Assembly: GCF_037042905.1 (NCBI RefSeq)
Contig: NC_087250.1
Location: forward strand, 9,674,001 to 9,738,000
DNA: 64,000 bases
Reading direction: 5' to 3'
Origin: Lytechinus pictus
Lineage: Eukaryota
Every line of letters begins with the position of its first letter. Within the stretch, counting starts at the first letter, position 1. Below are positions 1 to 64,000 of this stretch, one piece after another. Below the pieces are notes generated by a model, which saw only the letters and a program-made list of their open reading frames with translations, was not told the origin of the DNA and ran no database searches. The translations under genes and the position numbers were made by a program.

Positions 1-1442
1 TGATACTTAACAGTGTTTATCAAACAATTATATTAAAATGTGTTTTTCCCATGGATTATAATGCAACCCTTGTAGGATTGTAACATCATTAATTGCAGTA
101 ATGCTTTACTTTGGCGAAAAACAAAAGTTACATCGCTGCAAAGAATACCTACTGATTATCCAAGCGTGAAGACAATATGATATCAAAGTATTCGGATAAG
201 ATGCTTTTTGCGGCCATTAATAATAATTGCATGTTCATGACATGCTTAAATTGGGTATTTGTGAGGTGTCATGTTTTCTTTTCTTTTTTCCTTGCACGGT
301 ATAGGCCAGGGCGAACATCCTGACTTTTTTTTTTATTAACTCGAGCCCTAGCAACTGACCGGTGATGTTTTTGACATTATTTCATTGTTTCTTTGTTTTC
401 ATCGCACTAAGGTCAGTGTTGTCGTCGTTAATAGGTGTGACGTCACCCCGCCTATTATGGAAATCCATCAATGTCACAATTTGTCCTCCAGAAAATATGC
501 AAAATGTCGTTGTGTAAACAAAGAGGATGCGAAGAATGCACCCGAAAAAAATGAATATACATGTACGTCATATTTTCAAAACGTTTGAAAAAAAACCATA
601 CTTTTGTGATTGCTGGTTGATCGGATCAATCGCAACTCTTTGTAAGACGGGACCCTAGATAATTTTTCCAGCGCAGGCTATATGTCTCAGTATTCATTAA
701 ACCCTACTTGAATTGCACTGAATCGAACATATAACCAAATATTATTATGAAAAAAAAAGTATGCAAAGCATAAAAACCAACCTTTCAAGATAATTATCAT
801 TGAGGAGGTGGTATGGTCACACAAAATTTTAAAATTAACATTAACATAAGATTTACATAATGAATACAAAACATATCGAATGTATTAATTGAATTAGTTG
901 GAATTAATTTTAAAGTAAAACACGGGAAAGGATTTGTCTTAGAATCACTTTCTTGACATCAAGACATAATATCCATGATGCCCAAAACTGATTTATATCA
1001 AGAAGAGTCACTGGTTCCAACTGCAACTGATTTCAAATACAAAGTATTTAAAACGCAACTCCTTGCCAAGAAGGATGGTACTTTTTTCCTTTAATTTAGG
1101 CTTCATGATTTTTTTTGTTGTTGTTGCATATTTTGCAATAGGGATTAGTTTATCTTCAAACACCTTCCAATGCATTGCCATCACAGGGAAGTCTCTAGCT
1201 AGAACACTGCTGAACACATTGGCATGACTGCGGGACACAGTTTCATTTCCAGTAGGGTCGTTGTGTTACAAATGGAAGGTAAAGAACGTAGAGGGCGCCC
1301 AATCTTTGCAGAGTGTTGATGCCCTCTGCGTTCTTCACATCAAACGATTAATCGCAAATCCTTAAATAGATTTCTCATTTATCTTAGGTCAGAACTGGGT
1401 TGTCTTTCTTCTCAAACGGTGAAAATATTGATATAATTTTTA

Positions 1443-1490
1443 GAAGAAGAAAGAAAGAAAGAAAGAAAGAAAGAAGGAAAGAAAGAAAGA
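1443..1490. repeat. (GAAA)n microsatellite
   Basis: Direct reading. Confidence 0.9.
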
Positions 1491-2572
1491 GGAAAAAACG
1501 ATATTAACCGCTTCACATAAAGATAGACAACAGAAATAATGAAAATCACAGCCAAGCTTTCTTGACTCTCAATATCGGAATATGTATATTGTATGATTAG
1601 GTGATATTTTTAGTTACAGCCTGTTTGTTCACATTATACGGGGAAAACTACGTTCTGGTTCTATATTTCATGACACCAGAGGCAGAATGGAATATGGAAC
1701 CAGAAGGTAGATATGTCCCGTATTTCGTAAGAACAAGCAGGGTGTAATGATTTTATCTCTTCAAGTGTATCCTTATAGTATTGCAGAATAAGGGAAATCA
1801 ATAAAATAAAACTATTTAAAAATGCAAAACCTGCATTTTTAGATGGTTTTTGAAAGGAAGTCACTCAGACATCACAATGATGGCAGTAAAAAGAATGCTA
1901 ATTTTGCCAGTGAAATTGGTGTTCAAATAGTAGTGCGCAGCGTGATGCTTGAATATGCACGTTATACGGCCTCATATTACGTGGTCGAAGACAGAACTTG
2001 GCATGTGTGTAATCAATGAAACAAAACTCGAAACAGGTAATGCGGACTCGATAATGCTGTTTGATCTTTGTGACCGATTATAGGTAAATACGGGTTTGTC
2101 TCACAAACAAATCGACCAATCAGATTACAGAATTCATGGGGGAAAAGCCCTCTAAAAAAGATAAGCTAGGCTCATATTACCTGTTTCATCTTTGTGACAT
2201 AGTATTACTGGTTTGTCTCACAAACAAATCGACCAATCAGATTACAGAATTCATGAGAAATATGGCCCACTGTAAAGAGATAAAAGCTGCCATCTGTAGA
2301 GGAGAGGTGCTTAGAAAAAGTTTAAGTGTGGCTTATAGCCGGAGAGCTAAAACAAATTCGTTTCACTCATCGTAAGGCATTTTGAAACAGTTATCAGTAT
2401 TTGACGTAAAGCTCCTTAGAATCATTCAATAAAAGGTCTTCCTCTAAGAATATGTTGCCAAAAGAATAACAAAGATGCCATCGGATACCAAGTAAAAAAA
2501 AAACACAAGAATTACACACTTCATTAGATGTTGTCATGCGTATCCTGATCGTACTGTGAAGGGTATGCAGCC

Positions 2573-2626
2573 CTATCGCATCGCAACTTCTGTAGTGACA
2601 ATTACTGGCTGTCCCCGGTTAGCAAC
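2573..2626 (-). CDS. 4TM gene last coding exon: VANRGQPVIVTTEVAMR*
   Basis: Strong acceptor tttttctctctcgttgcag|, phase 0, TAG at 2573-2575. Confidence 0.7.
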   Translation of the reverse strand, partial: VANRGQPVIVTTEVAMR

Positions 2627-2837
2627 CTGCAACGAGAGAGAAAAATATTCTAATAGTTTAACCTTTTCCATGGCTACAAAATATTAAGATTCGATCTGAT
2701 TTTTCTAAATTTCCCGGAATTTAGTGGTATTTCCTGGAATTTTTCAATCCTGAAGTCAGTCCAGTTAGGGTCTCACGGGCCTATTAACAGCGGGAATGCA
2801 ACAAATATTCATTTGAGCCAACCCATTCTCATTTATG

Positions 2838-2966
<129 letters not shown>

Positions 2967-3185
2967 GAAGAGTTTAGTTGCAAAAGGGGTTAGGTCCAGT
3001 TTGGACCATTCCGAGAAAAACCATGTTTTTTATTTTCACTTATTGCAATATTCTTATGAAAAACTAAATTGCCATCATGTACTAACCTACCATGTAAACA
3101 TAAAATCGGGTATAAAAGAAATCTACCTAAAATGTTCTTCCTACGGGATCGAGTTACCATTACAGAAATAGGAACAGAACCTTAC

Positions 3186-3311
3186 CGATGTTCTTCTTCT
3201 GCGAGCCTCTAGAGAGAACCAACCGTGGCAGCTATAGACCAGCCCGGCAAATGAGGTGATTACAGCCATGAATGTTATTCCGGCTAAAATACAAAACGGA
3301 ATGAAGACATT
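3186..3311 (-). CDS. 4TM gene exon, TM4: NVFIPFCILAGITFMAVITSFAGLVYSCHGWFSLEARRRRTS
   Basis: Acceptor ttctttat(c)n ag|, donor TCG|gtaagg, 126 bp, phase 0-0. Hydrophobic helix followed by a basic RRRR stop-transfer cluster. Confidence 0.8.
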
Positions 3312-3589
3312 CTGGGGGGGGGGGGATAAAGAAAAATAGTATTATCAATACGCGCTTTAAAAGGAAAATTTTACAATTGCAACAGGGACAGATTCTGCAA
3401 CGAGGTAAATCTATTGAAAATGCAAGTCAAACCACAATGGACAGGCGGATGGTTTATGTCGATAGTTCGTGCACACGGATAGCAGATCGTCCTAAGATTC
3501 GGTAATGTCGAAACATTGCAAACATATTGTTTGTCCAGAGTCCATGACACTACTGTTTTGATTTACCGATTTTCGACAAAGGCTTCTTT

Positions 3590-4150
3590 GGGGAGGGGGG
3601 GGGGGGCACTTCCATTGACGAGTGGATACCATGCGCGACCATGAGGTTTTGAAAAGCACCCTAAACACGTATTTTCCATATTCTGAAAATGCATCCCCTA
3701 ACAAGTATTCGCGTGTGAAACCCTACCCTCAAGAAGTATTGGAAACAAAACGATACTCTTGGCAAGTAGTCCCTAAAATGAACCCCAAAACAAGTACAGC
3801 GATATCATATGTCACCGGTCCGACGGTCGTCGGTTTTACCTTTGCACATCATTTGGTTTGGTAGGGCCCCACACCTCGCGCAAATCGGACTGTAAACACG
3901 TTATGTTTGGGCAAAAATACATCCTTAATAAAACATTTTAATTTTGTTTTATCATTCCAACAAATATGACACTAAACACGTAGCTTTTTCAGTAAAATAA
4001 TTACTCTTTTTTTCATTATTTTTGTTTTTTTGGACACCCTTATCACGTTACGTAGGTAACGTGCCCTATCTTGAAAAAGACATCCTTTTTACGTGTTTTT
4101 TGGTCGCGCATGGTATCCACTCGCCAATGTAGTGCCCCCCCCCCCCCGGG
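3590..4150 (+). mobile_element. MITE family A (poly-G/C TIR)
   Basis: ~40-bp TIR G(n)CACTTCCATTGACGAGTGGATACCATGCGCGACCA. Homologous to 4766-5285 and 9282-9843. Confidence 0.85.
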
Positions 4151-4219
4151 GGGGGGGGGGGTGACAATTGATTCTTAACGTTCCAGAAAGCGTCTGTGTA
4201 GTGTTGAAAAAACTCCGTA

Positions 4220-4530
4220 GGCCTGTATTCTGAAGTCAGGTTTAACTAAGACCATGGTCTAACACTGTGCTAAAATTATGGGAAGCCAAATGTGTCAACA
4301 TTTTGATTAAGTTGTATGTTTCTTATGTTTACTGTGCTCTTTCCTGATTCATCAATGGTGAAGACAATTATCTATTCATACTTCCTAGACAATTATGAAT
4401 AATTTGAGAGCTAAATGAGCTGAAATATTATACCTCTACCGTTAGTGACTTATGTGACAATAGGCTTTCCACACTTAAACCACAACTTTAAACCTGAGTT
4501 TAAGTTAAACCCAACTTCAGAATACGGGCC
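4220..4530. mobile_element. MITE family B
   Basis: TIR GGCC(T/C)GTATTCTGAAGT..GGTTTAAC. Relatives at 47708-48428 and 37157 onward. Confidence 0.85.
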
Positions 4531-4632
4531 ATAATGTTTTATTCAGACAAATGAAACCGATTACAGGGCCCCGTTTCATAAAAGTTACTATTACAATCCA
4601 ATGAAAACTACCATGGTAACGTTGATCATCAG

Positions 4633-4750
4633 CAGGTGCGGATCTGGGGGGGGGGGGGAGGGGTTCACGGGGGCACGTGCCCCCCCCACTTTGAGAAGCA
4701 AAATTAGAATTCCACCCCCCCCCCCTTGGAAAATCTTGGATCCGCCCCTG
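4633..4750. mobile_element. 118-bp hAT-like MITE
   Basis: TIR CAGG(T/G)GCGGATC. Perfect 8-bp TSD ATCATCAG (4625-32, 4751-58). Confidence 0.9.
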
Positions 4751-4765
4751 ATCATCAGCCAATCA

Positions 4766-5285
4766 CCGGGGGGGGGGGGGGGCACTTACATTGACGAGTG
4801 GATACCATGCTCGACCAAAAAACACGTAAAAAGGGTGTCTTTTTCACGATAGGGCACGTTACGTACGTAACGTGATAAGGGTGTCAAAAACACAAAAATA
4901 ATGAAAAAAGGGTAACTATTTCGCTAGGAAAGTTACGTGCTTAGGGTCAGATTTGTGGGGATGATAAAACAAAATTAAAATGTTTATAAAGGATGTCCTT
5001 TTTGCCCCAACACTACGTGTTTAGAGTCCGATTTGCGCGAGGTGTGGAAGGTGGCCCGTGACATACTGGTACCGGGTAACAATAAAATATGGTTGTACTT
5101 GTTTAGGGGTTCATTTCAGGGAAATCGTTTTGTTTCCAATACTTGTTAAGGGTAGGGTTTTACACGCCAATACTTGTTAAGGGGTGCATTTTCAGTATAT
5201 GGAAAATACGTGTTAAGGGTGCTTTTCGAGACCCCATGGTCGCGCATGGTATCCACTTGTGAATGGAAGTGCCCCCCCCCCCGGG
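4766..5285 (-). mobile_element. MITE family A, inverted copy
   Basis: Same TIRs. 8-bp TSD GCCAATCA (4758-65, 5286-93). Confidence 0.9.
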
Positions 5286-5603
5286 GCCAATCAAAATCAA
5301 GGATTCCATGCTAGTTACCATTGGATGGTAAAGTTACCATACATTTTATGCAACATTGCCCTGAAAATTATAATACAATTTCCACTGCCACACCACCAGT
5401 CGAGTTAGAATAGGTTTCATGTCTTTGTAATCATTTACTAATTCTAAATAGCGGGAGAAAGATGGGTGTTTTTGCATGTGCCTGTAATCCTGCAATGATT
5501 GTGTATTTGTATTGTGAAATATTGTGAAAACTCAATAACCCACACACGCACACCCATGTCACATCCCACACACAAACACATCCACGAGCACACATACATA
5601 CAT

Positions 5604-5940
5604 TGTGGAGGTGCCGTGGTGTAGTGATTCAGTCACTCGACTCTTTAACCAAAGGTCGAGGGTTCGAATCCTACGGCGCTAATGCCCTTTGGCAAGGCAC
5701 TTATCCACGTCTGTCATTCTCCACCCAGGTGATAAATGGGTACCCGTTACGATGTGAAATTCAATGTGATGATAGCAAGTGTGCACCGATAAAAACAGTT
5801 GCATGACCAGGATACTCCCTAGGGAGTGGAAAAGAGGAGTTTATGTGTGGAACAGTGATGGATCCTATGACCAGGGTAATACTATTCACCAAGCGCTTTA
5901 AAAAGAAACTCTGAAGCGCTATATAAATTTAACTTTTAAT
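5604..5940 (+). mobile_element. tRNA-derived SINE
   Basis: A box TGGTGTAGTGA, B box GGTTCGAATCC, conserved core CACCCAGGTG..AAATGGGTACC, AT-rich tail. Confidence 0.8.
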
Positions 5941-5950
5941 ATTTTATTAG

Positions 5951-6541
5951 GGTTACACTTCGTAATTCCGAAGGTTCTTTATTCCGAAGGTTCGTAATTC
6001 TGAAACACGTAAATTGCCTATACCTCGATGTTTGTTAATCCGAAAACGTAAAAGGGTTCGTTAATCCAAACATTTCTGGCGTTATTCCGAAGGTTCGATA
6101 ATGCGAAAACGAAATAAGGTTCGATGTTCCGAAGGTTCGTTAATCCGAAAATGAAATAAGGTTTGTTGTTCCGAAGGTTCGTTAATCCGAAAGGTTCGTT
6201 TATCATTTCGTTTTCGGACTAACGAGCCTTCGGAATTACGAAACTCATTTCGTTTTCGGATTAACGAACCTTCGGAATCACGAACCTCACTTCTTTTTTG
6301 GACTAACGAACCTTCAGAATTACGAACCTCATTTCGTTTTTGGACTAACGAACCTCCGGAATTACGAACCTCATTTCGTTTTCGGATTAACGAACCTTCG
6401 GAATTACGAACCTCATTTCGTTTTCGGACTAACGAACCTTCGGAATTACGAACCTTCAGAAATACGAACCTTCGGAATAAGTAACCTTCGGAATATCCGA
6501 ACCTTCGGAATAACGAAGCTTCGGAATTACAAATGTATGCG
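5951..6541 (+). mobile_element. Foldback-like TIR element built from CGAACCTTCGGAATTA subrepeats
   Basis: Perfect 8-bp TSD TTTATTAG (5943-50, 6542-49). Internal ~42-bp tandem expansion. Confidence 0.88.
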
Positions 6542-6569
6542 TTTATTAGTATACAGGATTTGTGCTTAC

Positions 6570-6689
6570 CAAACATCCGTGACAGGAATCAGATAGTATT
6601 CCTCCACGTACAAGCGTGTTGATGTAATATCCGCAAGCTCCTACACTTCCAAATGTTGACAGGGAGCACAATATCAGGAACGCCACAAC
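6570..6689 (-). CDS. 4TM gene exon, TM3 plus Cys-containing loop: VVAFLILCSLSTFGSVGACGYYINTLVRGGILSDSCHGCL
   Basis: Acceptor atatttcag|, donor TTG|gtaagc, 120 bp, phase 0-0. Confidence 0.8.
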
Positions 6690-6715
6690 CTGAAATATTT
6701 CATTAGACCAATAGA

Positions 6716-6893
6716 CCAGGTGAGTGTTTCATAAAGCTGTTCGTAAGTTAAGAGCGAATTTAAGAACAACTGGTGGTCCTTTCTTGTGGAAAATGCTATA
6801 TTCATTGGCGATGGTTAAGCGCGTAAGAAAGGTTCACCAGTGGTTCTTAAAGTCGCTCTTAACTTACGAACATCTTTATGAAACGGCTCCCAG
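6716..6893. mobile_element. Short palindromic MITE
   Basis: TIR GTTTCATAAAG.TGTTCGTAAGTTAAGAGCGA. Confidence 0.8.
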
Positions 6894-7780
6894 TTCGTAG
6901 TTACTTCATGGACAATTTTGGTCAAATGACCTTTGATTTCTTTCATTATGATAGGCAGATTTCAAAGCAAAATATGACGTAAGCTTGCCTTACATAGCAG
7001 GATGAAGAAATTGAATAGACCGGGTGACGAGAATAGCACACCAATGAACACTCTATGAAGGTATTTGCTGCATTTCTACTTTGAATGCATATCATATAGC
7101 ATGTTGCACAATGTACTTGGCAAACAGTGAAATACCAGTCGTTGTGGACGCATTGTTTTTTGTGGATGTGAATGAAAAACACAATTCAAAATAATATATG
7201 AATAATCAAGACATCGAAGTTGGTGCTTATCTCATTAAGATTTTAAACCACCATTTTACTTTAATACAAATGACATTCCCGTGATCATGCGCAGAGTGGA
7301 ACTACGAACTGGCTTATTCCTGTCACAGGAATTGTCCGTATGGTGCATACTTTTATCTTTTTACCATAGCACTTTGAAAAGTCCGTGCGTCGTTAAGCAG
7401 GAATCAAACTCTCAGTGGATATACAATATTTTTTTTAATGTCTTCAATGGAATATGGACGCATAAAGAGAGGCAGAAAGGATAATACACTGAGAATGGAA
7501 AGTAGCACATGAAACAATGTGTGTAATATAACAATCTACGAAATATTGACAATGATGATTATAATGTAATGATTTTATATTCCGTTCCGAATCTAGTGTA
7601 ACTATTCCAAGGAATTCAAATATTATCTACTTATTCATAGTACCAAATACAGCTGTTTGATTTCAAAATAAAATGATTAATTATGCATAATCAATTGATA
7701 ATATTAAGTTTTATAAAATTGAAAGTCTTGATTTTTTAATTTTATTTCTAACAACAATGAGAAAATACAACAATAATTAC

Positions 7781-7837
7781 CGTCCACATATTTTTGGATA
7801 TTGTTGCAAGTCCAGCAAAGGCAGTGACAATGTAGAG
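7781..7837 (-). CDS. 4TM gene exon, TM2: LYIVTAFAGLATISKNMWT
   Basis: Acceptor tttattttttt cag|, donor ACG|gtaatt, 57 bp, phase 0-0. Confidence 0.8.
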
Positions 7838-8251
7838 CTGAAAAAAATAAAGGGAACGTGGATTGTGTAATACTATGCCCGTTAAAGAATCATCCAATAC
7901 AAGATTTTAGGACTCAATGCTTGCTTTAGAACTTTGCGTAATTCCCTACGTACTGATGCGGCATATGACTTGTTAATAGAACATTTTTGGCAAATATCCC
8001 TACGATAGGAAACAGCGCGATGGGAAGCTCCCTAAATACTGATCACTGTACAGAGTGATATCCTTAACCAATACAATAAGACGTACCCCAGGGTTCAGTT
8101 GTCGTACCGCTTTTACTCAAATTGTGTGCATCACCTTTAGGAGTTCACTGGTTCCTATATGCATACCATGCAACTGTTTTATATTCTTTAAAAATAAAAC
8201 GTAACAAGGTATCCGTGCAAAAGTCGGGGGGTAATAACAGCACTATCATCT

Positions 8252-8397
8252 GGGGCCCGTTGCAGAAAGAATTGCAATCGATCGCAACTCTAAAAATCAT
8301 GCGCAACTTGATTTTCAACCAATCAACAGCAGGCATTAGGGACTTGCGATTGATTATTTGACTTGCGTTTAAACGCAACTCTTTCTGCAACAAGCCC
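8252..8397. mobile_element. Short MITE
   Basis: TIR GGGC..GTTGCAGAAAGA.TTGC. Confidence 0.75.
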
Positions 8398-8612
8398 TTG
8401 ATCATGTAAAGCAGGGCACGCTGGGAAAGTGGAACCCTGGGCAAAATATGAAGTTGTTAATATCATTATCATTTTTATCAACATTATTCCAAACTAAGCA
8501 GGAATGTTACATTCTAATGGCCTACAGCCACTTTTAGAGCCAAGTTTAAATTGTCATGATTATATTGGTTTTGTAAATGTAGGGCATGAAAGGAAAAGTT
8601 TGATGTACTCAC

Positions 8613-8729
8613 CGCACCAAGGCTGAATTCAATCTTGTAGTATCCGGCTATAATACCGCATGTCACCGCACCGACACCATACATCAGCATCCATACCGCG
8701 GCGTGTGTAAAATCATGGACATCAATATC
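8613..8729 (-). CDS. 4TM gene exon, TM1: DIDVHDFTHAAVWMLMYGVGAVTCGIIAGYYKIEFSLGA
   Basis: Acceptor ttcctgaaatag|, donor GCG|gtgagt, 117 bp, phase 0-0, open frame with a hydrophobic helix. Confidence 0.8.
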
Positions 8730-9281
8730 CTATTTCAGGAAGGGATGACAACATTGAAGGAATAAAAGAAAAAACCCAGAACAATTGAGTATATGAATAT
8801 TAAGTATAAATACATTTAGCCAAAAGGCATCAGAGAACATCATAAAAGCCCCCTCACACCTGACCGAATATAGGCGGACGAAGCGTGACGAATGGGAAAA
8901 ATGCACGACATGCTCGCGAATTCAACGAATTCAAATAAAATTTGCGTAAAATCATGCGATTAGTAGCTATTGTCAAATGTTATCAACGAATGGTAAGCGA
9001 AGTATAAATATAACATGCGAATGATATAGATTTTTTCGGTTCACCTCTTTGAGTAAACTGCAGCCGAAAGCGAGCGAAGGGTTGATATATTACCAAATGA
9101 GCAATGGTTCAATATGGAGTGCGATTAGAAACGGAGACGAGGGAATATATCGGGCGTTCTTGTACCTTTGAGTCATCGTGTTGCTTTGTTAAGGATTCTT
9201 TCAAGATCGGTGCACTTTGGCAAAAGCGCGATGAGGGACTATGCGCGACAATAAATCACGAACGGTAAACGAACGATTATT

Positions 9282-9843
9282 CCCGGGGGGGGGGGGGCAC
9301 TTCCATTCACGAGTGGATACCATGCGCGACCATGGGGTCTCGAAAAGCACCCTAAACACGTAATTTCCATATTCTGAAAATGCACCCCTTAACAAGTAGT
9401 GGCATGTGAAACCCTACCCTTAACAAGTATTGGAAACCAAACGATACTCTTGGCAAATATTCCCTGAAATGAACCCCTAAACAAGTACAGGAATGTTTTA
9501 TTGTTACGGGTCCTTCGGTCGTCGGCTTTACCTTATTTTGGTTTAGTACGACCCCACCTTCTACACCTCGCGCAAACCGCGGACTCGAAACACGAAGTGT
9601 TGGGGCGAAAAGGACATCGTTTATAAAACATTTTAATTTAGTTTTATCATCCCCGCATATTCGACCCTAAACACGTAATTTTCCTAGCGAAATAGATACC
9701 ATTTTTTCATTATTTTTGTGTTTTTGACACCCTTATCACGTTACGTACGTAACGTGCCCTATCGTGAAAAAGACATCCTTTTTACGTGTTTTTTGGGTCG
9801 CGCATGGTATCCACTCGTCAATGTAAGTGCCCCCCCCCCCCGG
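9282..9843 (+). mobile_element. MITE family A, nested in another TIR element (~8847-10094)
   Basis: 8-bp TSD CGATTATT (9274-81, 9844-51). Host TIR CCC.CACACCT.ACCGAAT. Confidence 0.9.
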
Positions 9844-10934
9844 CGATTATTGCAGACTAAATATGAGATGCGAATTAAAACAGATGACCAACGATTTCTC
9901 AATTCGTCGGGAACTTTTAAACCTGTTTAAAATTTCTGCTCGAATTTCAATAATCGCAGCTGTTAGTTCAGAAGGTGTATGTACCCTAAAACACGAAGGG
10001 TAAATATGATTTACTATCAGTTACCATTGAACACGATTTTCACCAGCCATCGCAAGGCATATCTCAGGCAATTCGGTTAGGTGTGCCGAGGGCCATAAAA
10101 TAAATTTAAGTGCATATTTTATGAACATTAATATCCACGTTACTTGTGGGCGGGGCCTTGTGTCTGGTGAATTTGGGTCGTTTTAGAATCATATGAACGT
10201 GTGTCATTCTTACATTTTTATATATGGTAGACTTATGGAGTAAGGAGTAGAAGTAAAGAGAGAGGGCGCTATGATATGAATGTAAGAAAAGCCCCAGTGC
10301 GCTCCTGCGCTTGGGTTTTTCTTACACTCGTACTAGATTTTCCTCCTTTATTAAAGGCATTTTGAGATGATTTCAGATTTATCATTAATACACATGACAA
10401 GTCATTGTATAAGGAACAATTTCCCATACTCTATTTTGCAAAAAATTGGGCCTGACCGTAATATTCAGATACTCAATCATAAGAATGCAATCGAAATGAA
10501 AAATATGTACATCTATATTCCATTACATTTAGTTTAAAACCAGCGAATCAATAGAGATTAATGAAAAGCATTGCACAAATATAACTGACCATAAATAGAG
10601 ACAACAAAGAGTACAACCCTTAGTTTCTTTACTGATAAAGATCATTATTATTAGAATGTATGATATCTTGAAGTTCTTCATAAATTTAAGACGAATAAAA
10701 TTGAAGCTCTTGCAGTATATTTTCGGTGTCTTTACAGAGAAAACATTTGTCTATTAAAGGGAGTACACAAAGCTACAGAATATATATAGTACAGACAATA
10801 TTAAAGAATATAATAATTCACCCTGGGTCGCCACATCATTTCTAATGAACTGTTTTCCAAGAGAGCCCGGGGGAGGATAAAATCTATTACGTCAAGCTCT
10901 TTGACCATAAACTTGAACCATAAAATGTTAAATA

Positions 10935-11330
10935 ATAATAATAATAATAATAGTACATTTCTTAAAAACGCATAACACCTACATGTACAGGTCTTTATGC
11001 GCGAGTGACTAAATCAAACATTCTGAAAGAGGTGGGTTTTTAGTTGAACTTTGAATTTCTCAAGCTGGGTAATATTTCTTATTGTCGGTGGTAGAGAATT
11101 CCATAGTGCTGGTGCAGCTTTCTGGAAAGCCCGATCCCCATATGATTTGGTCTTGACAGTAATTTCAGAGAGAAGATTTTGTGAGCCAGAACGGAGATTA
11201 CGCTTGGGTTTATGCATCTGGACAAGTTCTTGAAGATAAGCAGGGGCAATACCATGAATACATTTGAATGTTAATATGAGAAGTTTATATTTGATCCTTG
11301 ATCGAATGGGTAGCCAGTGAAGGTCAGATA
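10935..11330 (-). mobile_element. L2-type LINE 3' fragment
   Basis: LHWLPI...YGDRAFQKAAPALWNSLP...LKTHLF, then an (ATT)n tail. Confidence 0.85.
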
Positions 11331-11501
11331 AGATAAGATCAGATCAGATAAGATCAGATAAGGTCAGATAAGATAAATTAATGGTAAAACCCCATGTCCA
11401 GAGAGGAATACAAAATAGTAAGCGGGTTACGTCATCAGCCTCTCATTTGCATACCGAGCAGGGTGTGCATATAACTGTTTAGTGAAATTTGGGGAACCTA
11501 A

Positions 11502-11957
11502 AGGGGGAGATCACCGTGAAGAAAAGTATGATGAAAAAATAGTAGAAAAAAATAATAATAAATGTTGGTGAGGATTTGAGGAAAATCCACTAAAGATTAA
11601 AAAAATTATTATAATTGACAGTTTTGAATTTCTGACGTCATAAACGAGCAGCTGCCCCATATGCTATATTAGACTGCTCTAGAAATTGTTTCTTTTGTAT
11701 ATAGAAACGGATATGAAATAATGTGTCTATTGATATACTGAAGGTACAGCAAAACCATGTTCACTTTTCTGAGAAAATGACTACCTTGATTTTTACATAA
11801 TTATGTAGAAGAGCTGCTCGCATATGACGTCACAAATCAAATAATTAAAATTCTTATGTCTTTTTTCTTTAATGGATATTAACAAACCTTCGGCAATAAT
11901 TTTAATTATGATTTTTTTTTACAATAAACTTTTTGTCAGGGTGATTAACTTCCCCCC
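11502..11957. mobile_element. TTAA-type (Kolobok-like) MITE nested in a fragment of a related family
   Basis: (C/T)TAA-AGGGGGA...TCCCCC-TTAA. Flanks 11420-11497 and 11962-12040 rejoin to a family-C segment. Confidence 0.7.
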
Positions 11958-13091
11958 TTAAATGTCATAACTTTCTTAGGTTACATCATATTCCGATGAA
12001 ATTTGCAGTGTTATGCTCGATTTTTCTCTTTTTATCCAAATTTCCTCTATAAAACAACCCTATGGTTCAATTAAAAAAATTGTTATTTTTCAAGCAGCAA
12101 TGTTCTATATTTCAAATGTTATTGCTTGAAAAGTGTTTTAAACTCCACATTGAACTCTTAGAAACAACTTTATGTTCACATTTTATGCAAGGTTTTACAG
12201 ATATAAATATAAATTCATGTATTTTTTCTTACTTTAAGATCTCTGTGGTATTAAGGTGATTAAATTCAATAGGGGTCACTCGACGCTGCACAATTTTTAT
12301 AAACTGGCTCAGACATTTACTCTCCAAACATGTTTTGATAATTTCATTTTAAATTTGACAATAAAATCCCTATAGACCTTGGAAGTTCGACATCTTCATT
12401 AATATTTTAAAGCACCATTTACACGCACATCGTTACAAAGCATGTGTAAAACATGTTCAATAAATACTAAATAATAATGAATAACTATACATTTTAACTG
12501 TTTAGAGCGCATTCCAATGGCTGCTAAATGCGCCAAAGAAGAGTAAGCATAATTAACTGTAACATTGAAAAAATAGATAAAATAGTGCGTACAAAAAATT
12601 GTACAATTCGTAAGGAAAGTTTAGTAGGCTATTTAGTAGAGACTTTGAGACGTAAGACAAATGTTAATTCTGTTGTTTTTTATTATTTTTTTAAATGACT
12701 GAATGATCAATTTTTCATCTGAAATTCACATCTTACAAAAGTGTAATGACTTCTGTATATTTTTCTTCTATTCATATTTTGCTATCATCAGTTCGTCTAC
12801 TCACCACATTCACTACCACTACTCACCTACTTTCATTTAGTCCAATGCCATTCCGTCTATTAACCAGTTGGTCCAATAGCTATTTAGTCCATATACCATT
12901 TGGTCTAATTAAGTTAAAGTGTTAATCGTGCAAAATGAATGAAAAGTGAATGGGTATTAGACCAACTAGTTATTAGACGAAATGGAAATAGAGGAAATGG
13001 TGATTCGACGAAGTGATAATCGGACCAATTGATGATTGGACCAAATGGTTGTTAGACGAAATTTTGATGGACGGAATGGCATTAGACTAAA

Positions 13092-14230
13092 TTGATTTTT
13101 GATTTGATTTATTGTTTCACATTCCACAAAAACATACATCTTGAACATAATTATGAAAACATGAAAAAAAATACATAGTTGTAGTATTTTACAAGGAAAT
13201 ACAATTACGTGAAATATGAGGAACCTATTATAAAACAAAGCTTGTAGACACATAGGTTCCCAGAAGAAAATAATCAAGGATTAAAAACTCCTAACGCAAT
13301 GAAGCAAGATAAATCAAATGAAAAATTATCAATACATTATAAAGAGTTCTACATGATAGTCACTCGAGCAAGGCGCTTATCCACTAGCGTACGATTGTAA
13401 AATAAATATTTTCAGCCTACATTTAAAATAATATAAAGAGGGCGCCTGAATTATATGGGTGTCTAAATTATTCCAAAAGGAAGGCCCTGTAAAAGCATAT
13501 GATTTAAGGGCAAGAACAGTGCGCACTGGGGAAATGTGAAAATCGTGTACTTGTCGAGTTGGGTAGGAATAGATTTCTTGATTTTGAACAAGCAATTCAG
13601 AGAATACACTCGGCAATTCCTGTTTATTTAGTTGATACATAAATATACCAACAAAATACTAATTTAAATCGGTTACTTTCAACAACTTGTTTGAATAAAA
13701 TAGCGGATTAGTATGAGCCAGAAAGTCAGAAGAAGAAACTATCCTCACGGCTCTTTTTTGAATTTTAAGTATGGATTCAAGTTTTGTCTTAGAGGCACTT
13801 CCCCAGGCTAAAATTCCATTATTCAGATATGGCAACAATAAAGTAGAATACAATAATTTCAAAATGTGAAGCGGAAAATGCGGTTTAAGTTTAGTACTGA
13901 CTCCAACATTTCTTGAGAGCAATTTACAAAGGTAAACAATGTGCACTTTCCCTGATAATTTACAATCAATAAAGATACCAAGAAATTTTGTTGATTCACT
14001 TTGTTCTAAAACATTACCATTCATATAAACAAGACCTGGCAATGTGTGTAATGAGTTGCTAAAAACCATATAATGTGTCTTTTTAAAATTGAGGGATAAT
14101 TTATTAGCTTGTATCCAATCACACACAAACCATAATTCGACATTTAGTCTTTCAAGAAGGATTTGAGGATTGCTGTGTTTAAAAATAAGCTCGTGTCATC
14201 TGTGAAAAGAAGGAATGATAATAAAGAGGA
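13092..14230 (-). mobile_element. Degenerate CR1-group LINE 3' fragment
   Basis: LFTDDT, WIQANKLSLN, KFLGIFID, QKRAVR and FWNNL motifs across ORFs 13659-14126 and 13377-13640, with frameshifts. (AAATC)-like tail at ~13092-13112. Confidence 0.88.
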
Positions 14231-14605
14231 AGGTAGACCATGTGGAGAGTGGACGAGTTGGCAGGGGATGCATTGGCAATTTACCATTTAGGGTAAATCT
14301 ATGCAATGCACGGTAAGATGAAATAAAATTACAATGGATAGCTCCCTCAAGGTGCCGTGATCGAACTAAGAACCTTCATGTGTCTAAAATATGGCTTGGA
14401 CCACTGGGCAACGGCACACACACACTATCGCACTTCCATCCACACACGCACATGTGTACACATGTAGCCTTAATCCTCTCGTGCACACAAATTTACAAAG
14501 GGACGCCACTCCCTCTTACACACGCATTCAGATTTCCACTACCTATATAACAACACACCCACAAACACCCTCGCACCTTTTCCTGATACACACTGATAAG
14601 CGTAC

Positions 14606-14701
14606 GCTTTCGTTGCGACAAAGATAAGTTGGATTAGATACTGCTAATTTTTGTTTATAACTATCATCCCAATCATCGTTTGTCGCCTTGTTAACGGACA
14701 T
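14606..14701 (-). CDS. 4TM (MS4A/CD20-like) gene, probable first coding exon: MSVNKATNDDWDDSYKQKLAVSNPTYLCRNES
   Basis: ATG at 14701, preceded by a pyrimidine-rich tatag/tag acceptor (~14724-14728). Phase-0 donor AGC|gtacgc. Joins in frame to the 8729 exon. The donor is weaker than the others. Confidence 0.55.
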
Positions 14702-15695
14702 AAACAGATCAATGTTAACAAAACTACTATAGAATAGATAAATGTTCCGAAATAAAAGACAATCACAAAATGAAAAGGGGAAAACCAGATATTGCCCCAC
14801 TGGAAAGGCTGCCAGCCATTGTTCCCTTTGCCTAAAGGCGCAGACGCCTGTAACGTTTCATAAAGCTGTAATACCTGACTTTACGCACAAATGCTTATCC
14901 ATTTGTGGGCTTAAAGGGGTTGATTCAGGCTTAAAATGATAACATAACCCCCCCCCCTCCCCCAAATAATAATAATGATAATAATAATAATAATTTTGAT
15001 AAGGGAAAAAAAAACTAACAGTTTCGCCAAAATCGGACACGGAATAAAATTTAATTACCTATGACATTTTAAGGTTTTGCTCTGATTTAGCTGGAACAGT
15101 TCTATGTATTTTCATAAATATGCAATGGGCAAGCTTGTGATGTCATATCCCGACTTACTATTCTGAATTTTGCCATGTGAAGTAGTATTATTCATGTGTG
15201 TTTTCTCCAGAAAAAAATGAAACAAAATGAGTTGACCACTGATTTAATGTGAAGGATAAGAATTGCTTCAACGTGTCTTGTTACAAGAAATATCACTCAT
15301 GCGTGTCCGAATCCATAAAATAAAAAGATTTCATATGAAAAGGTAGGAAAGAAAAAAGAAATTGCGGATGGCATGTACCAATTGAATAGCCATATTCAAG
15401 ACAGAGTGCAGAGCCATGCATATAAATGTTTTCACAAAATATTGCTCAACTTTGAAATTTACTTCCTTCATTAATTGTTCTCAGATTTTGATAAAATTGT
15501 CAGCGTCTTTCCTCAGTGAATTGTACTTTTATCTGTTTAGATACGATTGTTTTCAATCGTTTGATGGCTTATCCATAGCTGATTAGCGCAAAAAAAAAAT
15601 GTTTGTGGTATAGAGTAGTTTTGAATAAAAATCTAATCCACAAGCATAGAATCAATCAAAGATATTGGAGGAAAAAATAATTATAATACACTCAC

Positions 15696-15750
15696 TGAAG
15701 AATCCACAGTGACAACACCTATTCAAGCTTTCTCAGAATGGCCGATTCCC
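15696..15750 (-). other. Possible 5'-UTR exon of the 4TM gene
   Basis: Consensus donor TCA|gtgagt at 15695. Stops in all frames, so non-coding. The 5' boundary is unknown. Confidence 0.3.
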
Positions 15751-15956
15751 TTTATCATTATTATTAATATTATTATTATTATTATTATTATCATTATTGT
15801 TGTTGTTGTTGTTAGTATTTTCATTATTATTTAGTAGTATTGATATAATTATTAGTATTGTTATCATTATCCTCCTCCTCATCATTTTTATTTTTGTAAG
15901 AGAACGTTGTAGCCAAAATATCCCTGTAGAATATAGTTTGGTTCTTGTAAATAACA

Positions 15957-16238
15957 CGCATACATTCGTAATTCCGAAGCTTCGTTATTCCGAAGGTTCG
16001 TTAGTCCGAAACTAAATGATTAACGAACCTTATTTTGTTTTCGGACTAACGAACCTTCGGAACATCGAACCTTATTTCGTTTTCGGATTATCGAACCTTC
16101 GGAATAACGAAACTTCGGAAAAACGCCACAAATGTTCGGATTAACGAACCCTTTTACGTTTTCGGATTAACGAACATCGAGGTATAGGCAATTTACGTGT
16201 TTCGGAATTACGAACCTTCGGAATTACGAAGTGTAACC
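15957..16238 (-). mobile_element. Shorter inverted copy of the 5951 element
   Basis: Same termini. TSD AAATAACA/AATTAACA. Confidence 0.88.
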
Positions 16239-18268
16239 AATTAACAGACCGACTGCTCTTAGATCAGGGCCCCGTCTTACGAAGAGTTTAGATTGATCTG
16301 ATCAATCTCAGGTATATGGAAATCCATCAATGTCATATTTCTTCAAAAATTCGCTCAATGTCCTTTGAAAACAAATTGTCAAAGAGCCCAGTGAATGTAT
16401 GTGCATACGTCATTTCTACAAAACATTTTAAACAAACATGTAATTTAGATATTGCCATTGCTGGCTTTCCATATTTGCGATCGATCGGATCAATCACACA
16501 TTTTTGATAGACGGAACGAAGGTGAATGTCTACCCTCATCGTCTGGAGTTACAGTGTACTTAATAATGTGTGTATGTTTCACCAAAATGTGCTATAAAAG
16601 CCCCGCATTAACTCTATGCAAAGGGGGCTTGCTGGCAAAATAATTAATTTGGTTCCATATTCTCATAATATTGAAGCAAGTGCTTAATTACGCAATGATA
16701 CATATGACATCAAACTAATGTAAATGCATATTATGAGTTTCAGAAAATCTCGTAAATCTATTCACAAACATGATACAAACTTTGTAAGATATACAACTCA
16801 AGATCATTTTCCAAAAGAAATATTTACGATTAGAATATTTCAACCATATTATTCTCACTCTCCCAAATGAAAACAAAACCCGGCATTTTTTACCAAAAAA
16901 ATATAGATATAGTTTAGATATGCTAGAAAGCTCTTGTTGATTTAGATTTGATTTATTTGAATAATCTATAGCAAAAAATTGAACTCAACGATGACCCAAA
17001 TATGTATTGTTATAGCTAGTTTAAATGAATAATAATTGTGACTTTAAGAAGCAATTGTATTTAATTTTAAGTGATTTGTGTATGTCCTCATGCTGGTCTT
17101 GAAATCAATTACTCTCAGCCAGACTCGAAATGAAAACAAAGCAAACGTTTAGTTGCAGTATTCCGTGATATATTCTAAGGGTGAAACACACCATGAAATT
17201 TACAAACCGATTATCCATACAATTATAATTGATAATTGTTCACTGCCAAATATTTGTAAAAACATCGCAATTCGAAATAATCAATTTACAGTGTTCAGAA
17301 AGGATTGTAACATATATATAAAAGGCGTAGAAATGGATAAAACTTCAATAGGCCGCTTCCTGAGAACAACAAGGGGAGCCCGGGCTTTAAATCTCAAAAG
17401 TACATACACTTGATAGAACTTCCCCTACCAAGGCGGGGAAAACCTGTCCAGGGTCCCGATTAGCAACACGAGGACAAGACTATATTATCTCGCATACAAT
17501 TATCTCGCATACAAACGTCACCTACTGGCTGGCTCACTGACTTTGTCAAATTCGAGCAGGCTGGCAAATCACAACCCAGTATTCATACCACCGATATAAT
17601 AATGGGTGTGACGTAATTATGAAAAGTGGGCAGCTCTCCGATAAACCAATCGCTGATCGGCCATATGGTTTTCGTCAACGAGAAAGCCACAAATGTTGAG
17701 GATATAAATCCACAGGTGAAAGGAAACTCACTGAGGTTCGAGCCATTATCCATATCATAATTTTTTCGGTATGGCCTAAATAGAGATCTCTCTTGGCTAG
17801 ACAAAATTATTTCTTTTTAAATGATTTCAGGAATATTTAATGAGTTAATCAGCAATAATCATCTTACTAGGCTATCAATTTACTTTTAGGTACAATTATT
17901 CTTCCTTGTCTAGCACACATTTAACTCTCCTCCAAACATGTTGACACTTGATTTCAAGATAAAGTAATATTAGAGTTCATTGTCACCTCATTTTATCCTG
18001 AATGAGTCTTATAAGAGGCCTTTATCGATTACCTTATTCTTTTAATGCATATTCATGAGTCCAGGACGAAGCTGCAGTTTTGATACACCAATTTTCGACA
18101 GAGACTTTATAGGTTGATCTTTGTCACGAATGGGATTCGATAATACATGTTCTATTTTCTTGAAAGACTGAGTTCTTCGTCGCAGCGCAACAACTTGATA
18201 AAGAGATAGGGGTATTGTTGATGAGATATTGAGTATCGTCTGGGGTGGTTTTCCGTCATGCAAAAGAT

Positions 18269-18545
18269 GTGGAGCGTCGTGGCCCAGTGGATTAGTCTCC
18301 GGACTTTGAAACAGAGGGTCGTGGGTTTTAATCCCAGCCATTGCTTAATTTCCTTCAGCAAGGAATTTATCCACAGTGTGCTGCACTCGACCAAGGTGGG
18401 GTTAATGGGTACCGGCAGGAAGTAATTCCTCAGAAAGCTGTGTGCACCTGCTTAGCCGGGTAATAATGGTAGCAGGGCCCGCTGGGAGAACAGTTTTCGG
18501 AACTGAAGTGGTTACCCTGGGTAAATATACCATTAGTATTATTAT
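18269..18545 (+). mobile_element. tRNA-derived SINE, host of the PLE/LINE nest
   Basis: A box TGGCCCAGTGG, degenerate B box, core CACTCGACC.AGGTG...AATGGGTACC, (ATT)n tail. Confidence 0.85.
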
Positions 18546-18553
18546 AAGTGGAT

Positions 18554-18660
18554 GTCATGTGACCTATCTAGCCAATCAGAGACATGTACCCTGCGAGATA
18601 CCGTGCATACGGCATTTCGACAGAGTATATAAGGCCTGTTTTTACAAACCTTTGCTCATT
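18554..18660 (+). promoter_or_regulatory. Pol II core-promoter-like arrangement
   Basis: E-box GTCATGTGAC (18554-63), CCAAT (18572-76), TATATAAG (18626-33), and Inr-like TCATT with A at 18658, 32 bp after the TATA. Confidence 0.5.
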
Positions 18661-18701
18661 CTCCTGAGGACGACAAGAACACACTTGTCGAAACGTCGAG
18701 A
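18660..18701 (+). ncRNA. Minimal type-I hammerhead ribozyme motif
   Basis: TCTC-CTGAGGA-C-GACAAG-aacaca-CTTGTC-GAAA-CG-TC-GAGA. It has stem I (TCTC/GAGA), the CUGANGA core, a 6-bp stem II, GAAA, a vestigial stem III and a GUC cleavage triplet. Confidence 0.8.
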
Positions 18702-18743
18702 TTGGGTGGTCCTTTTCAGGACCAACATATGCCCAAGAAAGAT

Positions 18744-20253
18744 TTCAGAACTCATGTCCTATCTAAGCAGAAGATCGCTATTATGCTCGAGCCAGTTTGG
18801 TTTCAGACCAAACCACTCGTGTGAAACGGCTCTTCTTTGTATGATAGATGAATGGTCTCGTAACGTCGACAATAGGAAAATGAATGGACTTATCTTCCTC
18901 GATTTACGTCGAGCATTCGACACTGTGAACCATGAGCTCCTTTTAGATAAATTAGCAATGTATGGTTGTAGTGCAAGTAGTCTTAAATGGTTTCACTCGT
19001 ATCTTGCTCATCGCAAACAGTATGTTTCTGTAGAAAATAACAAGTCGACAATTAAAGATGTTAATATAGGTCTTCCCCAAGGGTCGGTACTTGGCCCACT
19101 AATGTTTGTTTTATTTATAAATGACCTACCAAAGAGTATTCCAAATGGATCTGTGTTCATGTATGCCGATGATACGACCATTTCTGTATCAGGTACATCT
19201 AAACATGACATTGAAACACAGCTTAATGAAGTAATGAAGCAAACACATGAATGGTTAATTCGAAACAAGCTTATTCTCAATGTCGATAAGACTAAGACAA
19301 TGCTACTTGGTTCACGTCAAAAAGTTTGCACATTACAAGATAAAAACTTAGATATTATTATAGACGGAAAATCCATAGCATGTGTAAATGAATATAAATG
19401 TCTTGGGGTCATTATTGTCTCATATCTAGACTTTAGAAGTCATACAAACAAAGTTGCAAAAGATGTTAAGCAAAAGTTGGGTATTTTGAGAAGACTGAGA
19501 TCTACCTTCTCCGCTGAACAATTGTCACAGATTTACTGGGGGTATATAATGCCCCATATTCTCTATTGTTGTAATGTGTGGACAGGGAGAAGTGATGTAA
19601 ATTACGATATCCTTAATCGCCTACATAAAAGGGCAGCATACTTAATTTCACACTTAACTTGGGAAACCCCGTCCAATGAAGTATTTGATAAATTATCTTG
19701 GCCAACATTGGACAAACTCTTTTGGAAATCTGCCTGCTGCACAATGTTTAAAATAATTCATGAACTTGCCCCACCTATACTTTCACGTAGAATTGTACTT
19801 CTAGACACCGTACTAATGAGGAACTCTAGACGATCAAACAAACTGATTTTGAGACTCCCAAAATGCTCCACCTCTTTCTATCAAAATTATTTCCTTTATT
19901 CAGGTGCCACAAAGTGGAACAACCTTCCGGACGCTACGCGACTAGAAAAGCGGCCAGCTTCCTTTAAATTACTCCTAAAATGATATCATGCAATCACAGA
20001 TAAGAATATGACATCACTTCTCATACTTACAGCCCATGCTACATGTATTATGTTTTATTAGAAATGCATGATCACTTCCTCAATTTGGTTTTTATCCTAT
20101 GCTATCTTATGCTGTTCATAAGAATATGCTTGACTGGTCAAATATTACATAATTTTCTTTGCTCCTGAACTCCCTTTCGCTCTCTCCCTCTCTCACATTT
20201 TTCTTCCCTCTCTCTCTCCACTTCTCTGCCTCTCTCTCTGTTTGCCTCTGCCA

Positions 20254-20294
<41 letters not shown>

Positions 20295-20549
20295 TTCTCC
20301 CTGTCTTACCATGTCCTTTTACTTTCTCATTCTGAATCTTATTTTGATGTGTATATATGTCTTCTTTACTTATGTTTTCTTTATGTTATGAATTATATGT
20401 TTTGGTATTAATGCAGAGCCCTGTGGAAGACCAGCGATTTTTAATGAACGTTTTAATTGTATATATTGTGTAATTTTACATATTTATTTGTATAAAGCTG
20501 AACAGGCTACTCTGGATAAAGATTTGAAATAAATAAATAAAATAAATAA
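18744..20549 (+). mobile_element. 5'-truncated CR1-group LINE with uninterrupted RT ORF (to 19983), 3' UTR and (TAAA)n tail
   Basis: QFGFR, FLDLRRAFDTVNH, GLPQGSVLGP, YADDT and WNNLP motifs. No endonuclease domain. AAAGAT flanks both ends (18738-43, 20550-55). Confidence 0.92.
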
Positions 20550-21773
20550 AAAGATACATGGTGTACCGTGAAACCTACTACACTATTCTTCTTCGCCATG
20601 GAAACCTTCAGAAGTTATATTATTATTATCATTATACAGATCGAGCTTGTCTTGGTGTATACATATTGTAATCCTACCGAGTCTGGCCCGAATGCCTCTG
20701 GAAAGCAGACGGCAAAAAAAAAAAACCAAGCATTTTATTTCAGAGACTCAAGGATGTAGGGAAGGGCAAGGGCAATATCACAGAATATTAACACAGTGAC
20801 TAAACAAAATCAATTCAATTCTTTATTCCATTTCCATAAATCAGATACAATTTTAGAGATGAGCATCCTTACTTCGTAAACAAAAAAAATCACAATGTCT
20901 TCCCTTTGAAGTAAATAGAAACAATAATTTTGTAACTAATCATTTATATTGGGATTTATTCATTGTTTAGTCCATACCGGGGCTCCGTAACACAAAGGTT
21001 TGCACTCAATCGCTAAATACCAATGACCAATCAAGATATTCGTTGCACGCGCACTCTGTTTAAAGGACAAGTCCACCCCGACAAAAAGTTGATTTGAATA
21101 TAAAGAGAAAAATCCAACAATCATAACATTGAAAATTTCATCAAAATCGGATGTAAAATAAGAAAGTTATGACATTTTAAAGTTTCGCTTAATTTCACAC
21201 AACAGTTATATGCACATCCTGGCCAGTATGCAAATGAGGGGACTGATGACATCACGCACTCACTATTTCTTTTGTATTTTATCATCTGAAATATGAAATA
21301 TTCTGATTTTCTCACCCATGCCATTTGAAATCGAGCTTCATTCCTCCCTGAACTTGTGGAATTAACATTGTTTAACATTATGTAGTTCAGTCAAGTTTTA
21401 CATTATTGTCAGTTCTGTATAAATTGAAATATTTTATAATTCAAACAATAAAAAAAAATAGTGAGTGATGGACATCATAGACTCTCGCATTGCATATCAC
21501 TGAGTTGTGCATACAACTGTTTTGAGAAAAATATGCGAAACTTTAAAATGTCATAACTTTCTTATTTTACATCCGATTTTAATTGAAGTTTTCAGTGATG
21601 TGCTTGCGGGGACCTGGGAACGATTTTTTCAGTGGGGGTGCTGAAATCTCTCCTCAAAGGTGGGGGGAGGGGACACAATTGAGTTTTCCATAATTACACA
21701 CACATACACCTCTAAGGGCACCACATACACACCCACCAACCTACGCACACACACACACACCCACACACACACT

Positions 21774-21809
<36 letters not shown>

Positions 21810-22119
21810 CATATATATATATGAGTCACTTCTTAGCTTTCTTCCTATAAAAGAACATAGATATACTGTATAATTAGATAACTCGATAACTGAAGCGCGA
21901 ACTATTTTTTTTTTTTTGGGGGGGGGGAAATTTCATGTATTTTGTCCTGAAAATTGAACATTTTTAGCAATGTTTGTGGTCCTGAACAAGATGCGTATGT
22001 AACAAATAATAACTGCGAACGCGATCAGATATCTTTTTTACATACGCTCTGGTCTGATCGAAAGTGAACTGTTATAAGGACTGTTTGCAGTAACCCATTA
22101 AGACGATACCCATATCAAC

Positions 22120-22830
22120 AATCAAATAATGCGAGCGCGAAGCGCGAGCTGAAAAAAAATGACATTACGACCTAAATACTGGACATTCTAAGCACTTTTC
22201 TAATCATGAACATGATAGGTATATAACTATACAATTGATGCGAGCGGAAATAAAAATGAGATTTCAGACCTAAAAACAAGACATCTTAAGCACTTTTCTA
22301 ATCATGAACAGGATAGGTATATAACTATACAATTGATGCGAGCGGGAAGCGCGAGCGGAAATAAAAATGAGATTTTAGACCTAAAAACAGGACATCCTAA
22401 GCACTTTTCTAATCATGAACAGGATAGGTATATAACAATACAATTGATGCGAGCGCGAAGAGCGACCGGAAACAAAATTGAGATTTCATACCAAAAACGA
22501 GACATTCTAAGCACTTTTCTAATAAATTAGAGGATATGTATATAACTATACAATTGATGCGAGCGCGAAGCGCGAGCGGAAATAAAAATGAGATTCAGAC
22601 CTAAAAACGGGACATCTTAAACACTTTTCTAATCATGAACAGGATTGTTATATAACTATATAATTGATGCGAGCGCCAAGCGCGAGCAGAAACAAAATTC
22701 ATATTTCAGACCTATAATCGAGACATTGTATTCATGTTTTGTAAATCAAGAAAATGATGGGAAATTTGATATATTCTTACATTAATAATGTGAGCGCGAA
22801 GCGCGAGCAGAAAATTTTGGATATTCTGAT
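22120..22830 (+). repeat. ~110-bp tandem repeat with a GCGAGCGCGAAGCGCGAGC core
   Basis: CAATTGATGCGAGC recurs at ~22232, 22330, 22441, 22551 and 22661. Confidence 0.85.
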
Positions 22831-23253
22831 CTGAAACTCCACACTGAATGTAATATGGTTTGAACAGTTAAAGAAAAATCAGACGAACATAAGAATAAAG
22901 ATTTGATCAAAATCCGACGAGGAATATCAAAGTTATTGCATTTTAAAGATTAGTATTATTCCGGTGACAGCTTTAAGCATGTATTCATGAATATTCAATG
23001 AGCAAACTGATGATGTCATATCACCACTTTTTCTTTTGTATTTCATAATATAAAATTAGATTTATTTAATATTTTCCCTTCAAGAACCAAAAACAGTTGA
23101 ATTGACAACTGATTTAGTCTATTGTATATTCTTTGCTGCAACTTATTTCATTAAGGGAGACATATCATTAACACTGGTATGAAAAAATGAAAAATTTGAT
23201 TCCATGTAATAACACAAGAAACAGGATAGTGAGGATGTGACATCTTCAACCCA

Positions 23254-23574
23254 CATGGGCGGAAATCAGAGAGCTCGGGACAGGGAGACATGTCCCCCCA
23301 CCAAAATAGAAGGGGGACACAATATCAAATGTCCCCCCTACTAGTTTTGGTCCTTCATGGAGAAAAATACATCATTTCACAATCGAAATAATACCTTTTG
23401 GACTATTAAATGACCTTACATTTTGGGTGAAAACCTTTTTTTTTGGGGGGAGGGGGGCTTGTCAAATTTTGTTAGGGTTAAAATGACCTTACGTTTTGGG
23501 TGATCACTTTTTTTTGCTCGTCAAATTTTCCAGTCCCTGGTCCCCCTACCTTTGGGGACAGATTTCCGCCCATG
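23254..23574. mobile_element. hAT-like MITE nested in a family-C-like element
   Basis: TIR CATGGGCGGAAATC. TSD TCAACCCA/TCAACCCG. Confidence 0.85.
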
Positions 23575-26500
23575 TCAACCCGCTTATTCAATATTCATGA
23601 CGACATGCATATCACCATTTTCATAAAATATTGCTAAACTTTATAATTAAATAACTTAACTATTTGTTATCAGATTTTCATAAAATTGTATTTGATATAA
23701 ATATTTTCAGCCCGGAGTAGCCCCAAAACAAGCTGCGTATCTGAATAAACATGCGTGCGCGTGTTTAAAGTAAGACCTAGTATCTGGGCATTGTTAATAC
23801 ATTTTTTATTATAAAAATCAATAATGCGAGCGCGAAGCGCGAGCAGAAAATATTTGAATTTGAATTTAAACACTATTTTAAGTACTGTGTCGGAAAATTC
23901 TGAAGTGGGGGGGGGGGGGGTACAAAACGTTGTTCATTTTCATTACATTTTTGTCATTTATCAACTTACCACTAGATTTCCAGGAGGTGCTGCCTATGGA
24001 AAATAACACATGCAGCACCCCCAGCACCCACGCTTCCCAGGGTCATGGGGCAGGGCGAAAAAGACTGTGAAATTTGATTTCTGTTGTCTGGCTTGTAATT
24101 GTTTATACAAAACACGGGCGGTCGGGCGCGCGCACACTTGATTCGACATAAAACCTGGAAGTTTCAAGTCCAACCACACCCTTATCCCATATGTCCCTCC
24201 CTGCTATGCTATCAAGTAGTGTGTAAACTATGATTATCACGTATCGCGCGCGACCACGTCTGTATCGGAGTGCCGGAGCTTGATTGAGTCGCGTTATAGG
24301 AGGGATGTTATCGGATATGTGAAAGACTACTGTATGTAAATAATTTGCGATTGTCGAATGTGATAATAATGTACATTATAACATATATAAAAATACAAAC
24401 TGAAAGGGAACCTGATTTCGTGGGGGTGCTGCCTATGGAAAATAATACACGCATCACCCCCAGCACCCCCGCTTCCCTTTGTGCTTGTTATATTATTTTT
24501 TGTTCTGGGGTGGACTTCGCCAGACCGAACGTCGAGCTACTACGAGTGACGTCATATTTTGCCACTGCGCATGCCCGAAAGCTTATCCTCACGTCGTCCC
24601 CCGATTCTGACAACGGGAGTTGGGGGAAATTTCCCCGATTCCACGTTGCGGTGAAAACAACAACGTGAGTGCAATTTCTTCGATCTGAACTTGTCCAGAC
24701 AATCGGATAAGGTAGGTTTATTTTGTTTTTTCTACTTCTTGCATCATAAAATATTTTCTTGGGAGGGCTTTAGATATGAATTAATCAACATGCGATCATA
24801 TTTTTCATGGAATCGTTTGTTAGATCATGTAAATTGGAGTGAAAGTTTTCATTTCCATGATAGCCTAAGTCATGTTTTTCCATCGGAAATCGACGAGGCT
24901 GGCCGCCGTGGCTGCCGGGCGGCACGTCGGCTGAGTAGCCTACAGCCAATAAAGTTTTAGCTATCGGTGCAACGCAGGTATTTGCCAAAAATACTCGTTT
25001 ATGAACAATGTTAGGATTGAATTTTGTGTTTATGGGTATTTTGAAGAAAATACTTGGCACTATAGGCTTAGTATTTTCTTATAGATACTTGGCCTAGGCC
25101 CAGTATTTTAAAGAAAATTACTATATTTAGGCCTATAGATCTATATCTATAGTATAATATAGTGAAACGACAAAGACTTGAATCTAGATTTATAACATCT
25201 GCATCGAGATAGAAACATGAGTTGAATTGATTTGGTTTATTGAAAAAAATATCAAACAGGCAGCTCGCAGGCTGAAAATGTAAAATTTACAAGCAAAAAA
25301 TCTACAGAGATAATATATAATTATACAATGGTGAGAGATAAATCACAAGTTAAATTAACATCGATAAAATGCCAAATGCGATTGATAGAAATAACAATGA
25401 ATTCATTTTCTACTATTATGTTTGAAATAAAAATACAGAAACAAACATATAGGGCTAAATGAACAACAATGAACAAGAGCAGAAAATGAGTGGTTTAGTT
25501 CTTCTTCTTCTTCTTATAAAGTACACAGTCCACCGACTGGTGTATTGTTGTACTATATTTGGCAGGTCTGGTGTGGAGTATGTACAGTGTCATTTTGAAA
25601 TAATTATTCTAAAAAAGTTACTACTTGTAAGTGCAGCTTAAAAACCCTAGTTGAAGCAAAGCAAAGGTCAAGTGATTGAAAGTTAAATAGAGTAAATCTG
25701 TTGAGTAGATAAAACCAAAATTAATATTACTTTGAGTTAAAATATTATCAAAAGAAACAGTAAATTTCAATGTGCAGTAGTGTTCATGTTAAAGGAAATT
25801 TGTTAAATAAGTATTTTAACAATTTCGCAATTTCGAAATATTGCAAATTAATTTACAGATAAACGGGATTGAATACAGTGAAATACTGTAATGAACTTAA
25901 GTACAGTGTAATTAAACACAATAACAAAATGTCTCAGTATCTAAATATGATTCTTATCTCGATAAGATCATTGCTGTATTACTACTTCTTCCAAAAAAAA
26001 ACTTATGAAAGAATGTAAGTAATATTTCGGATTAATGAAATTGAACTTTATGTTTGATAGACTATTAAACAACAGAATATATATTTTCAAATAATGACTG
26101 GATGAATTATTAAAGAGATAGATATTGTGACATTACAAACGTGTCATTTTTCAATTATTGCCCAAATATAAAAACATTAAGGAGAGAGGAATAAAATGTT
26201 AAAACACATAAAATGGAGTGGAAAGCATTATTGAATCGACTTTAACTCTAAGTAACGTTATCGGTTTATATTTAATTCTAATATAGTTTAGTTAGTTTAG
26301 TAAGCCTGCAGTAATAGGCTTAAAAAGGCAAAAAAAAGTTTTTACTAGGCATACTAGATCAAGTCTAACCAATATTTCTTTAAATGTGTTTCTTGTTATT
26401 TCTAAAGACTACTATATTAGGAGACCATACTGTCGTCATGGATGCTTCCACATCTGGCTGTTCTGCATCTGCTCTTCGAGTTCAAAGACTAAGTCAGCAA

Positions 26501-27873
26501 CAACAAGGTAGACCCCATTATTCGTCTTACATCAAACTATAAAAAACTATTGCCTAAACATAATAAGCGAACTGACCGGGAACGTTCGGTGCGGTTCTTT
26601 CATACATGCAATTCATCGCAAGCCTTTGTGTTACGGAGCCCGGAACATATTTATCTTGACTCAATGCAATGTCAAAACCTTAATCTGCACCTGCCCCAAA
26701 TTTAGTGCCGCCCTGTTTCCATGGCAATGTACCGGTGCGTTGTTACGTACACCTGGAATCCAAGCAACATGGGCATGATGGGGAAGCTACGAACTGAAGC
26801 AGAGGTTCAAGGTTCGAGCCCTGCGTCCCGTTACTCAAAGGTTACTGATTAATCGTACGCTTGATTTTTAGTATGGATTGTACATCGTATTCAATGCAAT
26901 ACTTAATGACATAACATGTTATACAATAATGGCTTAGCCAATATATACATACACAATGGCGGTCATAAAGATACATGTTATATACAATAACCAATGTTAC
27001 ATATAATGAAAACATATAGAAGTCATTGTTGGTTTTGTCTGTAATCTGATTGCGCCACACCAGCCGAGCCAGTGCATACGGGGGGGGGGGGGGGGGCATC
27101 TTGGGGCGTTTGCCCCCCCCCCCAAAAAAAAAGCTTTCACTACCAAGACAAAAAAGAGAAATAAAATAAGAAGAAATAAAACAGAGATGGGTGAAATGTA
27201 TTTATGATATCATTTTCTGAATATTAAGTCAAAATCTATCACTATATCGGAATTTTGTAAAAATTTTGTTGTTCACTCGCAACATTCTATTGATTTTTTT
27301 TCCCGGTACGCCATATCTGGCACCTCAGTTCCTTTGGCTCATTAAACCACTGAGTCGAGCTGAGTGATTTGTTGAAAATAACATTTTCTACTTACGTTTT
27401 GTGTCCATGAATATTCATGAGGCGTACTGACTAAATAAGCCCCATGACATCGTAATTATGTCAATCGCGTCGGTACCGAATTGAAGCCATTTAAATAGTC
27501 TTTCCCCGGATGAACAGCATTTCGGACTTTTCGCAATTATTACGGGGAAACTCTCAACATTGCACAAATCCCTTTGAAATTGCAAGGGATTGCAAGTCAA
27601 ACAACAATTGAGAGCAGAGAGGCTTTTGTCGAAAGTTGGTGGACCGGGACAGTATCAAAAGTTGGTGGACCGGGACAGTATCGAAATATCTTGACTCTGG
27701 ACAACGACATATTTGCAATCTTTCGCCCGGTGCAAATCGTCGGATGATCTGCTGTACCAGTCCACCAACTTTTGACAAAAGCTACTCAGCTCTCCATTGT
27801 GATTTTAATTGCATTTCCAAAGGAATCAATGCGTTGTAGAGAGTTTCCCCGTAGTAAATGCGAAAAGTCCCTA

Positions 27874-28101
27874 TTAACCACATGAAACAGGGACCTTGCA
27901 GACAAAGGGATATCTAAAAGAACAGGGTGTGGCTTGCCATCCCGAACGTATTCCCGGGTACATTCTGTAATATGCATCGGACAAGTTCAGTCCATATCCA
28001 GCAAGCCCTTTGTTGTAGTTGAACGGTGTCCCATCTGTCCAAAAAAAGGGACCAGGTAAGCTGGGTCGGTGAAGCCCGATCCAGTACCCATTATCATCAA
28101 T
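27874..28101 (-). CDS. EGF/CTL copy 1, exon 5, C-half of CTLD: IDDNGYWIGLHRPSLPGPFFWTDGTPFNYNKGLAGYGLNLSDAYYRMYPGIRSGWQATPCSFRYPFVCKVPVSCG*
   Basis: WIGL, FWTDG and FVCK motifs. Acceptor tttccctacag|, phase 0, TAA at 27874-27876. This frame is not in the ORF track. Confidence 0.92.
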   Translation of the reverse strand: MDDNGYWIGLHRPSLPGPFFWTDGTPFNYNKGLAGYGLNLSDAYYRMYPGIRSGWQATPCSFRYPFVCKVPVSCG

Positions 28102-28609
28102 CTGTAGGGAAATGACAGATGAAATACCAAAGTAGGCTTACATTTTTTCGATGAAATCTGGGCCCGTAGCAAAAAGAGGGTTTGAATGTATAACCACAAT
28201 TGCTTTGATTTTTATGAAAAGCCTGATGTCTATGAGAGATCGCCCCGGATAGGTCTAATGATTCAAAAGGCTAAACAAAACAATTGCTGCATACCATACA
28301 TTTAAGTTAGGGCCTTTTCACACGTAAATCTTGAATCAGCATTGCAATGATGATTGCAATTCGTCTTTAGAATCATCGGACCTTTCACACGGAAAATTCG
28401 TATCGTAATTAGAATGAAACCTAACTGGAATTCACCTCAGGAATAGAATTTGAATTCGTGAATGTGATTAGCGTTCGTGATTCTAGTTTGGTTCCACACG
28501 TGCAAAAAAATCGTCACTATAGCCTTTTTTTTTTTACTGGAATCGTCGTTCAAATTACGATTTTTTTTTTACCGTGAGAAAGGACGGTTAGTGACCTGAA
28601 AATACTCAC

Positions 28610-28797
28610 TAGCTTTCGCAATGTAGTTGTGAAATTTTGTTCCTCTTCACTATGGATAGAAACCAGATCCCCACGACATGACTGTCCACTGGTGAAATTA
28701 CGACAGGTATACATGGCGCTTGTAAAGCTGGATAACTCGTAAAAGTGTTTGTAGCAACTTCTTTCAAAGAGTTTCCATGATGAATACGGGCAAAGAT
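28610..28797 (-). CDS. EGF/CTL copy 1, exon 4, N-half of a long-form C-type lectin domain (DLCPYSSWKLFERSCYKHF...CRGDLVSIHSEEEQNFTTTLRKL)
   Basis: CP..W..F...CY and LVSIHSEEEQNF CTLD motifs. Acceptor cctgcag|, donor CTA|gtgagt, 188 bp, phase 1-0. Confidence 0.92.
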
Positions 28798-28804
28798 CTG
28801 CAGG

Positions 28805-29073
28805 TAATGATAATAATAGGCATTTATATGACTGCATCTATCTAGAAATATTCTATTCCGAGGCGCGTTATTATTATTATTACCCCGGCTTTAGCTCGAG
28901 CTGCCTTTCAGCGCTTATGCATTCAATGAATTAATCCTGCCGGGTACCCATTCACCTCATCTGTGTTGAGTTCAAAACAATGTGGATAAATTTATTGCTG
29001 AAGGCTGGGATTCGAACCCACGACCCTCTGTTTCAAAGTCAGAAGACTTATCCACTGGGCCACAACGCTCCAC
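28805..29073 (-). mobile_element. tRNA-derived SINE abutting the exon-4 acceptor
   Basis: B box GGTTCGAATCC on the minus strand, core motif, (ATT)n tail ending ~7 nt before the exon. Duplicate at 52398-52666. Confidence 0.85.
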
Positions 29074-29255
29074 AATGTACAACAACGAAAAGCAGAGATG
29101 GTGCCTATTATTAATTAAATAGTTGGAATTCGGAGGGTTTTGAGTGACATGTCTACTATTAAATCATACTGCATAGCTCATGTAGCTCTGATGCACATCG
29201 GGAATGCATTCACCCTTTGTATTCACAATGCAGTGTAACGGCAATCGCAGGTAAA

Positions 29256-29722
29256 GCCAAAGATACTACAAGGGGAAGATCGGACACTTCGACGATATTT
29301 TGAAACGCTCGATAAATGCTTATGGGGAAGGGCGCCCAACAGCGTTGAGTAAGTAAACCTTCGCATATCTGCACGCGACTGTGTATAAAACCTATGGGGA
29401 AAATTAGAAAGGGGATTTTGGAGGGGTTTGGAGAGGGCTCAAGGGTGGCGCATGGAAATAATTCCACGTTTTATTACCAAGAAACCTCTGAAATATATTC
29501 ATCTCAAATTTAAGGAGAAAAAATTGAATGAAAACAATTCAAAATGTAAAATCGTCTATTCCTTCAGCCCTTCACCATATCTCTTTTATGTTTTGTACAC
29601 AACCATCTCGCGATACGCAAAGGTAAAAAAGGTCTTTACTCAACTCTGTAGGGCGCTCTTCCTGAGCGTTTCATTACGCGGTCCATGTACTGTCCGATCT
29701 TCCCCTTGTAGTATCTTTGGTA
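29256..29722. mobile_element. TIR element (duplicate ~52850-53325)
   Basis: ~30-bp TIR CCAAAGATACTACAAGGGGAAGATCGGACA. Confidence 0.8.
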
Positions 29723-30564
29723 TAGCGTTTCGGGGGTGCTGCATATGGGGAATAATACACGCAGCACCCCCTAGGAAAACCCCATCACCCCGCTGACACA
29801 TTCATATGTTCTTGAAAGCATTCTGCGTCGCGGTGCTAAACTCCCTATTTAGAAGCAATAGAGTTTCGTACCGCGACGCAGAATGTTTTTTTTTTAGAAC
29901 ATAGGAATGTATTACAAAAAGGTTTTCGTGACAAGGGGTAACAAAGAGGTATTTGCCGAAAATTGGTGAATCATAACAGAAGTTTCGTCCGGGACTCTGG
30001 ACGAACGATATATTTGCAATTTTCGTGTTTTTTAAATATATTTATTTCAATACGGTTAAAAAAATACTTGCTTTCAGCAGACAAGGCTGTTTTTCAGCAA
30101 GTCCGTACAATTCAATTTACAAAATTCTCAAAAACAAGTTGAAAAATAAAAACGGGTGTTTTCTACTCGCCGTAGGGGAAATGGGACCGCAGCGTTAGGA
30201 CGAAACTGCTGATTTGGTTCACCAATATTCGACAAAGACCTCCCAGCTTTTCATTGTCATTTGACTCCTATTTTGATATCGGTTTGTGTTATAGCAAAAA
30301 GCGATCAGCCGATACAACGTGCAACAATTTACTACATGGAATTATAGACCAAGCTTCAGAAAAATCGAGGGGACGGAAACAGAACTACTCCATTGATTCA
30401 TATGTCGGTTCGATAATGAGGGTGATGATGGTGAGGAAATAACATAAAAGATTAAATCCATGCTGCACATATGTTTCTTATACTCCACTTACTTCATTTT
30501 AATTTGAATCCAAAGTTCAGAATAAAGGACGAATAAGCTTACTTAACATGTTTACCATCACAAG

Positions 30565-31290
30565 AATAATAGTAATAATAATGATATAACACTTATAGGG
30601 CGCTTAATACAGATGTTTCTAAGCGTTCAGTTTTCTGCTTTCTTTTGAATTACCGGGGAAAATAAAAAGTGGTCTTAATGATTTCAAAACAAAATTTAAA
30701 GAAACAAACGAAACGCAACTAAGATACGCACCTCCATAATAATAGACCTACCCACAACTGATATCTAGACATTAAAAAGGTGGGTCTTTAGCAAGGTCTC
30801 AAGGGAGTTGGCATTATGGATACGAGATTGTAATTTATTCCACTGGATTAGAACAACAACAGAGAAGGCTCGATCACCATAACTGGTATTTGTACGTGGT
30901 CCTAAAGTTAGCTGCAAGGTTTTTGAAGAACGAAGTGGTCTAAGTGAGCTAGAAGAGCGGAGAGAGATGAGGTAAGAGAGATATTCAGGAGCTAGGCCAT
31001 TGATTATTTTATACGTCAAAAGAAGAACTTTGAAAACGATGCGCTGGCGTATTGGAAGCCAATAAAATAATTACAGAATATGTGTGATATGTTCAGATTT
31101 TCTTAAAAGAGTAACAAGCCTTGCAGCAGTATTTTTTCATTCTTTGGAGTGGGCGTTAATGTGAGAGTGGGAAACCAGAAATAGCAGAATTGCAGTAATC
31201 AAGGTGGAAAGATACAAAAGCATGGGTAAGTTTACTAGTTATGGTCATTGTGGTCGGGTCGAGTAGCTTCCTCATTTTTCCATGTTTGGA
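30565..31290 (-). mobile_element. L2-type LINE 3' fragment (intron 3 of lectin copy 1)
   Basis: YGDRAFSVV...WNKL...LKTHLF, disrupted. Duplicate at ~54190-54910. Confidence 0.85.
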
Positions 31291-31756
31291 AAATCAAATC
31301 CATGTAGCAACGAACCATATTTAATTTGACCAATAACAGAGCCACCATTGGGATCGTTACATGTGTCTAAATGACTTATCAATCCTTTTCATTTGCTCTT
31401 TAGTCTTCATCGAAAGTTCCCTGTATTGCAGAACATGTATCGGTGTCTTTTCGCTTTGTTTTCCAGATTGACTATTAGTAAATGTACATAATCTTTTTAA
31501 ACAAGACAGGCGCCCTTTATGAAAGTTCAGTCCAGACAGATCTAAGGCTACCTCTTAAACATAAGAAATAGGACACTTATTTTGACAATCAAAGCTTTAC
31601 AGGTTTCAACATCGACACGGTAGCGAATGGGAGCGCAAAGAGAAGGGTTTTTTCAGTCTGTGTCATCGTCTTCCCTTACTTCTCTCACACTCACTTTCTT
31701 TATTTCGAAACCTACTATCGTTTTTTTGTCCACATTCTGGTCATTTTTATACATAC

Positions 31757-31861
31757 CGACTGCACATGTTGGTCCTTGAAACCTGGCTGAACAGGAGCAG
31801 GTGAAACCTTCCAGTGTTTCCGTGCATGTTCCTCCATTAAGACATGGGTTGGGTAAACAGT
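31757..31861 (-). CDS. EGF/CTL copy 1, exon 3, EGF-like domain [35 protein letters not shown]
   Basis: Six-Cys EGF pattern, 105-bp phase 1-1 exon, donor TCG|gtatgt. Confidence 0.93.
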
Positions 31862-32486
31862 CTGAGATCGAGAATTTGACGTGACACGACAAATTGAAGT
31901 AGATGGGAAAGTGAGTTAGCAGGGCATATAGAAACGGAGAAAAGAGACAAAGGCAGAAACGGGGAGACATATAAAGACAGAGGCAGAAACGGGGAGACAT
32001 AAAAAGACAGAAGGGATGGTTTGGGAAATAAAAGTGATATTGCCATCTTTATCGTCAGAGGAACAATTGTATTCAAAACCTGTTATTTTACTCTCAAAAC
32101 ACTCGACGGGCGGATCCAGAGGGGCACATTCGGCCCGTGCCACCCCCTTTTAGGAGGCATCAGTATTTTTTGTTTTGGTCATTCATAGACGTGAGGACTT
32201 ATTTTTTTATTTTATTTATTTTTTTGGCTTGTCAAATTGTTCATGGAACAAAATGACATTTCTTTGATATTGAAGACCTTTTTTTGCATGTCATTTTTTT
32301 CTACATCAAATAACCTCGAATTGGTAGTGAGTTCTTTTTTTTCCAACATTTTCCTATAAATACGTGCCTCCCCCTCCCCATTAGAAAATCCTGGATTCAC
32401 CCAAGCTCGATACAATCCACACCCTTGTAGTACAAACTAGACAATGCTTTTTTTTCCATGGCGTGAAATTGGTAGTTTCATTAGTA

Positions 32487-32886
32487 TGTGGGCGATTCCA
32501 TGCTAGAAAAATCAGCCATTTTCTCAACATTTTTCAACCTGCTGTCCAGACGAACGAAGAACTTCAATTTGCTTTGTGGTAATATTGAAGGACTACTGGG
32601 TAGACATGCAAACAACTGACAACCAACATAAATATGTTGTCCATAGTTGAATTAGAGCTTAAAATGTTGCGTGCCGTACGGGACATTTCTGCGTCCCGTA
32701 CAACACTTTTTACCTCTAATTTACCCACAATCTATTTTTTGTGTGTGTTGGTTATTAGTTTTTCACATGACTACCCACGATAGCTTTATCATTGACAACA
32801 AAGAATATTTTATTGCTCAAGCATTCGGCTAGGAAACTAGAAATTGTCAAAATGTCCCGTACGAAACGCATGGAATCGCCCATGTG
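32487..32886. mobile_element. TIR element (duplicate ~56108-56508)
   Basis: TIR TGGGCGATTCCATGC. Confidence 0.7.
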
Positions 32887-33489
32887 GAATTCACAGCGGA
32901 GCAATTGCCCAGAGGAGCAAATTTCATCGAATCATTATGAGCCACCAATTTTCGACAACGAATTCTTGCTCTATGTCATAAAGGATACTCGATATTTTAT
33001 CCTACATAAATCAAATTTTGTATACATATTGGTCAGAATAGCATCATGTGACCAAACATATTTTCACTATTTTGCGATGATGTTGAAAATGAAATGACCA
33101 TTGAAGAAAATTGACTATTCCGTGATGTCAATAACGGAATAATGCACTATTCCATCATTGACATCTCATTATACTGACACACATCATGCAATCTCTCGGG
33201 CGCATCGGTCAGCGAGGCAATTCGACCGGGAAAATCTTTGGCGTAGGCACAAATCCGCGCGATATCTGTATTTCAGTTCAGATTAAAAATAGGATGAACT
33301 AGATGTGCAAGAACTAGATTATCAAGACGTATTGTTCTAACTTAATATTACATGTACGATATAAAACAAATATACCAGGCTTTCATTTTGAAAGTAAAGA
33401 GGCAATTATTCATTCTCGGTTGCACTGGCAAAATTAGTAATGCCAGTCCAACCTCGGACAAATAATTAAAAGAGGCTTTGACAACATAC

Positions 33490-33654
33490 CTGGGAGTTTG
33501 AAGATGAAGATGAATCGATTTGAAACGATTCTCTTTATCCCTGGCCAGTTGGTGTCATCTCTGACTATTAACTTGGGTTCCAGGGCAGCGATGTCTACCG
33601 TTTGCAGTAAGCCTGCTCCGCACCTTGCGTTTACTGGCATACCAAACTTTAAGA
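33490..33654 (-). CDS. EGF/CTL copy 1, exon 2 (LKFGMPVNA-RCGAGLLQTVDIAALEPKLIVRDDTNWPGIKRIVSNRFIFIFKLP)
   Basis: Acceptor (t)n cag|, donor CAG|gtatgt, 165 bp, phase 1-1. Completes the signal peptide (VNA|R). Confidence 0.85.
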
Positions 33655-34208
33655 CTGAAAAAAAAAAATCAGACGAGATTCCAAGTCAGTCCCATCCCTA
33701 CCGTCTTCGGTGAGCAAAAACAAATATGTGGCTTGGCCCTGGGAAACGGGGGTATACTGGGGAGAAGGGGGGGGGGGTATCTTTCTTTTTCTTTTTTCGC
33801 GAATTTTGTCGCCAAATTTGTCGTGATGTATATTAACCTTGCTTGAGCTGTGATCAAACCAGCGCCTGAAACTGGATGGAAGTTGTCCGGATTCCAGCAG
33901 GAGAGCCAATTTGGGGAGTGTTATAGGATATCACGTATAAACGGAAGCGTAAAAGAAAACACTGGTACGCCGAGTACAAAACGAAATTGATTATTGATCA
34001 TCGATTCTTTTTTTAAGCATCCATGGGACTAAGCTTGAAGGGAGGTTGATGATGTTGGAGAAGAATGCAATGAATAAGAGGGTTATCAACACAGAGCGTT
34101 CGTGCATAATAAGCTAAAAGATAAATGCAAAATACCACAAAATATACGTATTGGGTTAGAAATATTACGGAATCCATGTGACATAAACGTAACTAAGTAA
34201 ATACTTAC

Positions 34209-34263
34209 TCAAAAGCAAAAAGCTTGTTAGCACTAGAGATCTTCTAACGAAACCTCTCGTCAT
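34209..34263 (-). CDS. EGF/C-type lectin gene copy 1, coding exon 1 (signal peptide MTRGFVRRSLVLTSFLLL-I)
   Basis: ATG at 34263 inside an exon with acceptor ctcttttttccag| (34288). Donor TGA|gtaagt, phase 1. Basic n-region followed by a hydrophobic h-region. Confidence 0.85.
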
Positions 34264-34559
34264 CTTCTTCAACGCCGAGTATATTTACTGGAAAAAAGAG
34301 ATGCGTAAATATGGACAAGTTTGTGTATTGATTTGATTTTTACGCATTTACATAGCATTTATGATTTATGTCATTCACGCAGACAAGTTATTACATGAAT
34401 GATAATAATAATACTAATTATTATTATTATTATATAACTTATCCGTTAGTATTTGCACATATGGGCAGTTGTAATTATATATTATAACGGTAATGGATTT
34501 GAGTTTTTTTCTAATCAGTATGACCATTTAGTTTCAAACGTTGTTCTTCCGAGGCCAAG

Positions 34560-35068
34560 TATAATAATAATAACAATAATAATAATAATAACAATAATGA
34601 TAATAACAATGATGATAACAACAAAAGCTGGATTTTTAAGCGATCTTTGTCTGAGGATACATAGCGCTGCAATAATTACCCCAGCTTTAACTGTGCTGCC
34701 ATGGCCCTTGGAAGCGGGGTGCTGAGTGTATTAATCACCATTGGCAGCACCCCCAGGTATTCTGGCATAAATTGGGGGAAAATCTTAACCAAAATTACCC
34801 TCATTTTGTAGTAAAACCCCCTGTTTGTTGTTTTCTTTTTTCAAATTTCTTGAAACCAATTTGAGCTCCTGGAGGGCCCTGATACGGGCTAAAGCTGAAG
34901 CATTCAAGGAATTTCTTCCTACAGGTTACCCATTCATCTCGCCTGGGTTGAGTGCAGCACAATGTGGGTAAATTTCTTGAAGGAAAGTAGACCATGGCTA
35001 GGAATCGAACCCACGTCCCTCAGATTAAAAGATGAGAGTCATAAAGTACTAGACCACGACACCCCCAC
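34560..35068 (-). mobile_element. tRNA-derived SINE, interrupted (duplicate ~58283-58789)
   Basis: GGTTCGATTCC B box, core motif and (ATT/ATC)n tail on the minus strand. Confidence 0.7.
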
Positions 35069-35651
35069 ATAAAGAGCAGAACAAATCGTAGCAGGTGATG
35101 GATGATCCGATGTTATCTCTTTTCCTCAACTTTGCAGGGCGTATATATGTTACCATCATAATCATAACACACACACAAACAAAACTACACCACGGTCGTT
35201 TCCCTCCAGGGCTGCAACTTGTCACCTTTGCTATTTCATTCTTGCTTTCACTTAGTTTACGAATGTTTTTCGAATGTTTTCCAAGGACGTTATGTGCGTC
35301 AACGCAGAGAATAATCCTTTGTTCATAGGGGGGAACAATGCTTACCCCCCTCCCAAAAAAAAAAAAATGACTGTCCTCTGACTGACGCTCATGATGGACA
35401 TGATGGTAAAAATGGTAAAGATAATGTCTGTTACCTCTGCCTTGTTTCCTTTTGCATCCGCAAGCCTCACAAAATTAGTACAGACCTTAAAACATTGATA
35501 CTTATCAAGGCAGAATCTCCTTAGTCAAGAATACGCATGCATTCAATGCGCGCAAATTGTGTTTCGTCGCAGAGCAACACACTACAGCAGTGGCACGAAG
35601 ACAGCATTTACGCATTGATTGTCAAGATCCCAACGTGAGTGATAGCTTTAA

Positions 35652-36246
35652 AGGGGAATCCAGCCCTGGCCATACACTGTTGTGTTGAGAAGGAGAAAAA
35701 TAAATTAAAGAGAATGGTGATAGTTTGAAAGAAATTGGACAAGCAATAATAAAGTTATAGCTGTTTATAAATTGAGATCACTAATACTATGTAGATTTCA
35801 AATTGGCAAATGGGTAAGTAAATTATGACAAGGGGCAAGGACAACTTTCCCATAGGCCATGTACTTTATTATCAGCGATTTGTGGTTTTCTCCTAAGTAC
35901 CCATTCCCCTGGGGCCTTAATCTAAATATAAAAAAGGTAGTATATTGTTTTATGTCTTCATGAAAGAAAAACATAAATTAAAATAAAACTTTTGGGAAAA
36001 AATGACATTTTAGCCATAATATGCATTGGAGTACATGGAAGAGTATTCCTTGCCTTACATCACTATGACATCCCATATGCGGCCATTTGAAGTCTCCATG
36101 GGTATAGTGATTACCAATATTTACAACTTTTAAAAATTCTTAACTTTCTTGTTGTTTGTCCAAAATTGTTCAAACTTCCACCTATCAACTTGTCTGATTT
36201 TTCTTTTCCTTATAAAAACAAGTTTTTATTTGGGCTTGATTCCCCT
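35652..36246. mobile_element. TTAA-flanked (Kolobok-like) MITE (duplicate 59374-59967)
   Basis: TTAA|AGGGGAATC.A.CCC...GGG.TTGATTCCCCT|TTAA. Confidence 0.88.
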
Positions 36247-36989
36247 TTAAAGGTATACGTTCCTGGAATTCATGAGGGCGTTGGACAAACTACGCTCAAC
36301 TTGCGGCGCCAGCTACTCATTGGCACCAGTGCAATACGACGCCTACGCAGATGCCACGTTCTGTATGCCCGAACTGCATGACGACTTTCAATTCGCGTAT
36401 GCTTCAGCTGCTGTTCAAAGATCTTGGCAGGTTGGCCCCGCCTCCTACTGCAGTGACGTAAGCAGATCAACGCAGCGCAGTACTGTGCATAGGTACATGC
36501 ACATCACTGGTGATTGACAGCCGCATGCAAATTACATGTACGACAATGATCTTTGTAAAGAGGTAAGAGGCGAGTAGAGCAGTAACAATACCGTCCAACA
36601 GCGCCATACCTTTTAGTGAGCATATCCGAGATACCGAATTCAAATGATGACCGGAAGCACTCTCAAAACAAAACAGTCGAAATGACTAGTTAATCGGGTC
36701 AGTTGAGTGCAAACTGTCATTCTAGTCATGTGTATTCTAATTGTATTTTACTAGAACAGAGTTATTTCTGACTAGAATATACGTCAGAAATGTGACTAGA
36801 CATTGTCAGTTGCACCCAGCTGACTACTGATCTAGTCATTTTGACTGCTGTGATTCAAGGATGTGTGACCAGGGCTTCACAAGACAAAGAGCCTTGCTCT
36901 AAAACTGACCATGCTCATGCATGGAATTAACTTCAAGAAAAAAATTAATAGGACGAACATCCATTTCCTATCTACAACATAAATGATTT

Positions 36990-37140
36990 ATACCTCGGTC
37001 ACATTTGCTCTACGGCGAGTCGAAAACAGCCGTTTTATTCATTTTTTCTAAACCACCTTTATGTAGCTGGTACAAAAATGTTAAAACGGTCGTTTTCGAT
37101 TCGCCGTACGGCCGCCGTAGAGCAAATGTGACCGAGGTAT
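36990..37140. mobile_element. Palindromic MITE (duplicate 60727-60877)
   Basis: Perfect TIR ATACCTCGGTCACATTTGCTCTACGGCG. Confidence 0.85.
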
Positions 37141-37299
37141 CAGTGTTAAACAGTGTGGCCCGTATTCTGAACTTCGGTTTAATCTAAACTCTTGTCTAAA
37201 GTTGTGGTTTAACAATGAAAAGTCAGTCGTGGCACAAGTCTCTAGGAAAAAAGTATTTGGCAGACTAGTTAATTAGAATATAAAAATGTGTAAAAATAG

Positions 37300-38875
37300 T
37301 AACTTATATATTTTTTCTTGCCATCCAGGCTGAAAGCTGGCTCATTAAACATAAGGAGCGCGCAATTAAAACCAAACCATTCAATTTTTGGCCTCTCGTA
37401 GTTTTAACACTGGCTTAGACTATTCTATAACTTACACCCTACTTCGGAATACCGTCCAACCTTATATATTTTTCTTGCCATCCAGGCTGGAGGCTGGCTC
37501 ATTAAACATAAGGAGCGCGCAATTAAAACCAAACCATTTAATTTTTGGCCTCTCATAGTTTTAACACTGGCTTAGACTATACTATAACTTACACCTTACT
37601 TCAGAATACCGTCCAACCTTATATATTTTTTCTTGCCATCCAGGCTGAAAGCTGGCTCTTTAAACATAAGGAGCGCGCAATTAAAACCAAACCATTCAAT
37701 TTTTGGCCTCTCGTAGTTTTAACACTGGCTTAGACTATTCTATAACTTACACCCTACTTCGGAATACCGTCCAACCTTATATATTTTTCTTGCCATCCAG
37801 GCTGGAGGCTGGCTCATTAAACATAAGGAGCGCGCAATTAAAACCAAACCATTTAATTTTTGGCCTCTCATAGTTTTAACACTGGCTTAGACTATACTAT
37901 AACTTACACCTTACTTCAGAATACCGTCCAACCTTATATATTTTTCTTGCCATCCAATCTGAAAGCTGGCTCATTAAACACAAGGAGCGCGCAATTAAAA
38001 CCAAACCATTCAATTTTTGGCCTCTCGTAGTTTTAACACTGGCTTAGACTATTCTATAACTTACACCCTACTTCGGAATACCGTCCAACCTTATATATTT
38101 TTCTTGCCATCCAGGCTGGAGGCTGGCTCATTAAACATAAGGAGCGCGCAATTAAAACCAAACCATTTAATTTTTGGCCTCTCATAGTTTGAACACTGGC
38201 TTAGACTATACTATAACTTACACCCTACTTCGGAATACCGTCCAACCTTATATATTTTTCTTGCCATCCAGGCTGGAGGCTGGCTCATTAAACATAAGGA
38301 GCGCGCAATTAAAACCAAACCATTTAATTTTTGGCCTCTCATAGTTTGAACACTGGCTTAGACTATACTATAACTTACACCTTACTTCAGAATACCGTCC
38401 AACCTTATATATTTTTTCTTGCCATCCAGGCTGAAAGCTGGCTCATTAAACATAATGAGCGCGCAATTAAAACCAAACCATTCAATTTTTGGCCTCTCGT
38501 AGTTTTAACACTGGCTTAGACTATTCTATAACTTACACCCTACTTCGGAATACCGTCCAACCTTATATATTTTTCTTGCCATCCAGGCTGGAGGCTGGCT
38601 CATTAAACATAAGGAGCGCGCAATTAAAACCAAACCATTTAATTTTTGGCCTCTCATAGTTTTAACACTGGCTTAGACTATACTATAACTTACACCCTAC
38701 TTCGGAATACCGTCCAACCTTATATATTTTCCCTTGCCATCCAGGCTGGAGGCTGGCTCATTAAACATAAGGAGCGCGCAATTAAAACCAAACCATTTAA
38801 TTGTTGGCCTCTCATAGTTTTAACACTGGCTTAGACTATACTATAACTTACACCCTACTTCGGAATACCGTCCAA
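37300..38875 (+). repeat. 157-bp minisatellite, 10 units
   Basis: CTTGCCATCC marker recurs every 157-158 bp from 37317 to ~38733. Confidence 0.95.
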
Positions 38876-39757
38876 TAAGTTCTACGTAGGTTGAAAGTAG
38901 AAAATCACCGTTTGGATCCGTCCCCGTCGATGGAAGTTGAGTCTGTAATAAGCAGCCGAAGCGATGGCATATTTTATTGTTGGCTTCAACGATCTCAAAC
39001 AGACTATACTTAAATAACAACGTGTCTTCCATCACAACACCTCGTACGTATTCAATAAATGAATAATATTTTGACAACTGTAACTGTTTATGTTGATTCA
39101 TATATTCAATAAATATTGGAAGATAAAAAAATTTGCCTAAAATAACATCAAACTTTTTCTTTTTAATGATCAAACATAACAATGGTTTATAGTATTTTTA
39201 CAGTCCATATCAATAAACATTTTTGAAGAACTGTAATATTACATTTCTAATGCTATGGTTACAGCACGTTGTTCGTGTCTTTGCACGAACTTATCTCACA
39301 ACCTAAACTAATTAATGTTTATGATAATCAATAATTGTGAAAAATATATATTATAGATTCACGTATTGGCTCCATACAGTCAGAACAATAAACAGCCCAA
39401 AGTTAATGTTTTTTTTTTTGCTTTGCCTTTTTTTGCCTCTGAATATGATTGATCTGATCATAACAAATTTGAGTAACTTTGAATAAACATTTGTTTGGAA
39501 AAAAAGCATTTACTTTCGGATTTATTTTTTTCACTACATATATGCAGTATATATATATATATATGACCTAGATGGTGCAAACTGAAATATTGTTTTCTGT
39601 GGATCATTGTAATGCCGGGAGTGGCAGAATGGTGCAGGATTAAACTCTGAACATGGTATTTTCATGAATCAGAAGAGTGAATGGAGACATTTAGTCTAGT
39701 CTTACTTTCACTGTGATAAAAAACAATTTTTATGTTTTACATGTTATCACAGTTATA

Positions 39758-39928
39758 TTGTGCTGCACTCAACTCAGGTGAGGTGAATGGGTACCTGGTA
39801 GGAATATATTCCTTGAAATGCCGAGCGCGTAAAATCTGCTTGAGCTACAGCCAGGGTAATAATATCCTAGTCCTTTGAAAGCATAAAGACGTTATTCATA
39901 ATGTGCTATGCGCCATACAAGAACTGAC

Positions 39929-39950
<22 letters not shown>
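39758..39950 (+). mobile_element. 5'-truncated SINE (duplicate ~62866-63060)
   Basis: TGTGCTGCACTCAAC.CAGGTGAGGTGAATGGGTACC core and (ATT)n tail. Confidence 0.75.
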
Positions 39951-39980
<30 letters not shown>

Positions 39981-40087
39981 CCACTCCCGCACTACCATTC
40001 ACACATGCATGCACAGCATTATGATTGATCTGATCTTTAAACAAATGAGTAACTTTGAATAAATATTTGTTTCGAAAAAAACATTAA

Positions 40088-40681
40088 AGGACAAGTCCAC
40101 TCCAACAAAAAGTTGATTTGAATAAAAAGAGAAAAATTCAACAAACAAAACATTGAAAATAGCATCATAATCGGATGTAAAATAAGAAAGTTATTACATT
40201 TTAAAGTTTCGTTTAATTTTACAAAACAGTTATATGCTCATCCTGGTCAGTATGCAAATGAGGAGACTGATGACGTCATCCACTCACTATTTCTTTTGTA
40301 TTTTATTATATGAAATATGAAATATTCTAATTTTCTCCTCATTGCCAAGTGAAACAACGATTAACTCCTCCCTGAACAAGTGGAGTTAGCATTGTTTAAC
40401 ACTATATGGTTCAGTCAAGTTGGTCCTTGATATTATATATTGTATTGTATTGTAAATATTGTACAATTCAAACATAAAAAACAAAAGAAATAGTGAGTGA
40501 TGAACATCATCGACTGACTCACCTAGTTGTGCATATCACTGTTTTGTGAAAAATAAGCGAAACTTTAAAATGTCATAACTTTCTTATTTTACATCCGATT
40601 ATGATGAAATTTTCAGTGTTGTGCTAGTTTTATTTTTCTCTATTTATTCAAATCAACATTTTTTGGGGGTGGACTTGACCT
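40088..40681. mobile_element. TTAA-flanked (Kolobok-like) non-autonomous element, family C
   Basis: TTAA|AGGACAAGTCCAC...GTGGACTTGACCT|TTAA with long imperfect TIRs. Duplicate at 63196-63779, truncated relative at 21063-21600. Confidence 0.88.
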
Positions 40682-42624
40682 TTAACTTAGGAATTAGATG
40701 GACAACTACACCTGGGTTTCCTTATTCATATAGTGCAGTGGGTTCTTAATGTGCAAAGGTGGTGACTTTCCTCGAGACAGGACCTCAAATTAACGCCCTA
40801 TCCGAGAGACGGTTTTCTTCGACTGTAACATAGCCAGCATCGATAGAACAGAAATGAAACGTATATTATTCAATCATGTATATTTTTGTTGTTTTTATAT
40901 TTTTTGGTGACTTATGTTTTAAGGGGCTTGTTGAAAAATAGCCTGACGGTCAAGAGCTTTTTTACACCATATTGAAATTAACAAACAAACAAATAAACAG
41001 AACTGGAGCTTTTTTTTTCCTTGTGCTGATATATCCCTAGACACCTATAACAAACTTAGCACCTAAAAACACTCATAACATGCGTAACTGTAGGAACCGG
41101 TTTGTGCAACATCACCCAATAACAGGTAGGGGAGACCGGTGACAATTGTAACATGTGGCAAATGTAACAGAGGCTCTCACTAGTCCGGCAGCCCAGGAGA
41201 TTTATTCAACCGGAAGCCGGACAAGCAAATGACCCCATAGCTGGATGGCATGGACCCTGAAATTTACAAAAATGCATTGCTGCCGGGTTTTATCCGTGGT
41301 CTTCCCGCCTAAATGATCTATAACGTCACTACAAAATGGCCCTATTTCACCATTTTTTTGACATTCTACACATCGCATGAAGTCAAGGTGGAATAGCTCA
41401 GCCAAACCATACTTGTTTTGTATGAAACTTACAAAATATATTGTTCAAGTATTCAAAAGAGACATGCAAAATTTCACGAACAGGAATTATTGTTTACATA
41501 TGCAAATTACGTCATGAAATTTGCATATCATTAATTTTTGAGATTTTTTGCATCAAAAATTGTCGAAAATCGATTTAGAAATTTATTTTCTTTTTTAGTG
41601 TACTTTTTTTGATATATTTCCTGTCAAGCATAATATCGTTCTCTTTATCTATATCTATACTTTTAGAAAATATATGTCAGTAATTGGAAAAGGCATTATA
41701 GACTGTGATTTCAACCCCCTTTTCAATATGGTGCGTATATAGAAATCGCGCGTTTTGGGCCTATTTTCACCATTTAGCTGAGGTGTGCGAACGATATGCC
41801 CACTTTATCGATGTTTCCTGCATTTTGCATGATATTAAATCTTCGAAACAACATATTTTCATCTTAATTATGTCTCTGCTGATAAATAAATGATTTCAGC
41901 AAAGATTGATTGCCCACTGGGCAGTCTATAGGTTACGTTTTCAGCCTAGTTTTCGACGACGAACCTATACCATGTATGACTGCATTATTGTAGTCAAGTC
42001 GGAAATGGGAGTTCCTGTGCACCATCAAAATATACTTTTAAATCAACGTTTTTGTATTGCCTGAAGTGTCTAGTTAATGAATCTTGATGTTTTCTTTGCA
42101 AAATCGTGTCCCACTGGGTTCAAATTGATATTTCTGGCGGCCCTTTTGGATTTTTTTCAATGAAAATTCATTATTTTCATATTTTTGTGCAGAGAGTGTG
42201 ACAATAGGACAATCTCACATGAATACGCATTTTACTATGATTCGGATAGTAGAAATCGGTTGAAATCGTTTTCTGGACAGACCTGCTAATATATTTTGAA
42301 ATAAATAAAAATATACCCCGAAATTGTCATGCTTTTGGTCCAAAATTTGCATGTGCATTGATATCTATCTGCTCAGTCATTAACATCAACAACTATTGCA
42401 AAATATCAGCATTCGACACGAAAGAGGATATATTATACCAAGAATACTGAAACGCTTCGTGACAGTATAAATGAATGTCTTAATTTGCTTAGTTAAAGGG
42501 AAAATACCATGTATTACTCGTTATTGCGATAAAATGACACAAAAAAGCAACCTCTGTGTCATAGGCACACATGCAAGAGCCCGAGGAAGGTCCCCTTTCC
42601 CTATCAGTAGCTTGTCTAAAAAAT

Positions 42625-43345
42625 GTGATTTTTTGAGCCCCCAATGTGACAAGATGGTGGTTCCTTTATGTAGAAAAACAACTCTTATTTTATTGAAATC
42701 ACTTGGAGACAAAACAGTAGGCTCTTCTCTATCAGCTACATTATAAAGAAGTGAGGGCACAGCAAAGCCTACCCCCCCCCTTACGGGACCGCCAAAGTCC
42801 CCCATCCTTTTTTCGTATTTTGCCCATTTCTTGGAAAATTCGCAATTTTTGTAGCCCCCTTGAAGGGAAAAAACGTTTCTGCTTTGCAGTCAAGTCACCT
42901 TTATTGTTTTTAACCACTTGGAGATAAAAGAATAGACTTTCCTCTATCTGCTACATATAGGGAAGTGCTGACACAGCGAAGCCTAAGCCTAAACCCTCAG
43001 GGTGCTGCCGAAGTCACTCACCCTTTTTTTTTGTATTTTACCTATTTATGGGAAAATATGCCATTTTGGAGCCCCCATTGAGGCAGAAAGCTTTTCTGCT
43101 AGGTAAAAATGCCACTTTTATTGTTTAAAACTATATGGAGACAAAAGAATAAAGTTTCCTCTATCTGCTACATATAAAGAAGTGCTGATACAGCAAAGCC
43201 TATCCCCTCTGGGGACTGTCGAAGTTACCCACCCTTTTTTTATATTTTACCTATTTGTGGGAAAATATGCCATTTTTGGAGCCCCCATTGAGACAAAAAG
43301 CGTTTCTGCTATGTAGTAAGGCCACTTTTATTGTTTTTAAACTAT
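42625..43345 (+). repeat. ~215-bp degenerate tandem repeat (~3.4 units)
   Basis: TTTT.GAGCCCCC...TGGAGA.AAAA...CTCTATC.GCTACA...CACAGC.AAGCCTA recurs at ~42635, 42852, 43069 and 43279. Confidence 0.8.
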
Positions 43346-43348
43346 ATG

Positions 43349-43550
43349 ATGGAGCGTTGTGGCCCAGTGGATAAGTCTTCTGACATTGAAACATTCTGCT
43401 GCACTCGACCCAGGTAAGGTGAATGGGAAACCCGGCAGGATTAATTCCTTGAATGCACGAGCGCTGAAAGGCAGCTCGAGCTAAAGACGGGGTAATAATA
43501 ATAATAACAACGCGCCTCGGAATAGAATATTTCTGGATAGATGGCGATTT
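43349..43550 (+). mobile_element. SINE, internally deleted
   Basis: TGGAGCGTTGTGGCCCAGTGG head. Same 3' part as the 28805 SINE. Confidence 0.8.
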
Positions 43551-45191
43551 ATTGCGATGCCGTTGGGATGAAAGTATATTTCAGGTGTAATTTTCTTTGA
43601 AGAAAAAAAAGTTATATTCGTGCCAAATGTATTCTACTGTCTGTTATTATACTTTGGAACATCGTTTAATAGAAATATATAAATATCAAATCTATGATTT
43701 ATATTACATTTTCTATCATGATATGTCACTACTGAAAACCTATGTTTGTGTTGAAAAGTAACTAACAAAAATATGAAATGTTGTGTCAAGTTTTTATTTT
43801 TATTTGTCTAAAATATGAAGATGTTTGGGGAAAAATGACACATAAATATTGTTCAGCTCTCGATGAAAAAGCAAAGTGATAAAGGGGCATGATATACTCA
43901 TTTGATTGATATCAAATTCGTCATGATAGCACAAATATTTTATAAGATACAGTATAATCTTATGATGTTTGGCAAGTGTCAACTTTTCCCTGGGTGTATG
44001 TAAATTTTTGGCCTCATGACAGCGTGCAAAGCCTTGCATATAAATGTAAAAAAAAAAATACTTTTACACCTCGAAAACAAAGAAAACAAAGCAAATGTTT
44101 GGTTGCAGTATTCCGTGATATATTCTAAGGGTGAAACACTCCATGAAATTTACAAACCAATTCTCCATACGATTACAATCGACAATTGTTCACTGCCAAA
44201 TATTTGTAAAAACATCACAATTCGAAATAATCAATTTACAGTGTTCAGAAAGGATTGTAACATATATATAAAAGGCGTAGAAATGGATAAAACTTCAATA
44301 GGCCGCTTCCTGAGAACAACAAGGGGAGCCCGGGCTTAAAATCTCACAAGTACACTTGATAGAACTTCCCCTACCAAGGCGGGGAAAACATGTCCAGTGT
44401 CCCAGACTATATTATCTCGCAATACTGCATACAAACGTCACCTACTGGCTGGCTCAGTGACTTTGTCAAATTCGAGCAGGCTGGCAAATCACAACCCAGC
44501 ATTCAAACCACCGATATAATAATGGGTGTGACGTAATTATGAAAAGTGGGCAGCTCTCCGATAAACCAATCGCTGATCGGCCACATGGTTTTCGTCAACG
44601 AGAAAGCCACAAATGTTGAGGATATAAATCCACAGGTGAGAGGAAACTCACTGAGGTTCGAGCCATTATCCATATCAGAATTTTTCGGTATGGCCTTAAT
44701 AGAGATCTCTCTTGGCTGGACAAAATTATATATTTTTTTACAAATAATTTCAGGAATATTTCATGAGGTAATCAGCAATAATCATCTTACTAGGCTATCA
44801 ATTTACTTTTAGGTATTATTATTCTTTTTTGTCTAGCACACATTTAATTCTCCTCCAAACATATTGACACTTGATTTCAAGATAAAGTAATATTAGAGTT
44901 CATTGTCACCTCATTTTATCCTGAATTAGTCTCATAAGAGGCCTTTATCGATTACCTTATTCTTTTAATGCATATTCATGAGTCCAGGACGAAGCTGCTG
45001 TTTTGATACACCAATTTTCGACAAAGACTTTATAGGTTAATCTTTGTCACGAATGGGATTCGATAATACATGTTCTATGTTCTTGAAAGAGTTCTTCGTC
45101 GCAGCGCAACAACTTGATAAAGAGATAGGGGTATTGTTGATGAGATATTGCTTGAGTATCGTCTGGGATGGTTTTGCGTCATGCAAAAGAT

Positions 45192-45432
45192 GTGGAGCGT
45201 CGTGGCCTAGTGGATTAGTCTCCGGAATTTGAAACAGAGGGCCGTGGGTTCAAATCCAAGCCATGGCGTAATTTCCTTCAGCAAGGAATTTATCCACAGT
45301 GTGCTGCACTCGACCAAGGTGAGGCACCTGCTTAGCCGGGTAATAAAGATAGCAGGGCCCGCTGGGAGAACAGTTTTCGGAACTGAAGTGGCTACCCTGG
45401 GTAAAAATACCGTTATTATTATTATTATTATC
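45192..45432 (+). mobile_element. Same SINE in duplicate copy 2 (empty site, internal deletion)
   Basis: Aligns to 18269-18545 and 20619 onward. Confidence 0.85.
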
Positions 45433-45807
45433 ATACAGATCGAGCTTGTCTTGGTGTATACATATTGTAATCCTACCGAGTCTGGCCCGAATGCCTCTGG
45501 AAAGCAGACGGCACAAAAAATAAGCATTTTATTTGAGAGACTCAAGGATGCAGGGAAGGGCATGGGCAATATCACAGAATATTAACACAGTGACCAAACA
45601 AAATCAATTCAATTCAATTGTTTATTCCATTTCCATTCAAAACACAATACAAAGTAATATAAATCAGATACAATTTTAGAGATGAGCATCCTTACTTCGT
45701 AAACAAAAAAAATCACAATGTCTTCCCTTTGAAGTAAATAGAAAACAATAATAATGTTTGTAACTAATCATTTATATTGGGATTTATTCATTATTTAGTC
45801 CATATAA

Positions 45808-45965
45808 GGGCTCCGTAACACAAAGGTTTGAACTCAATCGCTAAATACCAATGACCAATCAAGATCTTCGTTGCACGCGCACTTTGTTTAAAATACTGAC
45901 CGGGAACGTTCGGTGCGGTTCTTTCATACATGCAATTCATCGCAAGCCTTTGTGTTACGGAGCCC
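45808..45965. mobile_element. Short MITE, intact here and split by a 5.5-kb insertion in copy 1 (20979-21060 / 26571-26641)
   Basis: TIR GGGCTCCGTAACACAAAGG. Confidence 0.8.
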
Positions 45966-47195
45966 TGAACATATTAATCTTGACTCAATGCAATGTCAAA
46001 ACCTTAATCTGCACCTGCCCCAAATTTAGTGCCGCCCTGTTTCCATGGCAATGTACCGGTGCGTTGTTACGTACACCTGGAATCCAAGCAACATGGGCAT
46101 GATGGGGAAGCTACGAACTGAAGCAGAGGTTCAAGGTTCGAGCCCTGTGTCCCGTTACTCAAAGGTTACTGATTAATCGTACGCTTGATTTTTACTATGG
46201 ATTGTACATCGTATTCAATGCAATACTTAATAACATAATAATTATATACAATTGTTATACAATAATGGCTTAGCCAATATATACATACGCAATGGCAGTC
46301 ATAAAGATACATGTTATATACAATAACCAATGTTACATAGTAATAATGAAAACATATAATGTCATTGTTGGTTTCGTCTGTAATCTGATTGCGCCACACC
46401 AGTGCATACAGGGGGCACCTTGGGGGCGTTTGCCCCCCCCCCAAAAAAAAAAGTTTTCACCATCAAGACAAAAAAAGCGATATAATGTAAAGAAAGGAAA
46501 GAGATGGGTGAAATGTATGTATAATATCATTTTCTGAATATTAAGTCAAAATCTATCACTATATTGGATTTTTGTAACAAAAAATATCGAAAGTTTTGTT
46601 CGTCTCTTCGCTCGCTCGCAACATTCTTTTGATTTTTCCCGGTACACCATATTTGGCACCTAAATTCCTTTGGCTCATTAAACTACTGAGTCGAGCTGAG
46701 TGATTTGTTGAAAATAACATTATCTCCTTACGTTTCGTGTCCATGAATATTCATGAGGCGTACTGACTAAATAAGCCCCATGATATCATAGCTATGTCAA
46801 TCGTGTCGGTACCGAATTGAAGCCATTTTAGTCTTTCCCCGGATGAATAGCATTTCGGACTTTTCGCAATTATTACGGGGAAACTCTCTACAACGCACCA
46901 ATCTCTTTGAAATTTAAGTCAAACAACAATTGAGAGCAGAGAGGCTTTTTCCGAAAGTTGGTGGACCGGGACAGTATCGAATGTTGGTGGACCGGGACAG
47001 TATCGGAATATCTTGACTCTGGACAACGACATATTTGCAATCGTTCGCCCGGTGCAAATCGTCGGATGATCTGCTGTACCAGTCCACCATCTTTCGACAA
47101 AAGCTACTCAGCTCTCCATTGTGATTTTAATTGCATTTCCAAAGGAATCAATGCGTTGTAGATAGTTTCCCTGTAGTAAATGCGAAAGGTCCCTA

Positions 47196-47423
47196 TTAGC
47201 CACAAGAAACAGGGACCTTGCAGACAAAGGGATATTTAAAAGAACATGGTGTGTCTTGCCATCCCGAACGTATTCCCGGGTACATTGTGTAATATGCATC
47301 GGACAAGTCCAGTCCATATCCAGCAAGCCATTTGTTGTAGTTGAACGGTGTCCCATCTGTCCAAACAAAGGGACCAGGTGAGCTGGGTCGGTGAAGCCCG
47401 ATCCAGTACCCGTTATCACCAAT
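47196..47423 (-). CDS. EGF/CTL copy 2, exon 5: IGDNGYWIGLHRPSSPGPFVWTDGTPFNYNKWLAGYGLDLSDAYYTMYPGIRSGWQDTPCSFKYPFVCKVPVSCG*
   Basis: 228 bp, acceptor ttccctccag|, TAA at 47196-47198. Confidence 0.92.
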   Translation of the reverse strand: MGDNGYWIGLHRPSSPGPFVWTDGTPFNYNKWLAGYGLDLSDAYYTMYPGIRSGWQDTPCSFKYPFVCKVPVSCG

Positions 47424-47707
47424 CTGGAGGGAAATTACAGATAAAATACCAAAGTAGGCTTACATATTTTCGATGAAATCTGGGCCCGTAGCAAAAAGAA
47501 AGTTTGAATGTATAACCACATTTGCTTTGATTTTTATGAAAAGCCTGATGTACTTCTGCCAACAGTTTTCTCACTAAAAGGCGCCCATGGCTTCATTGTG
47601 ACACTATCCAAAAGGCGCGTACACCAAAATAACCATTCGAAACCGCACAGAATGGGGCCAAGGCCTTGCACTTTCCACCCATTTGCATAATTGTTTAATC
47701 TTGTAAT

Positions 47708-48428
47708 GGCCCGTATTCTGAAGGCGGGTTTAATTTAAACCCTGGTTTAAAGTTGTGGTTTAACAATGGAAAGCCAGTTGTTAAATATATCTCTAACAGT
47801 ATAAGTTTCATGTATCAGCTCATTTGACTCCCAAAACATTATTAATTGCCTGGGAAGGATAAGTGTGACAGTTGTTCTCACCAGTAAAGAATTAGTAAAG
47901 AGCCAGTAAACATGAGTAGCATTCTGTAAACAAATTTGAAAAATTTGGCTTCTTATAATTTTAGCACAGAGTTATACCCCCGTCACACTTATTCGGAATC
48001 AGCAGGAATCGAGCAGAAGCTGGAAAGAAAAAATATTCAAAACAATTTTGGGAGGAACTTATGAATTCATCAAACTGGAGTTGAAATTCAGTAAATTGAC
48101 CAGGTGTATCATCATACACTAGTAAAAATGAACCGCAATGGAGTCAGATTGATAATTCGTGCTACGTTCTTGGACATTCTAAATATTCTGACTGCATTCT
48201 GAGTGCGTTCGAAATATTTTTGTCATTTCTTTTGGCCGTCCCGAAGGTTTTGGTCATGTTCAAAACATTCGAGGGGTATTCTCGAACGATGTTGGAAGTA
48301 GATTTAAATGACCAATTGGTGGTCAAACAATAGTCCTTTCATTCAGGCCAATTCTGCTTGATTCGGAATAAGTGTGATGGGGGCTTAAGACCATGGTCTA
48401 AGTTAAACCCGAATTCAGAATACGGGCC
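47708..48428. mobile_element. MITE family B containing a nested ~410-bp TIR element (~47975-48385)
   Basis: Outer TIR GGCCCGTATTCTGAA. Inner TIR CCCC.TCACACTTATTC.GAATC. Confidence 0.8.
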
Positions 48429-49084
48429 TATGGGTGCATGTTTAGGAATAAGTGACCCCTTATTCACTGTGATGGAAATTTTTTTTTCAAAGCTGTCTTT
48501 AGCAGTCTCATTTGGCAGTAATGTTTATCAACCTATTGGCAGAATTCTATGCCAAAATGAAATCGATTGTTTATTCATGGATGAGTGAGCACGCATTAAA
48601 AAGGGAAAAAGGCGCATTTTCAATGTCACAGACTCTTCTTTAGGGGGTTGTTAAGTGAATCATTGGGGCAAATTCAAATTCAAATGTGACTTCAACTGCT
48701 GTTGTTTTTAATCATCCATCATATTTATCACCACGCACTTTCCGAACTTTTTACACTTTCATGGTTGAGCGAGCACAATCGAAAACTCTTTTTACTGCAT
48801 AAATGTATTCTTTTCCTAACTCTTTTTACTGCATTCATGTATCATTTTCCTAACAATTTCTCAGGATCAGTTGAAGTCATGGACAAATCAAGCCAGAATT
48901 TGAAAGTGGAGAGGGGCCAAGAAATTGGGGGAGGAGAGCCACTAACATTTTCCAATTTTAACACGTTTTAACTACCATTAACCCCTATGATGATCATGAT
49001 ACATCACACAAAAATTTTGCTCACTCAACCGTTATCAAAATGTTATGTGGAGTGGCTAATTAATGGATAGTAAAACAACATTAA

Positions 49085-49669
49085 AGGATAATGAAACTCT
49101 TGGAGCAAGTTAGCTTTTGTGAAAGCAGAAAAATCAAAGAATAAGATCAACAAATGTTTGAGTAAAATAGGACTAGCAATAGAAGAGTTATGAGCATTTG
49201 AATGTCGAGATCACTAATGCTATGGAGATCCTCCCATTGGCAATGCGACCAAGATCTATGATGTCACAGATGAACAACTCTCCCCTTTTGGACACTGAAA
49301 ATATACCCCAAAACATCTCTTTTTGCTCATTCTAATCATATGACAAACGATTCATTAATGATATAATGTTGTGAAACCTCTGTACTTGTCCTCTCATAAA
49401 GAGAACACCTCACCTTGTGATAGACTCTATAAAAGTGAGAATATAAGTGAAATAAGTACTAAAGTAATGAGGGAGTTGGTACGTGTGTGACATCACAGAT
49501 CTTGGTCGCATTGCCAATAGGAGGATCTACATGGTATTAGTGATCTCAATATTCAAATGCTCATAACTTTCTAATTATTCATTCAATCTTCCTCAAACTT
49601 TCAACAATATGTTTCTTTGATTTTTCTCTTTGATATGGATTCAGCTGGTTTCAAGGGTTTCATTCTCTT
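49085..49669. mobile_element. TTAA-flanked (Kolobok-like) MITE
   Basis: TTAA|AGGATAATGAAAC...GTTTCATTCTCTT|TTAA with a ~60-bp near-perfect inner inverted repeat. Confidence 0.82.
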
Positions 49670-49798
49670 TTAACATCATAAAATTCACCAAAAAAAAAAA
49701 CATACAGCAACAACCTTTGCCTTACCTTTTATTTACACCATCTGAAAAACGACTCTTGTGACTTTCAAAAATAGTCATTTTTAATTCAATATTTGATT

Positions 49799-50235
49799 CA
49801 CCGGCGTAAATCCACTGTGAGGAGTGGGGAATGGTTGACTTTTTTGACGATTTTATTTTCTGTCGATCTGACACTTAGGTATAAACACACACTCTCACTG
49901 ACCCCCACAGACCCCCTTACACACATTTTTATATTTATTTTGCGAGCGATTACAATTTTCTAGTTTTTAATCGCATTTCCTAACATAAATTCTAAAATAT
50001 GAGCGAGCAAAGCGAGCAAGCCAAAAATAACCACCTTTTTTGGTTTTCAATCGCATTTTCAAATAGAAATTCTAAAATATGATGGTTGTTTATGACAGAT
50101 ATTCAAAGATTTTACTAACGGATTAATTAAAATATATTTTCTTTCTTAAAAAGTGGGTGGATATTTGTACACGCCATCCCCCCTCTCCAAAAAGTGGGGG
50201 ATGTATCCCCCGTCCCCCCGGGATTTACGCCAATG
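49799..50235. mobile_element. hAT-like MITE
   Basis: TIR CA..GGCGTAAATCC. TSD ATTTGATT/CTTTGATT. Confidence 0.8.
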
Positions 50236-51307
50236 CTTTGATTACTCATGCATGACGCAACTGATCAATCTCATTCCCCCCAGGAGTTGCTTAATGAGTG
50301 TAGACAACCACCTACGAAATATCATATTCTAAAATTATTCCGTTCAAAAGTTACAGCATTTTTATTTAGGGGGGACTTACTTTTTTGTTGTGTATATGTA
50401 TGCCTATATATTTAATCAAATCCAATCGGTCGTGCGATCCAAAAGAGTAAATAGGGGGTAGTTCCATTAATATTTAAATATTGATGAAACACCGGGTCAC
50501 TCGGCGGGAGCGTTGGTAATTTCACCGAGCCTATTTATCAATCTATTTCAGGAGGTAAATCTACTTAAAAACAAACATTTTTTAAAACGTTAAACAAATC
50601 TTGAAAAAAGCTTAGTTGAAATATTCTTAAAAAATATTGTTTGATGACTTTTTTAACAGACTTTGATGTTCCTGTCATTACAGTTTGATAACATTGAAAG
50701 ATAATTTTTAGCATTGAAAATATGTTATTAAGATGTTTCTTTAATTTCTGAACAAAAATCATCATGAAAATGTGGAAAATGGTTTTGTTAAACACTGATG
50801 AATTCTTCTTTATTAAGGATTTTGATAAACGTAAAAAAATATTTAAAATAGTGTTCAATATCTTCTAAATACTTTATCGTGACCTTTGTAGAAAGTTAAA
50901 TGTTATTGAAGTAATATTTTGATAACATTTTAAAAAATGTTTTGTTTCTGAAAAGTATAATTAGTAGTATGATATTATCAAAGCGTAAAAAAAAAATTAC
51001 GTTTTGGGGAAACAAAAGATAATTCTTGCATTAATTAAGTTTTACCAAAGTTTCAAGATGGTATTTTCTTATATCAAATGTATTTACCAACGCCGTAAAT
51101 ATAGAGACGTTAGTAAAACGTTAGTTTGTTTCTGAAAAACAATATGCATCATAATAACATCAAAATAAGGATATTTGTTTTCTAATATGTTTAGTTATTT
51201 GTTTTAATATATACCAATACATATATATATATATAATAATATACCAAGTATATTTCAGCGCCTTGAGAACATAATCAATGTGGATTTGGCGCTTTATAAA
51301 TACTCTA

Positions 51308-51341
<34 letters not shown>

Positions 51342-51589
51342 AGCATATTTTCACAATTTTTCAAGAACGTTTGTTGTTATTGTCACACACAATGCTGAAC
51401 ATTACAAAATGTGAGTAAATATATATGTATATATATATTAATGTTAAAATTATATCATAAAAATGTCAAAATAAGGGTGTTTCTGATATTTTGTTAAACA
51501 TCATTAAAAACATTGTAAAAACATTGCTAAAAATGTTTTGTTAAAATATTTGAGAAACATAAACATGGCCGTGGGGCGTTACTAAACCG

Positions 51590-51833
51590 AATGTAAGTAA
51601 AGGTGACAAAATAATTACAATATCACTGTATTTGCTTCGAGGGTCAATTCAGGGAATACTTGTTTAGGGTACAGTCTTATTTCCAATACTTGTTAGGGTA
51701 GGGTTTCACACGCCAATACTTGTTAAGGGGTGTATTTTCAGAACATGGAAAATACTTGTTTAGGGTGCTTTTCGAAACCCAATGGACGTGTCTAGTATCC
51801 ATTCGTCAAAAGAAGAGCCCCACCCCCCCCCCG
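51590..51833 (-). mobile_element. Degenerate partial family A copy
   Basis: Aligns to 5090-5283. Confidence 0.7.
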
Positions 51834-52202
51834 GATCGCCCCGGATATGTCTAATTATTCAAAATGCTAAACAAAACAATTGCTGTATACCGCACATTTA
51901 AGTTAGGGCCTTTTCACATGTACATCTTGAATCATCATTGCAATGATGATTGCAATTCGTCTTTAGAATCATCGGACCTTTCACACGGAAAATTCGTATC
52001 GTAATTTGAGTGAAACCTAACTGGAATTCACCTCCGGAAAAGAATTTGAATTCGTGAATGTGATTAGCCTTCGTGATTCTAGTTTGGTTCCAGACGTGCA
52101 AAAAAATCGTCACAAGCCTTTTTTTTTTTTTACTGGAATCGTCGTTCAAATTACGATTTGTTTACCGTGAGAAAGGACGGTTAGTGACCTGAAAATACTC
52201 AC

Positions 52203-52390
52203 TAGCTTTCGCAATGTAGTTGTGAAATTTAGTTCCTCTTCACTATGGATAGAAACCAGATCCCCACGACATGACTGTCCACTGGTGAAATTACGACAGG
52301 TATACATGGCGCCTGTAAAGCTGGCTAACTCGTAAAATTTTTCGTAGCAACTTCTTTCAAAGAGTTTCCATGATGAATACGGGCAAAGAT
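52203..52390 (-). CDS. EGF/CTL copy 2, exon 4 (CTLD N-half: ...CYEKFYELASFTGAMYTC...SEEELNF...)
   Basis: 188 bp, acceptor ccttcag|, donor gtgagt. Five aa differences from copy 1. Confidence 0.92.
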
Positions 52391-52397
52391 CTGAAGG

Positions 52398-52666
52398 TAA
52401 TAATAATAATAGGCATTTATATGGCGCCATCTATCTAGAAATATTCTATTCCGAGGCGCGTTGTTATTATTATTACCCCGGCTTTAGCTCGAGCTGCCAT
52501 TCAGCGCTCATGCATTCAAGGAATTAATCCTGCTGGGTACCCATTCACCTCATCTGTGTTAAATGCAGCACAATGTGGATAAATTTCTTGCTGAAGGCTG
52601 GGATTCGAACCCACGACCCTCTGTTTCGAAGTCAGGAGACTTATCCACTGGGCCACAACGCTCCAC
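52398..52666 (-). mobile_element. tRNA-derived SINE (duplicate)
   Basis: As 28805-29073. Confidence 0.85.
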
Positions 52667-54189
52667 AATGTACAACAAAGAAAAGCAGAGATGGTGCCTA
52701 TTATTAATTAGAATAGTTGGAATTCGGAGGGGTTTGAGTAATATGTCTACTACTAAATCATACTGCATAGCTCATGTAGCTCTGATGCACATCGGGAATG
52801 CATTCACCCTTTGTATTCACAATGCAGTGTAACGGCAATCGCAGGTATAGCCAAAGATACTACAAGGAGAAGATCGGACACTTCGACGGTTTTTTGAAAC
52901 GCTCGATAAATGCTTTTGGGGAAAGGCGCCCAACAGCGTTGAGTAAGTAAACCTTTGCATATCTGCACGCGACTGTGTATAAAACCTATGGGGAAAATTA
53001 GAGAGGGGAATTTTGGAGGGGGGGGGGTGGAGAGGGCTCAAGGGTGGCGCATGGAAATAATTCCACGTTTTATTTCCAAGAAACCTCTGAAATATATTCA
53101 TCTCAAATTTAAGGAGAAAAAATTGAATGAAAAAATTTCAAAATGTAAAATCGTCTATTCATTCAGCCCTTCACCGTATCTCTTATATGTTTTGTAAACA
53201 ACCATCTCGCGATACGCAAAGGTAAAAAAGGTCGTTACTTACTCAACGCTGTAGGGCGCTCTTCCCGAGCGTTTCATTACGCGGTCTATGTACTGTCCGA
53301 TCTTCCCTTTGCAGTATCTTTGGTATAGCGTTTCGGGGGGGGGGGGGGGGTGCTGCATATGGAGAATAATACACGCAGCATCCCCTAGGAAAACCCCATC
53401 ACCCCGCAGACACATTCATATGTTCTTGAAAGCATTCTGCGTCGCGGTGCTAAACTCCCTTTTTAGATGCAATAGAGTTTCGTACCGCGACGCATAATGT
53501 TTTTTTTAAGAACATAGGAATGTATTGCAAAAAGGTTTTCGTGACAAGGGGTAACAAAGAGGTATTTGCCGAAAATTGGTGAATCATAACAGAAGTTTCG
53601 TCCGGGACTCTGGACGAACGATATATTAGCAATTTTCGTGTTTTTTAAATATATTTATTTCAAAACGGTTAAAAAAATACTTGCTCTCAGCCGACAAGGC
53701 TGTTTCTCAGCAAGTCCGTGCAGTTCAATTTACAAAATTCTCAAAAACAAGTTGAAAAATAAAAACGGGTGTTTTCTACTCGCCGTACGGGGAATGGGAC
53801 TGCAGCGTTAGGACGAAACTGCTGATTTGGTTCACCAATATTCGACAAAGACCTCCCAGCTTTTCATTGTCATTTGACGCCTATTTTCATATCGGTTTGT
53901 GTTATAGGAAAAAACGATCAGCCGATACAACGTGCAACAATTTACTACATGGAATTATAGACCAAGCTTCAGAAAAATCGAGGGGACGGAAACAGAACTA
54001 CTCCATTGATTCATATGTCGGTTCGATAATGAGGGTGATGATGGTGAGGAAATAACACAAAATATTAAATCCATGCTGCACATATGTTTCTTATACTCCA
54101 CTTACTTCATTTACTTGAGTTTAATTTAAATCCAAAGTTAAGAATAAAGGACAAATGAGCTTACTTAACATGTTTACCATCACAAGAAT

Positions 54190-54910
54190 AATAGTGATAA
54201 TAATGATATAACACTTTTATAGGGCGCTTAATACAGATGTTTCTAAGCGTTCAGTTTTCAGCTTTCTTTTGAATTACCGGGGAAAATAAAAAGTGATCTT
54301 AATGATTTCAAAACAAAAATTTTGAAGAAACAAACGAAACGCAACTAAGATACACACCTCCATATAGACCTACCCACAACTGATATCTAGACATTAAAAA
54401 GGTGGGTCTTTAGCAAGGTCTCAAGGGAGTTGGCATTATGGATACGTGATTGTAATTAATTCCACTGGATTAGAACAAAAACGGAGAAGGCTCGATCACC
54501 ATAACTGGTATTTGTACGTGGTCCTAAAGTTAGCTGCAAGGTTTCTGAAGAACAAAGTGGTATGAGTGAGCTAGAAGGGCGGAGAGAGATGAGGTTAGAG
54601 AGATATTCAGGAGCTAGGCCATTGATTATTTTATACGTCAAAAGAAGAACTTTGACAGCGATGCGCTGGCGTATTGGAAGCCAATAAAATGATTTCAGAA
54701 TATGTGTGATATGTTCAGATTTTCTTGAAAGAGTAACAAGCCTTGCAGCAGTATTTTTCATTCTTTGGAGTGGGTGTTAATGTGAGAGTGGGAAACCGAA
54801 ACGAGCAGAATTGCAGTAATCAAGGTGGAAAGATACAAAAGCATGGTTAAGTTTACTAGTTATGGTCATTGTGGTCGGGTCGAGTAGCTTCCTCATTTTT
54901 CCATGATTGG
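54190..54910 (-). mobile_element. L2-type LINE fragment (duplicate)
   Basis: NTAARLVT...HITHILKSFYWLPIRQRI...YGDRAF. Confidence 0.85.
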
Positions 54911-55378
54911 AAAATCAAATCCATGTAGCAACGTACCGTATTAAATTTGACCAATAACAGAGCCACCATTGGGGTCGTTACATCTGTCTAAATGACTTAT
55001 CAATCCTTTTCATTTGCTCTTTAGTCTTCATCGAAAGTTCCCTGTATTGCAGAACATGTATCGGTGTCTTTTCGCTTTGTTTTCCAGATTGACTATTAGT
55101 AAATGTACATAATCTTTTTAACCAAGACAGGCGCCCTTTATGAAAGTTCAGTCCAGACAGATCTAAGGCTACCTCTTAAACATAATAAATAGGACACTTA
55201 TTTTGACAATCAAAGCTTTACAGGTTTCAACATCGACACGGTAGCGAATGGGAGCGCAAAGAGAAGGGTTTTTTCAGTCTATGTCATCTTCTTCCCTTAC
55301 TTCTCTCAAACTCACTTTCTTTATTTCGAAACCTACTATTGGTTATATTGCCCACATTCTGCTTATTTGTATACATAC

Positions 55379-55483
55379 CGACTGCACATGTTGGTCCTTG
55401 AAACCTGGCTGAACAGGAGCAGGTGAAACCTTCCAGTGTTTCCGTGCATGTTCCTCCATTGAGACATGGGTTGGGTAAACAGT
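55379..55483 (-). CDS. EGF/CTL copy 2, exon 3 (EGF)
   Basis: Same peptide as copy 1, with one synonymous change (CTT/CTC). Confidence 0.93.
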
Positions 55484-57212
55484 CTGAGATCGAGAATTTG
55501 ACGTGACACGACAAATTGAAGTAGATGGGAAAGTGAGTTAGCAGGGCATATAGAAACGGAGAAAAGAGACAAAGGCAGAAACGGGGAGACATATAAAGAC
55601 AGAGGCAGAAACGGGGAGACATAAAAAGACAGAAGGGATGGTTTGGGAAATAAAAGTGATATTGCCATCTTTATCGTCAGAGGAACAATTGTATTCAAAA
55701 CCTGTTATTTTACTCTCAAAACACTCGACGGGCGGATCCAGAGGGGCACATTCGGCCCGTGCCACCCCCTTTTAGGAGGCATCAGTATTTTTTGTTTTGG
55801 TCATTCATAGACGTGAGGACTTATTTTTTTATTTTATTTATTTTTTTGGCTTGTCAAATTGTTCATGGAACAAAATGACATTTCTTTGATATTGAAGACC
55901 TTTTTTTGCATGTCATTTTTTTCTACATCAAATAACCTCGAATTGGTAGTGAGTTCTTTTTTATCCAACATTTTCCTATAAATACGTGCCTCCCCCTCCC
56001 CATTAGAAAATCCTGGATTCACCAAAGCTCGATACAATCCACACCCTTGTAGTACAAACTAGACAATGCTTTTTTTTCCATGGCGTGAAATTGGTAGTTT
56101 CATTAGTATGTGGGCGATTCCATGCTAGAAAAATCAGCCATTTTCTCAACATTTTTCAACCTGCTGTCCAGACGAACGAAGAACTTCAATTTGCTTTGTG
56201 GTAATATTGAAGGACTACTGGGTAGACATGCAAACAACTGACAACCAACACAAATATGTTGTCCATAGTTGAATTAGAGCCTAAAATGTTGCGTGCCGTA
56301 CGGGACATTTCTGCGTCCCGTACAACACTTTTTACCTCTAATTTACCCACAATCTATTTTTTGTGTGTGTTGGTTATTAGTTTTTCACATGACTACCCAC
56401 GATAGCTTTATCATTGACAACAAAGAATATTTTATTGCTCAAGCATTCGGCTAGGAAACTAGAAATTGTCAAAATGTCCCGTACGAAACGCATGGAATCG
56501 CCCATGTGGAATTCACAGCGGAGCAATTGCCCAGAGGAGCAAATTTCATCGAATCATTATGAGCCACCAATTTTCGACAACGAATTCTTGCTCTATGTCA
56601 TAAAGGATACTCGATATTTTATCCTACATAAATCAAATTTTGTATACATATTGGTCAGAATAGCATCATGTGACCAAACATATTTTCACTATTTTGCGAT
56701 GATGTTGAAAATGAAATGACCATTGAAGAAAATTGACTATTCCGTGATGTCAATAACGGAATAATGCACTATTCCATCATTGACATCTCATTATACTGAC
56801 ACACATCATGCAATCTCTCGGGCGCATCGGTCAGCGAGGCAATTCGACCGGGCAAATCTTTGGCGTAGGCACAAATCCGCGCGATATCTGTATTTCAGTT
56901 CAGATTAAAAATAGGATGAACTAGATGTGCAAGAACTAGATTATCAAGACGTATTGTTCTAACTTAATATTAAATGTACGATATAAAACAAATATACCAG
57001 GCTTTCATTTTGAAAGTAAAGAGGCAATTATTCATTCTCGGTTGCACTGGCAAAATTAGTAATGCCAGTCCAACCTCGGACAAATAATTACGCAAGGCCT
57101 GATATGTTTCTATAATATAATTTCCCTGCTTCTGGACCCTCCGAACATCGTGGAGCGAAAACTCGCTGCAGATATAAAAATGACAGTCTTAAAAGAGGCT
57201 TTGACAACATAC

Positions 57213-57377
57213 CTGGGAGTTTGAAGATGAAGATGAATCGATTTGAAACGATTCTCTTTATCCCTGGCCAGTTGGTGTCATCTCTGACTATTAACTTGGG
57301 TTCCAGGGCAGCGATGTCTACCGTTTGCAGTAAGCCTGCTCCGCACCTTGCGTTTACTGGCATACCAAACTTTAAGA
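57213..57377 (-). CDS. EGF/CTL copy 2, exon 2 (linker)
   Basis: Identical to 33490-33654. Confidence 0.85.
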
Positions 57378-57932
57378 CTGAAAAAAAAAATCAGACGAGA
57401 TTCCAAGTCAGTCCCATCCCTACCGTCTTCGGTGAGCAAAAACAAATATGTGGCTTGGCCCTGGGAAGCGGGGGTATACTGGGGAGAAGGGGGGGGGGGG
57501 GTATCTTTCTTTTTCTTTTTTCGCGAATTTTGTCGCCAAATTTGTCGTGATGTATATTAACCTTGCTTGAGCTGTGATCAAACCAGCGCCTGAAACTGGA
57601 TGGAAGTTGTCCGGATTCCAGCAGGAGAGCCAATTTGGGGAGTGTTATAGGATATCACGTATAAACGGAAGCGTAAAAGAAAACACTGGTACGCCGAGTA
57701 CAAAACGAAATTGATTATTGATCATCGATTCTTTTTTTAAGCATCCATGGGACTAAGCTTGAAGGGAGGTTGATGATGTTGGAGAAGAATGCAATGAATA
57801 AGAGGGTTATCAACACAGAGCGTTCGTGCATAATAAGCTAAAAGATAAATGCAAAATACCACAAAATATACGTATTGGGTTAGAAATATTACGGAATCCA
57901 TGTGACATAAACGTAACTAAGTAAATACTTAC

Positions 57933-57987
57933 TCAAAAGCAAAAAGCTTGTTAGCACTAGAGATCTTCTAACGAAACCTCTCGTCAT
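57933..57987 (-). CDS. EGF/CTL copy 2, coding exon 1 (signal peptide)
   Basis: Identical to 34209-34263, same splice sites. Confidence 0.85.
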
Positions 57988-60900
57988 CTTCTTCAACGCC
58001 GAGTATATTTACTGGAAACAAGAGATGCGTAAATATGGACAAGTTTGTGTATTGATTTGATTTTTACGCATTTACATAGCATTTATGATTTATGTCATTC
58101 ACGCAGACAAGTTATTACATGAATGATAATAATAATACTAATTATTATTATTATTATATAACTTATCCGTTAGTATTTGCACATATGGGCAGTTGTAATT
58201 ATATATTATAACGGTAATGGATTTGAGTTTTTTTCTAATCAGTATGACCATTTAGTTTCAAACGTTGTTCTTCCGAGGCCAAGTATAATAATAATAACAA
58301 TAATAATAATAACAATAATGATAATAACAATGATGATAACAACAAAAGCTGGATTTTTAAGCGATCTTTGTCTGAGGATACATAGCGCTGCAATAATTAC
58401 CCCAGCTTTAACTGTGCTGCCATGGCCCTTGGAAGCGGGGTGCTGAGTGTATTAATCACCATTGGCAGCACCCCCAGGTATTCTGGCATAAATTGGGGGA
58501 AAATCTTAACCAAAATTACCCTCATTTTGTAGTAAAACCCCCTGTTTGTTGTTTTCTTTTTTCAAATTTCTTGAAACCAATTTGAGCTCCTGGAGGGCCC
58601 TGATACGGGCTAAAGCTGAAGCATTCAAGGAATTTCTTCCTACAGGTTACCCATTCATCTCGCCTGGGTTGAGTGCAGCACAATGTGGGTAAATTTCTTG
58701 AAGGAAAGTAGACCATGGCTAGGAATCGAACCCACGTCCCTCAGATTAAAAGATGAGAGTCATAAAGTACTAGACCACGACACCCCCACATAAAGAGCAG
58801 AACAAATCGTAGCAGGTGATGGATGATCCGATGTTATCTCTTTTCCTCAACTTTGCAGGGCGTATATATGTTACCATCATAATCATAACACACACACACA
58901 AACAAAACTACACCACGGTCGTTTCCCTCCAGGGCTGCAACTTGTCACCTTTGCTATTTCATTCTTGCTTTCACTTAGTTTACGAATGTTTTTCGAATGT
59001 TTTCCAAGGACGTTATGTGCGTCAACGCATGGAATAATCCTTTGTTCATAGGGGGGAACAATGCTTACCCCCCCAAAAAAAAAAAAAAATGACTGTCCTC
59101 TGACTGACGCTCATGATGGACATGATGGTAAAAATGGTAAAGATAATGTCTGTTACCTCTGCCTTGTTTCCTTTTGCATCCGCAAGCCTCACAAAATTAG
59201 TACAGACCTTAAAACATTCATACTTATCAAGGCAGAATCTCCTAAGTCAAGAATACGCATGCATTCAATGCGCGCAAATTGTGTTTCGTCGCAGAGCAAC
59301 ACACTACAGCAGTGGCACGAAGACAGCATTTACGCATTGATTGTCAAGATCCCAACGTGAGTGATAGCTTTAAAGGGGAATCCAGCCCTGGCCATACACT
59401 GTTGTGTTGAGAAGGAGAAAAATAAATTAAAGAGAATGGTGATAGTTTGAAAGAAATTGGACAAGCAATAATAAAGTTATAGCTGTTTATAAATTGAGAT
59501 CACTAATACTATGTAGATTTCAAATTGGCAAATGGGTAAGTAAATTATGACAAGGGGCAAGGACAACTTTCCCATAGGCCATGTACTTTATTATCAGCGA
59601 TTTGTGGTTTTCTCCTAAGTACCCATTCCCCTGGGGCCTTAATCTAAATATAAAAAAGGTAGTATATTGTTTTATGTCCTCATGAAAGAAAAACATAAAT
59701 TAAAATAAAACTTTTGGGAAAAATGACATTTTAGCCATAATATGCATTGGAGTACATTGAAGAGTATTCCTTGCCTTACATCACTATGACATCCCATATG
59801 CGGCCATTTGAAGTCTCCATGGGTATAGTGATTACCAATATTTACAACTTTTAAAAATTCATAACTTTCTTGTTGTTTGTCCAAAATTGTTCAAACTTCC
59901 ACCTATCAACTTGTCTGATTTTTCTTTTCCTTATAAAAACAAGTTTTTATTTGGGTTTGATTCCCCTTTAAAGGTATACGTTCCTGGAATTCATGAGGGC
60001 GTTGGACAAACTACGCTCAACTTGCGGCGCCAGCTACTCATTGGCACCAGTGCAATACGACGCCTACGCAGATGCCACGTTCTGTATGCCCGAACTGCAT
60101 GACGACTTTCAATTCGCGTATGCTTCAGCTGCTGTTCAAAGATCTTGGCAGGTTGGCCCCGCCTCCTACTGCAGTGACGTAAGCAGATCAACGCAGCGCA
60201 GTACTGTGCATAGGTACATGCACATCACTGGTGATTGACAGCCGCATGCAAATTACATGTACGACAATGATCTTTGTAAAGAGGTAAGAGGCGAGTAGAG
60301 CAGTAACAATACCGTCCAACAGCGCCATACCTTTTAGTGAGCATATCCGAGATACCGAATTCAAATGATGACCGGAAGCACTCTCAAAACAAAACAGTCG
60401 AAATGACTAGTTAATCGGGTCAGTTGAGTGCAAACTGTCATTCTAGTCATGTGTATTCTAATTGTATTTTACTAGAACAGAGTTATTTCTGACTAGAATA
60501 TACGTCAGAAATGTGACTAGACATTGTCAGTTGCACCCAGCTGACTACTGATCTAGTCATTTTGACTGCTGTGATTCAAGGATGTGTGACCAGGGCTTCA
60601 CAAGACAAAGAGCCTTGCTCTAAAACTGACCATGCTCATGCATGGAATTAACTTCAAGAAAAAAAATTAATAGGACGAACATCCATTTCCCCCAGATACT
60701 TTTCCTATCTACAACATAAATGATTTATACCTCGGTCACATTTGCTCTACGGCGAGTCGAAAACAGCCGTTTTATTCATTTTTTCTAAACCACCTTTATG
60801 TAGCTGGTACAAAAATGTTAAAACGGTCGTTTTCGATTCGCCGTACGGCCGCCGTAGAGCAAATGTGACCGAGGTATCAGTGTTAAACAGTGTGGCCCGT

Positions 60901-61039
60901 ATTCTGAACTTCGGTTTAATCTAAACTCTTGTCTAAAGTTGTGGTTTAACAATGAAAAGTCAGTCGTGGCACAAGTCTCTAGGAAAAAAGTATTTGGCAG
61001 ACTAGTTAATTAGAATATAAAAATGTGTAAAAATAGTAA

Positions 61040-61983
61040 CTTATATGTTTTTTCTTGCCATCCAGGCTGAAAGCTGGCTCATTAAACATAAGGAGCGCGC
61101 AATTAAAACCAAACCATTCAATTTTTGGCCTCTCGTAGTTTTAACACTGGCTTAGACTATTCTATAACTTACACCCTACTTCGGAATACCGTCCAACCTT
61201 ATATATTTTTCTTGCCATCCAGGCTGGAGGCTGGCTCATTAAACATAAGGAGCGCGCAATTAAAACCAAACCATTTAATTTTTGGCCTCTCATAGTTTTA
61301 ACACTGGCTTAGACTATACTATAACTTACACCCTACTTCGGAATACCGTCCAACCTTATATATTTTTCTTGCCATCCAGGCTGGAGGCTGGCTCATTAAA
61401 CATAAGGAGCGCGCAATTAAAACCAAACCATTTAATTTTTGGCCTCTCATAGTTTTAACACTGGCTTAGACTATACTATAACTTACACCTTACTTCAGAA
61501 TACCGTCCAACCTTATATATTTTTTCTTGCCATCCAGGCTGAAAGCTGGCTCATTAAACATAAGGAGGGCGCAATTAAAACCAAACCATTCAATTTTTGG
61601 CCTCTCGTAGTTTTAACACTGGCTTAGACTATTCTATAACTTACACCCTACTTCGGAATACCGTCCAACCTTATATATTTTTCTTGCCATCCAGGCTGGA
61701 GGCTGGCTCATTAAACATAAGGAGCGCGCAATTAAAACCAAACCATTTAATTTTTGGCCTCTCATAGTTTTAACACTGGCTTAGACTATACTATAACTTA
61801 CACCCTACTTCGGAATACCGTCCAACCTTATATATTTTCCCTTGCCATCCAGGCTGGAGGCTGGCTCATTAAACATAAGGAGCGCGCAATTAAAACCAAA
61901 CCATTTAATTGTTGGCCTCTCATAGTTTTAACACTGGCTAAGACTATACTATAACTTACACCCTACTTCGGAATACCGTCCAA
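61040..61983 (+). repeat. 157-bp minisatellite, 6 units
   Basis: Same unit. The duplication offset drops by 629 bp (4 units) across the array. Confidence 0.95.
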
Positions 61984-63036
61984 TAAGTTCTACGTAGGTT
62001 GAAAGTAGAAAATCACCGTTTGGATCCGTCCCCGTCGATGGAAGTTGAGTCTGTAATAAGCAGCCGAAGCGATGGCATATTTTATTGTTGGCTTCAACGA
62101 TCTCAAACAGACTATACTTAAATAACAACGTGTCTTCCATCACAACACCTCGTACGTATTCAATAAATGAATAATATTTTGACAACTGTAACTGTTTATG
62201 TTGATTCATATATTCCATAAATATTGGAAGATAAAAAAATTTGCCTAAAATAACATCAAACTTTTTCTTTTTAATGATCAAACATAACAATGGTTTATAG
62301 TATTTTTACAGTCCATATCAATAAACATTTTTGAAGAACTGTAATATTACATTTCTAATGCTATGGTTACAGCACGTTGTTCGTGTCTTTGCACGAACTT
62401 ATCTCACAACCTAAACTAATTAATGTTTATGATAATCAATAATTGTGAAAAATATATATTATAGATTCACGTATTGGCTCCATACAGTCAGAACAATAAA
62501 CAGCCCAAAGTTAATTTTTTTTTTTTGCTTTGCCTTTTTTTGCCTCTGAATATGATTGATCTGATCATAACAAATTTGAGTAACTTTGAATAAACATTTG
62601 TTTGGAAAAAAAAGCATTTACTTTCGGATTTATTTTTTTCACTACATATATGCAGTATATATATATATATATGACCTAGATGGTGCAAACTGAAATATTG
62701 TTTTCTGTGGATCATTGTAATGCCGGGAGTGGCAGAATGGTGCAGGATTAAACTCTGAACATGGTATTTTCATGAATCAGAAGAGTGAATGGAGACATTT
62801 AGTCTAGTCTTACTTTCACTGTGATAAAAAACAATTTTTATGTTTTACATGTTATCACAGTTATATTGTGCTGCACTCAACTCAGGTGAGGTGAATGGGT
62901 ACCTGGTAGGAATATATTCCTTGAAATGCCGAGCGCGTAAAATCTGCTTGAGCTACAGCCAGGGTAATAATATCCTAGTCCTTTGAAAGCATAAAGACGT
63001 TATTCATAATGTGCTATGCGCCATACAAGAACTGAC

Positions 63037-63088
<52 letters not shown>

Positions 63089-63195
63089 CCACTCCTGCAC
63101 TACCATTCACACATGCATGCACAGCATTATGATTGATCTGATCTTTAAACAAATGAGTAACTTTGAATAAATATTTGTTTCGAAAAAAACATTAA

Positions 63196-63779
63196 AGGAC
63201 AAGTCCACTCCAACAAAAAGTTGATTTGAATAAAAAGAGAAAAATTCAACAAACAAAACATTGAAAATAGCATCATAATCGGATGTAAAATAAGAAAGTT
63301 ATTACATTTTAAAGTTTCGTTTAATTTTACAAAACAGTTATATGCTCATACTGGTCAGTATGCAAATGAGGAGACTGATGACGTCATCCACTCACTATTT
63401 CTTTTGTATTTTATTATATGAAATATGAAATATTCTAATTTTCTCCTCATTGCCAAGTGAAACAACGATTAACTCCTCCCTGAACATGTGGAGTTAGCAT
63501 TGTTTAACACTATATGGTTCAGTCAAGTTGGTCCTTGATATTATATATTGTAAATATTGTATAATTCAAACATAAAAAACAAAAGAAATAGTGAGTGATG
63601 AACATCATCGACTGACTCACCTAGTTGTGCATATCACTGTTTTGTGAAAAATAAGCGAAACTTTAAAATGTCATAACTTTCTTATTTTACATCCGATTAT
63701 GATGAAATTTTCAGTGTTGTGCTAGTTTTATTTTTCTCTATTTATTCAAATCAACATTTTTTGGGGGTGGACTTGACCT
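63196..63779. mobile_element. Family C duplicate
   Basis: As 40088-40681. Confidence 0.88.
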
Positions 63780-64000
63780 TTAACTTAGGAATTAGATGGA
63801 CAACTACACCTGGGTTTCCTTATTCATATAGTGCAGTGGGTTCTTAATGTGCAAAGGTGGTGACTTTCCTCGAGACAGGACCTCAAATTAACGCCCTATC
63901 CGAGAGACGGTTTTCTTCGACTGTAACATAGCCAGCATCGATAGAACAGAAATGAAACGTATATTATTCAATCATGTATATTTTTGTTGTTTTTATATTT

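Follow-up and report, generated by a model that had tools for sequence, protein, structure and literature searches.

Penelope-like elements (PLEs) of metazoans carry minimal hammerhead ribozymes (min-HHRs). As set out in the available part of Cervera and De la Pena (2014; PMC4209133), these are type I ribozymes of the pseudo-LTR, with a 4-bp helix I, a long helix II, an unpaired nucleotide at A9/G10.1, a G10.1-C11.1 pair, and, in place of a real helix III, a palindrome (ACGU) that permits dimers. Many are dispersed single copies from truncated elements, and the same part of that paper reports poor cleavage in vitro. The Poseidon-type PLE of Anolis carolinensis (PAc; Frangieh et al. 2024, PMC11167929) is organized in tandem units, prefers ATT as a cut motif, carries its ribozyme near the ORF start, and has two 3' termini 30 to 40 nt apart inside the ORF start. 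An optional 30- to 40-bp "tail" is known for PLEs (PMC11167929; PMC8557442, in the portions available to us). Cleavage of PAc in vitro required protein, and RNA-seq ends at the cut site were not seen (PMC11167929). Low activity in vitro and the missing RNA ends in Anolis have kept open the question of in vivo cutting by the minimal forms. Finally, retrozymes are described in the accessible parts of two reports (PMC4918200, PMC7229834) as non-autonomous hammerhead retroelements that make circular RNAs.

Here, we show that a locus of Lytechinus pictus is a broken copy of an already known kind of element, a sea-urchin PLE. The window, meaning the whole stretch of 64,000 nucleotides that was analysed, contains the following features, all on the forward strand.

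18544..18743, + strand: first piece of the PLE copy (unit 282 to ~481 of 2826 bp, from promoter to downstream element), 98% identity
18556..18561, + strand: candidate E-box CATGTG, read in the sequence
18572..18576, + strand: CCAAT box, read in the sequence; intact units have CCAAT at unit 308
18626..18633, + strand: TATA box TATATAAG, 32 nt upstream of the start site
18656..18661, + strand: cap-site-like TCATTC, with the probable start at A18658 as judged from copy 5' ends
18660..18701, + strand: minimal type I hammerhead, matching the PLE min-HHR features listed in the available part of PMC4209133
18708..18723, + strand: histone-type stem-loop, stem GGTCCT with AGGACC (6 bp) and loop TTTC (UUUC in RNA), Histone3 17.0 bits
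18734..18742, + strand: downstream (U7-binding-like) element CAAGAAAGA, identical to host early H1, H4 and H2B
18744..20549, + strand: inserted 5'-truncated non-LTR element (LINE), RVT_1 E=2.1e-31, with AAAGAT flanks
20550..~20620, + strand: second piece of the PLE copy, with conserved block CATGGTGTACCGTGAAACC, the ORF start ATG at 20598-20600, and the "tail"

How the locus compares with the described systems can be stated briefly. The insert is a Penelope-like pseudo-LTR with a minimal type I hammerhead and a palindromic, vestigial helix III, as a preliminary description had proposed, and all of the min-HHR features given above recur here, including the many dispersed single copies from truncated elements. 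Set against what is accessible of PMC4209133, the sequence family is specific to this sea-urchin lineage, and the placement of the ribozyme 2 nt from the start site and the copies that end at the cut are reported here only. PAc shares the tandem units, the pair of 3' termini, and the position of the ribozyme near the ORF start, but its ORF begins inside the ribozyme, whereas the ATG of the present element follows 89 nt after the cut, with a histone-like stem-loop and downstream element in between. Retrozymes, in the parts of PMC4918200 and PMC7229834 available, likewise have a hammerhead in a promoter-bearing terminal repeat, with dimer-type type I motifs in animals; in contrast, the present family encodes its own reverse transcriptase and endonuclease, and small tandem units were seen neither in the window nor in the sampled loci.

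The insert corresponds to the last ~260 bp, at the 3' end, of a 2826-bp PLE and arose by 5'-truncated retrotransposition. Its first piece is 98% identical across 199 nt to an intact tandem unit (locus L009), in keeping with the young age suggested earlier. The copy begins at unit 282, a non-recurrent position 113 nt upstream of the start site, and terminates at the long-form 3' end (approximately unit 547). The preliminary description had rejoined 18743 to 20556, rightly, as the intervening DNA is the 5'-truncated LINE, in which a reverse transcriptase fragment is followed by a 3' UTR that contains a CT microsatellite and then by an (AAATA)n tail. The LINE is a later insertion than the PLE copy, and we read the AAAGAT on both of its flanks as a probable target duplication. 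Moreover, the paralogous site lacks the PLE insert, as had been claimed, and reads uninterrupted through the (ATT)n SINE tail at approximately 45400 to 45432. The one target examined, that of the window copy, is an (ATT)n tract of a SINE tail and so contains the ATT motif preferred by the Anolis PLE.

The element to which the copy belongs is autonomous. Tandem units of 2826 bp encode an 807-amino-acid ORF with a reverse transcriptase at residues 344 to 534 (RVT_1 E=1.2e-11) and at least 689 homologs at E<=1e-10 among 8000 candidates scored. An Anolis protein, either PAc or another, is 39% identical to the ORF over 99% of its length. Pfam GIY-YIG gave no match to the ORF directly, even at E<=1. 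The last 184 amino acids, however, align with residues 422 to 607 of homolog P0108 (36% identity, E=4e-32), the aligned span in P0108 includes a Pfam GIY-YIG domain (505 to 562; 25.5 bits against a cut-off of 22.6), and the motif VYRIPCECGKVYIGET...R...EH is readable in the ORF. By sequence, the ORF has the C-terminal GIY-YIG endonuclease expected of a PLE. The 198-bp stretch at 18546-18743 gave at least 41 scored matches at 97 to 100% identity (best 40 of 1145 candidates scored). The family thus has many copies, some of them in tandem arrays, and is linked to an RT/GIY-YIG ORF, as anticipated earlier. On contig C10, arrays occur at 2826-bp spacing in both orientations. In a sample of 80 loci and 131 segments, for which an unbroken stem-loop with its downstream element served as the anchor, inverted partner copies were common and inverted junctions many, and short composite inverted copies have been amplified, one structure being common to 8 of the 80 loci. 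The 3' ends of the segments fall at unit 511 to 514 (50/131) or 539 to 551 (59/131), that is, at two termini ~33 nt apart within the beginning of the ORF. A second PLE family (55% protein identity) has the same two 3' forms.

The hammerhead is present as first described. Helix I pairs TCTC (18660-63) with GAGA (18698-701) over 4 bp; the core CTGAGGA (CUGAGGA, 18664-70) is followed by an unpaired C (18671); helix II pairs GACAAG (18672-77) with CTTGTC (18684-89) around the loop aacaca (18678-83); and GAAA (18690-93), the palindromic CG (18694-95), and TC (UC, 18696-97) complete the motif. The GUC triplet ends at 18697, and cleavage is predicted between C18697 and G18698. All of C3 U4 G5 A6 N7 G8 A9, G12 A13 A14 A15.1, and U16.1 H17 of the min-HHR core are in place, as are the unpaired nucleotide (C18671), the G10.1-C11.1 pair (G18672-C18689), and the palindrome ACGU (18693-18696). 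Judged by its letters, the ribozyme lacks none of the sequence features published for the PLE min-HHR. When position 7 is left free, the 34-nt core has 154 occurrences in the 811-Mb genome and 0 in the reversed control; thus, the motif is not due to chance. Position 7 is the sole free core position and is G, A or T within the family. None of the Rfam hammerhead families, Hammerhead_1 (RF00163) included, matched at the gathering threshold in the window or at E<=10 in 18500-18800, and these models include a helix III, which is absent from min-HHRs. Across the genome, the best match to the Rfam hammerhead model reached 25.7 bits, below the cut-off (best 73 of 115,913 candidates scored), and sub-threshold matches to the same model appeared in 12 of 14 bacterial and archaeal control genomes. 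The minimum-free-energy fold (-15.8 kcal/mol, z = -2.51; 3 of 200 shuffles were equally good) pairs the bulged C with the catalytic G12 and is an inactive conformer. The dimer cofold came to -38.8 kcal/mol against 2 x -18.5 for the monomers, in a structure in which ViennaRNA extends helix II between strands and draws no hammerhead dimer. PLE hammerhead dimers were reportedly the subject of work by Lunse, Weinberg and Breaker in 2017.

Within the family, the stems are nearly invariant (60 segments, 37 distinct sequences), and covariation was therefore sought in other PLE families. The resulting alignment holds six sequences from four families, with helix II scored at its outer two pairs only and its inner pairs judged by eye. 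In it, 97.2% of cells pair and 3 of the 6 scored pairs show compensatory changes, a degree of covariation reached by 0 of 500 shuffles; slid controls paired at 8 to 50%. The core is invariant but for N7 and a coupled U3-A8 variant, the latter a published core covariant carried by families 3 and 3b. All four families keep the unpaired nucleotide, the G10.1-C11.1 pair, and the palindrome, which is AGCU in family 3b. Stems I and II, which the preliminary description had expected to covary among copies, do so across four PLE families of this genome.

What lies downstream of the ribozyme, at 18708-18742, was missed in the preliminary description. Like the 3' signal of histone mRNA (RF00032), the region has a 6-bp stem, a UUUC loop, and CAAGAAAGAAT 10 nt past the stem. 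The 11-nt CAAGAAAGAAT and the 10-nt spacing are both identical to those of host H1, H4 and H2B, and a GG base, a U-A top pair, the UUUC loop, and a purine-rich element at a fixed distance are all found. Local alignments to host 3' regions score 36 to 44, against shuffled maxima of 20 to 23. We read the stem-loop and the U7-site look-alike as a probable co-opted host histone-RNA signal; by sequence they look copied from host histone genes and are possibly a new regulatory variant. Upstream of the ribozyme, the same repeats share 16 to 17 nt of identity with the promoter of the host early H4 gene, and that gene has CTCATTC, which would be its cap site, upstream of its ATG. The shared 16-mer may be the binding site of the H4 factor UHF-1, reportedly the subject of work by Lee et al. 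in 1991.

Alternatively, the stem-loop and CAAGAAAGAAT might be unrelated to histone RNA metabolism and belong to an RNA signal by which the element addresses its own reverse transcriptase, with the likeness coincidental. We regard this as a real possibility, though not the favored one. The stem-loop scores 17.0 bits with Rfam Histone3 (E=0.051), under the 34-bit threshold, while seven genuine host stem-loops score 35.4 to 41.3 bits and the family 2 version is unreported at E<=1. Host genes without exception have an A-rich 5' flank (AAC before GG), which the element lacks, and its stem is followed by AACA rather than ACCA. PLE family 2 keeps both signals and has A-U in place of G-C at the basal pair of the stem, but its stem and element are 5 nt apart, not 10. 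Copy 3' ends form no cluster at the expected histone cleavage site (1/131, at unit 464), and protein binding by the Anolis PLE requires RNA near the ORF start (PMC11167929). Coincidence, however, would have to account for the stem length, loop and top pair of the host genes, for the shared 11-mer and its spacing, for the alignment scores, and for the H4 promoter identity and histone-type cap sequence in the same repeats. Moreover, the stem-loop and element pattern occurs at 1420 sites in the genome and at 0 in the reversed control. That PLEs are the source of most of these sites was considered and rejected, as the exact PLE type accounts for only 475; the remainder are mainly tandem early histone genes. 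An Rfam search for U7 found nothing in the genome or in controls (65 of 190,597 candidates scored).

Where copies begin bears on promoter and ribozyme alike. The E-box, CCAAT, TATATAAG, and TCATTC with its A at 18658 are all present as previously read. Of the 131 segments, 31 begin at unit 393 to 399, and 8 reach upstream of unit 383. Unit A395 is 18658, and the ribozyme, which had been placed exactly at the start site, begins 2 nt after it. The CCAAT and TATA motifs and the clustered 5' ends suggest that the insert has a promoter of its own, as proposed. A 20-mer just ahead of the start occurs 152 times; of two 20-mers that flank the ribozyme cut and lie downstream of the start, the one before the cut occurs 766 times and the one past it 872 times. 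Thirteen segments have as their first nucleotide exactly the one that follows the predicted cut (unit 435), with flanks that all differ, and 3 more begin one nucleotide later, against a local background that we calculate at ~1.5 starts per position. The RNA reads show one more locus with a boundary at the cut site. Peaks at 403/404, 407, and part of 396 stem from amplified composite copies. Copy 5' ends at the start site and at the exact cut point to a footprint of cleavage in vivo. In four RNA-seq runs (three rRNA-depleted under the same species label and one under a related label), no pile-up of read starts or ends appeared anywhere. ORF depth was ~0, and coverage was limited to unit ~391 to 548 on both strands. 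Between 88 and 96% of the reads continue into unlike flanks; thus, they come from short genomic copies inside host transcripts.

The excess of 5' ends after GUC could instead arise where the folded ribozyme halts reverse transcriptase, or from microhomology joining at GAGA, in which case the hammerhead would be conserved for another reason, e.g., protein binding. A further 16 of 131 segments start at unit 438 to 444, between the 3' strand of helix I and the base of the stem-loop, a pattern that resembles structure-related stopping; what adjoins several of the 435 starts is an inverted partner copy and not unique DNA; and RNA ends at the cut were seen neither in our four RNA-seq runs nor in Anolis (PMC11167929). 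The peak, however, is one nucleotide wide (13 at 435, 0 at 433-434, and 2 at 432), and a stalled enzyme would be expected to halt before helix I unwinds (unit 439), not past its last base. Furthermore, at least five of the 435 starts adjoin unrelated unique flanks (L051, L062, L077, L093, and L100). We consider this explanation unlikely and continue to favor cleavage.

It is very improbable that a non-autonomous retrozyme unit, or a solo repeat left by recombination, accounts for the insert in place of a truncated autonomous element. The copy is just ~260 bp with promoter and ribozyme, a 2026 preprint argues, in the part available, that animal retrozymes are non-autonomous PLE derivatives, and short composite inverted copies of one structure are amplified (8/80 loci), but the copy follows the terminal part of the autonomous 2826-bp unit collinearly, stops at the standard long-form 3' terminus, starts at the non-recurrent unit 282, and is accompanied by tandem small units neither in the window nor at the 80 sampled loci. 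The preliminary description had offered both a retrozyme and a solo pseudo-LTR; neither holds, the first because the family is autonomous, with reverse transcriptase and endonuclease, and the second because the copy arose by 5'-truncated retrotransposition, of whose product it is the 3'-terminal piece. Moreover, PLE repeats arise from tandem copies, and LTR-LTR recombination is thus not expected.

We conclude, with a probability of roughly 85%, that the locus as a whole is best explained as a dead, 5'-truncated, LINE-interrupted copy of an autonomous PLE that employs a promoter, a dimer- or protein-aided ribozyme, and internal priming. The identity and anatomy of the element, its stem covariation, and the distributions of its copy ends are observations of the present analysis. 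The copy as a whole would correspond to the last ~260 nt of a template RNA, made up of 113 nt of promoter and, after it, the portion of the pseudo-LTR that is transcribed. RNA polymerase II would start at A18658 from the CCAAT/TATA promoter, and the first 44 nt of the RNA would fold into the PLE-type minimal hammerhead. Such a ribozyme is unable to close helix III alone and so should cut only with a second copy paired through ACGU or with the element's protein; the window copy has a single ribozyme, which makes dimerization in cis impossible. Dependence on a dimer or a protein, and the chemistry of cleavage, are presumed by analogy with published work on other PLEs. Cutting between C18697 and G18698 would remove a capped leader of ~40 nt and leave an RNA that starts at G18698. 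With nicked, AT-rich target DNA as primer, reverse transcription may then begin at either of two internal sites, ~77 and 110 nt past the cut, and two such sites would give rise to the two 3' termini (the short form and the "tail" form).

Why a PLE would carry histone-like signals invites speculation. We advance only tentatively, and consider rather unlikely, that this PLE lineage took over the host's replication-dependent histone expression by way of an early-H4-type promoter element (GTCACCCACGTCCGCA), a histone-type cap site, the stem-loop, and the U7-binding element. If so, the host would transcribe the PLE and treat its RNA as a histone message in the course of the cleavage-stage histone burst. 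Within each unit the stem-loop precedes the ORF and thus follows an ORF only in tandem or repeat-flanked copies, where the distal repeat might provide a non-polyadenylated, SLBP-bound 3' end. Alternatively, the hammerhead might remove the cap, and the stem-loop, then 10 nt from the new 5' end, might recruit SLBP to stabilize or translate the uncapped RNA; this second route is modelled on self-cleavage, which alone is reported, in the available part of PMC13725137, to be able to drive cap-independent translation. Under the same assumption, the many copies of 117 to 150 nt that extend from start or cut as far as the internal priming sites would represent strong-stop-like products, a hint that terminal repeats are bridged by a retrovirus-like jump. 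In the literature searched, we found no report of a retrotransposon borrowing a histone promoter, stem-loop and U7 system, which is what this PLE would be if the module works. Ultimately, the copies of the PLE in the Lytechinus pictus genome record where template RNAs began, and because that record points at both the start and the cut, the question of in vivo cleavage becomes testable with this family.

The hammerhead string described preliminarily at 18660-18701 is present and was read directly in the sequence, as were the signals placed upstream of the ribozyme:

E-box, 18556-61
CCAAT, 18572-76
TATATAAG, 18626-33
TCATTC, with its A at 18658

The insert was said to be missing from a duplicated copy, and indeed the paralogue (~45195-45432) runs uninterrupted across the site. 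A tRNA-derived SINE with a tRNA-like head and an (ATT)n tail forms the upstream flank of the insert and is found in both paralogous segments (18270-18543 and 45195-45432), its tail being the target of the window copy. Elsewhere in the window, two arrays of a 157-bp satellite (37312-38869 and 61049-61977) lie within a pair of ~12-kb direct repeats (~28500-40750 and ~52150-63850) that are 96-100% identical and ~23.6-23.7 kb apart. Between 18743 and 20550 sits a 5'-truncated LINE (RVT_1, E=2.1e-31) with an (AAATA)n tail and, by our own reading of the sequence, an AAAGAT duplication on both sides. Because the intervening DNA is such a LINE, the proposed rejoining is correct, and the element comprises 18544-18743 plus 20550-~20620.

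Scoring of 40 of the 1145 candidates in the 811-Mb assembly gave at least 41 matches to the 198-bp stretch, all 97-100% identical, and on one contig, C10, the matches are spaced 2826 bp apart in two opposed arrays. Every 2826-bp unit contains an 807-aa ORF starting from ATG that matches RVT_1 (E=1.2e-11) and carries the motif VYRIPCECGKVYIGET...R...EH at its C-terminus. The ORF had no direct match to Pfam GIY-YIG, and its last 184 aa are 36% identical (E=4e-32) to a part of a homolog that Pfam recognizes as a GIY-YIG domain. Homologs are widespread, with 97% identity to a protein annotated as Lytechinus pictus, 52% in Strongylocentrotus purpuratus, and 39% across 99% of the length in Anolis carolinensis. 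Given the tandem units, the RT/GIY-YIG-like ORF and the homologs, we conclude that the family (family 1) is an autonomous Penelope-like element (PLE). Thus, the preliminary classification as a Penelope-like pseudo-LTR with a hammerhead holds, and the element is of a known kind. The window copy, in which only the final ~260 nt survive, 98% identical to an intact unit, is a dead fragment.

According to Cervera and De la Pena (PMC4209133), minimal hammerheads of metazoan PLEs combine a short helix I of 4-5 bp with a long helix II; positions 9 and 10.1 are separated by an unpaired nucleotide, G10.1 pairs with C11.1, and helix III is absent, while a palindrome at 15.2-16.2 allows an active dimer of two copies. 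All features listed there occur in the window copy: UCUC/GAGA, GACAAG/CUUGUC, C18671, G-C and ACGU. Rfam gave no match anywhere in the window at gathering thresholds and no hammerhead at E<=10 in 18500-18800, where the sole match was a weak Histone3; the hammerhead was missed because the minimal form lacks helix III. The predicted fold of 18655-18705 (-15.8 kcal/mol, z = -2.51, equaled by 3/200 shuffles) is a modest gain over shuffles and joins the extra C to G12, a conformer that would be inactive. With core position 7 left free, the ribozyme 34-mer occurs 154 times in the genome versus 0 in the control. Within family 1, the stems are near-invariant (37 distinct sequences from 60 segments) and core position 7 is G, A or T. 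Related ribozymes are found in further PLE families of this genome:

Family 2, ~55% protein identity: ACUC CUGAAGA C GGACAG..CUGUCC GAAA CG UC GAGU
Family 3, ~42% protein identity: UCAC UUGACAA A GUUG..CAAC GAAA CG UC GUGA
Family 3b: UCAC UUGAUAA A GAGU..ACUC GAAA GC UC GUGA

The published U3-A8 core covariant is present in families 3 and 3b. In the alignment of 6 sequences, pairing holds in 97.2% of cells, and double-sided change is seen in 3 of 6 scored pairs, the inner helix II pairs being judged by eye where alignment scoring was not possible. None of 500 shuffles reached the observed values, and slid controls paired at 8-50%.

Absent from the preliminary description is a histone-like module, in which GGTCCT TTTC AGGACC starts 10 nt past the predicted cut (C18697|G18698) and CAAGAAAGAAT follows 10 nt past the stem. 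The host encodes a sperm-type H2B containing SPTKR repeats and has a tandem early histone repeat of ~7.4 kb, features that also identify it as a sea urchin. All of its early genes have GGCYCT TTTC/TTTA AGRGCC, 10 nt, and CA(A/C)GAAAGAAT, with an exact 11-mer common to H1, H4 and H2B. Local alignments of the element to host histone 3' regions scored 36-44, versus shuffled maxima of 20-23. The generic stem-loop-plus-element pattern has 1420 genomic matches and 0 in the reversed control; 475 are the exact PLE form, and the remainder are mostly tandem histone genes. Upstream are motifs reminiscent of histone promoters. Family 1 GTCACCCACGTCCGCA (unit 267-282 of the reference copy, L009) matches the early H4 promoter of the host at all 16 nt, its position there being about 39-54 nt ahead of the cap site. 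In family 2, CCCCCACGTCCGCA stands 39 nt ahead of a cap-like CTCACTCC, and family 3 has the 17-mer GTCACCCACGTCCGCAA. Family 3b, a more distant one (L114, G000:C3:36213250-36213950, 200-400), instead carries the octamer ATTTGCAT three times, together with CCAAT and TATAAATA, ahead of the hammerhead; the arrangement resembles the host H2B promoter, and there is no stem-loop or downstream element. Family 2 keeps the stem-loop as AGTCCT TTTC AGGACT (G-C to A-U at the base) with CAAGAAAGAATAC at a spacing of only 5 nt, and neither the family-3 sequence L116 nor the family-3b sequence L114 contains the module.

Several observations speak against the module working as a histone signal. Rfam Histone3 scores 18708-18745 at 17 bits (E=0.051, threshold 34) versus 35.4-41.3 bits for seven genuine host stem-loops. 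Moreover, the A-rich 5' flank is absent, the family-2 spacing is non-canonical, and copy 3' ends (n=131) are not concentrated at the histone cleavage site. We conclude that the histone-like module of promoter, stem-loop and downstream element exists at the sequence level, its function being putative, and goes beyond what is known. Full-text literature searches found no report of a PLE with such a module, and the main texts of PMC8557442 and the 2026 retrozyme preprint contain "Histone" 0 times.

Similar signals were seen elsewhere. L015 (G000:C3:5962000-5971900) carries a 271-aa ORF in two inverted copies, with a transposase domain of ISXO2/IS1595 type (E=3.2e-19); after each copy come a canonical histone stem-loop (8749 on the plus strand; 5766 in reverse-complement coordinates) and CAAGAAAGA. 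It is a further example of a histone 3' signal on a gene that is of transposon type and not a histone. L016 (G000:C2:2934000-2943900, 4186-4867) has an acidic 168-aa ORF of no Pfam family and, about 140 nt past it, GGCCCTTTTCAGGGCC ACCAAAACTC CAAGAAAGA. The signal in L018 is identical, and no ORF passed our filter there. Upstream of H4 in the early histone repeat (L031, reverse-complement coordinates 4785-4799 and 4859-4874), a 15-mer, TTCAGAAATTATATC, accompanies the PLE-promoter 16-mer; the 15-mer precedes the H4 cap by about 125 nt and equals the extreme 3' end, or tail, of the PLE (E=0.003). The match could be chance, the remnant of an old insertion, or an H4-PLE exchange.

Raw reads from four runs, three rRNA-depleted and one of related label, were mapped on L009. 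Coverage is confined to unit ~391-548, on both strands, 88-96% of reads continue into unlike flanks, and ORF depth is about 0 in the four runs. The reads repeat genomic boundaries (unit 511/512, 543/548 and 394-398), include inverted junctions, and contain one locus starting at unit 435. The reads derive from short PLE copies inside host transcripts; no read-end pile-ups were reported in the four runs, which are uninformative on the element's own transcripts. At unit 473 (place 4318), CACGAAAGA, the downstream-element variant of host H3 and H2A genes, replaces CAAGAAAGA in a minority of transcribed copies (9/67 reads in one orientation in run X21, 9/38 in run X22).

In the Anolis PLE, two internal sites in the RNA serve to prime reverse transcription, so that a 30-40-bp tail is optional, ATT-type targets are cut, and the hammerhead requires protein in vitro (PMC11167929, Frangieh et al.). 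The sea urchin family likewise has two 3' end classes (unit 509-513 or 544-550 in the first 12 loci), and the window copy, a long form, likewise lies within (ATT)n. The block CATGGTGTACCGT(G/A)AAACC (window 20557-20575; L118 618-636) is conserved between families 1 and 2 (55% protein identity). Its position, 15-30 nt ahead of the short-form 3' terminus, makes it a candidate site of recognition by the reverse transcriptase.

Copy ends were counted at the first 100 sites in the genome with the stem-loop-plus-element pattern. Leaving out 5 histone-type places, 1 place already sampled and 1 pair, and merging neighbors, gave 80 loci, which mapped onto the unaltered L009 unit as 134 segments; 3 that fell short of unit 430 were set aside (n=131). 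Ends past unit 445 are under-sampled because the sample was anchored on copies with an intact stem-loop. The 3' ends fall at unit 511-514 in 50 segments, 539-551 in 59, and 464 in 1. The 5' ends fall at unit 393-399 in 31 segments, around A395 (window 18658), with a peak of 14 at unit 396, 8 of them one amplified composite. Exactly at unit 435, the G after GUC, 13 segments begin, each with a different flank; 3 more begin at unit 436 and 16 at 438-444. Clusters at unit 403/404 and 407/408 are mostly amplified composites, and only 8 segments reach upstream of unit 383. In 8 of the 80 loci (L043, L050, L054, L057, L059, L074, L101, L109), unit 407-548 in reverse complement adjoins unit 396-514 (96-98% identity); this shared composite seems to be a PLE-derived inverted mini-element amplified as a unit. 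A second composite, unit 404-512 with 504-539, occurs in L033, L063, L082, L085 and L092. Genome-wide 20-mer counts (<=2 mismatches) agree with the census:

Immediately upstream of the start: 152 (reversed control, 9)
Immediately upstream of the cut: 766 (reversed control, 148)
Immediately after the cut: 872 (reversed control, 1)

We read the peak at unit 435, one nucleotide wide, as probable template RNAs cut by the ribozyme, and the cluster at 393-399 as putative capped full-length leaders. The copies preserve a genomic footprint of start site and cleavage, solid but indirect, that goes beyond what is known.
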